Shown: positions 1 to 64,000 of the stretch, piece by piece | Layout: the number at the start of each line of letters is the position of its first letter | Position numbering within the stretch: position 1 is the first letter of the stretch | IMG/VR virus record: IMGVR_UViG_3300017764_000001 | DNA: 64,000 bases | Strand: one strand, 5' to 3' | Origin: a virus | Lineage: Duplodnaviria > Caudoviricetes | Program-made: the position numbers and the translations under genes | Notes under the pieces: generated by a model | Told to the model about the DNA's origin: nothing | What the model saw: the letters and a program-made list of their open reading frames with translations, nothing else | The model's database searches: none

Positions 1-2
1 AT

Positions 3-635
3 CTTAGAGAAATCCCTGCAGTTTATCTGAATCTTGCTGAGCATACTGAGAAAAATAAAAGTATGCAAAAACTGATTAAAGACTGTGGATTTAAAAATTC
101 AATTCGTGTTGAAGGTGTATCTCGTCCAGATAATCCATTGATTGGATGTTCATTGGCACACCTTAGAGGATTGGAGGAGATTGATCCTCCTTTTATTCTT
201 TTTGAAGATGATTGTGAAATCAAAAACTTTGAACCAGAAATTGAAGTTCCCAAAAATGCTGATGCAGTTTATCTTGGAGTTTCATCATGGGGAAGAATGA
301 ACGGACACTCTGGTCCTTTTGTTCAATATGAAAAGATAAGTGATAATTTTCATCGTGTTTATAATATGCTTGGGGCACATGCCATATTGTATCTGACAGA
401 AGATTATGTTAGAATGTGTCAAAGAATAAGTTTTCATGCTGGCAATGTGATCGGTAGTTATCAGGATATTGGATTTGCTGAGATACAACGTTGGTTCAAT
501 GTATATACATTTGATGATCCAATGTTCTATCAAAACAGTTCTTATCAAGCAACTGTAAATCCACTTACAAGTTATCCAACACAGGAGTGTTTTAACTTTA
601 ATAAAAATTATTTTTTACCTGAGAGAGTTTTATGA
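3..635 (+). CDS. Glycosyltransferase family 25-like protein, 5'-truncated at the window edge
   Basis: The frame is open from base 3 (LREIPAVYLNLAEH...) ahead of the ORF-track ATG at 63. Carries GCSLAH, ILFEDD and AHAILY motifs typical of GT25. Confidence 0.65.
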   Translation, partial: LREIPAVYLNLAEHTEKNKSMQKLIKDCGFKNSIRVEGVSRPDNPLIGCSLAHLRGLEEIDPPFILFEDDCEIKNFEPEIEVPKNADAVYLGVSSWGRMNGHSGPFVQYEKISDNFHRVYNMLGAHAILYLTEDYVRMCQRISFHAGNVIGSYQDIGFAEIQRWFNVYTFDDPMFYQNSSYQATVNPLTSYPTQECFNFNKNYFLPERVL

Positions 636-1516
636 AATCATTAGTTACTGGAGGATGTGGATTTATTGGATCTCATCTAGTAGATAGATTGGTAAAATTA
701 GGACATGAAGTTGTAGTTTTGGATAGAGTAAAGCATCACGATCCAAATCCAAAAGCAACATATTATCTTTATGATTTATCTGAAAAATATACAAAATATA
801 TTCATCTTTTTGAAAGTGTAAATAATGTTTTTCATATGGCATCTGAAGTTTCCATACCATATTGTGTAGAGAAACCAAATGAGAGTATGGCAAATAATAT
901 TTTAGCAACTATGAATGTTCTAGAGTGTGCTAGAATTCACGATATTGATAGGTTTATATTTTCCTCTACATCTGCTGTATATGGAAATAGAATATTTCAT
1001 CCTAAGTATGAAACAAATCAAGTCCAGTGTCTGAATACATATTCAATATCTAAATATTCCGGAGAACAACTCTGTGAAATGTATTATAATCTTTATGGTC
1101 TGAAAACTGTAATGTTTAGATATTTTAATGTTTATGGTGAAGGGTGTCATAAGACAGGTCAATATGCTCCTGTCATGTCAATTTTTAAACGGCAAAAAGA
1201 AAATAAAGAACCTCTGACAATAGTAGAACCGGGATATCAAACAAGAGATTTTGTTCATGTCTCTGATGTTGTTTATGCTAATATTCTTGCAACTCAAAGA
1301 GATCTTGAAGAGTATGGTCAAGTATTTAATATTGGCACAGGAGAAGGAACAGAGATTCAAACAATTGCTGATTTAATATCTGATTATCAGATTGCAATAC
1401 CTCAAAGATCTGGAGAGGTAATGCATTCCACAGCAAATATCGATAAAGTGAAGGAAATTCTAGGATGGAAGTGGAGTGTTAAAGTTATTGAATGGGTTAG
1501 GAAAAATTTAAAATGA
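632..1516 (+). CDS. NAD-dependent nucleotide-sugar epimerase/dehydratase (extended SDR)
   Basis: N-terminal TGGCGFIG Rossmann motif, YSISK (YxxxK), FRYFNVYG and TRDFVHVSDV. Confidence 0.92.
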   Translation: MKSLVTGGCGFIGSHLVDRLVKLGHEVVVLDRVKHHDPNPKATYYLYDLSEKYTKYIHLFESVNNVFHMASEVSIPYCVEKPNESMANNILATMNVLECARIHDIDRFIFSSTSAVYGNRIFHPKYETNQVQCLNTYSISKYSGEQLCEMYYNLYGLKTVMFRYFNVYGEGCHKTGQYAPVMSIFKRQKENKEPLTIVEPGYQTRDFVHVSDVVYANILATQRDLEEYGQVFNIGTGEGTEIQTIADLISDYQIAIPQRSGEVMHSTANIDKVKEILGWKWSVKVIEWVRKNLK

Positions 1517-2316
1517 CAGTAGCATTTAACTATCTCGGTAAATTGGGGCAACTTGGTAATCAAATGTTTCAGTATGCGGCAACCTTAGGTGCCGCAAGAT
1601 ATCTTGGAGTTACATTTACAATTCCAGATCATAATGAAGTTCTTGTCGATGCTCTTGGTAATAAATTAAGAATAGAACTATTCGATTGCTTTGATATTAA
1701 ACCAGACAATAAAGGATTACTTAAAACCGATAATGTTCTTTCTGAAAAAGGATTTGAGTATGATCGTAATATTTTTAACGTGGATAAACGACATGATTTT
1801 ACTCTTTATGGATTCTTTCAAACTGAAAAATATTTCAAACATTGTGAAAATGAAATAAGAAATCAGTTTAAATTCAAGGAACAAACTGTTAATGAATGTA
1901 ATGATATTATTGAAGAGTGTTTTGATAATCCTATTGCTCTTCATATTCGTAGAGGAGATTTTTTAATTAACTCCGGTAACCATTACAATCAATCTCTTGA
2001 TTACTACAAGGAAGCTTTAAGTAAGTTTGATTCTAAAAGGCAAGTTGTTATCTTTAGTGATGATCCTCAGTGGTGTGTGGAACAAAAGTTATTTGAGTCT
2101 GATAGATTTATTGTTTCTTCAGGAAATAATCCTTATATGGATCTATACTTGATGAGTCAATGTGATGATTTTATTATTGCTAATTCTACTTTTTCTTGGT
2201 GGGGTGCATGGTTAGCAAATAAAGGAAAGGTAATTGCACCCAAAAAATGGTTCGGACCTAATAATTCTAATTTAAATACAAAAGACTTATATCCTGAGCA
2301 TTGGGAGATTATATAA
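1513..2316 (+). CDS. Glycosyltransferase family 11 (alpha-1,2-fucosyltransferase-like)
   Basis: GQLGNQMFQYA, LHIRRGD, IFSDDPQW and NSTFSWWGAWL motifs. Confidence 0.88.
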   Translation: MTVAFNYLGKLGQLGNQMFQYAATLGAARYLGVTFTIPDHNEVLVDALGNKLRIELFDCFDIKPDNKGLLKTDNVLSEKGFEYDRNIFNVDKRHDFTLYGFFQTEKYFKHCENEIRNQFKFKEQTVNECNDIIEECFDNPIALHIRRGDFLINSGNHYNQSLDYYKEALSKFDSKRQVVIFSDDPQWCVEQKLFESDRFIVSSGNNPYMDLYLMSQCDDFIIANSTFSWWGAWLANKGKVIAPKKWFGPNNSNLNTKDLYPEHWEII

Positions 2317-3107
2317 TGGACAAAAATAAATCGGCATATAAACTTAAAGGATTACCTCCCGTTTATTATATTAATCTTGATGGTGAACCAGAAAGAAAAA
2401 TGTATATGGAGGCACAATTAAAATACTGGGAGATAGAAGACTATACTCGTATCACCGCTTATGATGGACGTGAAGATGATCTGAGTGATATTCTTAAAGG
2501 TAAATACCCTGACATGGTTTCGTCTGGTGAGATTGGATGTGTGACCTCTCATCTCAAAGCAATTAAACATTGGTATGATACAAGTGACACTCCTTACGCA
2601 ATCATGATGGAAGATGATTGTAGTTTAGATACTGTAAAGTGTTGGAACTTCACATGGAAAGATTTTATTGCAAAAGTTCCTTATGCCTGGGATGTAATTC
2701 AACTTGCAATTATTTCTACCGGTGATATACACGTTCCCATTCACAATAGATTTGTGAATGATTTTTCTACAGCTTGCTATATTATTACGCGACATCATGC
2801 CAAGAAGTTAATTGATTTTCATGTCAGAGGTGACAAATACAAACTTGACTGTGGAGTCAAACCACGTCCTGTTGCAGATGATTTGATTTACAATTCTGGA
2901 TTGACATTTGCGACACCACTTTTGTTGTATCGTATCCAACTGGGTTCATCTATTCATCCAGAACATGTAGATGCTTTCCACAAAAATAGTCATGATGGTA
3001 TTTTAAACTTCTGGCAGCAGCAGGGATCTAATATGACTGTAGAAGACATTACAAATTTTGATCCCTACTTTAACAAAATCAGTAATCCGTCAGGAAATCC
3101 TGGCTAG
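2316..3107 (+). CDS. Glycosyltransferase family 25-like protein
   Basis: YYINLD...R, GEIGCVTSHLKAI, MMEDD and STACYII motifs. Start taken at the TAATG overlap with the upstream stop (ORF track starts at 2301). Confidence 0.72.
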   Translation: MDKNKSAYKLKGLPPVYYINLDGEPERKMYMEAQLKYWEIEDYTRITAYDGREDDLSDILKGKYPDMVSSGEIGCVTSHLKAIKHWYDTSDTPYAIMMEDDCSLDTVKCWNFTWKDFIAKVPYAWDVIQLAIISTGDIHVPIHNRFVNDFSTACYIITRHHAKKLIDFHVRGDKYKLDCGVKPRPVADDLIYNSGLTFATPLLLYRIQLGSSIHPEHVDAFHKNSHDGILNFWQQQGSNMTVEDITNFDPYFNKISNPSGNPG

Positions 3108-3112
3108 AGGGC

Positions 3113-3141
3113 TTGACAGGTTTGTTACATTACTATATAAT
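3113..3141 (+). promoter_or_regulatory. Sigma70-type (host-like/early) promoter for hli
   Basis: Perfect TTGACA (3113-3118), 17-bp spacer, TATAAT (3136-3141). Confidence 0.88.
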
Positions 3142-3167
3142 ATGTAAAGATTCATTACATTAGGTAA

Positions 3168-3386
3168 ATGACTGTAACAACTAATGAGTTCGGGCAACAG
3201 AATCTGTTTGCTAAAGAACCACAAATGTATGTCTCTAAGACTGATGCCGAGCGTTATGGATATGAGTCCTATGCAGAACGTGCGGAGAAGTTAAATGGAC
3301 GTACTGCTATGCTTGGATTTATTGCTGCTATCGTCAGCTATGCTACTACTGGTAGTGTATTTTTCTTTGGTGCTTTCGGATTCTGA
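3168..3386 (+). CDS. hli: High-light-inducible protein
   Basis: AERAEKLNGRTAMLGF chlorophyll-binding helix motif; N-terminal QQNLFAKEP typical of cyanophage Hli. Confidence 0.93.
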   Translation: MTVTTNEFGQQNLFAKEPQMYVSKTDAERYGYESYAERAEKLNGRTAMLGFIAAIVSYATTGSVFFFGAFGF

Positions 3387-3472
3387 TGTCTGAAATTATT
3401 TTCACCACAACTAGCATTGCATTTTTTGTATTGCTAGCTTATTCTGTAGAACAACTATCTGAGACTTATTGA
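3386..3472 (+). CDS. 28-aa hydrophobic peptide (MSEIIFTTTSIAFFVLLAYSVEQLSETY)
   Basis: Translated by hand; coupled by TGATG overlaps at both ends. Confidence 0.55.
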   Translation: MSEIIFTTTSIAFFVLLAYSVEQLSETY

Positions 3473-3693
3473 TGGAAAACTCCCTTATTGAACTTCTTAC
3501 TTATTATGTAATCGTCTCCGTTGTATTCATCGGAGCACCAGGAGTATTCTTTTTTATAGCATTCATGCCAGCTCTACAAAATACAAAAGGTAGAATGGTT
3601 GGGTACAAAGATCACAAAACATATGGAGATTCCTCTATCTATGAGAATAGTCCCAGTGATCAGACTAAGTTTTACCTTGAACTTCAAGGGTAA
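3472..3693 (+). CDS. Small single-pass membrane protein
   Basis: ORF track; ATG at the TGATG overlap; N-terminal hydrophobic helix. Confidence 0.7.
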   Translation: MENSLIELLTYYVIVSVVFIGAPGVFFFIAFMPALQNTKGRMVGYKDHKTYGDSSIYENSPSDQTKFYLELQG

Positions 3694-3720
3694 TATATAC
3701 GTTAGATAGACCTAACTGAT

Positions 3721-3885
3721 ATGCCAGATCCAAATGCTCTTTATGAAGACATGGAGAAATTAAATGCCCTATACGAAGAACTCTGCTGGGGGCACGATGA
3801 TAAACTAGAGTTTCAAATCGAATACCTTAGAGGTAAAGGTAGAGTTATTATTAAAAACAAAACACAACAGGAGAAAAAACAATGA
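3721..3885 (+). CDS. 54-aa hypothetical protein (MPDPNALYEDMEKLNALYEELCW...)
   Basis: Translated by hand; ATGA overlap with the downstream hli. Confidence 0.6.
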   Translation: MPDPNALYEDMEKLNALYEELCWGHDDKLEFQIEYLRGKGRVIIKNKTQQEKKQ

Positions 3886-3989
3886 ACGAAAACGCAGAAC
3901 GTATTAATGGACTTGCAGCTATGATTGGTGTTATTGCTGCTATGGGTTCATATGCAGTAACAGGTCAAATCATTCCAGGTATCTGGTGA
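3882..3989 (+). CDS. hli: Short high-light-inducible protein (35 aa)
   Basis: MNENAERINGLAAMIGVIAAMGSYAVTGQIIPGIW contains the AExxNGxxAMxG motif and the TGQIIPG tail; GGAG ribosome-binding site upstream. Confidence 0.92.
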   Translation: MNENAERINGLAAMIGVIAAMGSYAVTGQIIPGIW

Positions 3990-4054
3990 TGGGATTTGTA
4001 GTGGCAGCTGTGCTGTTGCTGATCCCACTTGCTGCAGCAGCTAAAAGATCATGA
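3989..4054 (+). CDS. 21-aa hydrophobic micropeptide (MGFVVAAVLLLIPLAAAAKRS)
   Basis: Translated by hand; TGATG and ATGA overlaps with both neighbours. Confidence 0.4.
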   Translation: MGFVVAAVLLLIPLAAAAKRS

Positions 4055-4191
4055 GTTTAGAGTGGGCACAGACAATAATATTTTTATTGGCACCCCTCTT
4101 TTTTATGTTACTTTTGACGGATGTAGATGATGACGATGATGGTCCAGATGGTGGTTTGATGACACCAGTGTATGCACCATCACCAAGTTAG
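4051..4191 (+). CDS. 46-aa membrane peptide with acidic tail (…DDDDDGPDGGLMTPVYAPSPS)
   Basis: Translated by hand; transmembrane segment followed by an Asp run; followed by a terminator-like hairpin. Confidence 0.6.
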   Translation: MSLEWAQTIIFLLAPLFFMLLLTDVDDDDDGPDGGLMTPVYAPSPS

Positions 4192-4194
4192 CAC

Positions 4195-4228
4195 TAGACT
4201 CTCTACATATACTAGAGGGTCTATTTTT
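4195..4228 (+). terminator. Rho-independent terminator
   Basis: Stem TAGACTCTCTA/TAGAGGGTCTA with a 7-nt loop and T5 tail. Confidence 0.65.
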
Positions 4229-4378
4229 ATGCCTAGAAATCAAGTTAGTGTTGAAGAACTGAGAGTTCGTATAATGAAACTAAAAAATGATCTGGGTTGG
4301 GAACCGCAAGACAAAAAAGAATTGGCACAGAGATACCTAGGATATGTCTTGGATATTTTGGAAGAATATCGATTTTAG
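4229..4378 (+). CDS. 49-aa hypothetical protein
   Basis: ATG at 4229 within the ORF-track frame 4172..4378 (MPRNQVSVEELRVRI...). Confidence 0.55.
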   Translation: MPRNQVSVEELRVRIMKLKNDLGWEPQDKKELAQRYLGYVLDILEEYRF

Positions 4379-4381
4379 GGC

Positions 4382-4415
4382 TTGACAGGGACGGGAAACC
4401 GTAGTATTATAAATA
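4382..4415 (+). promoter_or_regulatory. psbA promoter: sigma70 -35/-10 with an overlapping T4 late promoter
   Basis: TTGACA 4382-4387, 17-bp spacer, TATTAT 4405-4410; TATAAATA at 4408-4415. Confidence 0.82.
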
Positions 4416-4460
4416 AGTTGAATGGTTACGAAATGTAACGTCTTCTAGACACCCCATAAA

Positions 4461-4552
4461 CCGAGACCTCTAGGGTGTATAAACCACGTCTCTCATACCT
4501 CTACTAAGGGTGTAGAGGAATAGTAACTCCACCATTTCCCTGATGGTCTTAC
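4461..4552 (+). ncRNA. Structured psbA 5' leader, PhotoRC-II-like RNA motif
   Basis: Stems GAGAC/GTCTC, CCTCTAC/GTAGAGG and ACCAT/ATGGT directly upstream of psbA, the position reported for PhotoRC-II in cyanophages. Boundaries approximate. Confidence 0.6.
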
Positions 4553-4568
4553 TTTTTTGTTTAAAACA

Positions 4569-5648
4569 ATGACACAAACTCTTTCAAGACAACAACAAAC
4601 ATCCACATGGGAGTCTTTCTGCCAGTGGGTAACTTCTACCAATAACCGCCTCTATGTCGGTTGGTTCGGCGTACTGATGATCCCAACTCTGTTGGCAGCA
4701 ACTATCTGCTTCATCACCGCCTTCGTCGCTGCTCCTCCTGTGGACATCGACGGCATCCGTGAACCCGTTGCCGGTTCACTCATGTATGGTAACAACATCA
4801 TCTCTGGTGCAGTTGTTCCTTCTTCCAACGCAATTGGTCTTCATTTCTATCCCATCTGGGAAGCCGCAACCCTCGACGAGTGGTTGTATAATGGTGGTCC
4901 TTACCAACTCGTAGTATTCCACTTCCTTATTGGCGTCTTTGCTTACATGGGTCGTGAGTGGGAACTCTCTTACCGTCTCGGTATGCGTCCTTGGATCTGT
5001 GTTGCTTATAGCGCACCTGTCGCAGCAGCATCTGCAGTATTCCTCGTCTATCCTTTCGGTCAAGGTTCGTTCTCTGATGGTATGCCTCTTGGTATCTCTG
5101 GTACTTTTAACTACATGCTTGTATTCCAGGCAGAACACAATATCCTTATGCACCCGTTCCACATGCTCGGTGTTGCTGGGGTATTCGGTGGATCTCTTTT
5201 CTCTGCTATGCACGGAAGTCTGGTTACTTCCTCACTTGTACGTGAAACCACTGAAACAGAGTCTCAGAACTACGGTTACAAGTTCGGTCAAGAAGAAGAG
5301 ACCTACAACATTGTTGCCGCACACGGTTACTTCGGTCGTCTGATCTTCCAATATGCATCTTTTAACAATTCTAGAAGTCTGCATTTCTTCCTCGCTGCGT
5401 GGCCCGTCGTGGGGATCTGGTTTACCGCCCTCGGTGTCAGCACCATGGCATTCAACCTCAACGGATTTAACTTCAATCAATCCATTGTTGAAAGTCAAGG
5501 TCGTGTTGTAAACACCTGGGCAGACGTTCTTAATCGTGCTGGTCTCGGTATGGAAGTGATGCACGAGCGCAATGCTCACAACTTCCCTCTGGATCTGGCT
5601 GCTGCTGAGTCTACCCCTGTGGCACTCACCGCACCTTCTATCGGTTGA
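4569..5648 (+). CDS. psbA: Photosystem II D1 protein, no intron
   Basis: [26 protein letters not shown] and [17 protein letters not shown] motifs; ATG at 4569. Confidence 0.99.
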
Positions 5649-5651
5649 TGA

Positions 5652-5750
5652 ATGGAACCTGGTAGTTTCTTCCCCGTCACTTATGTGGCGGGGTTTTTTA
5701 TAGGTATTTTAACGGTTACAATTCCTTTACTTTGTGTGATACTATTATGA
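5652..5750 (+). CDS. 32-aa hydrophobic peptide spanning the psbA terminator
   Basis: Translated by hand as MEPGSFFPVTYVAGFFIGILTVTIPLLCVILL; ATGA overlap with the next gene. Confidence 0.45.
   Translation: MEPGSFFPVTYVAGFFIGILTVTIPLLCVILL
5672..5699 (+). terminator. psbA Rho-independent terminator
   Basis: CCCCGTCAC-TTAT-GTGGCGGGG followed by T6. Confidence 0.85.
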
Positions 5751-6094
5751 ACGGTAAACTTGATCCAGAAGAACGTGTTATGAGTGAATCTAACAATAAT
5801 AGTTGGATTAGTGATCTCCATCAAGCATTGAATAAACTCAAATGGGAGCATGGGGACAACATTGCTGTAGAAATTGGTGGAACATCAATCTACGAAATTG
5901 AGGGTGCCGGAACAAAATGGGCACCAGTAAAAGGCACTCGCAAATATAATAAGGATGCCTTTATTGTGATTAAGAACTTGGATAAAAATCCTACAGTTCC
6001 TTCTCAACCTAACCCTGAATTAAAACCACATCATATTATGGTTAACGGGCAACAGATTCCTATTCAGCAGGATTTAAATGATAAAACTAATTGA
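5747..6094 (+). CDS. Hypothetical protein
   Basis: ORF track (likely ATG at 5747); overlaps the next ORF. Confidence 0.7.
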   Translation: MNGKLDPEERVMSESNNNSWISDLHQALNKLKWEHGDNIAVEIGGTSIYEIEGAGTKWAPVKGTRKYNKDAFIVIKNLDKNPTVPSQPNPELKPHHIMVNGQQIPIQQDLNDKTN

Positions 6095-6308
6095 ACCTTC
6101 TGATCCTCGGTATTTTACCGACACTTCTGATCAACCCTATGACCGTCATCATTATGAGTTTGTATACTCAAATGGTCAATCAAAAACTTTTGATTCATGG
6201 GAAGAAGTTAGAAGTGAGTGGTTTAATGTTCCTTCACAGTTCAAGTCTCATATAAAAGTTTTGGATCGAAAACAAAATAAGAAAAAATCTAATGGAGGTT
6301 TTAAATAA
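6078..6308 (+). CDS. Hypothetical protein
   Basis: ORF track; lies directly upstream of psbD and contains its GGAGG ribosome-binding site. Confidence 0.7.
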
Positions 6309-6310
6309 TC

Positions 6311-7366
6311 ATGGTTGCTTCAACATTACAACAACCAACACGGGGGTGGTTCGATGTCCTTGATGACTGGCTTAAACGCGATCGTTTTGTCTTTGTGGGC
6401 TGGTCTGGACTATTACTTTTTCCCACTGCTTATCTTGCAATTGGTGGCTGGCTTACTGGCACTACCTTTGTTACGAGCTGGTACACCCACGGTCTCGCAA
6501 GTAGTTACCTTGAGGGTGCTAATTTTCTTACAGCGGCTGTCTCAACGCCTGCTGATGCTATGGGTCATTCTCTTCTTCTACTTTGGGGTCCTGAGTCTCA
6601 GGGAGATTTCGTCCGGTGGTGCCAACTTGGAGGGCTTTGGTCCTTTGTTGCTCTCCACGGTGCATTTGCCCTCATAGGTTTCATGCTTCGACAGTTTGAA
6701 ATCAGTCGTTTAGTAGGTATTCGTCCGTACAATGCTATTGCGTTTTCTGGGCCTATCGCTGTTTTTGTCAGTGTTTTTCTCATTTACCCACTCGGACAGT
6801 CGAGTTGGTTCTTTGCGCCGAGTTTCGGTGTCGCGGCAATATTCCGCTTCCTTCTCTTCCTCCAGGGCTTTCATAACTGGACGCTCAATCCCTTCCATAT
6901 GATGGGAGTTGCAGGTATTTTAGGAGGAGCCTTGCTTTCTGCGATACATGGTGTTACAGTTGAGAATACTTTGTATGAAGATGGTGAACAAGCAAATACT
7001 TTTAAAGCATTTGACAGTACTCAAGAAGAAGAGACCTATTCGATGGTTACTGCAAATCGTTTCTGGTCACAAATTTTTGGTATTGCTTTCAGTAACAAGC
7101 GTTGGCTGCATTTCTTTATGTTATTTGTCCCAGTTATGGGTCTTTGGACTAGCAGTATCGGCATCATTGGTCTTGCTCTTAATTTACGTGCGTATGATTT
7201 TGTCTCACAAGAGATTCGTGCCGCAGAAGATCCAGAGTTTGAGACCTTCTACACCAAGAACATTCTCCTCAACGAGGGACTCCGTGCTTGGCTTGCACCT
7301 GTCGATCAACCACATGAAAACTTTGTCTTCCCTGAAGAAGTTTTACCAAGAGGAAATGCTCTGTGA
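6311..7366 (+). CDS. psbD: Photosystem II D2 protein
   Basis: [28 protein letters not shown] and [10 protein letters not shown] motifs. Confidence 0.99.
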
Positions 7367-7572
7367 ATGGATTTGAAGTTTTTATTTACTTCGTTTTCTT
7401 TGCAATTATTGCCGGTGGTGCCTTTGCAATGATGTGGTCTAATATTCAATCCATAAATATGGAGATGAATAAACCAAAACCACGTCATCCTGAGGCACCT
7501 ACCCCTGGTGATGAAGTAATGTATGTTGATTTGTCTAGAGAAAAATTAGAAAAACTTTACGAGGAAGAATAA
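7363..7572 (+). CDS. Small membrane protein (N-terminal TM helix, RHPEAP motif)
   Basis: ORF track; GTGA overlap with psbD. Confidence 0.7.
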
Positions 7573-7575
7573 ATT

Positions 7576-7791
7576 ATGTCATGTAATCTAAGGGAAAAAA
7601 CACTATCTGCCTTACGCAATGACGCGATTGGTAAGATTAGTAAGGCAAAAGTAAATATTGAAATTTACCTACACAATCCTGTAGGTATCGGTGAGCATCC
7701 GGATGTATTGGCTGCCATTCAAGAACAATTAGATATCATTGCACACGAAGAGGAACGCATTGAAGTTCTTGAAAAGCACTTTATTAATTAA
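7576..7791 (+). CDS. Hypothetical protein
   Basis: ORF track; NPVGIGEHPD motif. Confidence 0.7.
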   Translation: MSCNLREKTLSALRNDAIGKISKAKVNIEIYLHNPVGIGEHPDVLAAIQEQLDIIAHEEERIEVLEKHFIN

Positions 7792-7828
7792 AAAGTGAAG
7801 CATCATATGTTAGTGGAGAAATACATTA

Positions 7829-8752
7829 ATGGATTACAAAACTTCTGGTGTTGATATTGAAAAAGGAAGAGAGTTTGTAGAAGAACTCAAAACTAAAATT
7901 CCTACAATTGGTGGGTTCAATGGAATGATGGAAATACCATCAGGATATGAAAAACCTGTCTTAGTTTCTGGTGCCGATGGTGTCGGAACTAAAATTAATG
8001 TTTGTAGGGTTGCTTTTGATTACACTACCATTGGACAAGATCTTGTTGCAATGTGTGTCAATGATGTAATCTGTAGTGGTGCTAAACCATTGTATTTTCT
8101 TGATTATATCTCCACTAAAACACTTGATAATAATGTTACACAAATTGTAGATGGTATTATAGAAGGATGTAGAATTGCTGGTATGGAACTCCTAGGTGGA
8201 GAAACCGCCGAACATTTCGGAGCAATCGATTATGACCTTGCTGGTTTCTGCACTGGTGTTGTGGAGAAGAACGATATTGTTGATGGTAGTAATATCAGAG
8301 CAGGTGATTTAGTTATTGGCATTGAAAGTAGTGGTCTTCATAGTAATGGATATACACTGATTAATGATATGTTATCGAGACATAAAATTTTTTATAAGGA
8401 GATGCCAGAGTTACTGACACCAACTATCATCTATGCACCTTTGGTTCAATCTCTTCTAGATGAGTTTCCTATTCTCGGTATGGCACACATTACTGGCGGT
8501 GGTATTCCTGAAAATCTTCCACGATGTCTTCCAAAAGGACTGACTGTTGATGTTGATTATGATGACTGGGAACGACCAAAAATATTCAATAAAATTCAGA
8601 AGGCAGGTGATATTGCCGAGGATGAGATGCGTAATGTATTCAATCTTGGTATCGGTTTTTGTTTGGTTGTTCCACCAGAAGTAGTTTACTATACAAAAGA
8701 ATATATTTTAGAATATGGTATGAGATCTTGGATTATTGGAGAAGTTAAATGA
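7829..8752 (+). CDS. purM: Phosphoribosylformylglycinamidine cyclo-ligase (AIR synthetase)
   Basis: MDYKTSGVDI, DGVGTK, GQDLVAMCVND, GGETAE, SSGLHSNG and HITGGG motifs. Confidence 0.96.
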   Translation: MDYKTSGVDIEKGREFVEELKTKIPTIGGFNGMMEIPSGYEKPVLVSGADGVGTKINVCRVAFDYTTIGQDLVAMCVNDVICSGAKPLYFLDYISTKTLDNNVTQIVDGIIEGCRIAGMELLGGETAEHFGAIDYDLAGFCTGVVEKNDIVDGSNIRAGDLVIGIESSGLHSNGYTLINDMLSRHKIFYKEMPELLTPTIIYAPLVQSLLDEFPILGMAHITGGGIPENLPRCLPKGLTVDVDYDDWERPKIFNKIQKAGDIAEDEMRNVFNLGIGFCLVVPPEVVYYTKEYILEYGMRSWIIGEVK

Positions 8753-8791
8753 ATCTATACATATCTAAATATTTGTAAGACGCAATATTTT

Positions 8792-9163
8792 ATGCCTCTC
8801 TACAATTCTGCCCAAGCCTATGTCTTTAATCTCCAAACAACCAGTTCCGCAGAAGCAAAAAGGTTATGGAGGCAAAAGATAAAGGAAGGATGGGATTATG
8901 AATGTGCCTATTGTGGTTCTACCAAAAACCTTACAATAGATCACATTGTCCCGAGAGCAAAAGGTGGTCCAGATTTTACGAAAAACGTTCTCTGTGCCTG
9001 CCATTCATGCAATCAACATAAAGGTCATACTCCTGTGGAAGATTGGTATCTTTCTCAGGAGTTTTTTGATGTTGATCGATATGAAAAAATCAAAGATTGG
9101 ATGAAACCAGAACCTCCTTCTAATCTGTATCGATATGGGAATCGACGGAACAAGGTTTCATAA
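8792..9163 (+). CDS. Short HNH endonuclease-family protein
   Basis: CAYCG...LTIDHIVPRAKGG...CHSCNQHKG; CTAAATA late-type promoter at 8765-8771. Confidence 0.85.
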   Translation: MPLYNSAQAYVFNLQTTSSAEAKRLWRQKIKEGWDYECAYCGSTKNLTIDHIVPRAKGGPDFTKNVLCACHSCNQHKGHTPVEDWYLSQEFFDVDRYEKIKDWMKPEPPSNLYRYGNRRNKVS

Positions 9164-9198
9164 ATAAATAGAACAAGGCAATATATATTGCTTTTTTT
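9160..9198 (+). promoter_or_regulatory. Late promoter ATAAATA plus a palindromic hairpin with T tail
   Basis: ATAAATA at 9160-9166; perfect 14-bp palindrome GCAATATATATTGC at 9178-9191 followed by T7. Confidence 0.5.
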
Positions 9199-9219
9199 GG
9201 TAAATACCGAATGCGCTAA

Positions 9220-11559
9220 ATGGCATCTCTAATAAAGATAAAAAGGTCTGCCACGTCCGGAAAGAGGCCGACCTTGGGGCAAGTTGCTCTTGGAGAACTA
9301 GCTCTTAATACCTACGATGGATACTTATTCACCGAGAGAGATACTGGTGGAGTAGGCATTGGAACGACAGTCACACTGTTGACTCCATGGACTGAGAACT
9401 ATGGTGCAGGTTCGATATACTATCAAAACAATGTAGGAATCGGCACAGATAATACTTATGATGTAAAACTGAGTATAGATGGTACTGTAAAAGTAACTGG
9501 TGTTTCCACCTTTACTGATAAGGTAATATTTGACAGTACAAATTCGATTCAAATACCTGTAGGAACCACGGCACAGAGAGATGCCGTAGGAACTGCCGTT
9601 ACAGGTCAGATAAGATTTAATACACAACTGGCTTCTTTTGAAGGTTATGGTCCTGGTGGTGAGTGGGGAAGTCTTGGTGGTGTTAAAGACGTAGATCAAG
9701 ATACTTTTATCAGGGCAGAAGTTTCTGCCGGATCTGATGAAGATACATTAGAATTTCTAACGGCAGGTTCTGTTAAAGTATCCATAGATCCAAATGGTAA
9801 TGTTGGGATTGGAACCACCAATGCATCTATTGCTGCGGATACAAGTAATACGGCAATAGTAAATGTTGGTGTTGTTACTGCAAATAATCTTTATGGTGAA
9901 GGGGGAGACCTGACACTTGGTAATATTGCCGGTGGATATAGAGCAGGAGCATACACCGTGCAGACGACAGACACTATTGATAGTTCTGTTGATGAATTGA
10001 ATTATATTCTAGGAAAACTTGTACCAGATCAACCTGATGATATTGATGGGGTAGATCTTACTCTTACAGGAACACAAGGAACTGCATATCTTTGCAATTT
10101 CACTCCTACTAATAATACTAATGATGCCACACCATCTGCTGGAACAGCATTAACTAGAAACACTGACAGCACTATCACCACGACATATCTGACAGATTAT
10201 GGTCCGGGTGATTCTGGAACTTTAACTGGATATGTTAATACTGTTGGAGTCGGAACAACCACATTCAATGTATCTTTTGGTCTATATGCTGCAGGTAATA
10301 ATGCAGGAACATCCGGGGCAGTTCAAATTGCTAATAATACAGATGCCGCTGATTCGTTAAGAAATGTTGGAATTACATCACTATTTTATGAGGTTTATGA
10401 TGTAAGATTTATTGATGCCGCAAGTCCTGATGGATATAATGAGGCATACTTTATTCATGGATCTAATACAACAAACTCTGTATATTGGTATGAAGATTCG
10501 AGCACAGTCGGAGCACCGGTAATTTCATTCAGTAACATGTCTACTCCTGCTTCTAGTGGACATACTGTTGCATATTCTTCGGGTGTTCCTCACTATACAG
10601 AGTCAACTAACAATAACTTTACTTATGTGGCCTCTGTTGAAAATGCTACCGGAGACATGTATTCTTATAATAATTACAAACTTCTAAATTCAGATGGTCA
10701 AACAACAGGATTTTCAAATCCTGGAAATAAATTATATAATAATTTTGCTGGTGGAACAAATCCTCCCGCAAGAAATTATGGAGTCGGAACCGGAGTGACA
10801 ACTTTAATTACCCAGACTCCAAGAAACATACACAATACCATAACATCAAATCACTTCACGACATTTGATGCCGTAACTCCATATGGTTCTCATAACAATC
10901 AGAGAATTAGTTTCTCGACTAATGTCAACATTATGGGAACTTCGGCAATTACTAATAAGATTGATGAAGACAATATATTAATATCAGGAACACTTGGTAG
11001 TGGTTCTGGAAATGCCGATAGAGTCAATGCTGGTTCTACAGGAGATAATCCGACACCAGTATTTACTTCATGGGGTGGGGGAAGTGCCGGATCAGTTGCA
11101 ACTTACGAATCCATTGTAAGAGGTGGTGTACTAAGACACGATCAGACAGATTATTCCTCAGGATATCTTCCTGTTGGTCCTGATTATTCCTCTAGTAGAA
11201 ATGGAGCACAATATTTTCAAGTTGAAATAATTAGATCTGCTGTTCCTGGATTTAAAATAACTGTCACAGGATCTTATGGTGCCTGTAAAGTTTGTATGCC
11301 CGACAATTCTACTTGGACTACAGGATTGAGTGATACAAATGGATGGGCAGATATGTTTGTTGCTGCTCCTGGATCAGGTGTACCGAGAAATGGTAACAAT
11401 GGATGTGCTTCTGGTGGAGTAATGTCTGGAAGTAGTGGCACATTCACATGTACATTTGGAGGTGAATCATCAACAAATGATAGTAATAACAGAATTCTAA
11501 TCAGGTGGAGATTAGATTCTGGTGATTCAATTACTGCAATGTCGTTCTCGGCAACTTAA
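9220..11559 (+). CDS. Virion structural/fibre-like protein with Mtd N-terminal-like domain
   Basis: N-terminal IKIKRS...P...LGELALNTYDG resembles Mtd_N; contains the QIPVGTTAQR...GQIRFNT...FEGY...W neck motif; Gly/Thr/Ser/Asn-rich. Confidence 0.7.
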   Translation: MASLIKIKRSATSGKRPTLGQVALGELALNTYDGYLFTERDTGGVGIGTTVTLLTPWTENYGAGSIYYQNNVGIGTDNTYDVKLSIDGTVKVTGVSTFTDKVIFDSTNSIQIPVGTTAQRDAVGTAVTGQIRFNTQLASFEGYGPGGEWGSLGGVKDVDQDTFIRAEVSAGSDEDTLEFLTAGSVKVSIDPNGNVGIGTTNASIAADTSNTAIVNVGVVTANNLYGEGGDLTLGNIAGGYRAGAYTVQTTDTIDSSVDELNYILGKLVPDQPDDIDGVDLTLTGTQGTAYLCNFTPTNNTNDATPSAGTALTRNTDSTITTTYLTDYGPGDSGTLTGYVNTVGVGTTTFNVSFGLYAAGNNAGTSGAVQIANNTDAADSLRNVGITSLFYEVYDVRFIDAASPDGYNEAYFIHGSNTTNSVYWYEDSSTVGAPVISFSNMSTPASSGHTVAYSSGVPHYTESTNNNFTYVASVENATGDMYSYNNYKLLNSDGQTTGFSNPGNKLYNNFAGGTNPPARNYGVGTGVTTLITQTPRNIHNTITSNHFTTFDAVTPYGSHNNQRISFSTNVNIMGTSAITNKIDEDNILISGTLGSGSGNADRVNAGSTGDNPTPVFTSWGGGSAGSVATYESIVRGGVLRHDQTDYSSGYLPVGPDYSSSRNGAQYFQVEIIRSAVPGFKITVTGSYGACKVCMPDNSTWTTGLSDTNGWADMFVAAPGSGVPRNGNNGCASGGVMSGSSGTFTCTFGGESSTNDSNNRILIRWRLDSGDSITAMSFSAT

Positions 11560-11575
11560 GGAGAGGTAAAGAAAA

Positions 11576-14500
11576 GTGGCAGCATCACAAGAACAAAAGG
11601 TAGATTTTCTATTAAAGAAAATTGGTTACGTCCAATCCAAAACTGGTATTGCAGAGGACGCATCTGGTATTAGTGGCACTAAAAAGGCACCTACAGAAGA
11701 AAATAAACCATCACCACTGGTTGTCCCTAGTACCAGTGTATGGGCAGATAGCACTTTTATTCCCGTTTCTCCACCAACATCAAATACAACTTACGTTGGA
11801 ATTTATACTGCCACAAATGCTTTCCAACTAACACATGATAATACTGTCACTGGAAATAGAACTTTCATAGCCAGATCTACATTTGGAAATCAGACTGCAT
11901 CAATCAGTGGAGATTGGATTGATCCATCTTTTGGTGCTGATTATGCTGTTCAGGTATATAAAGGAGATCCAAATTCTGGTGGTGTTTCTTTATCACCAAC
12001 AGGTTCTGGAAACAGTGATGAATGGTTTTTTGATTATTCTTCTGGTATTTTAAATTTCAATGGAACTAACGTTCCTTCTGGTATTACTACAACTAATGTA
12101 TATCTAATAGGATATAAGTATCTTGGAGCAAAAGGAGTATTACCACCAGCTGGTCGATCAAATCTTACTACTCTCAGTGTAAGTGGTCTTTCCACATTTA
12201 CTGGTAATGTTGATGCTAATGGTGATTTAGATGTTGATGGTCGTACTGAACTTGATATTACTAACATCAGCGAGACTTTAAATGTTACTGGTATTGCTAC
12301 GTTTGCCAATAACATTGATGCTAATGGTGACTTAGATGTAGACGGTAGAACCGAACTTGATATCACTAACATTAGTGAGACTTTAAATGTTGTCGGCGTA
12401 GCAACCTTTGCTAATAATATTGATGTCAATGGTGATCTTGATGTAGACGGTAGAACCGAACTTGATATCACTAACATTAGTGAAACCTTAAACGTCACTG
12501 GTATTGCCACATTTGCCTCTGATATTGACATTAATGCATCTATAGACGTTGATGGTCATACAGAACTTGATGATGTAAATGTATCTACAGCACTTACTGC
12601 CAATAACTTAGTTGTAACAGGTTCTACATTATTAAAGCACTCCAATTCACTTAAGTTACAAACTACTGGTATTGGTGTATCAGTTTCTAATGGAATTGGA
12701 TTAACCGCAACAATTGCTGGTCCTTCTAATTTAATTATTGATCCAGGTGTTGTCGGTGACAATACAGGAATTGTTAGAATTAAAGGTGACCTATTTGTTG
12801 ATGGCACCCAAACACAAATTAATTCGACTACGATTGAATTAGCAGATTTTATTGTTGGTGTTGCCACGACAGCTACTTCGGATTTACTTTCTGATGGTGC
12901 CGGTATTCAGATTGGACCAAATAATACATTTTTATATGAACATAATGGTGGAACGAATCCATCATTAAAGTCGAGTGAAAATCTTAATGTTGCATCAGGA
13001 AAGGTTTATCAAGTTGATCAAACTGAAGTATTGAGTGCGACAACTTTAGGAACAGGTGTTGTCAACTCTTCATTAACAAATTTAGGTACACTTACAGCAC
13101 TAACAGTATCTGGTGCCATCGATGCCAATGGTGATTTAGATGTAGACGGTAGAACGGAATTAGATATTACCAACATTAGTGAAACTCTTAATGTAGTTGG
13201 AGTATCAACTTTTGCGTCTAATGTAGATCTCAATGCCGATCTTGATGTAGATGGACGCACGGAGTTAGACACCACTAACATTAGTGAGACTTTAAATGTT
13301 GTCGGCATAGCAACCTTTGCTAATAATATTGATGCCAATGGTGATTTAGATGTTGATGGTCGTACTGAACTTGACATTACCAACATCAGTGAAACTTTAA
13401 ATGTTGTCGGCATAGCAACCTTTGCTAATAATATTGATGCCAATGGTGACTTAGATGTTGATGGTCATACCGAGTTAGATAATGTTAACGTTTCGGCAGC
13501 ATCAACTTTTGGCGGACTAGTTGATATCAATGCCGGTGCTCAGGTAAACACACTTAAGGTAGAGGACCTCACAGACAATCGTATTGTTCTTGCTGGAACA
13601 GGTGGTGAGATAGAGGATAGTGCAAACTTAACATTTGATGGAACCACACTCGCACTAACTGGTAATCAAACCGTTAGTGGTACTATTGACGTAGATGGTC
13701 AGGCGATCTTTGATGATATTACCGTATCGGCAGCATCAACTTTTACGGGAAATATTGATGCCAATGGCAACCTGGATGTTGATGGACAGACCGATTTAGA
13801 TGTTCTCAATGTCGCAGAACTTGCCACGTTCTCTGCAAACATTGATGCCAATGGTGACTTAGATGTAGACGGTAGAACCGAACTCGATATTACCAATATT
13901 AGTGATACTTTAAATGTCGTTGGTGTTGCCACATTCGCAAATAACATCGATGCCAATGGTGATTTAGATGTAGATGGCAGAACCGAACTTGATATCACTA
14001 ACATTTCTGAAACCTTAAACGTCACTGGTATCGCTACGTTTGCTAATAACATCGATGCCAATGGTGACTTAGATGTAGATGGCACAACTGAATTAGATGT
14101 TCTTAATGTTGCCGAAACCGCTACGTTTTCCAGTAACATTGATGCCAATGGTGACTTAGATGTAGACGGTAGAACAGAATTAGACATCACTAACATCAGT
14201 GAGACTTTAAACGTCACTGGTATCACTACATTTGAAAACAACGTAAATGTTGGTGGAGCATTATCCGTAACTGGTAATTCATATTTTGTAGGAGTAGTTA
14301 CATTTGCTGCTGGAACAGATGGAAATATTGTTCTTGGTGATGCCGCAACTGATAATGTTGTATTCAATGCTGATGTTAATTCAAATATTATTCCGAATAC
14401 AAATAATGCATATGATTTAGGTTCTTCTAGTCAAGAATGGAAAGATCTTTATCTTAATGGTATTGCATATATCGATACCCTTCAAGTACATGAGGGATCA

Positions 14501-17500
14501 ACATTTACTGGTAATATTGATGCCAACGGTGATCTTGATGTAGATGGTCGTACTGAACTTGATATTACCAACATCAGTGAAACTTTAAATGTTGTCGGTG
14601 TTTCTACATTTGCTGCAAATGCTGATTTTAACGGTAGCATTGATGTAGATGGTCATACTGAACTTGATGATGTAAATGTCTCCGGTGCATCAACATTTGC
14701 TGGTAACATCGATGTTAATGGTGATCTTGATGTAGATGGTCACACTGAACTTGATCACGTCAACGTATCTGCTGCATCAACTTTTGCTGGACTGGTTGAT
14801 ATCAATGCAGGTGCTCAGGCAAATACATTTAAGGTTGAAGATTTAACTTCTGGACGTGTTGTTCTTGCCGGAACTGGTGGTGAGTTAGAAGATAGTGGAA
14901 ATCTAACTTTCAATGGAACTCTTCTTGCATTAACCGGTAATCAAACCGTTAGTGGTACTATTGACGTAGATGGTCAGGCGATCTTTGATGATATTACCGT
15001 ATCGGCAGCATCAACATTTACTGGTTCCATAGATGCCAATGGTGATCTTGATGTTGATGGACGCACTGAGTTAGACATTACTAATATTTCTGAAACTTTA
15101 AATGTTGTTGGTATTGCAACCTTTGCAAATAACATTGATGCCAATGGTGATCTAGATGTAGATGGTCATACTGAATTAGATAATCTTAATGTTTCTGGTG
15201 TTTCTACTTTTACTAATAATATCGATGCTGGAGGTAACCTAGATGTTGATGGGCAGACTGATTTAGATGTCCTTAATGTCACAGATACCGCAACATTTAC
15301 CGGACTTGTTGATATTGATGCCGGTGGTCAGGCAAATACTTTTAAAGTAGAAGATCTTACAGATAATCGTGTCGTTATTGCCGGGACTGGTGGTGAACTT
15401 GAAGATGATGCTAATTTCACTTTTGATGGAACTAGATTAGCACTTGGTGTTGGACTAACTGTTACTGGTGTATCCACATTTGCCGGTAATATTGATGCCA
15501 ATGGTGACTTAGATGTTGATGGTCACACCGAACTTGATAATGCAAATGTTGCCGGATTCTCTACCTTTGCTCAATTAGTTGATGTCAATGCGAACTTAAC
15601 CATCAGTCAAGACTTGACTGTTGAGGGTTCTGTCGGTATTGCCAGTTTAATACCATCCGCAAAATTAGATGTTGTTGGGCTTACAAAACTTGATGACGTA
15701 AATGTCTCTGGTGCATCAACATTTACTGGTAATATTGATGCTAACGGCAACCTAGATGTTGATGGACAAACCGATTTAGATACTCTTAATGTTTCAGAAA
15801 CTGCCACGTTCTCCAGTAACATTGATGCCAATGGTGACTTAGATGTAGACGGTAGAACTGAACTTGACATCACAAATATTAGTGAAACTTTAAACGTTGT
15901 TGGTATTACTACGTTCGCATCTAATGTAGATCTTAATGCTGATCTGGATATTTCTGGTGACCTAGATGTTGATGGTCATACCGAACTTGATAATGTTAAT
16001 ATTTCTGGAGTTGTTACTGCGACTGCTTTCCATACTGGGGCAGAAGGGTCTGCAATCAGAGTCACTTCTAATACCATCAGTGGACCTGCAGAAATTGTCA
16101 TAGATCCCGCTGCAGTCGGTGATAACACTGGTGCCTTAAGAATTAAAGGTGACCTTTTTGTTGATGGCACCCAAACACAAATTAATTCAACAACAATTGA
16201 ATTGGCAGACTTTATAGTCGGCATTGCCACCACTGCCACTAGTGATGTTCTTGCCGATGGTGCCGGTATTCAGATTGGACCAAACAATACTTTATTATAT
16301 GATCATACAAATACCTCACTCAAATCAAGTGAGAATCTAAATCTCGCCTCTGGTAAGACATACAAGATTAATGGAACTGATGTTCTTTCTGCCACCACTC
16401 TTGGTTCTGCCGTAGTTAATTCTTCATTGACAAATCTGGGCACACTTACTGCACTGACAGTATCTGGTGCCATTAATGCCAATGGTGACTTAGATGTAGA
16501 TGGTCATACAGAATTAGATAACTTAAAAGTAACGGGTGTTTCTACATTCTCTGGAAATTTAAATCTGTCCGGAAATATTGCTTCAAATGTAACTATTGTT
16601 TCTACTGATGCTGGAAGTTCTGCAGCACCAGAATTTAAACTTTATCGTAACAGTGAATCTCCTGCTGATGCAGATTATCTTGGACAGATTAAGTTTGCCG
16701 GAGAAAATGATAACGATGAAGAAATTAATTATGCAAAGATTACCGGTAAGATTTTAGATGCTAGTGATGGAACTGAGGATGGTATTATTGAGTTCGCACA
16801 TATCAAGGCTGGCACACAAACAATTACTGGTAGATGGAGAAGTGATTCACTTCAACTTTTAAATAGCACAAATTTAAGTGTAAATGGAAACTTAGATGTT
16901 GATGGACATACTGATCTTGATCATGTCATTGTATCTTTAGCATCGACATTTAGTGATAGAGTTATTTTTGACAGCACGAATTCAATTCAGATTCCTGTCG
17001 GAACAGAGGCACAAAAAGATGCTGTAGGAACGGCAGTCACTGGACAGATTAGATTCAATACTACTAATGCACAGTTTGAGGGATTTGGTGTTGGAAATAA
17101 TTGGGGTTCTCTTGGTGGTGTCAAGGACGTAGATGGTGATACTTTCATCACTGCCGAAGCAAGTGCAGGAAATGATAATGATGTTTTATCATTCCATACT
17201 GCAGGATCTATCAGAGTCGCAATAAGTTCTACTGGACAGGTTGGAATTGGTTCTACAATACCTGCAGCAACCCTTGATGTCTTGGGTGATACAAAACTGA
17301 CTGGAATTCTTACCGTCACTAATGGTATTGATGGAATTGGTATTCAATCTGAGGGAGCATCTATCACCACTGGTATTGTAACAACACTCAATTTTGTTGG
17401 ATCTGCAATATCTGCTATTACTGATACGAGTGGATTAGTTAAGATAGATTTGAAGGCTGGAACTTTCACAAGAAGCACCACTTCATTTACGGCAACTGCT

Positions 17501-18928
17501 GGTCAAACATCATTTAGTTTAACTTATACACCAAATTTCATTGATGTTTATCACAATGGTGTAAGATTAACTGCCTCGGAATTTACTGCCACAAATGGAT
17601 CTGCAGTTGTATTATCTGAAGGTGCATTTGTAGGAGATACGATTGATATTGTTGTATTCCAAAACTCTGGATTATTTGATCCTGGTAGATGGTCTCTTGT
17701 AGATACTACAAATGAGTCTGGTGATATCTTCAAAGATACAAATGTTGGTATCGGCACTGCAATACCGACTGATGCGGCAAGTTCAAGTAATACTAAAATT
17801 TTAAATGTAGGTGTTGTTACGGCAAATACATTATATGGTAATCTTATAGGTAATGTCACTGGTGGACTCACTGGAAATGCAACTGGATTGACAGGGACAC
17901 CAGATATTACTGTCGGAACATTAAATGCGACCACAGTATCTGTTGCTGGCACAATTACTTATGATGATGTGAGTAACGTTGATTCTGTTGGATTAGTTAC
18001 GGCACGAACCGGTGTAAGAGTAACAGAAGGTGGACTTATTGTCACTGCCGGTGTTTCTACATTTGCTGCCAATATTGATGCCAATGGTGACTTAGATGTT
18101 GATGGACATACTGATTTAGATAACTTAATTGTTGCTGGTGTCTCCACATTCTCTTCTGCTTTAGACATAAATGCTACCACCAATATTAGTGGTGATTTGA
18201 CAATAGCAGATAAGATAGTTCATGATGGTGATAGTAATACTGCGATTAGATTCCCTGCTTCTGATACAATTACAGCGGAGACTAGTGGTTCTGAAAGACT
18301 TCGTATTTTCTCTGGTGGACAGGTTGCAATTACAACGGCAACTAATTATGCTCATGCCAATGCAGATAATCTCATAGTAGGTGATATAAGTGATAATGAT
18401 CAGGGTATAACAATCGGATCAGTAAATCAAGGACAAATTGCATTTGCTGATTCGGGTGATAACCGTGCAGGTTTGATTCATTATCAGCATACAGATAACA
18501 GTATGCGACTCTATACTAATGGAGTTAGTAATGAAAGAGTTCGTATAACTTCTGCCGGTGATATTGGTATCGGAACCGGAGTTCCTGCTGCAAGAGTGGA
18601 TCTTGAGGGTACTCTTGGTCTTGAGGTAACGACTACTACAATTTCTAGTGTATCAGTAACAACCATCGATACATTACCGATAGCAACTTATAGATCTGCA
18701 AAATTCCAAATTCAAGTGACACAAGGAACAAGTTATCAAACTGCAGACTTATTGGTCATTCATGATGGGTCAATTGCGAGTTCTATTGAATATGCCTCTC
18801 TTTCTACTTCAGAAGAACTGGCAGTATTCACGACAACGATAAGTGGATCAAACCTCCTATTACAAGCTACAATGAGTAGTGCATCATCTGCAACTGTGAA
18901 GGTTGTGAGATATGGAGTAACCATATGA
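11576..18928 (+). CDS. Giant repetitive tail-fibre-like structural protein (2450 aa)
   Basis: GTG start with ribosome-binding site; many roughly 34-aa NIDANGDLDVDGRTELDITNISETLNVxGxxTF repeats; neck motif; C-terminal TYRSAKFQIQVTQG...IHDG domain. Confidence 0.8.
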   Translation: MAASQEQKVDFLLKKIGYVQSKTGIAEDASGISGTKKAPTEENKPSPLVVPSTSVWADSTFIPVSPPTSNTTYVGIYTATNAFQLTHDNTVTGNRTFIARSTFGNQTASISGDWIDPSFGADYAVQVYKGDPNSGGVSLSPTGSGNSDEWFFDYSSGILNFNGTNVPSGITTTNVYLIGYKYLGAKGVLPPAGRSNLTTLSVSGLSTFTGNVDANGDLDVDGRTELDITNISETLNVTGIATFANNIDANGDLDVDGRTELDITNISETLNVVGVATFANNIDVNGDLDVDGRTELDITNISETLNVTGIATFASDIDINASIDVDGHTELDDVNVSTALTANNLVVTGSTLLKHSNSLKLQTTGIGVSVSNGIGLTATIAGPSNLIIDPGVVGDNTGIVRIKGDLFVDGTQTQINSTTIELADFIVGVATTATSDLLSDGAGIQIGPNNTFLYEHNGGTNPSLKSSENLNVASGKVYQVDQTEVLSATTLGTGVVNSSLTNLGTLTALTVSGAIDANGDLDVDGRTELDITNISETLNVVGVSTFASNVDLNADLDVDGRTELDTTNISETLNVVGIATFANNIDANGDLDVDGRTELDITNISETLNVVGIATFANNIDANGDLDVDGHTELDNVNVSAASTFGGLVDINAGAQVNTLKVEDLTDNRIVLAGTGGEIEDSANLTFDGTTLALTGNQTVSGTIDVDGQAIFDDITVSAASTFTGNIDANGNLDVDGQTDLDVLNVAELATFSANIDANGDLDVDGRTELDITNISDTLNVVGVATFANNIDANGDLDVDGRTELDITNISETLNVTGIATFANNIDANGDLDVDGTTELDVLNVAETATFSSNIDANGDLDVDGRTELDITNISETLNVTGITTFENNVNVGGALSVTGNSYFVGVVTFAAGTDGNIVLGDAATDNVVFNADVNSNIIPNTNNAYDLGSSSQEWKDLYLNGIAYIDTLQVHEGSTFTGNIDANGDLDVDGRTELDITNISETLNVVGVSTFAANADFNGSIDVDGHTELDDVNVSGASTFAGNIDVNGDLDVDGHTELDHVNVSAASTFAGLVDINAGAQANTFKVEDLTSGRVVLAGTGGELEDSGNLTFNGTLLALTGNQTVSGTIDVDGQAIFDDITVSAASTFTGSIDANGDLDVDGRTELDITNISETLNVVGIATFANNIDANGDLDVDGHTELDNLNVSGVSTFTNNIDAGGNLDVDGQTDLDVLNVTDTATFTGLVDIDAGGQANTFKVEDLTDNRVVIAGTGGELEDDANFTFDGTRLALGVGLTVTGVSTFAGNIDANGDLDVDGHTELDNANVAGFSTFAQLVDVNANLTISQDLTVEGSVGIASLIPSAKLDVVGLTKLDDVNVSGASTFTGNIDANGNLDVDGQTDLDTLNVSETATFSSNIDANGDLDVDGRTELDITNISETLNVVGITTFASNVDLNADLDISGDLDVDGHTELDNVNISGVVTATAFHTGAEGSAIRVTSNTISGPAEIVIDPAAVGDNTGALRIKGDLFVDGTQTQINSTTIELADFIVGIATTATSDVLADGAGIQIGPNNTLLYDHTNTSLKSSENLNLASGKTYKINGTDVLSATTLGSAVVNSSLTNLGTLTALTVSGAINANGDLDVDGHTELDNLKVTGVSTFSGNLNLSGNIASNVTIVSTDAGSSAAPEFKLYRNSESPADADYLGQIKFAGENDNDEEINYAKITGKILDASDGTEDGIIEFAHIKAGTQTITGRWRSDSLQLLNSTNLSVNGNLDVDGHTDLDHVIVSLASTFSDRVIFDSTNSIQIPVGTEAQKDAVGTAVTGQIRFNTTNAQFEGFGVGNNWGSLGGVKDVDGDTFITAEASAGNDNDVLSFHTAGSIRVAISSTGQVGIGSTIPAATLDVLGDTKLTGILTVTNGIDGIGIQSEGASITTGIVTTLNFVGSAISAITDTSGLVKIDLKAGTFTRSTTSFTATAGQTSFSLTYTPNFIDVYHNGVRLTASEFTATNGSAVVLSEGAFVGDTIDIVVFQNSGLFDPGRWSLVDTTNESGDIFKDTNVGIGTAIPTDAASSSNTKILNVGVVTANTLYGNLIGNVTGGLTGNATGLTGTPDITVGTLNATTVSVAGTITYDDVSNVDSVGLVTARTGVRVTEGGLIVTAGVSTFAANIDANGDLDVDGHTDLDNLIVAGVSTFSSALDINATTNISGDLTIADKIVHDGDSNTAIRFPASDTITAETSGSERLRIFSGGQVAITTATNYAHANADNLIVGDISDNDQGITIGSVNQGQIAFADSGDNRAGLIHYQHTDNSMRLYTNGVSNERVRITSAGDIGIGTGVPAARVDLEGTLGLEVTTTTISSVSVTTIDTLPIATYRSAKFQIQVTQGTSYQTADLLVIHDGSIASSIEYASLSTSEELAVFTTTISGSNLLLQATMSSASSATVKVVRYGVTI
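12190..16560 (+). repeat. Tandem roughly 102-bp (34-aa) coding repeats, including an 80-bp perfect direct repeat at 13661-13740 and 14936-15015
   Basis: GATGCCAATGGTGACTTAGATGTAGA-type units recur throughout; the 80-bp identity was checked base by base. Outer boundaries approximate. Confidence 0.9.
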
Positions 18929-18963
18929 TAATCCAAATAAATATACCGGGAGGCATTTCATAA

Positions 18964-21900
18964 ATGGCTAATACTAGAGAACTTGCACAGTTTGCATCAT
19001 TTGTAGATTTCACTGGAACTTCAATTGGATTTTCTACACAATTTAATGTTAGTGGTGTATCCACATTTACTAATACTGTAATTTTTGACAGCACGGGTTC
19101 TATCCAGATTCCAAAAGGAAACACCAGCCAAAGACTGCCTGGTGTTTTGGGTCAGATTAGATATAATACTCAGTTATCTACATTTGAGGGTTATGGTGCA
19201 GGCAATGCATGGGGTTCTCTTGGTGGTGTCAAGGACGTAGATGCAGATACTCTCATCAGAGCAGAATCTTCTGCAGGAGCAGATGAAGATAAGTTAGAAT
19301 TTATAACTAATGATGGAGTTAGAGTTGCAATAGATTCGACAGGACAGGTGGGTATTGGTTCGACAATACCAACTGTAACCTTAGATGTTGTTGGTAATGG
19401 AAAGGTATCAGGAGTTCTTACTGCAACCACGTTCTCTGGTTCTGGTGCATCATTAACATCTATTCCAAATTCATCTCTTTCCAATTCTAGTATTGCTATT
19501 GGTGGCATTACATTCAACTTAGGAGATACCGATGCCACACCGGCATTTGATTTACAAGATGCGACAGGATATCCATTCACAAGTCTCACAGGAATTACGA
19601 CAGATATTGCCGGAGATACCACACCTACACTTGGTGGTAACTTAGATGCTAATTCTAAGGATATAACAGGAGTCAATAATTTAAATGTATCTGGTGTTTC
19701 TACATTCCAAAGTCATATTCACCTTGGAAATGATGATGAATTAAGACTTGGTGCGGCAACTGGTGGAGATATGGTTATTGTTCATGATGGAGATCATGGC
19801 ACAATTGACAATAATGATGGTAATTTAAATATTAAGAGTGAAGGTAATATTGCACTTAATCCCAACAATACAAATGATGGTTTAAACGTTATAAATCAAG
19901 GTGCGGTAGAACTTTTTCACAATAACGCCAAGAGATTAGAAACCACTACTACCGGTGTTAAAATTTTAAATGGGACAACCGCAACGATTGCCGGTCCTGA
20001 TGAAATTATTATTGATCCAGCAACTGTTGGTGATAACACCGGTACTGTAAGAATTAAAGGTGACTTATTCGTTGATGGAACCACGACACAAATAAACTCC
20101 ACGGCACTTGAGATCTCAGATTTTATAGTTGGCATTGCCACCACCGCAACGACAGATGCTTTGGCAGATGGTGCCGGTATTCAGATTGGACCGAGTGGAA
20201 ATACTTTCTTATATGATAATACTAATGAAGCTTTCACATCTACTGAAAATTTAAATGTCGCATCTGGACATACCTACAAAATTGCCGGAACTGATGTTCT
20301 TTCTGCCACCACTCTTGGTTCTGCTGTAGTTAATTCTTCACTGACAAGTGTAGGAACACTTTCTGCACTAACAGTATCTGGTGATGTGAGCATTGCTGAT
20401 AAAATAGTTCATACTGGGGATACTGATACTGCTATTCGTTTTCCTGCTGCTGATACATTTTCGGTAGATACTGCTGGTAATGAAGCATTTCGTGTAGATT
20501 CTGATGGTAATTTAACTTTAGGAACCGCTGATGAAGCAACTAATTCTAAACTAACAGTTAGAGCAGCAAGTCCACATTTAAGTTTGTATGCAACACCGGG
20601 AAGCAATACTTCTCAGTTGAATTTGGGGGATACAGACGATCATGACATCGGAAATATTAGTTATGATCATAGTGATAACTCTATGCGTTTTACGACAAAT
20701 ACAACAGAAAAACTTCGTATAACTTCTGCTGGTTCGGTTGGTATCGGAACTAATAATCCAACTTCTATATTTGATGTTGAAACTGGAACTGGATCTGGTA
20801 TTAACTTTGGTAGTGATGGTGCTAATGCCCCTACCCTTAATTTCATGGCTGGATCTGCCAGACTTGAATCTGCAGCTCAAATATTAGTTGGCGAAAATAG
20901 TGGTGGTGGTGATTTTATTATTAAAACAAAAAATAGTAGTGGATCATTAACATCACGAGTCACCGTTAATAATGCTGGTAAATTAACAGTAACACCAGCA
21001 GATACAACTTCTAGTTATGAAACTACTGACGGTGGTATTGATATTGCTCAGACTATAAGTTCAACAGGAACAAGTTCTAGTCAAAGTATTGGAATTCAAT
21101 TTAGTTTAACTAAATCGGGTCAAACTGGAGCTATAGCAGAAATTGGTGCAATAAGAGAAGGTAGTGGATTAAGTGGATTAGTTTTTAGGACAAGAGATAA
21201 TTCCACAGGTAGAAATGAAAGACTTCGTATAACTTCTGATGGTAAAGTTGGAATCGGAACTGATAATCCAAATGGAACTTTAACTGTATATGGTGCATCA
21301 TCCTCTAGTTTTAGAATATCAAAGTCCGGTGTTCTTGCCTATGATCATACATTTAATGGCACTTCATATACAATTGCAAATAATAACGGTAGTGCAGGAA
21401 TTCCAATTATTATTGGGACCAAAACTGCTGGTGAAGAATCAGTTCGTATAACTTCTGATGGTAAAGTTGGAATCGGAACTGATAATCCAGCAACGACTCT
21501 GGATGTCCAAGGTGATATGGCAGTTGCATATAGTGCAACTCATGCACTTCGTTTTTATAATCAACCAAAAAGTAACTGGTCATCTATAAGTAATACTGAT
21601 ACAGGTAGTAATGCGAATTTATCACTTAAATCCTCACAAGGTGAGGCAATGTTTATTACTTATGATAGAAAGATCGGTATAGGAACTGATAATCCATCAA
21701 GAATACTACACATAAATTCTGGAGCAACAGATACTGCTATGCTCATAGAGGGCACAGATGGTGATGTTCAAATTAATTTAAAGGATGTAGATTCCAGTGA
21801 TGGCATATCAATAGGTTGTGATCAAGATGATTTTTATGTTCGCACAGGATTAACTACAGAAAGACTTCGTATAAATTCTACTGGTATATTACTGAAATCA

Positions 21901-22671
21901 GGTCAAGCAACACTTACCTCAACATCATTATCTCACCCAATACAAGTTGCTGCTGCATCTGATTCAAATGCTATTGCAATTATTGGTAAGGCAGCAGATG
22001 ATATTGGTGAATTATCTTTCTATGAAGCAGATAAGAGCACTAAATTAGGAGAACTGCAATATCGTCAAGATCATCTTAACCTTAGACATCGTGTTGGTTA
22101 TATTAGTTTTGCCACTGGTGGAACAACAGAAAAATTTCAAATAACTTCTGGTGGACAACTACAAGCAACTGGTGCTGCTGATGTTCGGTTGACTTTAGGT
22201 TCTAGTGGAACTGCCGGAACAAATGATAGTGTTCATATAAGAGCAGATAGTGCAAATTTAAAATTCATGGCTGCTAATGGTGGAAACACCATATTTGAAA
22301 CAAATGGAACAGAGACACTTCGTATAGATTCAAGTGGTAATTTACAAAGACCAAAGAGTTTGTCACAAGAAGTCAGTACTTCTGTATCTTCAGTATCTGC
22401 GACATCATGTGGATCATTTGCCAAGGCAACCTATAGATCTGCATATGTTATTGCCCAAATTACACAAGGATCCTCATATCAGGTTGGTCGTTATCTTGTC
22501 ATTCATGACGGAACAACTGCCACGACCGTTGAAGAATCCGCAATTGCAACCGGAGATATGTTAGGAACATTTGAAGGTGTAATCAGTGGTTCCAATGTTG
22601 AGTTTAGAGTTACGATGAGTAGTGCATCATCCGCCACGGTGATTACTAAGATTGAATCAATCGTCGTTTGA
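18964..22671 (+). CDS. Tail-fibre-like structural protein (1235 aa)
   Basis: Repeated ERLRITSxGxVGIGTDNP fibre units; neck motif; C-terminal TYRSAY...IHDG domain shared with the upstream gene; ATAAATA at 18937-18943. Confidence 0.8.
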   Translation: MANTRELAQFASFVDFTGTSIGFSTQFNVSGVSTFTNTVIFDSTGSIQIPKGNTSQRLPGVLGQIRYNTQLSTFEGYGAGNAWGSLGGVKDVDADTLIRAESSAGADEDKLEFITNDGVRVAIDSTGQVGIGSTIPTVTLDVVGNGKVSGVLTATTFSGSGASLTSIPNSSLSNSSIAIGGITFNLGDTDATPAFDLQDATGYPFTSLTGITTDIAGDTTPTLGGNLDANSKDITGVNNLNVSGVSTFQSHIHLGNDDELRLGAATGGDMVIVHDGDHGTIDNNDGNLNIKSEGNIALNPNNTNDGLNVINQGAVELFHNNAKRLETTTTGVKILNGTTATIAGPDEIIIDPATVGDNTGTVRIKGDLFVDGTTTQINSTALEISDFIVGIATTATTDALADGAGIQIGPSGNTFLYDNTNEAFTSTENLNVASGHTYKIAGTDVLSATTLGSAVVNSSLTSVGTLSALTVSGDVSIADKIVHTGDTDTAIRFPAADTFSVDTAGNEAFRVDSDGNLTLGTADEATNSKLTVRAASPHLSLYATPGSNTSQLNLGDTDDHDIGNISYDHSDNSMRFTTNTTEKLRITSAGSVGIGTNNPTSIFDVETGTGSGINFGSDGANAPTLNFMAGSARLESAAQILVGENSGGGDFIIKTKNSSGSLTSRVTVNNAGKLTVTPADTTSSYETTDGGIDIAQTISSTGTSSSQSIGIQFSLTKSGQTGAIAEIGAIREGSGLSGLVFRTRDNSTGRNERLRITSDGKVGIGTDNPNGTLTVYGASSSSFRISKSGVLAYDHTFNGTSYTIANNNGSAGIPIIIGTKTAGEESVRITSDGKVGIGTDNPATTLDVQGDMAVAYSATHALRFYNQPKSNWSSISNTDTGSNANLSLKSSQGEAMFITYDRKIGIGTDNPSRILHINSGATDTAMLIEGTDGDVQINLKDVDSSDGISIGCDQDDFYVRTGLTTERLRINSTGILLKSGQATLTSTSLSHPIQVAAASDSNAIAIIGKAADDIGELSFYEADKSTKLGELQYRQDHLNLRHRVGYISFATGGTTEKFQITSGGQLQATGAADVRLTLGSSGTAGTNDSVHIRADSANLKFMAANGGNTIFETNGTETLRIDSSGNLQRPKSLSQEVSTSVSSVSATSCGSFAKATYRSAYVIAQITQGSSYQVGRYLVIHDGTTATTVEESAIATGDMLGTFEGVISGSNVEFRVTMSSASSATVITKIESIVV

Positions 22672-22705
22672 TAATCTAAATACTATGAAGGAGGAACTAG
22701 TATAA

Positions 22706-24193
22706 ATGGCAAAGTTAAGAGTTGGATTTGGTTCTGATTTTAATATTACAGGACAAAAGGTAGGTCTTGGAACCGCAAATCCAACTGCTCTTTTAGAAGT
22801 TGCCGAAACTGCCAAGGCAGATTTTAATATTACCGGTGTCACAACACTGACATCTTATGGTGGTTTTGTAGCACAGAATCAAAATATTACAGAACCAACA
22901 ACGATCAAGAGAACGATAAGTAAATCAGGAACTCTTGATAGTGTAAATGAAAGAGAAACTGGATTTACAGAACTTGGTGGTGTTCATCACGGTGATGATC
23001 AATATTTCAATACACTTTCAGAAGATCTTGTCGTAGAAGACGGAAAGATTTTCAGTATTCATAATACTGAAATGGTTGGTTCTACAACTATTGGTGAACA
23101 GGATCCACACACTCATGCATCACATGTCTCTGCAGGATCACTGGAACAAGTATCAGTCACCGGACACTTTTCTGTTCCTTGTGGTGGAATTAATGAAAGG
23201 CAAGAAACACTAATCGAAGGAACCGTAAGATTCAATGATGATTTGAATACACTTGAGTTCTTCAATGGAAATGAATGGAGACAATTTACTTATAATCAAG
23301 GACAAAGTGGTCGTGCCGTTTTCTCTGGTGGTGAATCTGGTGGATCGAATACACAGATACAGGCAATTGATTATTATAATATACACACTACTGGAAATGC
23401 ACTTAATTTTGGTAATGCAACTATCACCGAATCAAGAAAAGCAGGGTGTGCTTCCGCAACTAGAGGATTATCTGGTGGATCTGATGATACAAGTAACGAT
23501 AGTACTATTGATTATGTAACCATTGCATCAACAGGAGATGCAATTGATTTTGGAGATTTGTATAATGGTAGAGGCACATCTGCATCAATGTCATCATCGA
23601 CTCGTGGACTTTGGGCAGCAGGAAGATCTCCAACTAATCAAGATACAATAGATTATGTAGAAATAGCAACTCTTGGAAATGCACTAGATTTTGGTGATAC
23701 AACAGTTGCACGACAATGGTTGGCAGGTTGCTCTAGTTCAACAAGAGGAATTATTGCCGGAGGAGAATCTCCATCCTTTGCGTCTCCAACTAGAACTTCA
23801 AGAATAGAATATATAACCATGGCATCAAAAGGTGATGCAATTTTATTTGGAGAGTTGACGGGTATTACTGGCAATCCTGGGGGTTGTTCTAATTCAACAA
23901 GAGGATTTTTTGGTGGTGGTGAGCCATCAGCACAGAGTAAGATAGATATGATTACAATTGCATCAACCGGAAATGCCATTCGTTTTGGAGAACTAACTGT
24001 TGCCAGACTTACAGTAAATGGTGCTGGTAGTCAAACTCGTGGAACATTTTTAGGTGGACATTATAATTTGAATGTAATTGATTACATCACAATGTCAACA
24101 GAGGGAGATGCAATAGATTTTGGAGACTTAACTATAGGTAGGTGGTCAGGTGCATCATTATCAGATTCTCACGGTGGTTTAGGAGGTTTCTAA
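22706..24193 (+). CDS. Array paralogue P1: six Kelch-like repeats, intact neck motif, SDSHGGLGGF tail
   Basis: Six TRG.F.GG...IDY.TIASTG.A.DFGDL units; VPCGGINERQ...GTVRFNDDLNTLEFFNGNEW. Confidence 0.8.
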   Translation: MAKLRVGFGSDFNITGQKVGLGTANPTALLEVAETAKADFNITGVTTLTSYGGFVAQNQNITEPTTIKRTISKSGTLDSVNERETGFTELGGVHHGDDQYFNTLSEDLVVEDGKIFSIHNTEMVGSTTIGEQDPHTHASHVSAGSLEQVSVTGHFSVPCGGINERQETLIEGTVRFNDDLNTLEFFNGNEWRQFTYNQGQSGRAVFSGGESGGSNTQIQAIDYYNIHTTGNALNFGNATITESRKAGCASATRGLSGGSDDTSNDSTIDYVTIASTGDAIDFGDLYNGRGTSASMSSSTRGLWAAGRSPTNQDTIDYVEIATLGNALDFGDTTVARQWLAGCSSSTRGIIAGGESPSFASPTRTSRIEYITMASKGDAILFGELTGITGNPGGCSNSTRGFFGGGEPSAQSKIDMITIASTGNAIRFGELTVARLTVNGAGSQTRGTFLGGHYNLNVIDYITMSTEGDAIDFGDLTIGRWSGASLSDSHGGLGGF

Positions 24194-24194
24194 G

Positions 24195-26318
24195 ATGGCA
24201 AAAATAAGATTTGGTTACTCTGATGATTTCACCGCAAAGAATAGTGGTGTTGGTATTAATACCACCGATTCACAGGAAAATTTAGATGTTGATGGTGTCG
24301 TAAAAGGTCAAGATCTAAAGGTCACCGGTATCTCATTACAAACTGGTTATGAAGGATTCCTGAGAGCAGATCATCAGATTGCAGAGGATACATCTCTGAG
24401 TTTTGATCAAGGACCTGTTTCATCACTTTCTGGTGAGATTATTGTAGAAACTGGTAAAACTGTTACCGTCAATGAGGTTGTCAAAGAGACTGCAGGAGTT
24501 GGTAATGGTTCTGGTGGTCAATGGAATGATCTGAACGGTAATTATGCTTTTAAGGCAAATGGTGATCCAACATGGGATGGATCTGCATTTGTTTATGATG
24601 GCACTGGAGATTATCACAGTCTCAGTGGCGGAAATACAAGCACTTTTGAAGTAGGTTCTAGTAATTTTACATTAGAACAATGGGTTTATATAACTGCAAC
24701 ATCTTCTATATGCAGTACATTTTTCTCTAAAGGAAATAATAACTCTGTTGGAACAGAATTTATGTCCCTACAGACTACGAATAATGGCACCACACCAGGA
24801 TTTTTCTTTGGTTCTGGAAGTTCTCTTTTGGCAGGATCATCTGTAGGAACAGATGGGTGGCATCATTATGTGGTAACTCGTTCCGGTAATAATTTTACAC
24901 TTTATGTTGATGGAACGTCAGTAGATACTGCTACTAGTAGTAGTTCTTTGGCATCTGGAATTACTGGTGGTGTTAATATTGGTGCTCAATCTTACAGTGT
25001 TTCTGCTGATGGTAGAAAATTAAATGGAAAAATTTCTATCACTCGTCTTTATGGTAGTAGAGTATTAACAGCAGCAGAAGTTACACTAAACTATAATGCC
25101 GGACATACTGCAACCACATCAGCAGTAGTAGCAACAGTAGACCTCAATGCGAACAATCCAAGTTCCTATCCTGGAACTCTCAGTGCTGTTGATACCACAG
25201 ATACAACAATAGCAGGTGGAAGTCAGATTGGATCATTGAAAGTTTTCAATACTTTCACACCTCCAAGTGGTGATACAAATCAGAGACCATCAAAACCAAA
25301 ACCAGGTCAATTATATTATAACTATGACCTCAAGACCATTGAGTTTCATGATGGTTATGGTTGGAGACAAGTAGATTATACAACTACAAGTAGTCGTGCT
25401 GTATTTGCCGGTGGATATAATCCGGGACCATCATATGGTACAATATCAAATATGTCTTATGTAAATATTGCCTCAACTGGTAATGCATTAGATTTTGGTA
25501 GTTTGGTTGCTAATGCAAGAACTGATCACGGTGCTTTTTCAAGTTCGATTCGTGGTATATTCCATCAAAGTATTGGAAGTCCGGGTACTGGAGAGAGTTT
25601 AGATTATGTTGCTCTGGCATCTGGAGGTCAAGCAGTTGATTTTGGTAATTTGAATACTGCCAGAACAAGATCTTCGGGATTATCGAGTTCTACTCGTGGA
25701 CTTATTGCGGGTGGATATACACATCCTGCACGAATTTTCAAAATTGACTATGTAGAAATCGCTACGGTAGGAAATGCGTTAGAGTTTGGAGAATTAAGTA
25801 GTCATGGAATTCGTAATGCCCCTATCGCATCACCAACGAAAGGAGTTTTTGTTGGAGGCACTCCGGCATCTGCAACAAGAACAAACGAAATAACATTTGT
25901 AACAATAGCATCAAAAGGTAATTCTATTGATTTTGGAGGACGTGGTTTATTTTCTGGTTCATATAGTGCGGGTGGAGTATCTAATGGTGTTCGTGGCGTA
26001 TATGCGGGAGGAGATACTGGTGGTGACGGTGGTGGTAAAGAAAAATCAATCGGATATTTAAATCTTGCGTCAACAGGAAATGCACAATATTTTGGTGATC
26101 TTTCCATAGCAGGAAGTCATCATTGTGGAACTTCTAATCATATTCGTGGAATATTTAATTCTAGTGACCAAGTACCAAACACAGCAGTGTATACAAATGC
26201 CATTGAGTATATAACCATATCAACAGCAGGAAATTCTATAGATTTTGGTGATAACGTATTAAGTGCTGGCAGGAGAGCTTGTACATCAGACTCACACGGC
26301 GGACTAGGAGGTTTCTGA
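24195..26318 (+). CDS. Array paralogue P2: LamG/ConA-like domain plus propeller repeats, intact neck, SDSHGGLGGF tail
   Basis: FTLEQWV...WHHYVVTRSG...LYVDG LamG-like pattern; PPSGDTNQRP...GQLYYNYDLKTIEFHDG. Confidence 0.8.
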   Translation: MAKIRFGYSDDFTAKNSGVGINTTDSQENLDVDGVVKGQDLKVTGISLQTGYEGFLRADHQIAEDTSLSFDQGPVSSLSGEIIVETGKTVTVNEVVKETAGVGNGSGGQWNDLNGNYAFKANGDPTWDGSAFVYDGTGDYHSLSGGNTSTFEVGSSNFTLEQWVYITATSSICSTFFSKGNNNSVGTEFMSLQTTNNGTTPGFFFGSGSSLLAGSSVGTDGWHHYVVTRSGNNFTLYVDGTSVDTATSSSSLASGITGGVNIGAQSYSVSADGRKLNGKISITRLYGSRVLTAAEVTLNYNAGHTATTSAVVATVDLNANNPSSYPGTLSAVDTTDTTIAGGSQIGSLKVFNTFTPPSGDTNQRPSKPKPGQLYYNYDLKTIEFHDGYGWRQVDYTTTSSRAVFAGGYNPGPSYGTISNMSYVNIASTGNALDFGSLVANARTDHGAFSSSIRGIFHQSIGSPGTGESLDYVALASGGQAVDFGNLNTARTRSSGLSSSTRGLIAGGYTHPARIFKIDYVEIATVGNALEFGELSSHGIRNAPIASPTKGVFVGGTPASATRTNEITFVTIASKGNSIDFGGRGLFSGSYSAGGVSNGVRGVYAGGDTGGDGGGKEKSIGYLNLASTGNAQYFGDLSIAGSHHCGTSNHIRGIFNSSDQVPNTAVYTNAIEYITISTAGNSIDFGDNVLSAGRRACTSDSHGGLGGF

Positions 26319-26349
26319 TGTCCGATAAATATAGGAAAGTAGTAGTATA

Positions 26350-27774
26350 ATGCCTAAAATAAGGATTGGTTTTTCAACTGATTTTAATTTAGTCAACGAA
26401 CAGGTTGGTATCGGGACGACAAATCCTGACTCTAGGTTAAATGTGCCTGGACAAATTCTTGCCGACAATACTGCTGGTAGTGGAGGAGTATCAACATATA
26501 GAGAGTATCAAGGATTTCATCAGACACAGAGTAATGTCAGTCATAAGGTTACGATTGATGCAACCACTGCCGGTAATCTAAATTCTTTGTCTGGTGAACT
26601 AAGAATTGATGGAGATGTCACGATTGCACCAGATACATCAGTAACCAGTGGAAAGATAGATAGTCTAACTGCAACTGATAAGTTTGCTGTCCCTCTTCGT
26701 GATACAAATAGTAGAGATAATACACCGGAGGCAGGAACAACTAGATTTAATCAAGACTACGGAACACTTGAGTTCTTTGATGGTGCAAATTGGAAGACTG
26801 TAAATAAAACATCTAGAAGTGGTCGAGCCGTATTCTTTGGTGGATATATTGGTCCTTCTGGTACAACTCAAACTAAGAGTATGGATTTGATTAATATTCC
26901 ATCATTAGGTAATTCTGTATATTTTGGTGATTTGGGGTCTGTCAGAAATGACACTCAAGGTTGTTCTGATGGAACTCGTGGTCTATGTGCTGGTGGATAT
27001 TCCAGTGCCGTAAATCAAAGAATTACTGATACGGAATATATTACATTAGCATCTGCCGGTAATGCAATTGATTTTGGCAATTTGGATGAACCAAGAAATG
27101 GATTTGCCGGATGTTCTTCGTCAACTCGTGGATTATTTGCTGGTGGTGTAGACAATGCTGCTAACTCTCCAACAGTATTGCAAATTGATTATTTTCAAAT
27201 TTCAACTCTTGGAACGGCATTGGATTTTGGTGATTCGGCAACTTCAAGAACAGTGAGTGGTGGATTGCCTTCATCTACTCGTGCAGTATGGGGTTCAGGA
27301 AGCAATAGAACAGGTGGAACAGTAACTGCAGTATCAATGATGGACTATTCTACATTTGCATCGAAGGGAAATGCTGTTGAATTTGATAATGAAATTTTAC
27401 CAAGACAAACTGGAAATGGATGTAGTAGTGGAACAAGAGGAGTGTTTGCCGGTGGTTATGGATCTCCTGCTCTTTATTCATCACCGGCAAATAAAGAAAT
27501 GGCAAGAAAGATGTCTTATGTAACAATTGCATCAACAGGCAATGCAATTGAGTTTGGAGAACTATCTGCAATTAAAACTTATGTTGGATCAAATTCAACA
27601 AGTACCAGAGGTATTTGGACGGGTGGATCTAATTACCCAACGCACTATGATGATATTGAATATGTTCAATTTTCATCATTAGGTAATGCTTTAGACTTTG
27701 GAAATCTTCATTCAACCAAAGGTTACATGACTGGATCAGCATCAGATTCTCACGGTGGTTTAGGAGGTTTCTAA
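26350..27774 (+). CDS. Array paralogue P3: propeller repeats, intact neck, SDSHGGLGGF tail
   Basis: VPLRDTNSRD...GTTRFNQDYGTLEFFDGANW followed by repeats; ATAAATA at 26325-26331. Confidence 0.8.
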   Translation: MPKIRIGFSTDFNLVNEQVGIGTTNPDSRLNVPGQILADNTAGSGGVSTYREYQGFHQTQSNVSHKVTIDATTAGNLNSLSGELRIDGDVTIAPDTSVTSGKIDSLTATDKFAVPLRDTNSRDNTPEAGTTRFNQDYGTLEFFDGANWKTVNKTSRSGRAVFFGGYIGPSGTTQTKSMDLINIPSLGNSVYFGDLGSVRNDTQGCSDGTRGLCAGGYSSAVNQRITDTEYITLASAGNAIDFGNLDEPRNGFAGCSSSTRGLFAGGVDNAANSPTVLQIDYFQISTLGTALDFGDSATSRTVSGGLPSSTRAVWGSGSNRTGGTVTAVSMMDYSTFASKGNAVEFDNEILPRQTGNGCSSGTRGVFAGGYGSPALYSSPANKEMARKMSYVTIASTGNAIEFGELSAIKTYVGSNSTSTRGIWTGGSNYPTHYDDIEYVQFSSLGNALDFGNLHSTKGYMTGSASDSHGGLGGF

Positions 27775-27775
27775 G

Positions 27776-30700
27776 ATGGCAAATTTAAGAGTAGATAAGA
27801 TTACAAGCACAGAAACCTTTGAAAGAACTGGTTCTGTTCAGTTTGGTGGTAGTGGAGATTATTTAAGTCTTGCAAGTAGTAGTGATTTTGGTTTTGGCAC
27901 TGGAGATTTTACTATTGAAGCTTGGGTGTGTCCCAGACAAGTATCCAATAACCCATATATTTACGAACCCAGAACTAGTGCAGCTCAAAATGTAGCTGCT
28001 CCGATTATTTACATTTATAATAATAATATTATCTATGCATCAAACATGACGAATTTGATTACAGGTAAAGAAATCAATGACAATACGTGGTTTCATGTTG
28101 CTGTTGTTCGTCATCAAAGTGTCACCACGTTATATGCTGATGGTGTAAATCAAGGATCAATAAATGATACTAGAGATTATATTGATTCCCCCGTATTGAT
28201 AGGTATGAGAAAAAATACTACTGGTCAATCCTTGAATGGTTTTATTAGTAATCTCCGTGTGATTAAAGGTAAGGCAGTATATACAGCAGACTTCAAAGTT
28301 CCAATGAAAGAACTTGAAGCAACTCCTGAGACTGTATTATTATGTTGCCAATCAAAAACTTCTGCAGCTGCCGCAAAAGTATCACCAAACATCAGTGGAG
28401 TTAATGACGGAACAATATGGTCTGATGCTCTTGACGTAACCAATGGTGGTCGATTGAGACATGAAGATTATGGAGATTCATCAACACACAGCCCATCATT
28501 AATTTTTGATGGTGACACTTCAACTGATGCAGAAGGTCCCAACGGAACGAATAATAATATCATATATGATTTTCAAACTTTACTTGGAAAGAGTATTCCG
28601 GTCAGTAGTTCAATTAAAATTGTGATTGGTGGTAGTGATGGTAGAACACTCAAAGTAAATGGAAGTACTATTGGAACCAATTTGGGATCCACAGTACAGA
28701 CAATTACTAGTCAATCTGCACTGAATAAGATTGAAGTTGTTGCTGAATCATCTTCAAGAAGTGGTCGATTGGCAGACATCAAAGTCGATGATGTTTCATT
28801 ATTACTTCCTGTTCTTCCATTTGGTCGTAACATTAATGCATCAGAACTGTCACCAGGTCTTCTGACTGATAAAGTTATTGATGGTGGTAGCAGTGCCATC
28901 AAAGGATCTGTTGAGTTTGATGGTGACTCTGATGGTTTAGTTCTTTCCAAGTCCACAGATTTTCAATTTGGAACAGGTGATTTTACGATTGAGGGGTGGT
29001 TCAATGTTTCAGATACTGGAGCAATCAGGACACTTTTTGATAGTAGAAATACCGACACTGTAACCCATGGACTTTTTGTTGGAATTAATAGTAATGATAA
29101 TCTCTATACCTATGGATTTCCTGGTGGCACCGGAGTTGTAAATTATGGAATTCCCAAACACGGAGAATGGCATCACTTTGCAGTTGTAAGAAATGGAAGT
29201 GATGGGTATGTATTTCTCAATGGAGTAAAAGTTTCTGGAAGTATAGACACAAGTTCTACTAACTATATACATCAAGGAGCAACAGTTGGTCAACCTTCAA
29301 CTGTTTTTGCCGAAACTTTATATCGTTACAAAGGATTTATTTCAAACCTACGTATAGTCAAAGGCACTGCACTCTATACACACGACTTCATTCCACCAAC
29401 CAGAGAACTCAAAAAAGTTCCAGGCACTGTTCTTTTATGTTGCCAAGACCCTGATAATCCACTCACGGAAGCAACTGGAAAAACCATAACTCCTTATGGT
29501 GATCTCGGTGATGGTAGTCTCGGAGGAGAATTAGTCACAAATAATAGTGTATGGACTCTTGCTAAAGGTGGTAGTGGAGCTACCGATTGGACTGTTAGTA
29601 ATAATGGCAGATCATTGGCAGGAACAACTGTTAGTGGTGGTTACATAAGAGCAACTTACACTTTATCAAAAGGTGACTATCTGGTTTCTCTTCGTTGGAC
29701 TGGTGGTAATTTTGCAGTTCAGGATTCTACTGGATACATAGTCGCAACAGATGGAACTGATACCGAATTTTCTTCTTCTGAGGATGGTGCATATAGTTTC
29801 TACATGACTGCTACTACATCAGTTGTAATCACTGGTACATCTTGGAGCACTGCATATACGGTTGATGATATTAGTATCAAAAGAATTTATAGAAATAATG
29901 GTGCATCAAACTTCACACCACAAGTCGGTGATAATAGGAAAGTAACCTTTGATGGTGTCACCAAAATAAACTCAGATGCTTATTTCTATCTCCCAACTGG
30001 TGATACTATAACCAGAGATAGTCGCAGTGGTCGTGGAATAAGTCTAGGTGGTGCTCCAAGTCCATCAACAGCTAGAAGTGAGGTAATTGATTATATAACA
30101 ATTTCCTCCATGGGAAATTCACAGGATTTTGGAAATTTAACTGTGGCAAGATCTTTAAATGGTGGGTGTTCATCATCAACAAGAGGAATTTGTGCTGGTG
30201 GATATAATGAACCAGTATCAACACCTGGATATCTAGACACAATTGATTATATAACAATTGCAGCAACAGGAAATGCAGTTGATTTTGGTAATTTAACTGT
30301 GGCTAGAAACGGATTATCAGGAACATCTAATTCAACCCGTGGTGTTTTTGCTGGAGGGTCAAAACCTCCCTCTGATACTAAAGAAAATGTTATTGACTAC
30401 CTGACGATTGCATCATTAGGTAATGCAATTAATTTTGGAGATTTAAGTCAGGAGAAAAGAAATACGGGATGCACTGGATCTGCAATAAGAGCTATCTGGG
30501 CAGGTGGTCAAGTGGGACCAACAATTACAACTGTGATGGATTATGTCACTATTGCATCCACTGGACATGCTGCTGATTTTGGTGATTTAACTGCCAATAG
30601 ACGGCATTGTATAGGATCTAGTTCAAGCACTCGTGGTATATTTGCAGGAGGAACAACCAATCCAACATTAATAGATATTATTGAATATATAACCATGTCA

Positions 30701-30937
30701 TCTACAGGAAATTCTAATGACTTTGGTAATTTGACGGATGCTAGATCTGAATTTGGAGGACCGTCAAATAAAATTCGTGCTGTCTTCATGGGTGGTTGGG
30801 ATTCACCTACCTATGACAATAGAATTGATTATATAACAATTGCAACAACTGGCAATGCATCAGATTTTGGTAATTTGGGTGGTGGAGTTCGTGGTGCAAT
30901 GGCAGGAATTTCAGACTCTCATGGTGGTCTTGGATAA
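27776..30937 (+). CDS. Array paralogue P4: two LamG-like domains plus propeller, first-half neck only, SDSHGGLG tail
   Basis: GDFTIEAWV...WFHVAVVR...GFISNLRV occurs twice; LPTGDTITR runs directly into the repeats. Confidence 0.8.
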   Translation: MANLRVDKITSTETFERTGSVQFGGSGDYLSLASSSDFGFGTGDFTIEAWVCPRQVSNNPYIYEPRTSAAQNVAAPIIYIYNNNIIYASNMTNLITGKEINDNTWFHVAVVRHQSVTTLYADGVNQGSINDTRDYIDSPVLIGMRKNTTGQSLNGFISNLRVIKGKAVYTADFKVPMKELEATPETVLLCCQSKTSAAAAKVSPNISGVNDGTIWSDALDVTNGGRLRHEDYGDSSTHSPSLIFDGDTSTDAEGPNGTNNNIIYDFQTLLGKSIPVSSSIKIVIGGSDGRTLKVNGSTIGTNLGSTVQTITSQSALNKIEVVAESSSRSGRLADIKVDDVSLLLPVLPFGRNINASELSPGLLTDKVIDGGSSAIKGSVEFDGDSDGLVLSKSTDFQFGTGDFTIEGWFNVSDTGAIRTLFDSRNTDTVTHGLFVGINSNDNLYTYGFPGGTGVVNYGIPKHGEWHHFAVVRNGSDGYVFLNGVKVSGSIDTSSTNYIHQGATVGQPSTVFAETLYRYKGFISNLRIVKGTALYTHDFIPPTRELKKVPGTVLLCCQDPDNPLTEATGKTITPYGDLGDGSLGGELVTNNSVWTLAKGGSGATDWTVSNNGRSLAGTTVSGGYIRATYTLSKGDYLVSLRWTGGNFAVQDSTGYIVATDGTDTEFSSSEDGAYSFYMTATTSVVITGTSWSTAYTVDDISIKRIYRNNGASNFTPQVGDNRKVTFDGVTKINSDAYFYLPTGDTITRDSRSGRGISLGGAPSPSTARSEVIDYITISSMGNSQDFGNLTVARSLNGGCSSSTRGICAGGYNEPVSTPGYLDTIDYITIAATGNAVDFGNLTVARNGLSGTSNSTRGVFAGGSKPPSDTKENVIDYLTIASLGNAINFGDLSQEKRNTGCTGSAIRAIWAGGQVGPTITTVMDYVTIASTGHAADFGDLTANRRHCIGSSSSTRGIFAGGTTNPTLIDIIEYITMSSTGNSNDFGNLTDARSEFGGPSNKIRAVFMGGWDSPTYDNRIDYITIATTGNASDFGNLGGGVRGAMAGISDSHGGLG

Positions 30938-30959
30938 ATAATGAAAGAGGTAGTATAAT

Positions 30960-32021
30960 ATGTCAGAGATTCCAGCAGGTGCAATGAGATTTAACTCCGA
31001 CTCGCAGAAGTTGGAGTATTGGAATGGCTCGGCATGGTTTCAGGTTCATACTGCAACACCAAATCTTGCAACGGCAGGTGATAGAGAACCTGGTGCTCGT
31101 GGATTGTTTGCCGGTGGATATCAACCCGGTGCATATCAAAATGATATTGATTATATAAACATTGCATCAACGGGCAACACACAAGACTTTGGCACTTTAA
31201 ACAATGCAACTACTGCCGGTGGTGGAGTAGGATCAAGAACTCGTGCATTATTTGCTGGTGGTTATATTGGAACAGGTCCTAATGCTCTTGCTCAAATAGA
31301 CACTGTAGTTTTTGCCAGCACTGGAAGTGCTTCAGACTTTGGTGATATGGCTTTGAATCATTTTAGAAGAGGATCTGCAGGAAATGCAACTCGTGGATTA
31401 TTTGCTGGTGGTGGAAATCCAAATACAACTGACCCACAGATAGATTATGTAACTATTGCAACAACAGGAACTGCAAATGATTATGGTGATTTAACTCAAA
31501 CAAGATCCAGATTTGGTGGAGGAGGATCTTCAACTAGGAGTATATTTGCAGGAGGTTTTACCGGACCTAGCCCAACAAATGTTTATCAAGACATTATTGA
31601 TTTTGTAAATACACCAACTCTTGGAAATGCACAAGACTTTGGTGATTTAACAAGAGGAAAATCTTGGACAGCAGTATGTTCAAATCCAACTAGACTGTTG
31701 ATAGGTGGTGGTGCTATAGCACCCGATGGAAATACGGCAGTCAGTGAAATGGAATATATCACAATTTCAACAACTGGTAATGCAGCAATGTTTGGGGACT
31801 TGAATCAAGTTGTCGATACTGGGGCATATGCAGGTTCCGGTTTGGCATCCTCGACTAGAGGAGTATTTAATACAGGAATATTTAAAAATCCAGGTACAAC
31901 TTATGATAATACACTTTATTATGTTGAAATTTCAACAACAGGAAAAGCAAGTGACTTTGGTGATCTAGATGGAAAGAGATATGGAGTTCAAACTTGCTCT
32001 AACGGTCACGGAGGGTTATAA
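30960..32021 (+). CDS. Array paralogue P5: second-half neck plus propeller, SNGHGGL tail
   Basis: Starts IPAGAMRFNSDSQKLEYWNGSAW; ATAAATA at 30934-30940 overlaps the P4 stop. Confidence 0.8.
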   Translation: MSEIPAGAMRFNSDSQKLEYWNGSAWFQVHTATPNLATAGDREPGARGLFAGGYQPGAYQNDIDYINIASTGNTQDFGTLNNATTAGGGVGSRTRALFAGGYIGTGPNALAQIDTVVFASTGSASDFGDMALNHFRRGSAGNATRGLFAGGGNPNTTDPQIDYVTIATTGTANDYGDLTQTRSRFGGGGSSTRSIFAGGFTGPSPTNVYQDIIDFVNTPTLGNAQDFGDLTRGKSWTAVCSNPTRLLIGGGAIAPDGNTAVSEMEYITISTTGNAAMFGDLNQVVDTGAYAGSGLASSTRGVFNTGIFKNPGTTYDNTLYYVEISTTGKASDFGDLDGKRYGVQTCSNGHGGL

Positions 32022-32024
32022 GTC

Positions 32025-34439
32025 ATGGCAAAATTAAGAGTAGATAAGATTGCAGCACCAATAGTCAAGGATGAATTTACTGGGTCAGTTCATTTTGATG
32101 GGACTGGGGATTATTTGAGTCTATCAAGTAATACTGATTTTGCAATGGGGACGGGTGATTTCACTGCAGAGTGCTTCATAAACACCACCAGTTTTAGTAA
32201 CGCTGAGGGTGCATATAGTGAAAGAGTTTTTGACTCTAACACTGGGCAATTGGGAATTTATGTAACATCAGATGGAAGTGGAACAATTGGTGCTTTGGTG
32301 GCAGGTACTGATCATAGAGGTACTAGTTCTCCAACATTGAGTGGATGGACGCACGTTGCTTTGACGAGAAGTGGATCGACTGTTAGAATATTTTTGAATG
32401 GAGTTTTAGATAGTTCTTTTACTAACAGTGGAAGTGTTGCATCCTCTGGAGACTTTTTGATAGGTGCAAGAGCGAGTGGACAGGGTGGATTCTTGGGGTA
32501 CATCTCCAACTTTCGCATTTGTAAAGGACATGCAGTTTATACTGGAAATTTTACAGTACCAACCAGAGAACTAGAAGTTCATCTTGGTGCAAAAGGAGTC
32601 GTATTCCCTGCAGCAGATAACAGAACTGTTCTCTTAGCCTGCCAATCTTCTACTGATGCAACAGCAGAAGCAACAGGAAGACACACAATCACTGTTAATG
32701 GTGATCCAACAGCAGCAGATGCAAACCCAGGATTATTCCGTAGAACTAATATATCTTCAACAACCACCGAGAACACAGGGGCAGTATATTTTGATGGTAG
32801 TGGTGATTATTTGAGCCTTGCAACTAGCACTGATTTTTCTTTCTCTCATGATTTTACAGTTGAAACGTGGGCATATCCAACTGATATTTCCTCCAAATAT
32901 AATGCTATTTTTTCATTAAATGTAAGTGGGGAATGGAACTCGCAAGGCAAGGGTTTTGTATTATCAATTGGAAATTTACACTATGGCACAGGTTATAATA
33001 CTGATTATACTACTGGTATTATTCCAATAAACACCTGGACACATCTTGCAGTAACAAGATTAAGTGGTGCCATTAAAATTTTTGTTAATGGTGTTTTAGA
33101 CCAAACAATAAATGACGGCAATTCGGATGATACATTTGCAAATGGAACAGGTAATACACCAGCTATTGGATTGTTTGATCAACAAGGTGGTACGCCGAGA
33201 TTTTATTTTACTGGGTACATCTCTAACTTTCGTGTCTGTAAAGGACATGCAGTTTATACATCACAATTCATACCACCAACCAGAGAACTAGAAGTCACTC
33301 CCGAAACTGTTTTCCTTGGGTTGTATGATGGAGAGAATATTTTTGCAGATAAGACTGAAAGACATATCATTGCAGCATATGGTGATCGCACAAGTTCTCC
33401 AACACCCACAGTAACTGATAGTCCTATTGGTATTACAACAAACTATCCACCAGTCACAAGAAATGTTGATCCTACTGCTGGCCCAATATTCCAAGGTGGA
33501 GCAGGATTTATTTCACAGAACTGGTTGACACTACCAAAGGGAACAACATTACAAAGATCTAGAGGTCGTGGACTGTTTGGTGGAGGATATACAACAAGTT
33601 ATACAAATGTGATAGAGTATATTGAAATTCATACTTTAGGAAATGGTCAAGACTTTGGAGATTTGTCAATTGGAAAAACCTTTGTTTCTGCTAATTCATC
33701 ATCAACTCGATGTGTTTTTTCTGGAGGATATGCTCCTTCGGCAAGTAGATCAGAAATTGAATATGTAAACATATCAACATCTGGAAATGTACAGAATTTT
33801 GCTACTGCAGTATCAACTCAGCACTCAAGGGCAGCATGTGGTAATAATACACGGGGAATTATTGCATCTGGATCATTATCTGATGCGATAGAATACATTA
33901 CTTTTTCTACTCTTGGACAATCAAATGTTTTTGGAACATATACAATAGGCCAATATAGAGATGCTTCAGGATGCTCTTCTCCAACAAGGGGTATTTTTGC
34001 CGGGGGATTTACTCCAGCAAACACAAATTCAATACAGTACGTTACTATTTCAACTATCGGAAACACACAAGATTTTGGTGATTTATCAAGTGCAAGATAT
34101 GGTACTGGAGCTACATCATCTGAAACTCGTGGTGTATTTTTTGGAGGAACTGCATTTCCGAGTGCAACTGGATCTAATGTGATTGAATATATAACTATCT
34201 CTACACTTGGAAACACACAAGATTTTGGTGATTTATCTAGATCGACTTATAGATCACCATGCACTTCAAATGGAACTAGAGCTGTCATTTATTCTTCTAG
34301 TCCTACACCAAATTCTAATGCGATTGAATATGTAAATATTGCATCTCTAGGTAATGCTGCAGATTTTGGAGATTCTTTAATATCAGCAAGAGAGTATTCT
34401 GATTCTGCAAGTTCTGATTCCCATGGTGGCATCTCATAA
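32025..34439 (+). CDS. Array paralogue P6: two LamG-like domains plus propeller, first-half neck, SDSHGGIS tail
   Basis: GYISNFR.CKGHAVYT occurs twice; LPKGTTLQRSRGRG. Confidence 0.8.
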   Translation: MAKLRVDKIAAPIVKDEFTGSVHFDGTGDYLSLSSNTDFAMGTGDFTAECFINTTSFSNAEGAYSERVFDSNTGQLGIYVTSDGSGTIGALVAGTDHRGTSSPTLSGWTHVALTRSGSTVRIFLNGVLDSSFTNSGSVASSGDFLIGARASGQGGFLGYISNFRICKGHAVYTGNFTVPTRELEVHLGAKGVVFPAADNRTVLLACQSSTDATAEATGRHTITVNGDPTAADANPGLFRRTNISSTTTENTGAVYFDGSGDYLSLATSTDFSFSHDFTVETWAYPTDISSKYNAIFSLNVSGEWNSQGKGFVLSIGNLHYGTGYNTDYTTGIIPINTWTHLAVTRLSGAIKIFVNGVLDQTINDGNSDDTFANGTGNTPAIGLFDQQGGTPRFYFTGYISNFRVCKGHAVYTSQFIPPTRELEVTPETVFLGLYDGENIFADKTERHIIAAYGDRTSSPTPTVTDSPIGITTNYPPVTRNVDPTAGPIFQGGAGFISQNWLTLPKGTTLQRSRGRGLFGGGYTTSYTNVIEYIEIHTLGNGQDFGDLSIGKTFVSANSSSTRCVFSGGYAPSASRSEIEYVNISTSGNVQNFATAVSTQHSRAACGNNTRGIIASGSLSDAIEYITFSTLGQSNVFGTYTIGQYRDASGCSSPTRGIFAGGFTPANTNSIQYVTISTIGNTQDFGDLSSARYGTGATSSETRGVFFGGTAFPSATGSNVIEYITISTLGNTQDFGDLSRSTYRSPCTSNGTRAVIYSSSPTPNSNAIEYVNIASLGNAADFGDSLISAREYSDSASSDSHGGIS

Positions 34440-34460
34440 ATATGGTAGAGGTATAAAGAT

Positions 34461-35471
34461 ATGAGCAATCTTCCCCCATCAAGAATCCCAAGAGGTGCAA
34501 TAAGATTTAATACTGATAGTAACAAACCAGAACTCTGGGATGGCTCACAGTGGGCAGAGTTTCAGTTAAGCACACCGAATCTTGGTAGGGCAGTTGATAC
34601 TCAACCTGGTGCTCGTGGCATTTTTGCAGGAGGGTCTCCCACAACTGGAGGAGATACTATTGAATATGTAAATATTTCATCAACGGGAGATGCAATTGAT
34701 TTTGGTAATTTACTTGCCACCAAAAAATATGTGGCAGGATGTTCATCATCAACTCGTGGAATAAGTGCTGGTGGTGAACCAGGAACAATTGATGTAATTG
34801 AATTTGTTACGATTGCATCAACAGGAGATGCAGTTGATTTTGGTAATTTAAATAATGGTACTACATATATCAGTGGATGTAGCAGCGAAACAAGAGGAAT
34901 ATTTGCTGGAGGAAAACAACCGGGATTCACAAACCAGATTCAATATATAACAATCGCATCAACAGGTAATGCAAATGATTTTGGTGATTTGACTCAAGCG
35001 AGGGGCAATATTGGTGCTGTTTCTAGTCCTATGAGAGGTGTATTCCAGGGTGGATACACACCAACTAGACAGAATACAATTGATTTTATTACTATTGCAA
35101 CAATTGGAAATGCACAGGACTTTGGTGATTTGACTGGATCAAATGGCAATAATGGTGGAAATCAATCGGGGAGCACCACCAGAGGTTTCTTTGTGGGTGG
35201 TCAACCAGAAACAAATCAAATACAGTATATTACAATTCCAACAGGAGGAAATTCTGTTTTCTTTGGAGAGAGGACTATCTCCAAAGAATATTCTAATTGC
35301 ACTTCTAACAAAATTAGACTTGTTGCTGGTGGAGGACAAACACCGGGTACTACAAATACAATTGAGTATTTTATAATATCAACAGAAGGTAATGCAGTAG
35401 ATTTCGGAGATTTAAATACTGATCAACATCTTTCTGGATCTTGTTTTTCTAATGCTCACGGAGGTCTATAA
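34461..35471 (+). CDS. Array paralogue P7: second-half neck plus propeller, SNAHGGL tail
   Basis: IPRGAIRFNTDSNKPELWDGSQW; ATAAATA at 34436-34442. Confidence 0.8.
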   Translation: MSNLPPSRIPRGAIRFNTDSNKPELWDGSQWAEFQLSTPNLGRAVDTQPGARGIFAGGSPTTGGDTIEYVNISSTGDAIDFGNLLATKKYVAGCSSSTRGISAGGEPGTIDVIEFVTIASTGDAVDFGNLNNGTTYISGCSSETRGIFAGGKQPGFTNQIQYITIASTGNANDFGDLTQARGNIGAVSSPMRGVFQGGYTPTRQNTIDFITIATIGNAQDFGDLTGSNGNNGGNQSGSTTRGFFVGGQPETNQIQYITIPTGGNSVFFGERTISKEYSNCTSNKIRLVAGGGQTPGTTNTIEYFIISTEGNAVDFGDLNTDQHLSGSCFSNAHGGL

Positions 35472-37660
35472 TGGGAATATTACGCACCGATAAAGTTTCA
35501 GGGTTAGAGAAGGAGAAAAGACAGAATCCAAACTTAGTCGTTAATGGTGACTTTAGTGATTCTTCAATTGCCGGTTGGACTGCATATAATGCCGTTGCAA
35601 GTTATGATAGTGGTGCCGGTGGAAGAATTAAAGTTGATGATAGTGCATCAGCAGGTGGATGGAGTAATGCTGCCTATGTAATCAATACAGAACCCGGAGC
35701 ATCATATAGATTTGAAGTTAGAGCTTCGGCAACTGATAGTGATACTCAATTTGTTGGATATTATCAAGGAACTTATGATACTGCCGGGACTGCACCAACG
35801 GTTTATTCATCAGAAATCACCGTTAATCCCTCTGTTCATTATTTTGATCTTATAGCAACGGGTAGCACTGTTACCCTATTGTTGATTGCCAATGGTTCTG
35901 GAGTTGTATATTTTGATGATATTTCATTCAGAAAGACTGATGGAAACTCAATCGGAGGATCTGTTCATTTTGATGGTAATGATCATTTATCTATTGGTAA
36001 TTCAGGAGATTTTAATTTTCTTCACAACGGTGCAACTGATTGGACTGCAGAATTCTGGGCAAAAATGCCCAGTGTAACTCGGGGGCAAGTTTTCGGCACC
36101 GGAGCAAGTAGTGCTCAAACAGGGTTTAGTCTCACTCTTATGTCTGCTGCTGATAATCAAAGTGATGAACCAGGTGTTTTTGCGATGTTTGGTAGAGGGG
36201 CAGCAGGAAACTATAGATATTGGGGAGTAAGTAATGGTCTTTCAATAAATACATGGCATCATATTGCGGCAGTATTTAAGTCCAGTGATAAGACATTAGC
36301 ATTGTATATCGATGGAAGAGAAGTAGATAACGATAGTGGAACGGAAAATGGAACTTTTGGTAGTGGAAATTATTCAACCTCTAATAGTTCATATGCATTT
36401 ATAGTTGGAAAAAATACACATTCTAGTACATTTTTCAAGGGTTACATATCTAATTTGAGGGTTGTTGCTGGACGTAGACTTTACACATCAGATTTTACAC
36501 CACCAGTTCATGCACTAGAACCAATTAATGGAACTAGAATTCTTTGTTGTAATAATCCGGATTCTGTTACTGCCGTGGATAGTGCTTTGATTGGAACTGC
36601 TCATATCAACACATCCTCCGGAAATCCACAAAATTCCACAAAAAATCCAGGTTTTACCAGAGACTTCACATACGGCACAGAGTTTAGGGGTGTCACAACA
36701 TTTGATACGCAAGGATATTTTGTTCCACCATCAGGTACGACAGAACAAAGAGGCAGAGGTCGTGGATTTTTTGCAGGGGGAGGAACTACCCCTAATTACA
36801 CAAATGCAATTGATTTTATTACAATTTCATCTAGTGGAAATGCACAAGATTTTGGTGATTTGACACAAGAAAAACAATCTCTTGGTGGGACAGCAAATTC
36901 TACAAGAGGTATATTTGCAAGTGGATATAATACTCCAGTATTTCCTGCTACTGGTAATAATACTGATAGAATAGAATATATAACAACTGCAACAACAGGA
37001 AACGCACTAGATTTTGGTAATTTAGATTCCGCAATAAGATATGCTTCTTGTGCCGCTAATTCAACAAGAGGTTTAATTGCTGGAGGATACTATCCATCTT
37101 ATATTGATAGAATTGAATATATTACTATCGCATCTCTAGGAGATGCACAAACTTTTGGCACATTGACTGCATCTGCCACCGCAACTGATAAAGCAGGTTT
37201 ATCTTCTCCAACTAGAGCACTATTTGCTGGGGGAGAAAATGGTAGTGGTAATATGACTCTCACAGATTATGTGACTATTGCATCAACTGGCAATGCTCAA
37301 GATTTTGGTGACTTGACAGCAGCACGTAGAAGAGCAGCATCGGCATCAAGTGGAACTAGAGGATTAGTTGCCAATGGTTACAATGGATCTGCATATGTAA
37401 ATACCATCGATTATGTGACCATTGCATCAACAGGAAATGCACAAGACTTTGGTGATACATCACAATCTAGAAGTTCTTCAAAAGGACAAGTTTCCTCAAC
37501 AATCAGAGGAGTTTTTGGTAGTGGAGCAACGCCAAATCTTACAAATACCATCGATTATGTGACCATTGCATCAACTGGTAATGCATCAGATTTTGGTGAT
37601 ACAAATGGATCTCTTTTTGAGCAAGCAGGTTGTTCAGATTCCCATGGTGGTCTCTCATAA
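35471..37660 (+). CDS. Array paralogue P8: CBM4/9-like and LamG-like domains plus propeller, first-half neck, SDSHGGLS tail
   Basis: NLVVNGDFSD...GW beta-sandwich start; WHHIAAVF...LYIDG; FVPPSGTTEQRGRGRG; TAATG overlap with P7. Confidence 0.8.
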   Translation: MGILRTDKVSGLEKEKRQNPNLVVNGDFSDSSIAGWTAYNAVASYDSGAGGRIKVDDSASAGGWSNAAYVINTEPGASYRFEVRASATDSDTQFVGYYQGTYDTAGTAPTVYSSEITVNPSVHYFDLIATGSTVTLLLIANGSGVVYFDDISFRKTDGNSIGGSVHFDGNDHLSIGNSGDFNFLHNGATDWTAEFWAKMPSVTRGQVFGTGASSAQTGFSLTLMSAADNQSDEPGVFAMFGRGAAGNYRYWGVSNGLSINTWHHIAAVFKSSDKTLALYIDGREVDNDSGTENGTFGSGNYSTSNSSYAFIVGKNTHSSTFFKGYISNLRVVAGRRLYTSDFTPPVHALEPINGTRILCCNNPDSVTAVDSALIGTAHINTSSGNPQNSTKNPGFTRDFTYGTEFRGVTTFDTQGYFVPPSGTTEQRGRGRGFFAGGGTTPNYTNAIDFITISSSGNAQDFGDLTQEKQSLGGTANSTRGIFASGYNTPVFPATGNNTDRIEYITTATTGNALDFGNLDSAIRYASCAANSTRGLIAGGYYPSYIDRIEYITIASLGDAQTFGTLTASATATDKAGLSSPTRALFAGGENGSGNMTLTDYVTIASTGNAQDFGDLTAARRRAASASSGTRGLVANGYNGSAYVNTIDYVTIASTGNAQDFGDTSQSRSSSKGQVSSTIRGVFGSGATPNLTNTIDYVTIASTGNASDFGDTNGSLFEQAGCSDSHGGLS

Positions 37661-37681
37661 ATATGGTAGAGGTATAAAGAT

Positions 37682-38707
37682 ATGAGTCTCCCCCCATCAG
37701 AAGTGCCACAAGGTGCAATCAGATTTAATACCGACTCCCAGAGGTTAGAGTTTTATGCTCAGGGGGAATGGTGGATTATGTCTACTGATACTCCTAATCT
37801 TGGAACGAGTGCTGACTCAACTCCTGGTGCTCGTGGATTATTTGGTGGTGGTCACGGACCTTCACCAACTAACGAAGTTAACGAAATAGAATATATCAAC
37901 ATTGCATCAACAGGTAATTCGGTAGACTTTGGTGATCTTCAACAAACAAGACAGGCACTTAGTTCTCTTGGATCATCTACAAGAGGATTTTGGGTAGGAG
38001 GAAGAGATGCGCCAGCTAATTTTGATATTATAGAGTTTGTAACTTTTAGTTCATTAGGAGATAATACAGATTTTGGTAATCTTTCTTCTGCAAAACAAGG
38101 ACCTTTTGGACTTTCAAATGCTACTCGTGGAATATCTGGTGGTGGTAGTTTTACTAACACTGTTGATTATTTTACCATGGCATCAACAGGAACTGTAGCA
38201 ACATTTGGTACTCTCCAACCAACTGGAAAAGGAACTTATCAATCAGCATGTATGACTCCTGTAAGGGGTGTTTATCAACAATCTTTGGGTGCAAACCCAT
38301 ATCCAGGAAATACATATTTGGGTGGTTGCATCATTGCATCACTAGGAGATTTTCAGGATTTTGGTGAGTTATCACAACAAAGAGCAAATTCTGCTAGTCT
38401 CTCAAATGCTACTCGTGGAATATTTGCTGGTGGATATCAACCACTCACATCCTCAATTGAATATATGGAAATTTCGTCCGGAGGAAAGGCATCAAAATTT
38501 GGTGATTTAAGTAATAACAGAAAAGAATTAAATGGAAATTGTACATCCCCAACTCGTGGAGTCATAGCTGGTGGATTAGCAGATTCACATTTTAATCTTA
38601 TTGAGTATGTTAATATTCAAACACAGGGCGATGCAGTGGATTTTGGTGATTTGCTTAATCCAAGAATGTATAAGTCAGGAATATCTAATGCACACGGAGG
38701 GTTGTAA
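37682..38707 (+). CDS. Array paralogue P9: second-half neck plus propeller, SNAHGGL tail
   Basis: VPQGAIRFNTDSQRLEFYAQGEW; ATAAATA at 37657-37663. Confidence 0.8.
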   Translation: MSLPPSEVPQGAIRFNTDSQRLEFYAQGEWWIMSTDTPNLGTSADSTPGARGLFGGGHGPSPTNEVNEIEYINIASTGNSVDFGDLQQTRQALSSLGSSTRGFWVGGRDAPANFDIIEFVTFSSLGDNTDFGNLSSAKQGPFGLSNATRGISGGGSFTNTVDYFTMASTGTVATFGTLQPTGKGTYQSACMTPVRGVYQQSLGANPYPGNTYLGGCIIASLGDFQDFGELSQQRANSASLSNATRGIFAGGYQPLTSSIEYMEISSGGKASKFGDLSNNRKELNGNCTSPTRGVIAGGLADSHFNLIEYVNIQTQGDAVDFGDLLNPRMYKSGISNAHGGL

Positions 38708-38766
38708 AAACCCACATATTATACTATACTAAATACGGTAGTTATTACACTATAGATTGACCTGAT

Positions 38767-39693
38767 ATGACTGAGAAAAGTTCTGCTATTACTTCGGTAG
38801 ATATTACACCAGGTTCAGAAATTTCTGTCACAACGCTTAAGAGTGATCTTGCACAGCTAGCAAGTGGTCCTCTGCCGCAGGAATACAAAGGAATGTTGAC
38901 TCATATCGAGGAAACACTGCCTTCTACTAAAGCAGCATGTGACAACTTCTATAAGTCTCACTCACAGATGATGACTGTGACTTTGGATATCACTGACCTG
39001 ACACCTATTCGTAGTATTAAACATACTCTTGCCGCGATTGAAAGAACAAAGAGTGCCCTTGCAGAGGCACAAATCAATCGTCGTAAGAATGAAATCAAAA
39101 TTAAGAAAAAGCAACGTGAGATCGATGCCGCCGAAGATGATCTTGATCGTGAAGAACTTGAGATCGAGATGATCGAACTCATGAACAACAACATGAACAT
39201 TGAGAACTCAATGAAGGGTGCCATCCGTAAGATGTCCTTCCTGATGACTCAATATCGTTCTGTTCTGGATCACATCGGTAAGGATCATATTACCGAAGAA
39301 GATTATGAACGTGAAGAGAAGCGTTACCATGTAATGACTGCACTGAAGCAGGCACTTAACTCTGCCCGTCCTCGTGGTGGTGTGATTGATGAAGGTAACT
39401 CCATCTATCTGTTTGATATTGGTGTGAATGTTTCACATGCACAGGCAGAAGTCTTCAATTATCTGAAGATGGAGAATGAACTGATTCAGAATGGTCAGGC
39501 ACCTTCACATGAAATGACTGTTGAGTGGTTGGAAAAGTGTGCAGATAAGTTCCAGGATTGTTCGGAACGATTTGCAGAGAGTCGTGGATTCACGATTCTA
39601 GATGAGAAGTCTCTTGCAAAACCCGACTTCCCCACCATGCTCCCATCATCTGTGGATGAAGAGTTTGCCAAACTGAAAGCAGCAGAAGAGTGA
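38767..39693 (+). CDS. Coiled-coil-rich hypothetical protein (308 aa)
   Basis: Long charged heptad-like stretch (ALAEAQINRRKNEIKIKKKQREID...); CTAAATA at 38729-38735. Confidence 0.75.
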   Translation: MTEKSSAITSVDITPGSEISVTTLKSDLAQLASGPLPQEYKGMLTHIEETLPSTKAACDNFYKSHSQMMTVTLDITDLTPIRSIKHTLAAIERTKSALAEAQINRRKNEIKIKKKQREIDAAEDDLDREELEIEMIELMNNNMNIENSMKGAIRKMSFLMTQYRSVLDHIGKDHITEEDYEREEKRYHVMTALKQALNSARPRGGVIDEGNSIYLFDIGVNVSHAQAEVFNYLKMENELIQNGQAPSHEMTVEWLEKCADKFQDCSERFAESRGFTILDEKSLAKPDFPTMLPSSVDEEFAKLKAAEE

Positions 39694-39694
39694 T

Positions 39695-40417
39695 ATGAGT
39701 TTACATCTTGTTATTGGTACTCCCATGTATGGGGGTATGTGTACAAGTGAATATACAGATTCACTTCTCAAACTCTCTGAATCATGTAATAAGTCTAGTG
39801 TTAAACTCACTACCATCTTTCTTGGTAATGAGTCTCTGATTCAACGTGGTCGCAATACAATTGCTCACCACTTTATGAACTTGCCTGATGCAACTCATCT
39901 TCTATTCATTGATGCGGACATCAAGTTCCGTGTTGATGATATTGTGAGGATGATTAGGGCAGACAAGGAACTTATCATCGGTCCTGTTGCATTGAAAGGA
40001 TACAACTGGGATCAGATTCGTATGGCAGCACTTGCTGGTGAAGATAATATCGGACGCACTGGTGGAGTATTCAACATCAATACTCTTCCTGGTATTGAGA
40101 TGCAGAGTGAAGATGAACCATTTGAGATTGAGCATGGTGGTAATGCTTTTATGTTAGTCCGAAAGGATTGTTTTGAAGCACTCGAATCTGTGACTCCCAT
40201 ATATACTAATGGTGGAAGATCTTTACCAGATGGTGTAGAAATTAAAGATTACTTTCGTGTTGAGATAAATAAAGATACAAACCATTTATTATCGGAAGAT
40301 TACTTTTTCTGTCACTCTTATCGACAGATCGGTGGAAAAGTCTGGTGTGCTCCCTGGGTAGAAACTGGACACTTTGGGTCACATCTCTTTAATGGTAAAT
40401 ACACTAGGAACAACTAA
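39695..40417 (+). CDS. GT-A fold (GT2-like) glycosyltransferase
   Basis: TPMYGG, ESLIQRGRN, HLLFIDADI (DxD) and LSEDYFFC...GGKVW motifs. Confidence 0.72.
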   Translation: MSLHLVIGTPMYGGMCTSEYTDSLLKLSESCNKSSVKLTTIFLGNESLIQRGRNTIAHHFMNLPDATHLLFIDADIKFRVDDIVRMIRADKELIIGPVALKGYNWDQIRMAALAGEDNIGRTGGVFNINTLPGIEMQSEDEPFEIEHGGNAFMLVRKDCFEALESVTPIYTNGGRSLPDGVEIKDYFRVEINKDTNHLLSEDYFFCHSYRQIGGKVWCAPWVETGHFGSHLFNGKYTRNN

Positions 40418-40423
40418 TAAAAA

Positions 40424-41200
40424 ATGGCATATCCTCTCATTAAATATACACTGACCATTCATGGTAGGCAACCTGAGTGGTTATGCAAAGAATCAGGAGC
40501 ATTCAAGGGTGAGCACGGTGCTCCCGCAAATAAAGCAGGCAAACTTCCTCGTTTTGGTTCTCCACAAGATACCATTTATTTGGGTATGGGATGTGGTGAT
40601 GTAGATCCTGACGGAACTCCTGATGGATATGTCGGATCTATTTCAAGCAAGGCAGATCTCCAGACATACCTCACTGAAATCGGAACTGCCGCTGGATACA
40701 AAACTATTACAGATACTTTAGTCGGTGTTTCAACTTCTGTGACTGTCGGTCTTTCAACTTCCTGGGAATCTGGTGTTGGTCTGACTACGACCACAACGGA
40801 TAAGGTTACTTATACCGGTGTCGGAACTGTCGTGACAATAACCGGATCTCAAGTTACCAAAGTTATAACCGAAACTTCTGATTCTGAAGGATATACGACT
40901 GTTGATACTCCGATTGTCGTATATCCCGCATCTACCATAACAATTACTGGTGTGACAACATCCGTAGGAGTATCAACAGTTGGTGAGGTTACCACCACAA
41001 CCACGACAACGACATCGGAGTATTCTTATACTGATGCATTCACAAATACTTCTACTTCTAAGTCCGAAACCACCACTGATGGTGTGGCCACCAGAACTGA
41101 TACGGTCACGACTAGTGAGTATGAAAAGTATGAAACATCATATGATTATGCGGCAGAAGCAACTAGACTCTGGGATCTCTATGAGTCTGTCAACTCCTGA
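40424..41200 (+). CDS. Hypothetical protein with a roughly 140-aa Thr-rich (mucin-like) central region
   Basis: About one third Thr between residues ~93 and ~235 by hand count, including T5 and T8 runs. Confidence 0.7.
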   Translation: MAYPLIKYTLTIHGRQPEWLCKESGAFKGEHGAPANKAGKLPRFGSPQDTIYLGMGCGDVDPDGTPDGYVGSISSKADLQTYLTEIGTAAGYKTITDTLVGVSTSVTVGLSTSWESGVGLTTTTTDKVTYTGVGTVVTITGSQVTKVITETSDSEGYTTVDTPIVVYPASTITITGVTTSVGVSTVGEVTTTTTTTTSEYSYTDAFTNTSTSKSETTTDGVATRTDTVTTSEYEKYETSYDYAAEATRLWDLYESVNS

Positions 41201-41241
41201 AACAAAATCGACTTTTAATTCCAAAAAAGTCGGAAAAAAAA

Positions 41242-41273
41242 TTCCGGAAAATTTTTGACCTGTAGGGTTTTTT
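41242..41273. repeat. Intergenic conserved element, copy 1 (TTCCGGAAAATTTTT-N3-CTGTAGGGTTTTTT)
   Basis: 29 of 32 bases identical to 56092-56123; lies just upstream of the sulfotransferase ATG. Confidence 0.8.
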
Positions 41274-41282
41274 GAAAAAATT

Positions 41283-42074
41283 ATGAAATTTTATTTTGAT
41301 TGTGGACTTCCACGCTCAGGATCCACTCTTCTAACGGCAATATTAAATCAAAATCCTCAAATACATGCGGGCACATTGTCTCCTGTGTTTGAGGTTATGT
41401 ATTATACGAACGATATACTTCAGGGAGAACAGGCACAGGCATTTCCTAAACCTGATGTATTTCATAAGATGGTTCGTGATGGTATCATCAACTATTACTC
41501 TGATAGAGATGAACCTATCATCATCGACAAGTGTCGTGCATGGCCTGCACATATTGATCTATTAAAAAAATATGTAACAGATGATCCAAAGATAATCTGC
41601 ACTGTTCGTCATCCACTAGATATATTAGCATCATTTATCACACTCTTTAAAAAAGATGGTGGACTTAACTTTATTGATAAGGCAATGCTCAAGCAAGGAT
41701 TGTTTATTACCGATGATGCACGATGCCACTATATGATGAATCCTGGTGGTATTGTATGGGAAAGTATGAATGCACTTGCGACTGCATTTCGACAAAATCA
41801 GACTCAACATATTCATTTTGTACAATATGATGATCTGGTAAATGACCCAGAGAAAGCACTACAGGGTATTCACTGGTTCTTAAAACTCAAACCATACGAA
41901 TACGATTTTGATAATATAGAAGCAAAAGATAGAGAAAAAGATAAAGAGGTATATGGACTTCCAACAATGCATGAAGTCAGATCAAAAGTAGAGAAAAAAT
42001 CAAGACATTACTCTGAGGTTCTTAGTGAAGAAGTCATAAATAAATATAAGAATATGGATTTCTGGAAACAATAG
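41283..42074 (+). CDS. Sulfotransferase family protein
   Basis: GLPRSGSTLL PAPS-binding loop; IIDKCRAW, VRHPLDILASF and YDDLVNDP motifs. Confidence 0.85.
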   Translation: MKFYFDCGLPRSGSTLLTAILNQNPQIHAGTLSPVFEVMYYTNDILQGEQAQAFPKPDVFHKMVRDGIINYYSDRDEPIIIDKCRAWPAHIDLLKKYVTDDPKIICTVRHPLDILASFITLFKKDGGLNFIDKAMLKQGLFITDDARCHYMMNPGGIVWESMNALATAFRQNQTQHIHFVQYDDLVNDPEKALQGIHWFLKLKPYEYDFDNIEAKDREKDKEVYGLPTMHEVRSKVEKKSRHYSEVLSEEVINKYKNMDFWKQ

Positions 42075-42077
42075 TGC

Positions 42078-43238
42078 ATGTCTGAAGCAAGGATTGACAG
42101 TATCTCAAACGAATCAAATACTGGTGGTCCTGTATTATCCGGAGTCACTGAGTTTTCTGGTCAGCAATATTTTGTACCACCATCTGGAACCACGGCGGAG
42201 AGACCATTCGATTGCCCGCCTGGTTCCATTCGTTTTAATACTGACTCTGCACACCTAGAGTATTGGAATGGAGAAGTATGGTTAGAGTTTGAGGCAAGTA
42301 GTGAAGAACTTGGTGACCAGAATCAAACTAACTCTGCTGGTGGAACAGGACATCGTGGATTAATTGCCGGTGGTTATTCTCCCGCACCTGGCGATCTTGT
42401 AGATAGAATAGAGTATATTTCAATATCAACTCTTGGGAATTCAGAAGATTTTGGTAATTTAGTTGCTGCTACCAGACTTGCAGGCAGTTGTGCCAGTTCT
42501 ACTAGAGGAATCTTTGCGGGTGGTGCTTCACCAGCACCAACAAAAACTAATAAAATAGATGTTGTAACCATAGCATCAACTGGAAATGCATCAGACTTTG
42601 GTAATTTATCGCTTATTAGAAATCAACTTTCTGGTTGCTCTAATCAAACTAGAGGACTCTTTGGTTCTGGTGATGCTCCCGCATCAATTACAAATGTAAT
42701 TGATTATATAACAATCGCATCAAACGGAGATGCAGTAGATTTTGGTGACTTACTTGCTGCTGCCGAACAAACAACATCATGTTCAAATTCAGTCAGAGGA
42801 CTTTGGGCTGGTGGAACTACTCCATCATTCAGCAATGTTATTCAATATGTTACCATTAGCACCACAGGAAACGCACAAGATTTTGGAGATTTGATAACAG
42901 CAAGAAACATTTCTGGATCTTGTTCAAATTCAACTCGTGGTCTATTTGGAGCTGGAAATACTCCCGGCAACGACGCATTAAATTCTATTGAGTTTATTAC
43001 CATTGCATCAACAGGAAATGCACAGGATTTTGGTGATTTAACTGTTGGGAGAAGAGCAGGACAAGCTGCTTGCTCTAGTCCCATTAGAGGGATCTTTGCT
43101 GGTGGTGATGCGGACCCTTTTACTAATGTAATAGATTTTGTCACAATATCAGCAACAGGAAATGCATCAGATTTTGGTGATTTGATAGGCCCAGTATCAC
43201 AGAATTGTGCCTGTTCTAATGGTCACGGAGGGTTATAA
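42078..43238 (+). CDS. Array paralogue P10: intact neck plus propeller, SNGHGGL tail
   Basis: FVPPSGTTAERP...GSIRFNTDSAHLEYWNGEVW. Confidence 0.8.
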   Translation: MSEARIDSISNESNTGGPVLSGVTEFSGQQYFVPPSGTTAERPFDCPPGSIRFNTDSAHLEYWNGEVWLEFEASSEELGDQNQTNSAGGTGHRGLIAGGYSPAPGDLVDRIEYISISTLGNSEDFGNLVAATRLAGSCASSTRGIFAGGASPAPTKTNKIDVVTIASTGNASDFGNLSLIRNQLSGCSNQTRGLFGSGDAPASITNVIDYITIASNGDAVDFGDLLAAAEQTTSCSNSVRGLWAGGTTPSFSNVIQYVTISTTGNAQDFGDLITARNISGSCSNSTRGLFGAGNTPGNDALNSIEFITIASTGNAQDFGDLTVGRRAGQAACSSPIRGIFAGGDADPFTNVIDFVTISATGNASDFGDLIGPVSQNCACSNGHGGL

Positions 43239-43240
43239 TC

Positions 43241-44398
43241 ATGTCAGAATTTAAGGCTTCAGGTTTCCACGACGAATTTGGTAATGCTGGTCCCGATCTT
43301 GTGGGGATCACAACAATGACCTCACCATATTATTTTGTCCCACCATCAGGCACAACAGCAGAAAGACCCAGTAACCCTCCACCAGGGATGTTGAGGTTTA
43401 ATACTGATATTGGAAGACTTGAGGTATGGAGAAACGACCACTGGGCAACGATACTTGGTGAGTCTCCTAATCTTGGTGATCATAATAACACAAACTCTTC
43501 TGGTGGAACAGGAACTCGTGGTGTATGGTCTGGTGGAAGAATTAATCCATCTGGTGGATACTCTGATAGAATGGATTATATTACTGTAGAAACTCTTGGT
43601 AATGCACTAACTTTCGATACATTATCAACAGGAAGAGCATATATTGCTGGATGTGCATCAAGAACCAAAGGGATTCTCTATGGTGGTGCTAATGGACCAA
43701 TCGTAAATACTATTGATAAATTTGTATTTGCTTCAACTGGCAGTAGATCAGATTTTGGTGATACTGTTCCATCTCATGCATCAAATGCTGGTGGTTATTC
43801 CAATGGAACTCGTGGAATATTTGCAGGTATAGCATCTCCATCATGGACCAATAGGATAGATTATATTACTATTGAGTCTGATGGAAGTGCTCAGGACTTT
43901 GGTGATATGATGTACTCGCAATATAATGCTGCTGCATGTGGTTCAAGTGTCCGTGCATTATTTGGTGCAGGTTATCGAAGTCCTGGAACTTATGAGAAAT
44001 ATATTGAATATGTAACTGCTTCAACAACAGGAAACAGTCAAGGTTTTGGTGATTTAACAGCAGATAGTAGAATAAGATCTTCTCTTTCCAATTCAACAAG
44101 AGGTGTATGGTCTGGAGGTTTGAATCCTGGCAACAATATAATTGACTTTGTGACTATCGCATCTACTGGTAATGCACAAGATTTTGGTGACATAATAGCA
44201 AATAGATTTGGTAATACTGGAGGTGCTGCATCAGCAACTCGTGGAGTATGGGGTGGTGGATATTCTGGCAGTGGAGATCGCACTAACCTGATGGAATATA
44301 TCACCATTTCGACAACTGGAAATTCCATAGATTTTGGTGATTTAACTGTGATTAGAGGATATGTTGATAGTGTTTCCAACGGTCACGGAGGTTTATAA
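43241..44398 (+). CDS. Array paralogue P11: intact neck plus propeller, SNGHGGL tail
   Basis: FVPPSGTTAERP...GMLRFNTDIGRLEVWRNDHW. Confidence 0.8.
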   Translation: MSEFKASGFHDEFGNAGPDLVGITTMTSPYYFVPPSGTTAERPSNPPPGMLRFNTDIGRLEVWRNDHWATILGESPNLGDHNNTNSSGGTGTRGVWSGGRINPSGGYSDRMDYITVETLGNALTFDTLSTGRAYIAGCASRTKGILYGGANGPIVNTIDKFVFASTGSRSDFGDTVPSHASNAGGYSNGTRGIFAGIASPSWTNRIDYITIESDGSAQDFGDMMYSQYNAAACGSSVRALFGAGYRSPGTYEKYIEYVTASTTGNSQGFGDLTADSRIRSSLSNSTRGVWSGGLNPGNNIIDFVTIASTGNAQDFGDIIANRFGNTGGAASATRGVWGGGYSGSGDRTNLMEYITISTTGNSIDFGDLTVIRGYVDSVSNGHGGL

Positions 44399-44400
44399 TC

Positions 44401-45546
44401 ATGTCAAGACTTAATGTAGGTAATCTTTATAACGAGAATGAAGATGGAGCACCGGTAGTATCAGGTATCTCTACATTCTCATCACCACACTATTTCATTC
44501 CACCATCAGGTTCAACGGCACAGAGACCTTCAAATCCTGGTGAGGGAATGATTCGTTTCAATACTGATAGTGGTCATCTTGAGTATTACACAGGAACTCA
44601 TTGGGCTGATGTGATTGTTAATAACCAGGAACTTGGTAATCAGTTAGTAACAAACTCTGCTGGTGGAACAGGAACTCGTGGATTGAGAGCAGGTGGACAA
44701 ACACCAAGTGTTACAGACACTATAGATTATGTAACGATTTCTACTCTTGGGAATGCACAAGATTTTGGTAATTTGACTGTATCTAGATTTGCTGTAGGGG
44801 CAGGTGCCTCAAGAACTAGAGGATTATTTTTTGGTGGAGGAACACCAACAAGAAAGAATGAGATTGATTTTGTGACGATTGCATCTACTGGAGATGCAAC
44901 TGATTTCGGAAATCTAACACAAACTTCAACAGCAAGTGGTTCTCAGGGAAGTAATGATACTAGAGCATTGAGGTTTGGTGGAGATACTGGATCTGCTGTG
45001 AATGTAATTGACTATATGACAATAGCATCAACAGGAGATGCAGTAGATTTTGGTGACATATCAACTAACTTATCTGGTGGTGCATCGGTTGCATCTTTAG
45101 TTCGTTGCGTGCTTGCCGGAGGAGACACTGCATCAGATGGAAGTATGATTAATACCATACAATATGTAACTATTTCAACAACAGGCAACACTCAAGAATT
45201 TGGTGATATTCTTTCGGCAAATGGTGGGAAAGGATTATCTAATTCTACTCGTGGTATTTTTAATATGGGAAATCCATCTGCATCCAATGTGCTTCAATTC
45301 ATAACCATTGCATCTACAGGCAATTCCCAAGATTTTGGTGATCTAACTCAAAATAATTTATCTGGTGGAGCTGGATGTTGTTCTTCATCAACTCGTGGAT
45401 TGTTTATGGGAATTAAAACTCCAACAGTTACAAATTCTATAGAATTTATTAGTATTTTAACCACAGGAAATGCATCAGATTTTGGAGATTTAACTCAGAC
45501 AGTAGCCAATAGCGTTGCTTGTTCCAACGGTCACGGAGGACTCTAA
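44401..45546 (+). CDS. Array paralogue P12: intact neck plus propeller, SNGHGGL tail
   Basis: FIPPSGSTAQRP...GMIRFNTDSGHLEYYTGTHW. Confidence 0.8.
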   Translation: MSRLNVGNLYNENEDGAPVVSGISTFSSPHYFIPPSGSTAQRPSNPGEGMIRFNTDSGHLEYYTGTHWADVIVNNQELGNQLVTNSAGGTGTRGLRAGGQTPSVTDTIDYVTISTLGNAQDFGNLTVSRFAVGAGASRTRGLFFGGGTPTRKNEIDFVTIASTGDATDFGNLTQTSTASGSQGSNDTRALRFGGDTGSAVNVIDYMTIASTGDAVDFGDISTNLSGGASVASLVRCVLAGGDTASDGSMINTIQYVTISTTGNTQEFGDILSANGGKGLSNSTRGIFNMGNPSASNVLQFITIASTGNSQDFGDLTQNNLSGGAGCCSSSTRGLFMGIKTPTVTNSIEFISILTTGNASDFGDLTQTVANSVACSNGHGGL

Positions 45547-45571
45547 ATATAACTATGGAGAGTAATATCTG

Positions 45572-46618
45572 ATGACGATTAAACCAGGAGCATTTAGATT
45601 TAATACCGACTCCATGAAGTTGGAGATCTTTCGTGGTAGTACAAACTATAATGGAACTGCTTCAATGGCAGGAATCGGCACACTTGCTGCTGGTCAGTGG
45701 GAAGAAATACAAGCAACGTCACCAGAGGTTCAGACTGGTGGAACTCGTGGTATTTTTGCTGGTGGATTTCCTATCAGTGATGTAATTGATTATATTAATG
45801 TTTCATCAACAGGAAACGCAATAGCATTTGATACTTTAACTAATGGGGCACAAATGATTGGTGCTGGTTGTGGGTCTAGAACAAGGGGATTATTTGGTGG
45901 TCAAACACAACCAACATATGTAAATACAGTTGATGCTGTTGAAATATCATCAACCGGAAGTCAATTTGACTACGGAGACTTATCTGTAGTAAGGGTCTTT
46001 GCTGCCCAATTTTCCAATCAAACTAGGGGAATAACTGCTGGTGGTAATATTACAGGGGGCATTACTTCTACCATTGATTATTTTACAATTGCAACATCAG
46101 GAACAACAGCACAAGATTTCGGTGATTTAATACATGGTGGTGGAGGACAACAAGCTGCTTGTGCATCACCAACCAGAGGGGTGATTATGCGTACAAATGC
46201 TCCAACAAATTCTCTAATGGAGTTTATAACAATATCAACGCAAGGGAATGGAGCAGATTTTGGTGATTCTCATCTTCAACAAGGTGGTGCTGGTGGAGCA
46301 TCAAATGCTATAAGAGGAATATTTGTTGGTGGATATAAATCAACAGCAACAAGTTACAACAATATCTCTTATATAACTATCGCAACACTTGGAAATTCTC
46401 AAGATTTTGGTGATTTAACTGAGAGTGGTGGAGAACTTGCCGGATGTGCAAGTCCAACTAGAATTGCATACGGCACAAGACTATCTCCCGGAAATGGTAG
46501 GGTAAATACAATTCAATATCTTCAAATTATGACTACTGGTAACACCGTTGATTTTGGAGATTTGACTTCGGGTAGAAGTGGTGGTGGTGGAACATCTAAT
46601 GGTCACGGAGGGTTATAA
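45572..46618 (+). CDS. Array paralogue P13: second-half neck plus propeller, SNGHGGL tail
   Basis: Starts IKPGAFRFNTDSMKLE; CTAAATA at 45543-45549. Confidence 0.8.
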   Translation: MTIKPGAFRFNTDSMKLEIFRGSTNYNGTASMAGIGTLAAGQWEEIQATSPEVQTGGTRGIFAGGFPISDVIDYINVSSTGNAIAFDTLTNGAQMIGAGCGSRTRGLFGGQTQPTYVNTVDAVEISSTGSQFDYGDLSVVRVFAAQFSNQTRGITAGGNITGGITSTIDYFTIATSGTTAQDFGDLIHGGGGQQAACASPTRGVIMRTNAPTNSLMEFITISTQGNGADFGDSHLQQGGAGGASNAIRGIFVGGYKSTATSYNNISYITIATLGNSQDFGDLTESGGELAGCASPTRIAYGTRLSPGNGRVNTIQYLQIMTTGNTVDFGDLTSGRSGGGGTSNGHGGL

Positions 46619-47682
46619 TGTCAGAATTTAGAATAGATCAAATCAAAAGTCAAGATGCAACCAGAGGGCCAGATGTAGCAGGTATCACTACATTCACTGG
46701 AACTTCTGGTATTGTAATGCCTTCTGGTGATACTGCCTATCGTGGTGGTAGAGGTCGTGGTGTATTTGGTGGTGGATATGACGCAAGTTCTCCATATCCT
46801 GGACAGCAAGTCATGGACTATGTGACTATTGCAACTCTTGGTAATGCAACTGATTTTGGTGATTTAAGTGTACCAAGATCCTCAAAACCAGGTGGATCTA
46901 GTTCTACAAGAGGACTTTTTATATCAGGAAGAAATCACCCGGTAGCTTACTATAATGTAATCGATTATATTACAATATCCTCAGTAGGTAATGCATTTGA
47001 TTTTGGAGATTTAGTACATAGTTACAACCCAGATCAAAAAGGGTCATCAAATCAAATTAGAGGAGTATATGCTGGTGGATATTTTGATTATGCAACTGCA
47101 GGCAATAAACCAAATCTTTGGTTAGGTGATATTGGATATTATACCATAGCAACAAAAGGAGATTCCTCTGATTTTGGAGAACTTTTAACTAAAGGAAGAA
47201 GAGGACACACAGGATCAAACGGAACTCGTGGAATATGGGCCAATACAAGAGGAGGAACCCCAGGAGAAACTAATATTTGGATTAATGCTATTGAGTATGT
47301 AAATATAATGACTACAGGAAATGGAATTGATTTTGGTGATTCGACCGTAACAAGGTCAAATACTTCTGGAAGTATGACATCATCAACAAGAATGGTGATG
47401 CAGGGTGGACTCGCTCCTGGTTATAATAATACAATTGATTATATAACAATGGCATCATTAGGAGATGCTATTGATTTTGGTGATACAGGTGCGGGTGCTG
47501 AGGCATCAACATCAACATCAAATTCAATAAGAGGAATTTTCACTCCAGGAACACCCTCAGCTGGAAATACAATAGAGTACATAACTATAGCAACTACTGG
47601 CAATTCATCTGACTTTGGCGATTTAAGTTTTGGTAGAAGAACTTATGGATCTCTTTCTGATTCACATGGAGGTCTAGGATAA
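46618..47682 (+). CDS. Array paralogue P14: first-half neck plus propeller, SDSHGGLG tail
   Basis: VMPSGDTAYRGGRGRG; TAATG overlaps on both sides. Confidence 0.8.
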   Translation: MSEFRIDQIKSQDATRGPDVAGITTFTGTSGIVMPSGDTAYRGGRGRGVFGGGYDASSPYPGQQVMDYVTIATLGNATDFGDLSVPRSSKPGGSSSTRGLFISGRNHPVAYYNVIDYITISSVGNAFDFGDLVHSYNPDQKGSSNQIRGVYAGGYFDYATAGNKPNLWLGDIGYYTIATKGDSSDFGELLTKGRRGHTGSNGTRGIWANTRGGTPGETNIWINAIEYVNIMTTGNGIDFGDSTVTRSNTSGSMTSSTRMVMQGGLAPGYNNTIDYITMASLGDAIDFGDTGAGAEASTSTSNSIRGIFTPGTPSAGNTIEYITIATTGNSSDFGDLSFGRRTYGSLSDSHGGLG

Positions 47683-48806
47683 TGGCACACGGAGAAAATT
47701 CACCACTTAATATAACTCCAGGAGCAATCAGATTTAACACGGACTCTATGAAGTTAGAGTATTTCCGTATTGGAATGGAAGGTGGAGATAGTAGTTCTTA
47801 TGCTGGTATTGGAACTGTTGCAGCAGGAGAATGGGTTCAACTCACAACAACATCACCAGAGGTTCAGACTGGTGGAACTCGTGGTGTGATGGTTGGAGGA
47901 TTTGATAATCCTACTGTAGATTCCTTCATCGATTATATAAATGTTAGCACGACTGGCAATGCAATTGATTTTGGTACGACATATCAAATTCAACAACCGT
48001 TTGCATTTTCATCCAGAACAAGAGGAATTATCGCGGGTGGAGGTCCAGGTCCCGCAAATGATAGTACTAGTCAAATTTCTGATATAAAATTTATAACCAT
48101 AGCATCAACCGGAAATATCACTACTTTTGGTGATATTGGTAGAGATACTGCTAGCAATGCTGGTGGCAACTCAAATGAAACAAGAGGATTAATTTGTGGA
48201 GGTAGAGGTGATGACGCATTCTCTCCCGTAAATACCATTGATTATATAACAATTTCATCCACGGGTAATGGACAAGATTTTGGTGATATACAATCCGGTG
48301 CAAATCGTATTCAACAAGCAGATTTTGGAAATTCTACAAGAGCAATTTTTGCAGGTGGTTATTATATAACCGGTAGTGATAGTGGATCATCAAAGACTAT
48401 TGAATATGTACATTATTCAACGCAGGGAAACACTGCTTATTTTGGAGATTGCACTCAATCACAAAATATAAGAATGGGTGGAGCATCTAATTCTATTCGT
48501 GGAGTATTTGGTGGTGGACAACCAAGAACTGGAAATTCTATAGATACAATTACCATTCCAACATTGGGAGATGCAATAGACTTTGGGGATTTGACTACTA
48601 GTAATAGAACATATTTAAATGCAGTTTCATCTCCTACTAGATGTGTTTTTATGGGTGGATCTGATACTGGTTCAACATATAGTGGTCAAAATGTTATTGA
48701 TTATGTTCAATTTGCGTCTAAAGGTGATGCAGTTGATTTTGGAGATTTAACTCATGGTAGAGCAAGACTTGGATCATTTTCCAACGGTCACGGTGGACTG
48801 GGATAA
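47682..48806 (+). CDS. Array paralogue P15: second-half neck plus propeller, SNGHGGLG tail
   Basis: ITPGAIRFNTDSMKLEYF. Confidence 0.8.
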   Translation: MAHGENSPLNITPGAIRFNTDSMKLEYFRIGMEGGDSSSYAGIGTVAAGEWVQLTTTSPEVQTGGTRGVMVGGFDNPTVDSFIDYINVSTTGNAIDFGTTYQIQQPFAFSSRTRGIIAGGGPGPANDSTSQISDIKFITIASTGNITTFGDIGRDTASNAGGNSNETRGLICGGRGDDAFSPVNTIDYITISSTGNGQDFGDIQSGANRIQQADFGNSTRAIFAGGYYITGSDSGSSKTIEYVHYSTQGNTAYFGDCTQSQNIRMGGASNSIRGVFGGGQPRTGNSIDTITIPTLGDAIDFGDLTTSNRTYLNAVSSPTRCVFMGGSDTGSTYSGQNVIDYVQFASKGDAVDFGDLTHGRARLGSFSNGHGGLG

Positions 48807-48837
48807 ATATTATGAGACACTATAGTCGGAGTAGCTG

Positions 48838-49992
48838 ATGGGATATGGTGGTGGAGGAGGCGGAGGTGGATCCGGTGGAGGAGGATCTGGTTCTGGTGGT
48901 TCAGGTGGATCCGGTGCTTCTGGTGGATCAGGATATCGTCGTGTAGGCGATGATAGAACCGCAAATTTATTCATAGATAATATAACTAACAGAGATGGAA
49001 GTAGTGGAACAGAAGTTGATGGTATTGTAGAAGTAAATTCCACAGCACATTTCATTCCTCCAAGTGGAACCACGGCAGAGAGAGGTAGTAGAGGTCGTGC
49101 TGTCTTTACTGGTGGATATCGTGATTCACCAACGTCAAAGAAGATTGATTATATAACAATTCAAACTTTAGGTAATGCGACAGAGTTTGGTAGTCTTACT
49201 AATAGTATATGGGGAACTGGAGTTTCTTCGTCAACTCGTGGTATATTTGCAGGGTCAATAGCTGCATCTCTTGGAACTCATATAGAATATTTTACTATTT
49301 CTGCAACAGGAAATTCTTTTGATTTTGGTGATTTGAGTGGGAATAGGAGAGGAACAGGAGGATGTTCTAATCAGACTCGTGCTGTTATTATGGGAGGATT
49401 CAATCCCTCTCAAGTTGATATAATGGAATATGTGACGATATCAGCAAAAGGAGATGTAACTGACTTTGGAAATTTGGAGATAGAATCTGGAGATGGTGGA
49501 TCATTTGCAAGTCCAACTCGCGGAATATTTTATAGTGCAAGAGTTCCCTCAGCAACAACTTTCGTAAATATAATAGAATATATCACAATTGCATCAACGG
49601 GTGATGCAAAAGAATTTGGTGATCAACTTTCATCAAAGAATAATGAAGGAACTGGATGCTCTAATTCAGTCCGTGGTCTTAAGGCACAAGGAAGCAACTC
49701 AGATCTTGGTTCTGGAAGTTCTAGTAGAGAAAATGTTATTGAGTATATTACAATAGCAACAACCGGAAATGCAACTGATTTTGGTGATTTGACATTGAAA
49801 AGATATGATGGAGGTGCTGCATCAACAGAAATTCGTGGAGTTTTTTATGGAGGCAATGATGGTCCTGGTAATACCAACATCATTGATTATGTGACTATTG
49901 CAACTCTTGGTAATGCAGCAGATTTCGGTGATGCTGTTGCTGCTGGGGGTAGACAAGATGGTCTTTCTGATTCTCATGGTGGTCTAGGATAA
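48838..49992 (+). CDS. Array paralogue P16: poly-Gly/Ser N-terminus, first-half neck plus propeller, SDSHGGLG tail
   Basis: MGYGGGGGGGGSGG...; FIPPSGTTAERGSRGR; ATAAATA at 48803-48809. Confidence 0.8.
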   Translation: MGYGGGGGGGGSGGGGSGSGGSGGSGASGGSGYRRVGDDRTANLFIDNITNRDGSSGTEVDGIVEVNSTAHFIPPSGTTAERGSRGRAVFTGGYRDSPTSKKIDYITIQTLGNATEFGSLTNSIWGTGVSSSTRGIFAGSIAASLGTHIEYFTISATGNSFDFGDLSGNRRGTGGCSNQTRAVIMGGFNPSQVDIMEYVTISAKGDVTDFGNLEIESGDGGSFASPTRGIFYSARVPSATTFVNIIEYITIASTGDAKEFGDQLSSKNNEGTGCSNSVRGLKAQGSNSDLGSGSSSRENVIEYITIATTGNATDFGDLTLKRYDGGAASTEIRGVFYGGNDGPGNTNIIDYVTIATLGNAADFGDAVAAGGRQDGLSDSHGGLG

Positions 49993-50015
49993 ATAATCGT
50001 ATGAGATATTAACAG

Positions 50016-51050
50016 ATGTCAGAGATTAAGGTAAACAATATACAAGGTTTAGAAGGAACTCATGGTCCTGTAATTTCTGGCACTGTTGAGATGAACTCTA
50101 CTGGTGCAATGTCACTACCAAGAGGTGATACCACCTATCGTGGTAGTAGAGGAACTGGTATCTTTGCCGGTGGTAGAACACCAACAGGTCTCAAAGAGGG
50201 GATGGATAAATTTACCATCTCTACTTTAGGTAATGGTCTTGATTTTGGCAATTTAACTACTGTAACGGCAGAATTTGGTGGTTGTGCATCATCTACTCGT
50301 GGTATCTTCATGGGTGGTGAACAATTTCCTGCCAATATCAATACCATACAATATCTTACAATATCTCAACTTGGAAATACTTTTGACTTTGGAGACTTAA
50401 CTTCGGTAAGAAGAGCAAATACTTGTCTATCTAATAATGTTAGAGGTATTTCACTAGGAGGAAATACCTCACCAGACACAGGTGCTGGAGGTAAAACTGA
50501 TATTGATTATATAACTATTGCAACAACAGGAAATTCATCCAAGTTTGGAGATTTGACAACAGATTCATCATATGGTATGGCAGGTGCGTCAACAACCAGA
50601 GGAATCATTGCACTAGGAAATAATCCATTTATATCTCCATTTGGACTATATACAAATATAGTGGAGTATATAACAATATCTACTGAAGGCAATGCACAAG
50701 ACTTTGGAGATTTGACAGTATCAAGAAGAGAAGGTGCAGGTGCTTCTAATTCCACAAGAGCAGTAATTTTTGGAGGAAATCAATCTCCAAATACTACAAA
50801 TGTTATTGATTATATGACGATTGCAAGTCTTGGTGATGCAATAGATTTTGGTGATTGTATTAATGGAAGTTCTTTATCAAATGCGTGTTCTTCACCAACT
50901 AGAGCAATTTTTGGTGATATGACTAGTGATGGTGATTCTGTTTCATATGTAACTATTAACACTCTCGGAAATGCACAAGATTTTGGTAATCTAGATCTTG
51001 CAAGAAATCAAACTGCTGGTTTTTCTGATTCACATGGAGGTATAGGATAA
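50016..51050 (+). CDS. Array paralogue P17: first-half neck plus propeller, SDSHGGIG tail
   Basis: SLPRGDTTYRGSRG; ATAAATA at 49989-49995. Confidence 0.8.
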   Translation: MSEIKVNNIQGLEGTHGPVISGTVEMNSTGAMSLPRGDTTYRGSRGTGIFAGGRTPTGLKEGMDKFTISTLGNGLDFGNLTTVTAEFGGCASSTRGIFMGGEQFPANINTIQYLTISQLGNTFDFGDLTSVRRANTCLSNNVRGISLGGNTSPDTGAGGKTDIDYITIATTGNSSKFGDLTTDSSYGMAGASTTRGIIALGNNPFISPFGLYTNIVEYITISTEGNAQDFGDLTVSRREGAGASNSTRAVIFGGNQSPNTTNVIDYMTIASLGDAIDFGDCINGSSLSNACSSPTRAIFGDMTSDGDSVSYVTINTLGNAQDFGNLDLARNQTAGFSDSHGGIG

Positions 51051-57501: not shown

Positions 57502-57687
57502 ATGGAGAAGGAAAGACTTAAACTGATAGTTAGAAATTTAGAACTATTGGTTGACTCTCTTAAAGCAGAAGTTTATTCTGATACTGATGCATATATTGAT
57601 AAGAGAGAAAATTTTGACGATCCTCCAGAATCTAAATATGGAGATTATGATGAAATTTTTAATGATGATGACGGTTACCCAGACTAA
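57502..57687 (+). CDS. Small acidic hypothetical protein
   Basis: MEKERLKLIVRNLELLVDSLKAEVYSD...; in frame with ORF track 57451..57687. Confidence 0.65.
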   Translation: MEKERLKLIVRNLELLVDSLKAEVYSDTDAYIDKRENFDDPPESKYGDYDEIFNDDDGYPD

Positions 57688-57693
57688 GGACTT

Positions 57694-58332
57694 ATGACAG
57701 TAAAACTTATTAGTATCACTCCTGATGCAGAGAAAATGATGGCATATGTTGCTCGTGTGAGCAACCCTTCAAATCAGGATAATGAAAAGTATTCTGGTCT
57801 TCTGAAGTATTGCATCAAGCACAATCACTGGAGTGTGTTTGAACAAAGTTTCATGACTCTGGAGATTGAAACTACAAGAGCAATCGCAGCTCAAATACTA
57901 CGCCATAGGAGTTTCACATATCAAGAGTTTTCCCAACGGTATGCTGATTCGTCTTTGCTAGGGTTTGACAAGATTCCTCTGCCTGAGATGCGTCGTCAAG
58001 ACACCAAGAATCGTCAAAACTCTATTGATGATCTTGATCCGTTTGTGGTTCAGAATTTAGAATTACAAATGCAAACTCTGTTTGATTCTGCCATGGCATT
58101 GTATCAGCAGATGTTGGATCGAGGAGTGGCAAAGGAATGTGCCAGAAATGTGCTTCCTCTCTGCACTCCTACTAAAATCTATATGACAGGATCGTGTCGC
58201 TCATGGATTCATTATATCAATCTGAGGTCTGCAAACGGCACTCAGAAGGAGCACATGGACGTTGCACTGGCATGTAAGGAAGTGTTCAAAGAGCAGTTCC
58301 CGTCTGTTTCAGAGGCACTGGAGTGGATCTAA
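57694..58332 (+). CDS. thyX: Flavin-dependent thymidylate synthase
   Basis: HWSVFE, QILRHRSFTYQEFSQRY and KECARNVLP motifs. Confidence 0.93.
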   Translation: MTVKLISITPDAEKMMAYVARVSNPSNQDNEKYSGLLKYCIKHNHWSVFEQSFMTLEIETTRAIAAQILRHRSFTYQEFSQRYADSSLLGFDKIPLPEMRRQDTKNRQNSIDDLDPFVVQNLELQMQTLFDSAMALYQQMLDRGVAKECARNVLPLCTPTKIYMTGSCRSWIHYINLRSANGTQKEHMDVALACKEVFKEQFPSVSEALEWI

Positions 58333-58356
58333 ATACGTTATATTGAATTCATAGCA

Positions 58357-58602
58357 ATGGCAACATACCCTGTAAAACATAAAGAGACTGGTGAAACGAA
58401 AGATGTTGTAATGAGCATTCATGACTGGGATCAGTGGAGAGAAGACAATCCTGAATGGGAAAGATACTATACTCCTGAAAACTCACCATCTTTTGGCGAA
58501 GTTGGTGAATGGAAGGATAAACTTCGCAAGAAAAATCCTGGTTGGAATGATGTATTATCAAAAGTGAAAAAAATGCCCGGTTCAAATATAAACAAGATTT
58601 AG
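58357..58602 (+). CDS. Conserved cyanophage hypothetical protein
   Basis: ORF track; CTAAATA at 58329-58335. Confidence 0.7.
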   Translation: MATYPVKHKETGETKDVVMSIHDWDQWREDNPEWERYYTPENSPSFGEVGEWKDKLRKKNPGWNDVLSKVKKMPGSNINKI

Positions 58603-58603
58603 T

Positions 58604-59365
58604 ATGGCAAGAAGAAAAAGAAGTTCATCTGCAGAGCAACCCATTGGAGTTGGTCTTACTGCAAAACAGATGAAGCGTAAAAAACCATTGAGTCAAGAAT
58701 ATCTTGTAGATATTGAACCACTTTCTGATAATCAAAAAAGACTTTTTGATTCGTATAAAGATGGGAAGCACATTGTCGCCTATGGATGTGCCGGAACAGG
58801 TAAAACTTTTATTACTCTGTATAATGCACTAATGGATGTTCTTTCCGAGAACACCCCATATGAAAGAATCTACCTTGTACGTTCTCTTGTGGCAACTAGA
58901 GAAATTGGATTTCTCCCTGGTGACCATGAGGATAAGGCAGACATTTATCAGATTCCTTATAAGAATATGGTAAAGTACATGTTCCAGATGCCTAGTGATG
59001 CAGACTTTGAAATGCTTTATGGTAATCTCAAATCGCAAGATACAATTAAGTTCTGGAGCACATCATTTCTTCGTGGAACAACACTTGATAATTCTATTGT
59101 CATAGTTGATGAATTTCAGAATCTCAATTTTCATGAATTAGATTCCATTATCACTCGTGTCGGTGAAAATACCAAAATTTGTTTCTGTGGAGATGCACGT
59201 CAGTCTGATTTAACAAAATCAAATGACAGAAATGGTATTGTTGACTTCATGAACATCTTGAGAAAAATGGAATCTTTTGATATAATAGAGTTTGGTGTCG
59301 ATGATATTGTTCGATCTGGATTAGTCAAAGAATACATCATAGCAAAAATGGAAGCAGGTTTTTAA
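58604..59365 (+). CDS. phoH: PhoH-like ATPase
   Basis: GCAGTGKT Walker A, IGFLPG, FLRGTTL, IVDEFQN and GDARQSD motifs. Confidence 0.95.
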   Translation: MARRKRSSSAEQPIGVGLTAKQMKRKKPLSQEYLVDIEPLSDNQKRLFDSYKDGKHIVAYGCAGTGKTFITLYNALMDVLSENTPYERIYLVRSLVATREIGFLPGDHEDKADIYQIPYKNMVKYMFQMPSDADFEMLYGNLKSQDTIKFWSTSFLRGTTLDNSIVIVDEFQNLNFHELDSIITRVGENTKICFCGDARQSDLTKSNDRNGIVDFMNILRKMESFDIIEFGVDDIVRSGLVKEYIIAKMEAGF

Positions 59366-60045
59366 TGTTTAATCATGTTGATATTGGTCTCCCACAACTT
59401 GAAAGGGAGACTATTGATGGGGTAAGGTATTACTCTGTGCCTGATGAAGAAGAACTCCTCCGACTGGTCTCCATCACTTCGGTGACCAGTCATTTTAATA
59501 AGGAGATTTTTGTCAAGTGGCGTAAAAAAGTTGGTAATGAGGAAGCAGATCGTATCACGAAAAAGGCAACAAGTCGTGGTACGGACATGCACACTCTTAC
59601 TGAACATTTCCTAAAAAATGAAGATCTTCCGACTGTTCAACCTATTTCTGATTTTCTCTTTAAGATTTCAAAAACAGACTTAAACAAGATTGACAATATT
59701 CATGCTTTGGAAAGTTCCCTATATAGTAAACAACTTGGTATTGCCGGAACGGTTGATTGTATTGCCGAATATGAAGGCGAACTAGCAATAATTGATTTCA
59801 AAACATCCAAGAAACCGAAACCACGAGAGTGGATCGATAACTATTTTGTACAGTGCATGGCATATGGTTGTATGCTGTACGAACTGACAGGAATTTCTGT
59901 CAAAAAACTTGTAATTATTATGGCCTGCGAAAATGGAGAATGCGTCGTCTATGAAGAACGAGACAAATCAAAGTACATCAAACTTCTTACCCAATACATT
60001 AGAAAGTTTGTTGCAGATAAACTGGAACTCTATGGAACCAAATAA
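59365..60045 (+). CDS. PD-(D/E)xK exonuclease (exonuclease A/Cas4-like)
   Basis: SITSV, RGTDMH, AGTVDCI, IIDFKTS and QCMAY motifs. Confidence 0.85.
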   Translation: MFNHVDIGLPQLERETIDGVRYYSVPDEEELLRLVSITSVTSHFNKEIFVKWRKKVGNEEADRITKKATSRGTDMHTLTEHFLKNEDLPTVQPISDFLFKISKTDLNKIDNIHALESSLYSKQLGIAGTVDCIAEYEGELAIIDFKTSKKPKPREWIDNYFVQCMAYGCMLYELTGISVKKLVIIMACENGECVVYEERDKSKYIKLLTQYIRKFVADKLELYGTK

Positions 60046-60292
60046 GGAACTAGAAAAAGCAATCGAAAAGAAATTTTTAACTCCATCAAAATTTGCTCAA
60101 GAAATTGAGTCTATTGTTGCCACAGAAAAACTCAACTATATTGATGCAATAATATACTATTGTGAAATTAATGAACTTGAGATAGAATCTGTGACAAAGT
60201 TAGTGTCAAAACCACTGAAAGAAAAACTAAAGTGGGATGCGACTCAACTTAATTTTATGAAAAAAACTTCAAGAGCAAAACTTCCTTTATGA
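60032..60292 (+). CDS. gp33: Late promoter transcription co-activator gp33
   Basis: FAQEIE...NYIDAIIYYCE...LKEKLKWDATQLNF; synteny with gp59 and gp32. Confidence 0.85.
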   Translation: MEPNKELEKAIEKKFLTPSKFAQEIESIVATEKLNYIDAIIYYCEINELEIESVTKLVSKPLKEKLKWDATQLNFMKKTSRAKLPL

Positions 60293-60885
60293 CCGTGACT
60301 CCCTTTGAAACTTATCAACATTATTTGTCACTTAAAAATCACTTTACAAATCCAAAATATGACTTCTTTCGTTACGGTGCAAAAACACGAGCTACTGTAA
60401 CATCTTTTAATAAAAGGAAAGATAAGTATTGGTTTGAAAAAACCTCCCGAAAATATTCGGATCAAGAAGTTGTTCAATTTCTTGTATCTAATTTTATTTC
60501 TGCAGACAACCCACAAAACCTATGGATTGGAGAAATTATCAATTCTGGAGAAAGAAACTACGCCGAATGGATGAAACGACAGCAGAGTTTGAGTTACTTG
60601 TTCAAAGAACAAATGAACGAATTGTTATCGGAAAACGAATTAGAGAGTGTCTTCAACTGTTCCAAAGGACATCCACTAATTCTAAAAAAATATTTGGCAG
60701 GAGACGTGAGTATTGAAAATGTAGTTATCTGTGAAAAGATTTTTTCTTTTCGTGAAAAATTTGATAAAAAACTGGATGACCCCGTGTGGGAAACCGTCAG
60801 TCTAAAAATTAAAAAATATCTACCCTTTCTAAATATTGATGTGTTCCATTACAAAAAACTTCTAAGGAAAATTGTAAATGAGTGA
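60289..60885 (+). CDS. gp59: Helicase loader gp59
   Basis: YLSLKNHFT...YDFFRY...FNKRKDKYWFEK motifs; synteny. Confidence 0.85.
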   Translation: MTVTPFETYQHYLSLKNHFTNPKYDFFRYGAKTRATVTSFNKRKDKYWFEKTSRKYSDQEVVQFLVSNFISADNPQNLWIGEIINSGERNYAEWMKRQQSLSYLFKEQMNELLSENELESVFNCSKGHPLILKKYLAGDVSIENVVICEKIFSFREKFDKKLDDPVWETVSLKIKKYLPFLNIDVFHYKKLLRKIVNE

Positions 60886-61210
60886 ATTTTTTAATTCTGA
60901 AATTATTCAGGAAGAATTAACTAAAATCAATAGTCTTCAAGAAGCACTGTATTCTGATGCAGCATCTTTCGGGATGATGGATACTGAAGAAAAATTGGAA
61001 CATATTGATATGATGATTGAACTTCTTGAAAAACAACGAGTCATGTATGCAAGATTGTCACTTTCTGATGATCCTGCTGCCGTTGAAATGAGAGAAAACT
61101 TGAAAAAATCTGTGGTTCTGATGGGATTCCCACCAGGAACAGATATGAACGTCTTGTTCTCGACTATGGAACAAACTGTCCAATCCCTCAAGGACTATAT
61201 TGACGCCTGA
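60878..61210 (+). CDS. Hypothetical protein (DUF1825-like)
   Basis: FFNSEIIQEE...EKQRVMYARLSLSDDP. Confidence 0.7.
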   Translation: MSEFFNSEIIQEELTKINSLQEALYSDAASFGMMDTEEKLEHIDMMIELLEKQRVMYARLSLSDDPAAVEMRENLKKSVVLMGFPPGTDMNVLFSTMEQTVQSLKDYIDA

Positions 61211-61228
61211 GAGCAACCTTGCTATAAT
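61200..61228 (+). promoter_or_regulatory. Sigma70-type promoter for gp32 with extended -10
   Basis: TTGACG 61200-61205, 17-bp spacer, TGC-TATAAT 61220-61228. Confidence 0.75.
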
Positions 61229-61273
61229 ATCTAAGTCAACCAAATTAATCTAACAAAATCCGAGGTAATCCGA

Positions 61274-62197
61274 ATGTCTTTTGCTGATCTTAAAAAGCAA
61301 TCTAAACTTGGCTCCCTGACTGCCAAACTGGTCAAGGAAGTCGAAAAGATGAACACTACCAATACAGGTGATGAACGTCTCTGGAAACTGGACGTTGACA
61401 AAAGCGGCAATGGTTATGCCGTTATCCGTTTCCTCCCTGCTCCTAACGGTGAAGATCTGCCGTTTGTGAAGCTGTACTCCCATGCCTTCCAAGGTCCTGG
61501 TGGTTGGTACATTGAGAACTCTTTAACCACTCTTGGTCAGAAGGATCCCGTGTCCGAATACAACACCATGCTGTGGAACAATGGCACAGATCTTGGCAAG
61601 GAGACTGCACGTAAGCAGAAACGTAAACTGACCTACATCAGCAACATCTATGTGGTCAAGGATCCTGCCAATCCCGAGAATGAAGGTAAGGTCTTCCTGT
61701 ACAAGTATGGTAAGAAGATCTTTGACAAACTGACTGCAGCAATGCAACCTGAGTTTGAGGACGAGGAAGCAATCGATCCGTTCGACTTCTGGCAAGGTGC
61801 CAACTTCAAACTGAAGGCAAAGAACGTTGCCGGTTATCGCAACTATGACTCTTCTGAGTTTGCACGTCAAGATGCACTTCTTGATGACGATGACGCAATG
61901 GAAGCAATCTGGAAAGGTCAGTATTCTCTGCAGGAGTTTGTCGCAGCAGATCAGTTCAAGGACTATGATGCCCTGAAGAAGCGTCTGGACTATGTTCTTG
62001 GTAACAAGGGCACTCCTTCCTTCCAAGATCAGGAAACTGTCGAGGAAGAAGAGAACTTCCGTCGTGACAACCGTGGTGAAAACCTTGATGACCTAAGTGA
62101 GGGTCGTGGCAAGTCCTTTAACTCTCCCGACATCATGCCTTCAAGCACTGAAGATGATGACGATGCACTGAGTTACTTTGCTAAACTTGCCGAGTGA
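61274..62197 (+). CDS. gp32: Single-stranded DNA-binding protein gp32
   Basis: DKSGNGYAVIRFLP, WYIENSLTT, YKYGKKIFDK and GANFKLK motifs; acidic tail. Confidence 0.96.
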   Translation: MSFADLKKQSKLGSLTAKLVKEVEKMNTTNTGDERLWKLDVDKSGNGYAVIRFLPAPNGEDLPFVKLYSHAFQGPGGWYIENSLTTLGQKDPVSEYNTMLWNNGTDLGKETARKQKRKLTYISNIYVVKDPANPENEGKVFLYKYGKKIFDKLTAAMQPEFEDEEAIDPFDFWQGANFKLKAKNVAGYRNYDSSEFARQDALLDDDDAMEAIWKGQYSLQEFVAADQFKDYDALKKRLDYVLGNKGTPSFQDQETVEEEENFRRDNRGENLDDLSEGRGKSFNSPDIMPSSTEDDDDALSYFAKLAE

Positions 62198-62201
62198 TAT
62201 G

Positions 62202-62229
62202 AAAGGAGGGTTAATACCCTCCTTTTTTT
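62202..62229. terminator. Probably bidirectional terminator between gp32 and gp53
   Basis: AAGGAGGGT-TAAT-ACCCTCCTT with A run before and T run after. Confidence 0.85.
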
Positions 62230-62878
62230 ATGATATTCTAGTATTTTGTGTTCTAATCAAATTCTTATTAATATATTGAGATGAATTGTCATATGCCATC
62301 TCAGTTCTCATATCATTTAAGAACTGTTGTAAGTAAGATGGTCTTAAGATATAAATGGTTTCTTTCTTTTCATTTTCTTTCATTTCATAAACATAGTTAG
62401 AAATCGTAGTTGTAACATTTAATCTTTCAATATAAGTTGCTCCATTTTTAAATCTGATAGAAAAATCTTTATCAACAATTCGACCTTTTGGTAAAATTAA
62501 ATTGCCATCAGAATTTTTAACTTCTTTTGTTTCATAGTGATGAACATTATTAATATTTTCTAGTCCATATTTACTTACAGTATATTCATACAAGTCTTTA
62601 CTAGACAGTGGCCATTGATCTCTGACATTGATGATATTGGCAGAAAGTAAAACAACCCAATCTAAATCTGATTTGCCATAGATTTCTTCTGCGATTGTAT
62701 CAGGTCTTGCACCCTCTCTAATTTCGTATTTGTTAAAAATAGTAAAAATATTTTGAAGATCATCTCGAATCTTCATTCTACGGAAAATATTCTTTGCCTG
62801 AACATAACTAGAACTTGATATCCTAGTGGCAAATGGTGATTCATATTCTAAGTTTGGAAGTTCTCTAAAATAACTCAT
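62228..62878 (-). CDS. gp53: Baseplate wedge subunit gp53
   Basis: MSYFRELPN, RPDTIAEEIYG...DWVVLL..NI...QWP motifs; synteny. Confidence 0.85.
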   Translation of the reverse strand: MSYFRELPNLEYESPFATRISSSSYVQAKNIFRRMKIRDDLQNIFTIFNKYEIREGARPDTIAEEIYGKSDLDWVVLLSANIINVRDQWPLSSKDLYEYTVSKYGLENINNVHHYETKEVKNSDGNLILPKGRIVDKDFSIRFKNGATYIERLNVTTTISNYVYEMKENEKKETIYILRPSYLQQFLNDMRTEMAYDNSSQYINKNLIRTQNTRIS

Positions 62879-63753
62879 CAGAATCCTACTCCGTCTTCTT
62901 CTGTTAATTCATTATATTCTTCGGCATATACAGGGTTCAGTTCTTGGAATTGAAGTGAAAGTTGCATATGAACTGGTGTTGTATCATCATATGTCGCATA
63001 AGTTCCAGAACCGGTATAATTCACTGCCATATTCAATAATGCCATAGGTTTAAATTTATTCAAAAACTTATGATCGTTACTTCCTGTCTTATAAGCAAGT
63101 TGAAATACATCTGGAGATGCTATGAACAACCCTTCAGCTCCTACAGTTCCACTATTTTTGGCATTCATACTTCTTTTAAAAGTTCGTATAATATTTTTAA
63201 TCACTCTACTTTCATTTTTATTTCTAGGTGCCAAATCAAATTGAAAGTTAAAAGATCTCAAAGTCACATTATTAAATAACAATTCCATATTTGGATTCAA
63301 TACTTGTCCGGTTTGTCTTGAAATAACTCCCTGTGCATTGACGTTTGTAAATGCTCCAACTGCCTTTGCCGCAATAAATGAATTTCTTATTGTTCCGGGT
63401 ATATTCATTACATCTCCAGCGAAACTTGCTGCTTCAGTAGCAAGTCTTTTTGTTGCATCAATAATATTTCCATTGTCACCAATAACGCGTATTCCCGAAC
63501 CAATAGCTCTGGCGGCAAGTCCATTCAAACTATCATCACCCCAATTAACTGCATTGCTATCCTGAATATTTTCGGGAATTGGAAGAAAAATAGTTGCAAG
63601 TGGTGTTTCTATATTTGCTGCTAAAGCATCTGAAGATGTTGGTTGCTGAAATTGTGTTATAAATCCAGGCGCCTCATACTTTACGACTTTTATCTGCAAA
63701 TAGTCGGTGTCATCTGTTATCTGAGCTATTGGATATCTATATTCGTCAGCCAT
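62878..63753 (-). CDS. gp48: Baseplate tail-tube cap gp48
   Basis: NPNMELLFN...LRSFNFQF...IIRTFKRSM...P.VF.L.Y...L.FQE motifs; synteny with gp53. Confidence 0.8.
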   Translation of the reverse strand: MADEYRYPIAQITDDTDYLQIKVVKYEAPGFITQFQQPTSSDALAANIETPLATIFLPIPENIQDSNAVNWGDDSLNGLAARAIGSGIRVIGDNGNIIDATKRLATEAASFAGDVMNIPGTIRNSFIAAKAVGAFTNVNAQGVISRQTGQVLNPNMELLFNNVTLRSFNFQFDLAPRNKNESRVIKNIIRTFKRSMNAKNSGTVGAEGLFIASPDVFQLAYKTGSNDHKFLNKFKPMALLNMAVNYTGSGTYATYDDTTPVHMQLSLQFQELNPVYAEEYNELTEEDGVGF

Positions 63754-63769
63754 TATTGTTTTTAGCTAT

Positions 63770-64000
63770 TTATTGGAAATTGTTGGTTTTTTTACCAAAA
63801 GGTATTTCACGAACATCTGCAAGTTCATCTGGATAGATTTCATACAAGTTCCCTTGAAGTTCTTCCCATGTATATTGACGAACTTGTCCCCAGTGATAAT
63901 TAAACCCACGAAATCCCCAACGAAAAATGTCTGTCACCGCAACAAGAGGATTCTGATCATATTGTATGTTTGGTGTTTTAGGTATGTATATAAAAATATA
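63770..64000 (-). CDS. 3' part of a conserved hypothetical protein (gp2-like region), truncated at the window end
   Basis: Open frame YIPKTPNIQYDQNPLVAV...GFNYHWGQVRQYTWEE; minus-strand ATAAATA overlaps its stop (63767-63773). Confidence 0.55.
   Translation of the reverse strand, partial: YIFIYIPKTPNIQYDQNPLVAVTDIFRWGFRGFNYHWGQVRQYTWEELQGNLYEIYPDELADVREIPFGKKTNNFQ

What the first reader, a model, noticed from the sequence alone, without database searches (positions are those of the whole stretch)
38767..42074. Modification cassette sitting exactly between the two nine-gene blocks
Seen: a coiled-coil protein, a GT-A glycosyltransferase, a Thr-rich protein and a sulfotransferase lie at the midpoint of the array, on the same strand, behind a late-type CTAAATA box. 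Known: GT-A enzymes transfer nucleotide sugars and sulfotransferases use PAPS. Inference: a late-expressed pathway that glycosylates and sulfates virion components (the Ser/Thr/Gly-rich array proteins or the Thr-rich protein), giving a sulfated-glycan-decorated particle. This could mimic marine sulfated polysaccharides or shield the fibres.
Basis: inference. Interest (0 to 1): 0.75.

Follow-up and report, generated by a model that had tools for sequence, protein, structure and literature searches.

The report
Cyanophage fibre-head glycosylation and sulfation cassette
An uncultured marine T4-like cyanophage carries a tightly conserved four-gene cassette (helper protein, sugar-transferase, threonine-rich protein, sulfate-transferase) inside its array of 18 propeller-type tail-fibre-head genes, and the same enzymes sit next to such propeller genes in dozens of other cyanophages, so they probably decorate those virion proteins with sugars and sulfate, although no chemistry has been shown.

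Summary
Four plus-strand ORFs lie at 38767-42074: a helical protein, a GT-A glycosyltransferase, a Thr-rich protein and a PAPS-type sulfotransferase. They sit between nine propeller-repeat genes on each side, 32 nt behind a CTAAATA box.

- Twelve related viral contigs keep the order CC-GT-THR-ST inside the arrays.
- The enzymes are under strong purifying selection (dN/dS 0.04-0.14), while the flanking array genes diverge to 35-60% identity.
- The sulfotransferase, the same GT-A family, a P4H-like 2OG oxygenase and a phrog_1409-like protein are interleaved with Kelch-like repeat proteins in other lineages: siphovirus S-SKS1, AG-345-L05, and 40 of 75 further IMG/VR loci.
- RNA-library contigs from three studies cover the cassette, and two end 2-5 nt after the box.

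Not shown: the acceptor, the sugar, sulfation itself, or that the propeller proteins are in virions. Members of both enzyme families also occur without arrays. The main rival is remodelling of host surface polysaccharide. I found no description of this module in the searched literature. S-SKS1, an isolate recorded on Synechococcus WH7803, makes the hypothesis testable.

The parts
38729..38735 (+). T4-type late-promoter-like box CTAAATA, 32 nt before the cassette's first ATG
   Evidence: A [C/A]TAAATA box is conserved at -32 to -37 in 11 related contigs. RNA-library contigs of two studies end at 38737 and 38740, a weak hint of a 5' end. CTAAATA was described as the late promoter of T4-like phage Aeh1 (PMC1524935).
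38767..39693 (+). CC: 308-aa acidic helical protein, possible distant member of phrog_1409. Proposed helper or adaptor of the modification enzymes.
   Evidence: No Pfam or NCBIfam hit. phrog_1409 at E 5.9e-6. AF2 pLDDT 56.8, with only the helical hairpin 80-170 confident. Residues 57-280 are almost invariant in relatives. dN/dS 0.04-0.12.
39695..40417 (+). GT-A fold glycosyltransferase (phrog_1574 family), with DxD at D73-A-D75 and a conserved C-terminal His226
   Evidence: dN/dS 0.06-0.14.
40424..41200 (+). Thr/Ser/Val/Gly-rich protein. It has a conserved N-terminal domain (about residues 1-95), a variable-length mucin-like middle and a conserved C-terminal motif. It is specific to this lineage.
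   Evidence: No relatives in phage isolates or usable Atlas hits. Length 192-273 aa and identity 35-93% in relatives. dN/dS 0.20-0.25.
41201..41282 (+). Optional 80-nt intergenic element (two hairpins, TTCCGGAA palindrome) inserted between the Thr-rich gene and the sulfotransferase gene
   Evidence: 70-93-nt matches (77-89% identity) at intergenic or gene-edge sites in 25 cyanomyovirus records. Present in the window, L011 and L019; replaced by a 6-7-nt spacer in six relatives. No Rfam family.
41283..42074 (+). PAPS-type sulfotransferase (PF13469/PF00685; phrog_27463) with intact 5'-PSB loop (G8-L-P-R-S-G-S-T15) and 3'-PB motif (K103, R109, S117)
   Evidence: dN/dS 0.08-0.14.
22706..38707 (+). 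Upstream block of nine propeller-repeat (Kelch-like) array genes; proposed substrates or partners
   Evidence: xFGD repeats, C-terminal SDSHGG motif. (LamG/CBM domains in the large members). A CTAAATA box at 22676 precedes the first gene.
42078..52258 (+). Downstream block of nine propeller-repeat array genes, starting 3 nt after the sulfotransferase stop
   Evidence: phrog_19111 hit at 4.7e-12. Homologous to the S-SKS1 repeat proteins.
52259..52867 (-). P4H-like 2OG-Fe(II) oxygenase (PF13640), the family that accompanies the sulfotransferase in other phages
   Evidence: Homologues lie next to the sulfotransferase in L022, L024 and L025, and within the 10-kb flanks of it in 39 of 75 loci.
52864..54427 (-). 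Radical SAM/SPASM enzyme (52864-53793) and a second 2OG-Fe(II) oxygenase (53786-54427), in one convergent operon with the P4H-like gene

Best explanation
The cassette is this lineage's version of a widespread cyanophage module. In that module, soluble cytoplasmic modification enzymes are genetically locked to Kelch-like propeller 'fibre-head' proteins. The enzymes are a GT-A glycosyltransferase, a PAPS-dependent sulfotransferase, usually a P4H-like 2OG-Fe(II) dioxygenase, and a phrog_1409-like helper.

Proposed mechanism:
1. Late in infection the cassette is transcribed from a T4-type late promoter, together with the array genes.
2. The enzymes act on newly made structural proteins before assembly.
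3. The dioxygenase may create hydroxyl groups, the GT-A adds a sugar from a nucleotide sugar, and the sulfotransferase transfers sulfate from host PAPS to a hydroxyl of the protein or its glycan.
4. The result is a glycosylated and sulfated propeller protein. In this lineage a mucin-like Thr-rich protein may be modified too.
5. The helical CC protein is proposed to be a non-catalytic helper.

Shown: gene identities and folds, intact catalytic motifs, conserved order, purifying selection, conserved promoter box, presence in RNA libraries, and recurrent linkage with propeller genes in independent phage lineages.

Inferred: the acceptor, the order of reactions, the role of CC, late timing, and that the propeller proteins are virion parts.
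For: (1) Enzyme identity.
- GT-A fold with DxD.
- Sulfotransferase above Pfam gathering scores, with PAPS-binding motifs invariant in 13 diverse homologues.

(2) No hydrophobic segment reaches the Kyte-Doolittle 19-residue threshold of 1.6 in any of the four proteins (maximum 1.50), so none looks membrane-spanning. Signal peptides were not tested.

(3) Conserved unit. Twelve IMG/VR contigs keep CC-GT-THR-ST in order inside the arrays. CC, GT and ST stay 73-98% identical, against 35-60% for the array genes. dN/dS is 0.04-0.14 for the enzymes and CC, against 0.3-0.6 for the neighbouring array gene.

(4) Independent recurrence.
- In S-SKS1 the sulfotransferase is flanked on both sides by repeat proteins homologous to the arrays, with a phrog_1409-like protein beside them.
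- AG-345-L05 has two sulfotransferases, a phrog_1574 GT-A, a GT-B fused to a domain homologous to the phrog_1409-like protein of S-SKS1, a PF13640 oxygenase and three repeat proteins.
- Of 75 further sulfotransferase loci, 40 hold repeat proteins, 39 the oxygenase and 38 the GT-A. In 35 the sulfotransferase is directly flanked by a repeat gene. After dereplication at 90%, 26 of 49 hold repeat proteins.
- The same gene set occurs in at least two orders.

(5) The modules lie beside genes matching PHROG tail-fibre and baseplate-wedge families, in the window and in L030, L044 and L081.

(6) Expression.
- The late box is conserved in 11 relatives.
- RNA-library contigs of three studies cover all four genes and bridge the CC-GT, GT-THR and ST-array junctions. 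Two contigs end at 38737 and 38740, just after the box.

(7) Precedent. Iyer et al. 2010 (PMC2938197) predicted that dioxygenase plus sulfotransferase neighbourhoods modify co-encoded tail-collar and glycine-rich proteins. STIV A197, the best structural match, is also encoded by a virus.
Against: - No biochemical or proteomic evidence of any modification.
- No evidence here that the propeller proteins are in virions.
- The acceptor class cannot be read from sequence. The nearest solved sulfotransferases (OLS/CurM, StaL, TPST, HS 3-OST) all match at E of about 0.01 or weaker, and GT-A neighbours span protein and polysaccharide enzymes.
- Both families also occur away from arrays: the sulfotransferase in the S-SCSM1 replication module, the GT-A in replication/recombination regions of Cr30 and the Manatee Spring phages, and 13 'GT-ST' plus 17 'ST only' loci.
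- The 75 loci are the best 80 of more than 577 hits, so the fractions are for the nearest relatives only.
- No PAPS-synthesis gene was found in the window.
- No strongly conserved Pro or hydroxyl site emerged from the repeat profile: 'GG..P' occurs in only 63 of 119 units.
- Homology of CC to the phrog_1409-like proteins is not confirmed by direct profile comparison.
- RNA libraries can contain DNA, and contigs do not prove a single transcript.
Confidence: 0.5

Rival explanations
1. Host surface remodelling. The GT-A and sulfotransferase, with the epimerase, GT11 and GT25 genes at 632-3107, modify host LPS, O-antigen or exopolysaccharide during infection. This could block superinfection or change cell-surface properties. 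The position inside the arrays would reflect only a permissive, hypervariable insertion site.
For: - The published view of cyanophage glycan clusters is diversification of outer polysaccharide to pre-empt attachment (PMC7824862, section 3.4.10).
- The window holds a separate epimerase-GT11-GT25 cluster.
- S-SRM01 and ACG-2014f place the sulfotransferase or GT-A beside GT2 and nucleotide-sugar epimerase genes.
- Type II loci hold sugar-nucleotide enzymes and an APS-kinase-like gene.
- There is a weak NoeE (Nod-factor fucose sulfotransferase) match, in the P-loop only.
Against: - No flippase, polymerase, initiating transferase or membrane protein lies in or next to the cassette.
- The enzymes are interleaved one-to-one with propeller genes in many lineages and in different orders, including a siphovirus. 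A neutral insertion hotspot does not explain this.
- A late-type promoter is conserved, whereas host take-over genes are usually early.
Confidence: 0.2
2. Only the Thr-rich protein is the substrate. The cassette makes one mucin-like, O-glycosylated and sulfated protein (a decoration or secreted product), and the array proteins are not modified.
For: - The gene sits between the GT and the sulfotransferase. Its middle is 46% Thr+Ser (34% Thr, 12% Ser), flanked by conserved terminal domains.
- Structural neighbours of the GT include mucin-type ppGalNAc-transferases.
Against: - The Thr-rich protein has no homologue outside this lineage.
- It was not detected by BLAST in S-SKS1, AG-345-L05 or the 40 type I loci, which still keep the sulfotransferase and, in most, the GT-A with propeller genes. 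Low-complexity proteins may escape BLAST.
- The GT-A similarity is at fold level only (TM about 0.5).
Confidence: 0.1
3. No functional link. The four genes are unrelated accessory genes that hitch-hike in a fast-evolving region, or the enzymes act on small molecules, peptides or DNA.
For: - The nearest solved sulfotransferases act on polyketide or glycopeptide substrates.
- A radical SAM/SPASM enzyme and dioxygenases nearby would fit a peptide or secondary-metabolite pathway (PMC2938197).
- GT-A relatives sit in DNA replication modules of Cr30 and the Manatee Spring phages.
Against: - The order is strictly conserved and selection is strongly purifying across deeply diverged relatives, with pS 0.5-0.7 in most comparisons.
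- The same enzyme set recurs with propeller genes in separate phage lineages.
- No precursor-peptide or NRPS/PKS genes were seen.
- No DNA-hypermodification genes lie next to the cassette. thyX is present.
Confidence: 0.1
4. Enzyme-adaptor pairs. The Kelch-like propellers are not substrates but substrate-recognition partners of the enzymes, as Kelch domains are in BTB-Kelch ligase adaptors. Each enzyme would be paired with the propeller gene that follows it.
For: In the canonical module, each enzyme gene (GT-A, sulfotransferase, GT-B plus phrog_1409-like) is followed by one repeat gene, and the ST-REP unit moves as a pair.
Against: - This window has 18 propeller genes for two enzymes.
- The array proteins carry tail-fibre-type N-terminal motifs and LamG/CBM domains and lie among fibre genes.
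- No interaction evidence exists.
Confidence: 0.07

Closest known systems
Dioxygenase-sulfotransferase neighbourhoods with tail-collar or glycine-rich proteins, predicted by Iyer, Abhiman, de Souza and Aravind 2010 (PMC2938197)
   Same: A PAPS-type sulfotransferase is genetically linked to 2OG-Fe(II) dioxygenases and to phage-fibre-like or Gly-rich repeat proteins, which are proposed as the substrates (hydroxylate, then sulfate).
   Different: [quoted passage not shown] Here the setting is a cyanophage structural region, and the partner proteins are Kelch-like propellers. A GT-A (and elsewhere a GT-B) is part of the set. The dioxygenase is PF13640 (P4H-like). No PAPS-synthesis gene is in the window. 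Both cases remain predictions.
STIV A197 (PDB 2c0n), a virus-encoded GT-A glycosyltransferase
   Same: Best sequence-profile match (E 1.3e-4) and best structural match (Foldseek E 1.1e-8). It is a small single-domain viral GT-A with a DxD motif.
   Different: 13% identity and TM 0.5-0.6. It comes from an archaeal virus, with no sulfotransferase partner. My recollection that A197 was proposed to glycosylate the STIV capsid protein is from memory, not checked here.
Collagen-type hydroxylation and glycosylation (LH3/PLOD, ColGalT1; mimivirus R699)
   Same: The GT-A model matches the LH3 and PLOD glycosyltransferase-like domains, ColGalT1 and mimivirus R699. A 2OG dioxygenase works together with a GT-A on a repetitive structural protein.
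   Different: Fold-level similarity only (TM about 0.5, 9-14% identity). The proteins here are separate, not fused. The substrate repeats are Kelch-like, not collagen triplets. Sulfation is not part of the collagen pathway.
Phage virion glycosylation by phage-encoded glycosyltransferases next to structural genes (mycobacteriophages; from memory, not retrieved here)
   Same: Glycosyltransferase genes embedded among late structural genes, with virion proteins as acceptors.
   Different: Different GT families and hosts, with capsid and tail-tube acceptors. There is no sulfotransferase, dioxygenase or propeller array. My literature searches did not retrieve that work, so the comparison rests on recall.
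Cyanophage 'LPS / capsular polysaccharide modification' gene clusters (PMC7824862, section 3.4.10)
   Same: Clusters of several GT families and sugar-nucleotide enzymes in T4-like cyanophages. The window has such a cluster at 632-3107.
   Different: Those clusters are interpreted as acting on host outer polysaccharide. Within the passages retrieved they are not described as interleaved with fibre-head genes, and the terms 'sulfotransferase' and 'kelch' do not occur in that paper.

Membership tests
GT-A fold glycosyltransferases | Single Rossmann-like alpha/beta/alpha GT-A fold | tested here: met
   AF2 pLDDT 96.7, pTM 0.92. Foldseek top hits are 2c0n, LH3, Mnn9 and GalNAc-Ts, all at probability 1.00 and TM about 0.45-0.52 by query.
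GT-A fold glycosyltransferases | DxD metal / nucleotide-sugar binding motif | tested here: met
   F71-I-D73-A-D75. D75 is invariant and D73 is at least 90% conserved in 103 diverse relatives. E201, D202 and H226 are also conserved.
GT-A fold glycosyltransferases | Assignment to a curated family (GT2, GT62/Anp1 and so on) | tested here: inconclusive
   No Pfam or NCBIfam hit for the window protein. 65 of 103 relatives hit Anp1 weakly (best 1.5e-7) and 8 hit Glycos_transf_2.
GT-A fold glycosyltransferases | Transfer of a sugar from a nucleotide sugar to a defined acceptor | not testable with these tools
   Needs an enzyme assay.
PAPS-dependent sulfotransferases (Pfam PF13469 / PF00685) | Profile match above the curated threshold | tested here: met
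   PF13469 at 67.5 bits (cut-off 27); PF00685 at 46.2 bits (cut-off 22).
PAPS-dependent sulfotransferases (Pfam PF13469 / PF00685) | 5'-phosphosulfate-binding loop and 3'-phosphate-binding motif | tested here: met
   G8, L9, P10, R11, G13, T15 and L16 are invariant, as are K103, R109 and S117, across 13 homologues of 25-82% identity. Reading these as the PSB and PB motifs rests on general knowledge of the fold.
PAPS-dependent sulfotransferases (Pfam PF13469 / PF00685) | Acceptor class (protein Tyr/Ser/Thr/Hyp, glycan or small molecule) | tested here: inconclusive
   All PDB sequence matches are at E of about 0.01 or weaker and span OLS/CurM, StaL, TPST and HS 3-OST. The NoeE match covers the P-loop only.
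phrog_1409 (function unknown) | Significant profile match, and homology with the helper protein of the S-SKS1-type module | tested here: inconclusive
   CC hits phrog_1409 at 5.9e-6. 14 of 16 S-SKS1-type proteins hit it too, best 1.4e-7. Direct hhalign of the two alignments gives probability 1.6%, E 0.031, with collinear segments 143-200 and 140-197.
T4-type late promoter | TATAAATA-like box at about -10, upstream of late genes and conserved in relatives | tested here: met
   CTAAATA at 38729-38735. A [C/A]TAAATA box at the same distance in 11 relatives. Further boxes before the first array gene (22676) and before 45572.
T4-type late promoter | Transcript 5' end a few bases downstream; dependence on gp55 | tested here: inconclusive
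   RNA-library contigs of two studies end at 38737 and 38740, one with a fold-back. Contigs cannot prove a start, and timing was not tested.
Mucin-like O-glycoprotein | Long Ser/Thr-rich stretch that carries O-glycans | tested here: inconclusive
   Composition criterion met: 34% Thr and 12% Ser in residues 96-232, with length varying between relatives. Glycosylation is not testable here.
Dioxygenase-sulfotransferase protein-modification neighbourhood (Iyer et al. 2010) | 2OG-Fe(II) dioxygenase adjacent to the sulfotransferase and to a fibre-like or Gly-rich protein | tested here: met
   Adjacent in L022, L024 and L025; present within the 10-kb flanks in 39 of 75 loci. In the window the PF13640 gene lies 10 kb away, at the end of the array.
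Dioxygenase-sulfotransferase protein-modification neighbourhood (Iyer et al. 2010) | Co-encoded PAPS synthesis | tested here: not met
   tblastn of the APS-kinase-like protein of L066 against the window finds nothing. An APS-kinase-like gene is present only in some type II loci.

The most novel reading that the evidence does not exclude
Many marine and freshwater cyanophages carry a portable module for post-translational modification of tail-fibre heads: a P4H-like dioxygenase, a GT-A, a GT-B, a PAPS sulfotransferase and a phrog_1409 adaptor. It would hydroxylate, glycosylate and sulfate Kelch-like receptor-binding propellers. This would be the first case of sulfated phage virion proteins, with the modification tuning host recognition or protecting the fibres. 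In the window's lineage the module has been reduced to a four-gene core, serving an expanded set of 18 propeller genes plus a mucin-like protein.
Probability: 0.35. Interest if true: 0.8.

Novelty: new variant of a known kind. Interest (0 to 1): 0.62.

Why it matters
Protein sulfation is, to my knowledge, unreported for phage particles, and virion glycosylation has been shown in only a few phages. If the module modifies receptor-binding heads, it adds a chemical layer to host-range determination in some of the ocean's most abundant viruses. Thousands of close relatives of the cassette proteins were found in public genome and metagenome protein collections. It would also draw on host PAPS and nucleotide sugars during infection.

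The comparative result is concrete and testable. The same enzyme families are locked to propeller genes in S-SKS1, a phage isolate recorded on Synechococcus WH7803. Virion sulfo- and glycoproteomics or [35S] labelling could therefore settle the question directly.

Tried and rejected
- Megablast of 20 kb of the window against phage isolates found no match. The lineage is uncultured.
- No whole genome is held for the window, so a genome-wide search for PAPS or sugar-nucleotide genes was impossible.
- tblastn of CC and of the Thr-rich protein against 50,697 phage records found no match.
- ESM Atlas returned only unnamed viral clusters for CC and nothing usable for the Thr-rich protein.
- The AF2 model of CC is low-confidence (pLDDT 56.8). 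Its BFVD search gave no match at E of 1e-3 or better; the top hits are uncharacterised proteins including one from S-ShM2. I drew no functional conclusion from it.
- Direct HMM and hhalign tests of CC against the S-SKS1-type helper were not significant.
- Complex prediction of GT-A with CC gave no answer (score 0.00). This is neither for nor against binding.
- A conserved Pro after the Kelch 'GG' doublet, considered as a P4H target, is present in only 63 of 119 repeat units. I dropped it as a specific site.
- Rfam has no family for the 41201-41282 element.
- Cluster look-up of GT-A relatives gave no informative names.
- tblastn of GT-B, P1409, APS-kinase-like and type II proteins against the window found nothing.
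- Parts of the stretch without RNA-contig cover are not interpreted.
- Literature searches for phage or cyanophage sulfotransferases, virion sulfation and P4H plus GT in cyanophages found no description of this module.

Full report
**Context.** The window is from an uncultured T4-like cyanomyovirus.
- It carries a PhotoRC-II element (4436-4531, 77.7 bits) in front of the 363-aa ORF at 4557-5648, the position where psbA would be expected (not checked).
- It also carries thyX, gp32, and large proteins matching PHROG tail-fibre and baseplate-wedge families.
- It has no close relative among 50,697 phage records.
- Thousands of 86-99% identical proteins occur in public genome and metagenome protein collections.

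**Observation.** ORF listing gives four plus-strand genes at 38767-39693 (CC), 39695-40417 (GT), 40424-41200 (THR) and 41283-42074 (ST).
- They are separated by 1, 6 and 82 nt. The first downstream array gene follows after 3 nt.
- A motif count over all long ORFs shows nine genes at 22706-38707 and nine at 42078-52258 with xFGD repeats and a C-terminal S[DN]xHGG[LI] motif. The cassette genes have neither. '9 + 9' is therefore correct for this window.
- The two blocks also differ in kind. Upstream are large LamG/CBM-bearing proteins alternating with small ones. Downstream are uniform 344-402-aa proteins. The cassette thus marks a boundary rather than only a midpoint.
- CTAAATA lies at 38729-38735.
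- Its total count in the window (8) is below the chance expectation. But all eight copies are on the coding strand, six lie 27-62 nt before a start codon, and one precedes the first array gene.

**Gene identities.**
- ST is a sulfotransferase by Pfam (PF13469 2.6e-18, PF00685 5e-12). Alignment with 12 homologues down to 25% identity keeps the G-L-P-R-x-G-x-T-L loop and the K...R...S motif invariant. I read these as the PAPS 5'-phosphosulfate and 3'-phosphate sites.
- GT has no Pfam hit, but it belongs to phrog_1574 and to a very large family: 5,602 clusters at E of 1e-3 or better.
- With 102 diverse relatives, AF2 gives pLDDT 96.7 for GT.
- Foldseek places the GT model among GT-A enzymes: STIV A197, the LH3/PLOD GT domains, Mnn9, ppGalNAc-transferases and ColGalT1.
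- D73-A-D75 is the DxD motif, and 65 of 103 relatives weakly match Anp1.
- THR has a conserved N-terminal domain, a Thr/Ser/Val/Gly-rich middle that varies by about 80 residues between relatives, and a conserved C-terminal motif. It has no relatives outside the lineage.
- CC is an acidic helical protein. Only a helical hairpin is confidently modelled. Its one database link is a weak hit to phrog_1409.
- None of the four proteins has a hydrophobic segment that looks membrane-spanning.

**Conservation.**
- Twelve IMG/VR contigs, with ST 73-94% identical, keep CC-GT-THR-ST in this order inside propeller arrays.
- Two ENA assemblies keep GT-THR-ST in the same place, preceded by a 240-aa ORF (CC homology not tested).
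- CC, GT and ST remain 73-98% identical. THR falls to 35-84%, and the array genes to 35-60%.
- Nei-Gojobori estimates give dN/dS of 0.04-0.12 (CC), 0.06-0.14 (GT), 0.08-0.14 (ST), 0.20-0.25 (THR) and 0.32-0.63 (first downstream array gene). Synonymous sites are near saturation.
- The cassette is therefore a conserved island in a fast-evolving region.

**Co-occurrence test.**
- In isolates the ST family occurs in S-SKS1, S-SRM01 and S-SCSM1.
- In siphovirus S-SKS1 it is flanked on both sides by proteins with about 50-residue repeats homologous to the arrays (BLAST 1e-17; phrog_19111). Beside them lies a 278-aa protein that also hits phrog_1409.
- In AG-345-L05 (Kyanoviridae) a 15-kb stretch holds three repeat proteins, two sulfotransferases, a phrog_1574 GT-A and a PF13640 oxygenase directly before the second ST. 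It also holds a GT-B fused to a domain homologous to the S-SKS1 phrog_1409-like protein.
- A profile scan of IMG/VR with 13 sulfotransferases returned the best 80 of more than 577 hits.
- Among the 75 new loci, 40 hold repeat proteins, 39 the oxygenase, 38 the GT-A, 32 a GT-B and 29 the phrog_1409-like protein.
- The ST is directly flanked by a repeat gene in 35 loci. After dereplication at 90%, 26 of 49 hold repeat proteins.
- The canonical order is GT-REP-ST-REP-GTB-P1409-REP-OX3. A second order places the ST-REP pair after GTB-P1409-REP.
- The gene set is thus kept while its order changes, which is what selection for linkage would give.
- These modules lie next to genes matching PHROG tail-fibre families.
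- Thirteen loci have GT-A plus ST without repeat genes. In the type II loci inspected, the pair lies beside large structural or baseplate-like genes. In L066 it lies with sugar-nucleotide enzymes and an APS-kinase-like gene.
- S-SCSM1 has the ST in its replication module, and Cr30 has the GT-A between recombination and clamp genes.
- The link with propeller genes is therefore frequent and recurrent, but not obligate.

**Expression.**
- A [C/A]TAAATA box sits 32-37 nt before the CC start in all 11 relatives examined, within otherwise diverged spacers.
- CTAAATA is the reported late promoter of T4-like phage Aeh1 (PMC1524935).
- Contigs from RNA libraries of three marine studies match the cassette, several with no mismatch. 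They bridge the CC-GT, GT-THR and ST-array junctions.
- Contigs from two studies end at 38737 and 38740, one with a fold-back. No contig in these runs crosses 38718-38737.
- This is only a weak hint of a 5' end, because such libraries can contain DNA.
- The 82-nt THR-ST spacer is an optional insertion, present in the window, L011 and L019 and replaced by 6-7 nt in six relatives. It resembles intergenic sequences of 25 cyanomyovirus records. It is not needed for the cassette.

**Interpretation.**
- The simplest reading is that the cassette modifies structural proteins, above all the propeller proteins, in the cytoplasm before assembly.
- The regular partnership of the ST with a P4H-like dioxygenase matches a published prediction. 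In the window that gene is at 52259-52867, in a convergent operon with a radical SAM/SPASM enzyme and a second dioxygenase.
- That prediction is that dioxygenase and sulfotransferase pairs hydroxylate and then sulfate co-encoded fibre-like or Gly-rich proteins (PMC2938197).
- I put this explanation at 0.5.
- The main rival, at 0.2, is the published view that cyanophage glycan clusters remodel host outer polysaccharide (PMC7824862). The separate epimerase-GT11-GT25 cluster at 632-3107 fits that view better than the cassette does.
- The acceptor class cannot be read from the sequences.
- No conserved target residue emerged.
- The role of CC is open.

**Novelty.** Virus-encoded glycosylation of structural proteins is a known kind of system. 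I did not find a phage module joining a sulfotransferase, GT-A, GT-B and P4H-like dioxygenase to Kelch-like fibre heads in the searched literature. I class it as a new variant of a known kind. Its function is unproven, and a cultured test system, S-SKS1, is available.

Noticed in passing
window 41201-41282 (also reported at 56092-56123): An 80-nt A/T-rich element with two hairpins and a TTCCGGAA palindrome. It matches intergenic or gene-edge sites in 25 cyanomyovirus records (77-89% over 70-93 nt), next to unrelated genes. Within this lineage it is an optional insertion between the Thr-rich and sulfotransferase genes. No Rfam family matches. It may be a mobile terminator/promoter-like cassette.
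   Followed up: partly
window 632-3107: A second glycan gene cluster lies upstream of the ORF at 4557: an NAD-dependent epimerase/dehydratase (632-1516), GT11 (fucosyltransferase family, 1513-2316) and GT25 (2301-3107). It could supply or extend the glycan used by the cassette, or act on host polysaccharide.
   Followed up: partly
L024 14202-16040 (AG-345-L05); L044 12715-15294: A GT-B (Glycos_transf_1) glycosyltransferase is fused to a domain homologous to the phrog_1409-like protein of S-SKS1 in AG-345-L05. The same two parts are separate adjacent genes in many IMG/VR loci. This fusion suggests that the phrog_1409-like domain works with a glycosyltransferase.
   Followed up: partly
L026-L100 (IMG/VR), e.g. 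L044 7497-17817: Canonical eight-gene module GT-A / REP / ST / REP / GT-B / P1409 / REP / P4H-like oxygenase. Each enzyme gene is followed by one roughly 610-aa Kelch-like repeat gene, and the ST-REP unit occupies two alternative positions.
   Followed up: partly
L066 7095-12030, L081 6742-11994, L092 7068-10891: 'Type II' clusters lack propeller genes: GT-A, a GT2/methyltransferase-like protein, a 300-aa unknown, the sulfotransferase and a 90-aa protein. In L066 and L081 there is also a 284-286-aa P-loop protein; for L066, Pfam shows APS-kinase-like plus cytidylyltransferase-like matches. The clusters sit between a giant structural/tail-spike-like protein (PHROG matches for L081) and, judging by N-terminal sequence only, baseplate-like genes. 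They may represent phage-encoded PAPS supply.
   Followed up: partly
window 22706-52258 and 52864-53793: All 18 array proteins end in a conserved S[DN]xHGG[LI] motif, often followed by G or GGF. A radical SAM/SPASM enzyme, a type that often matures peptides, is encoded immediately after the array. The C-terminal motif might be its target.
   Followed up: no
window 38718-38740: RNA-library contigs from two independent studies end at 38737 and 38740, 2-5 nt after the CTAAATA box. A contig covering the upstream gene ends at 38718. This is consistent with a late transcript starting there.
   Followed up: partly
window 4436-4531 and 7829-8752: A PhotoRC-II RNA motif (77.7 bits) lies directly upstream of the 363-aa ORF at 4557-5648, the position expected for psbA (not checked). 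An AIR-synthase-related (purM-like) gene is at 7829-8752. Both are typical cyanophage auxiliary features.
   Followed up: no
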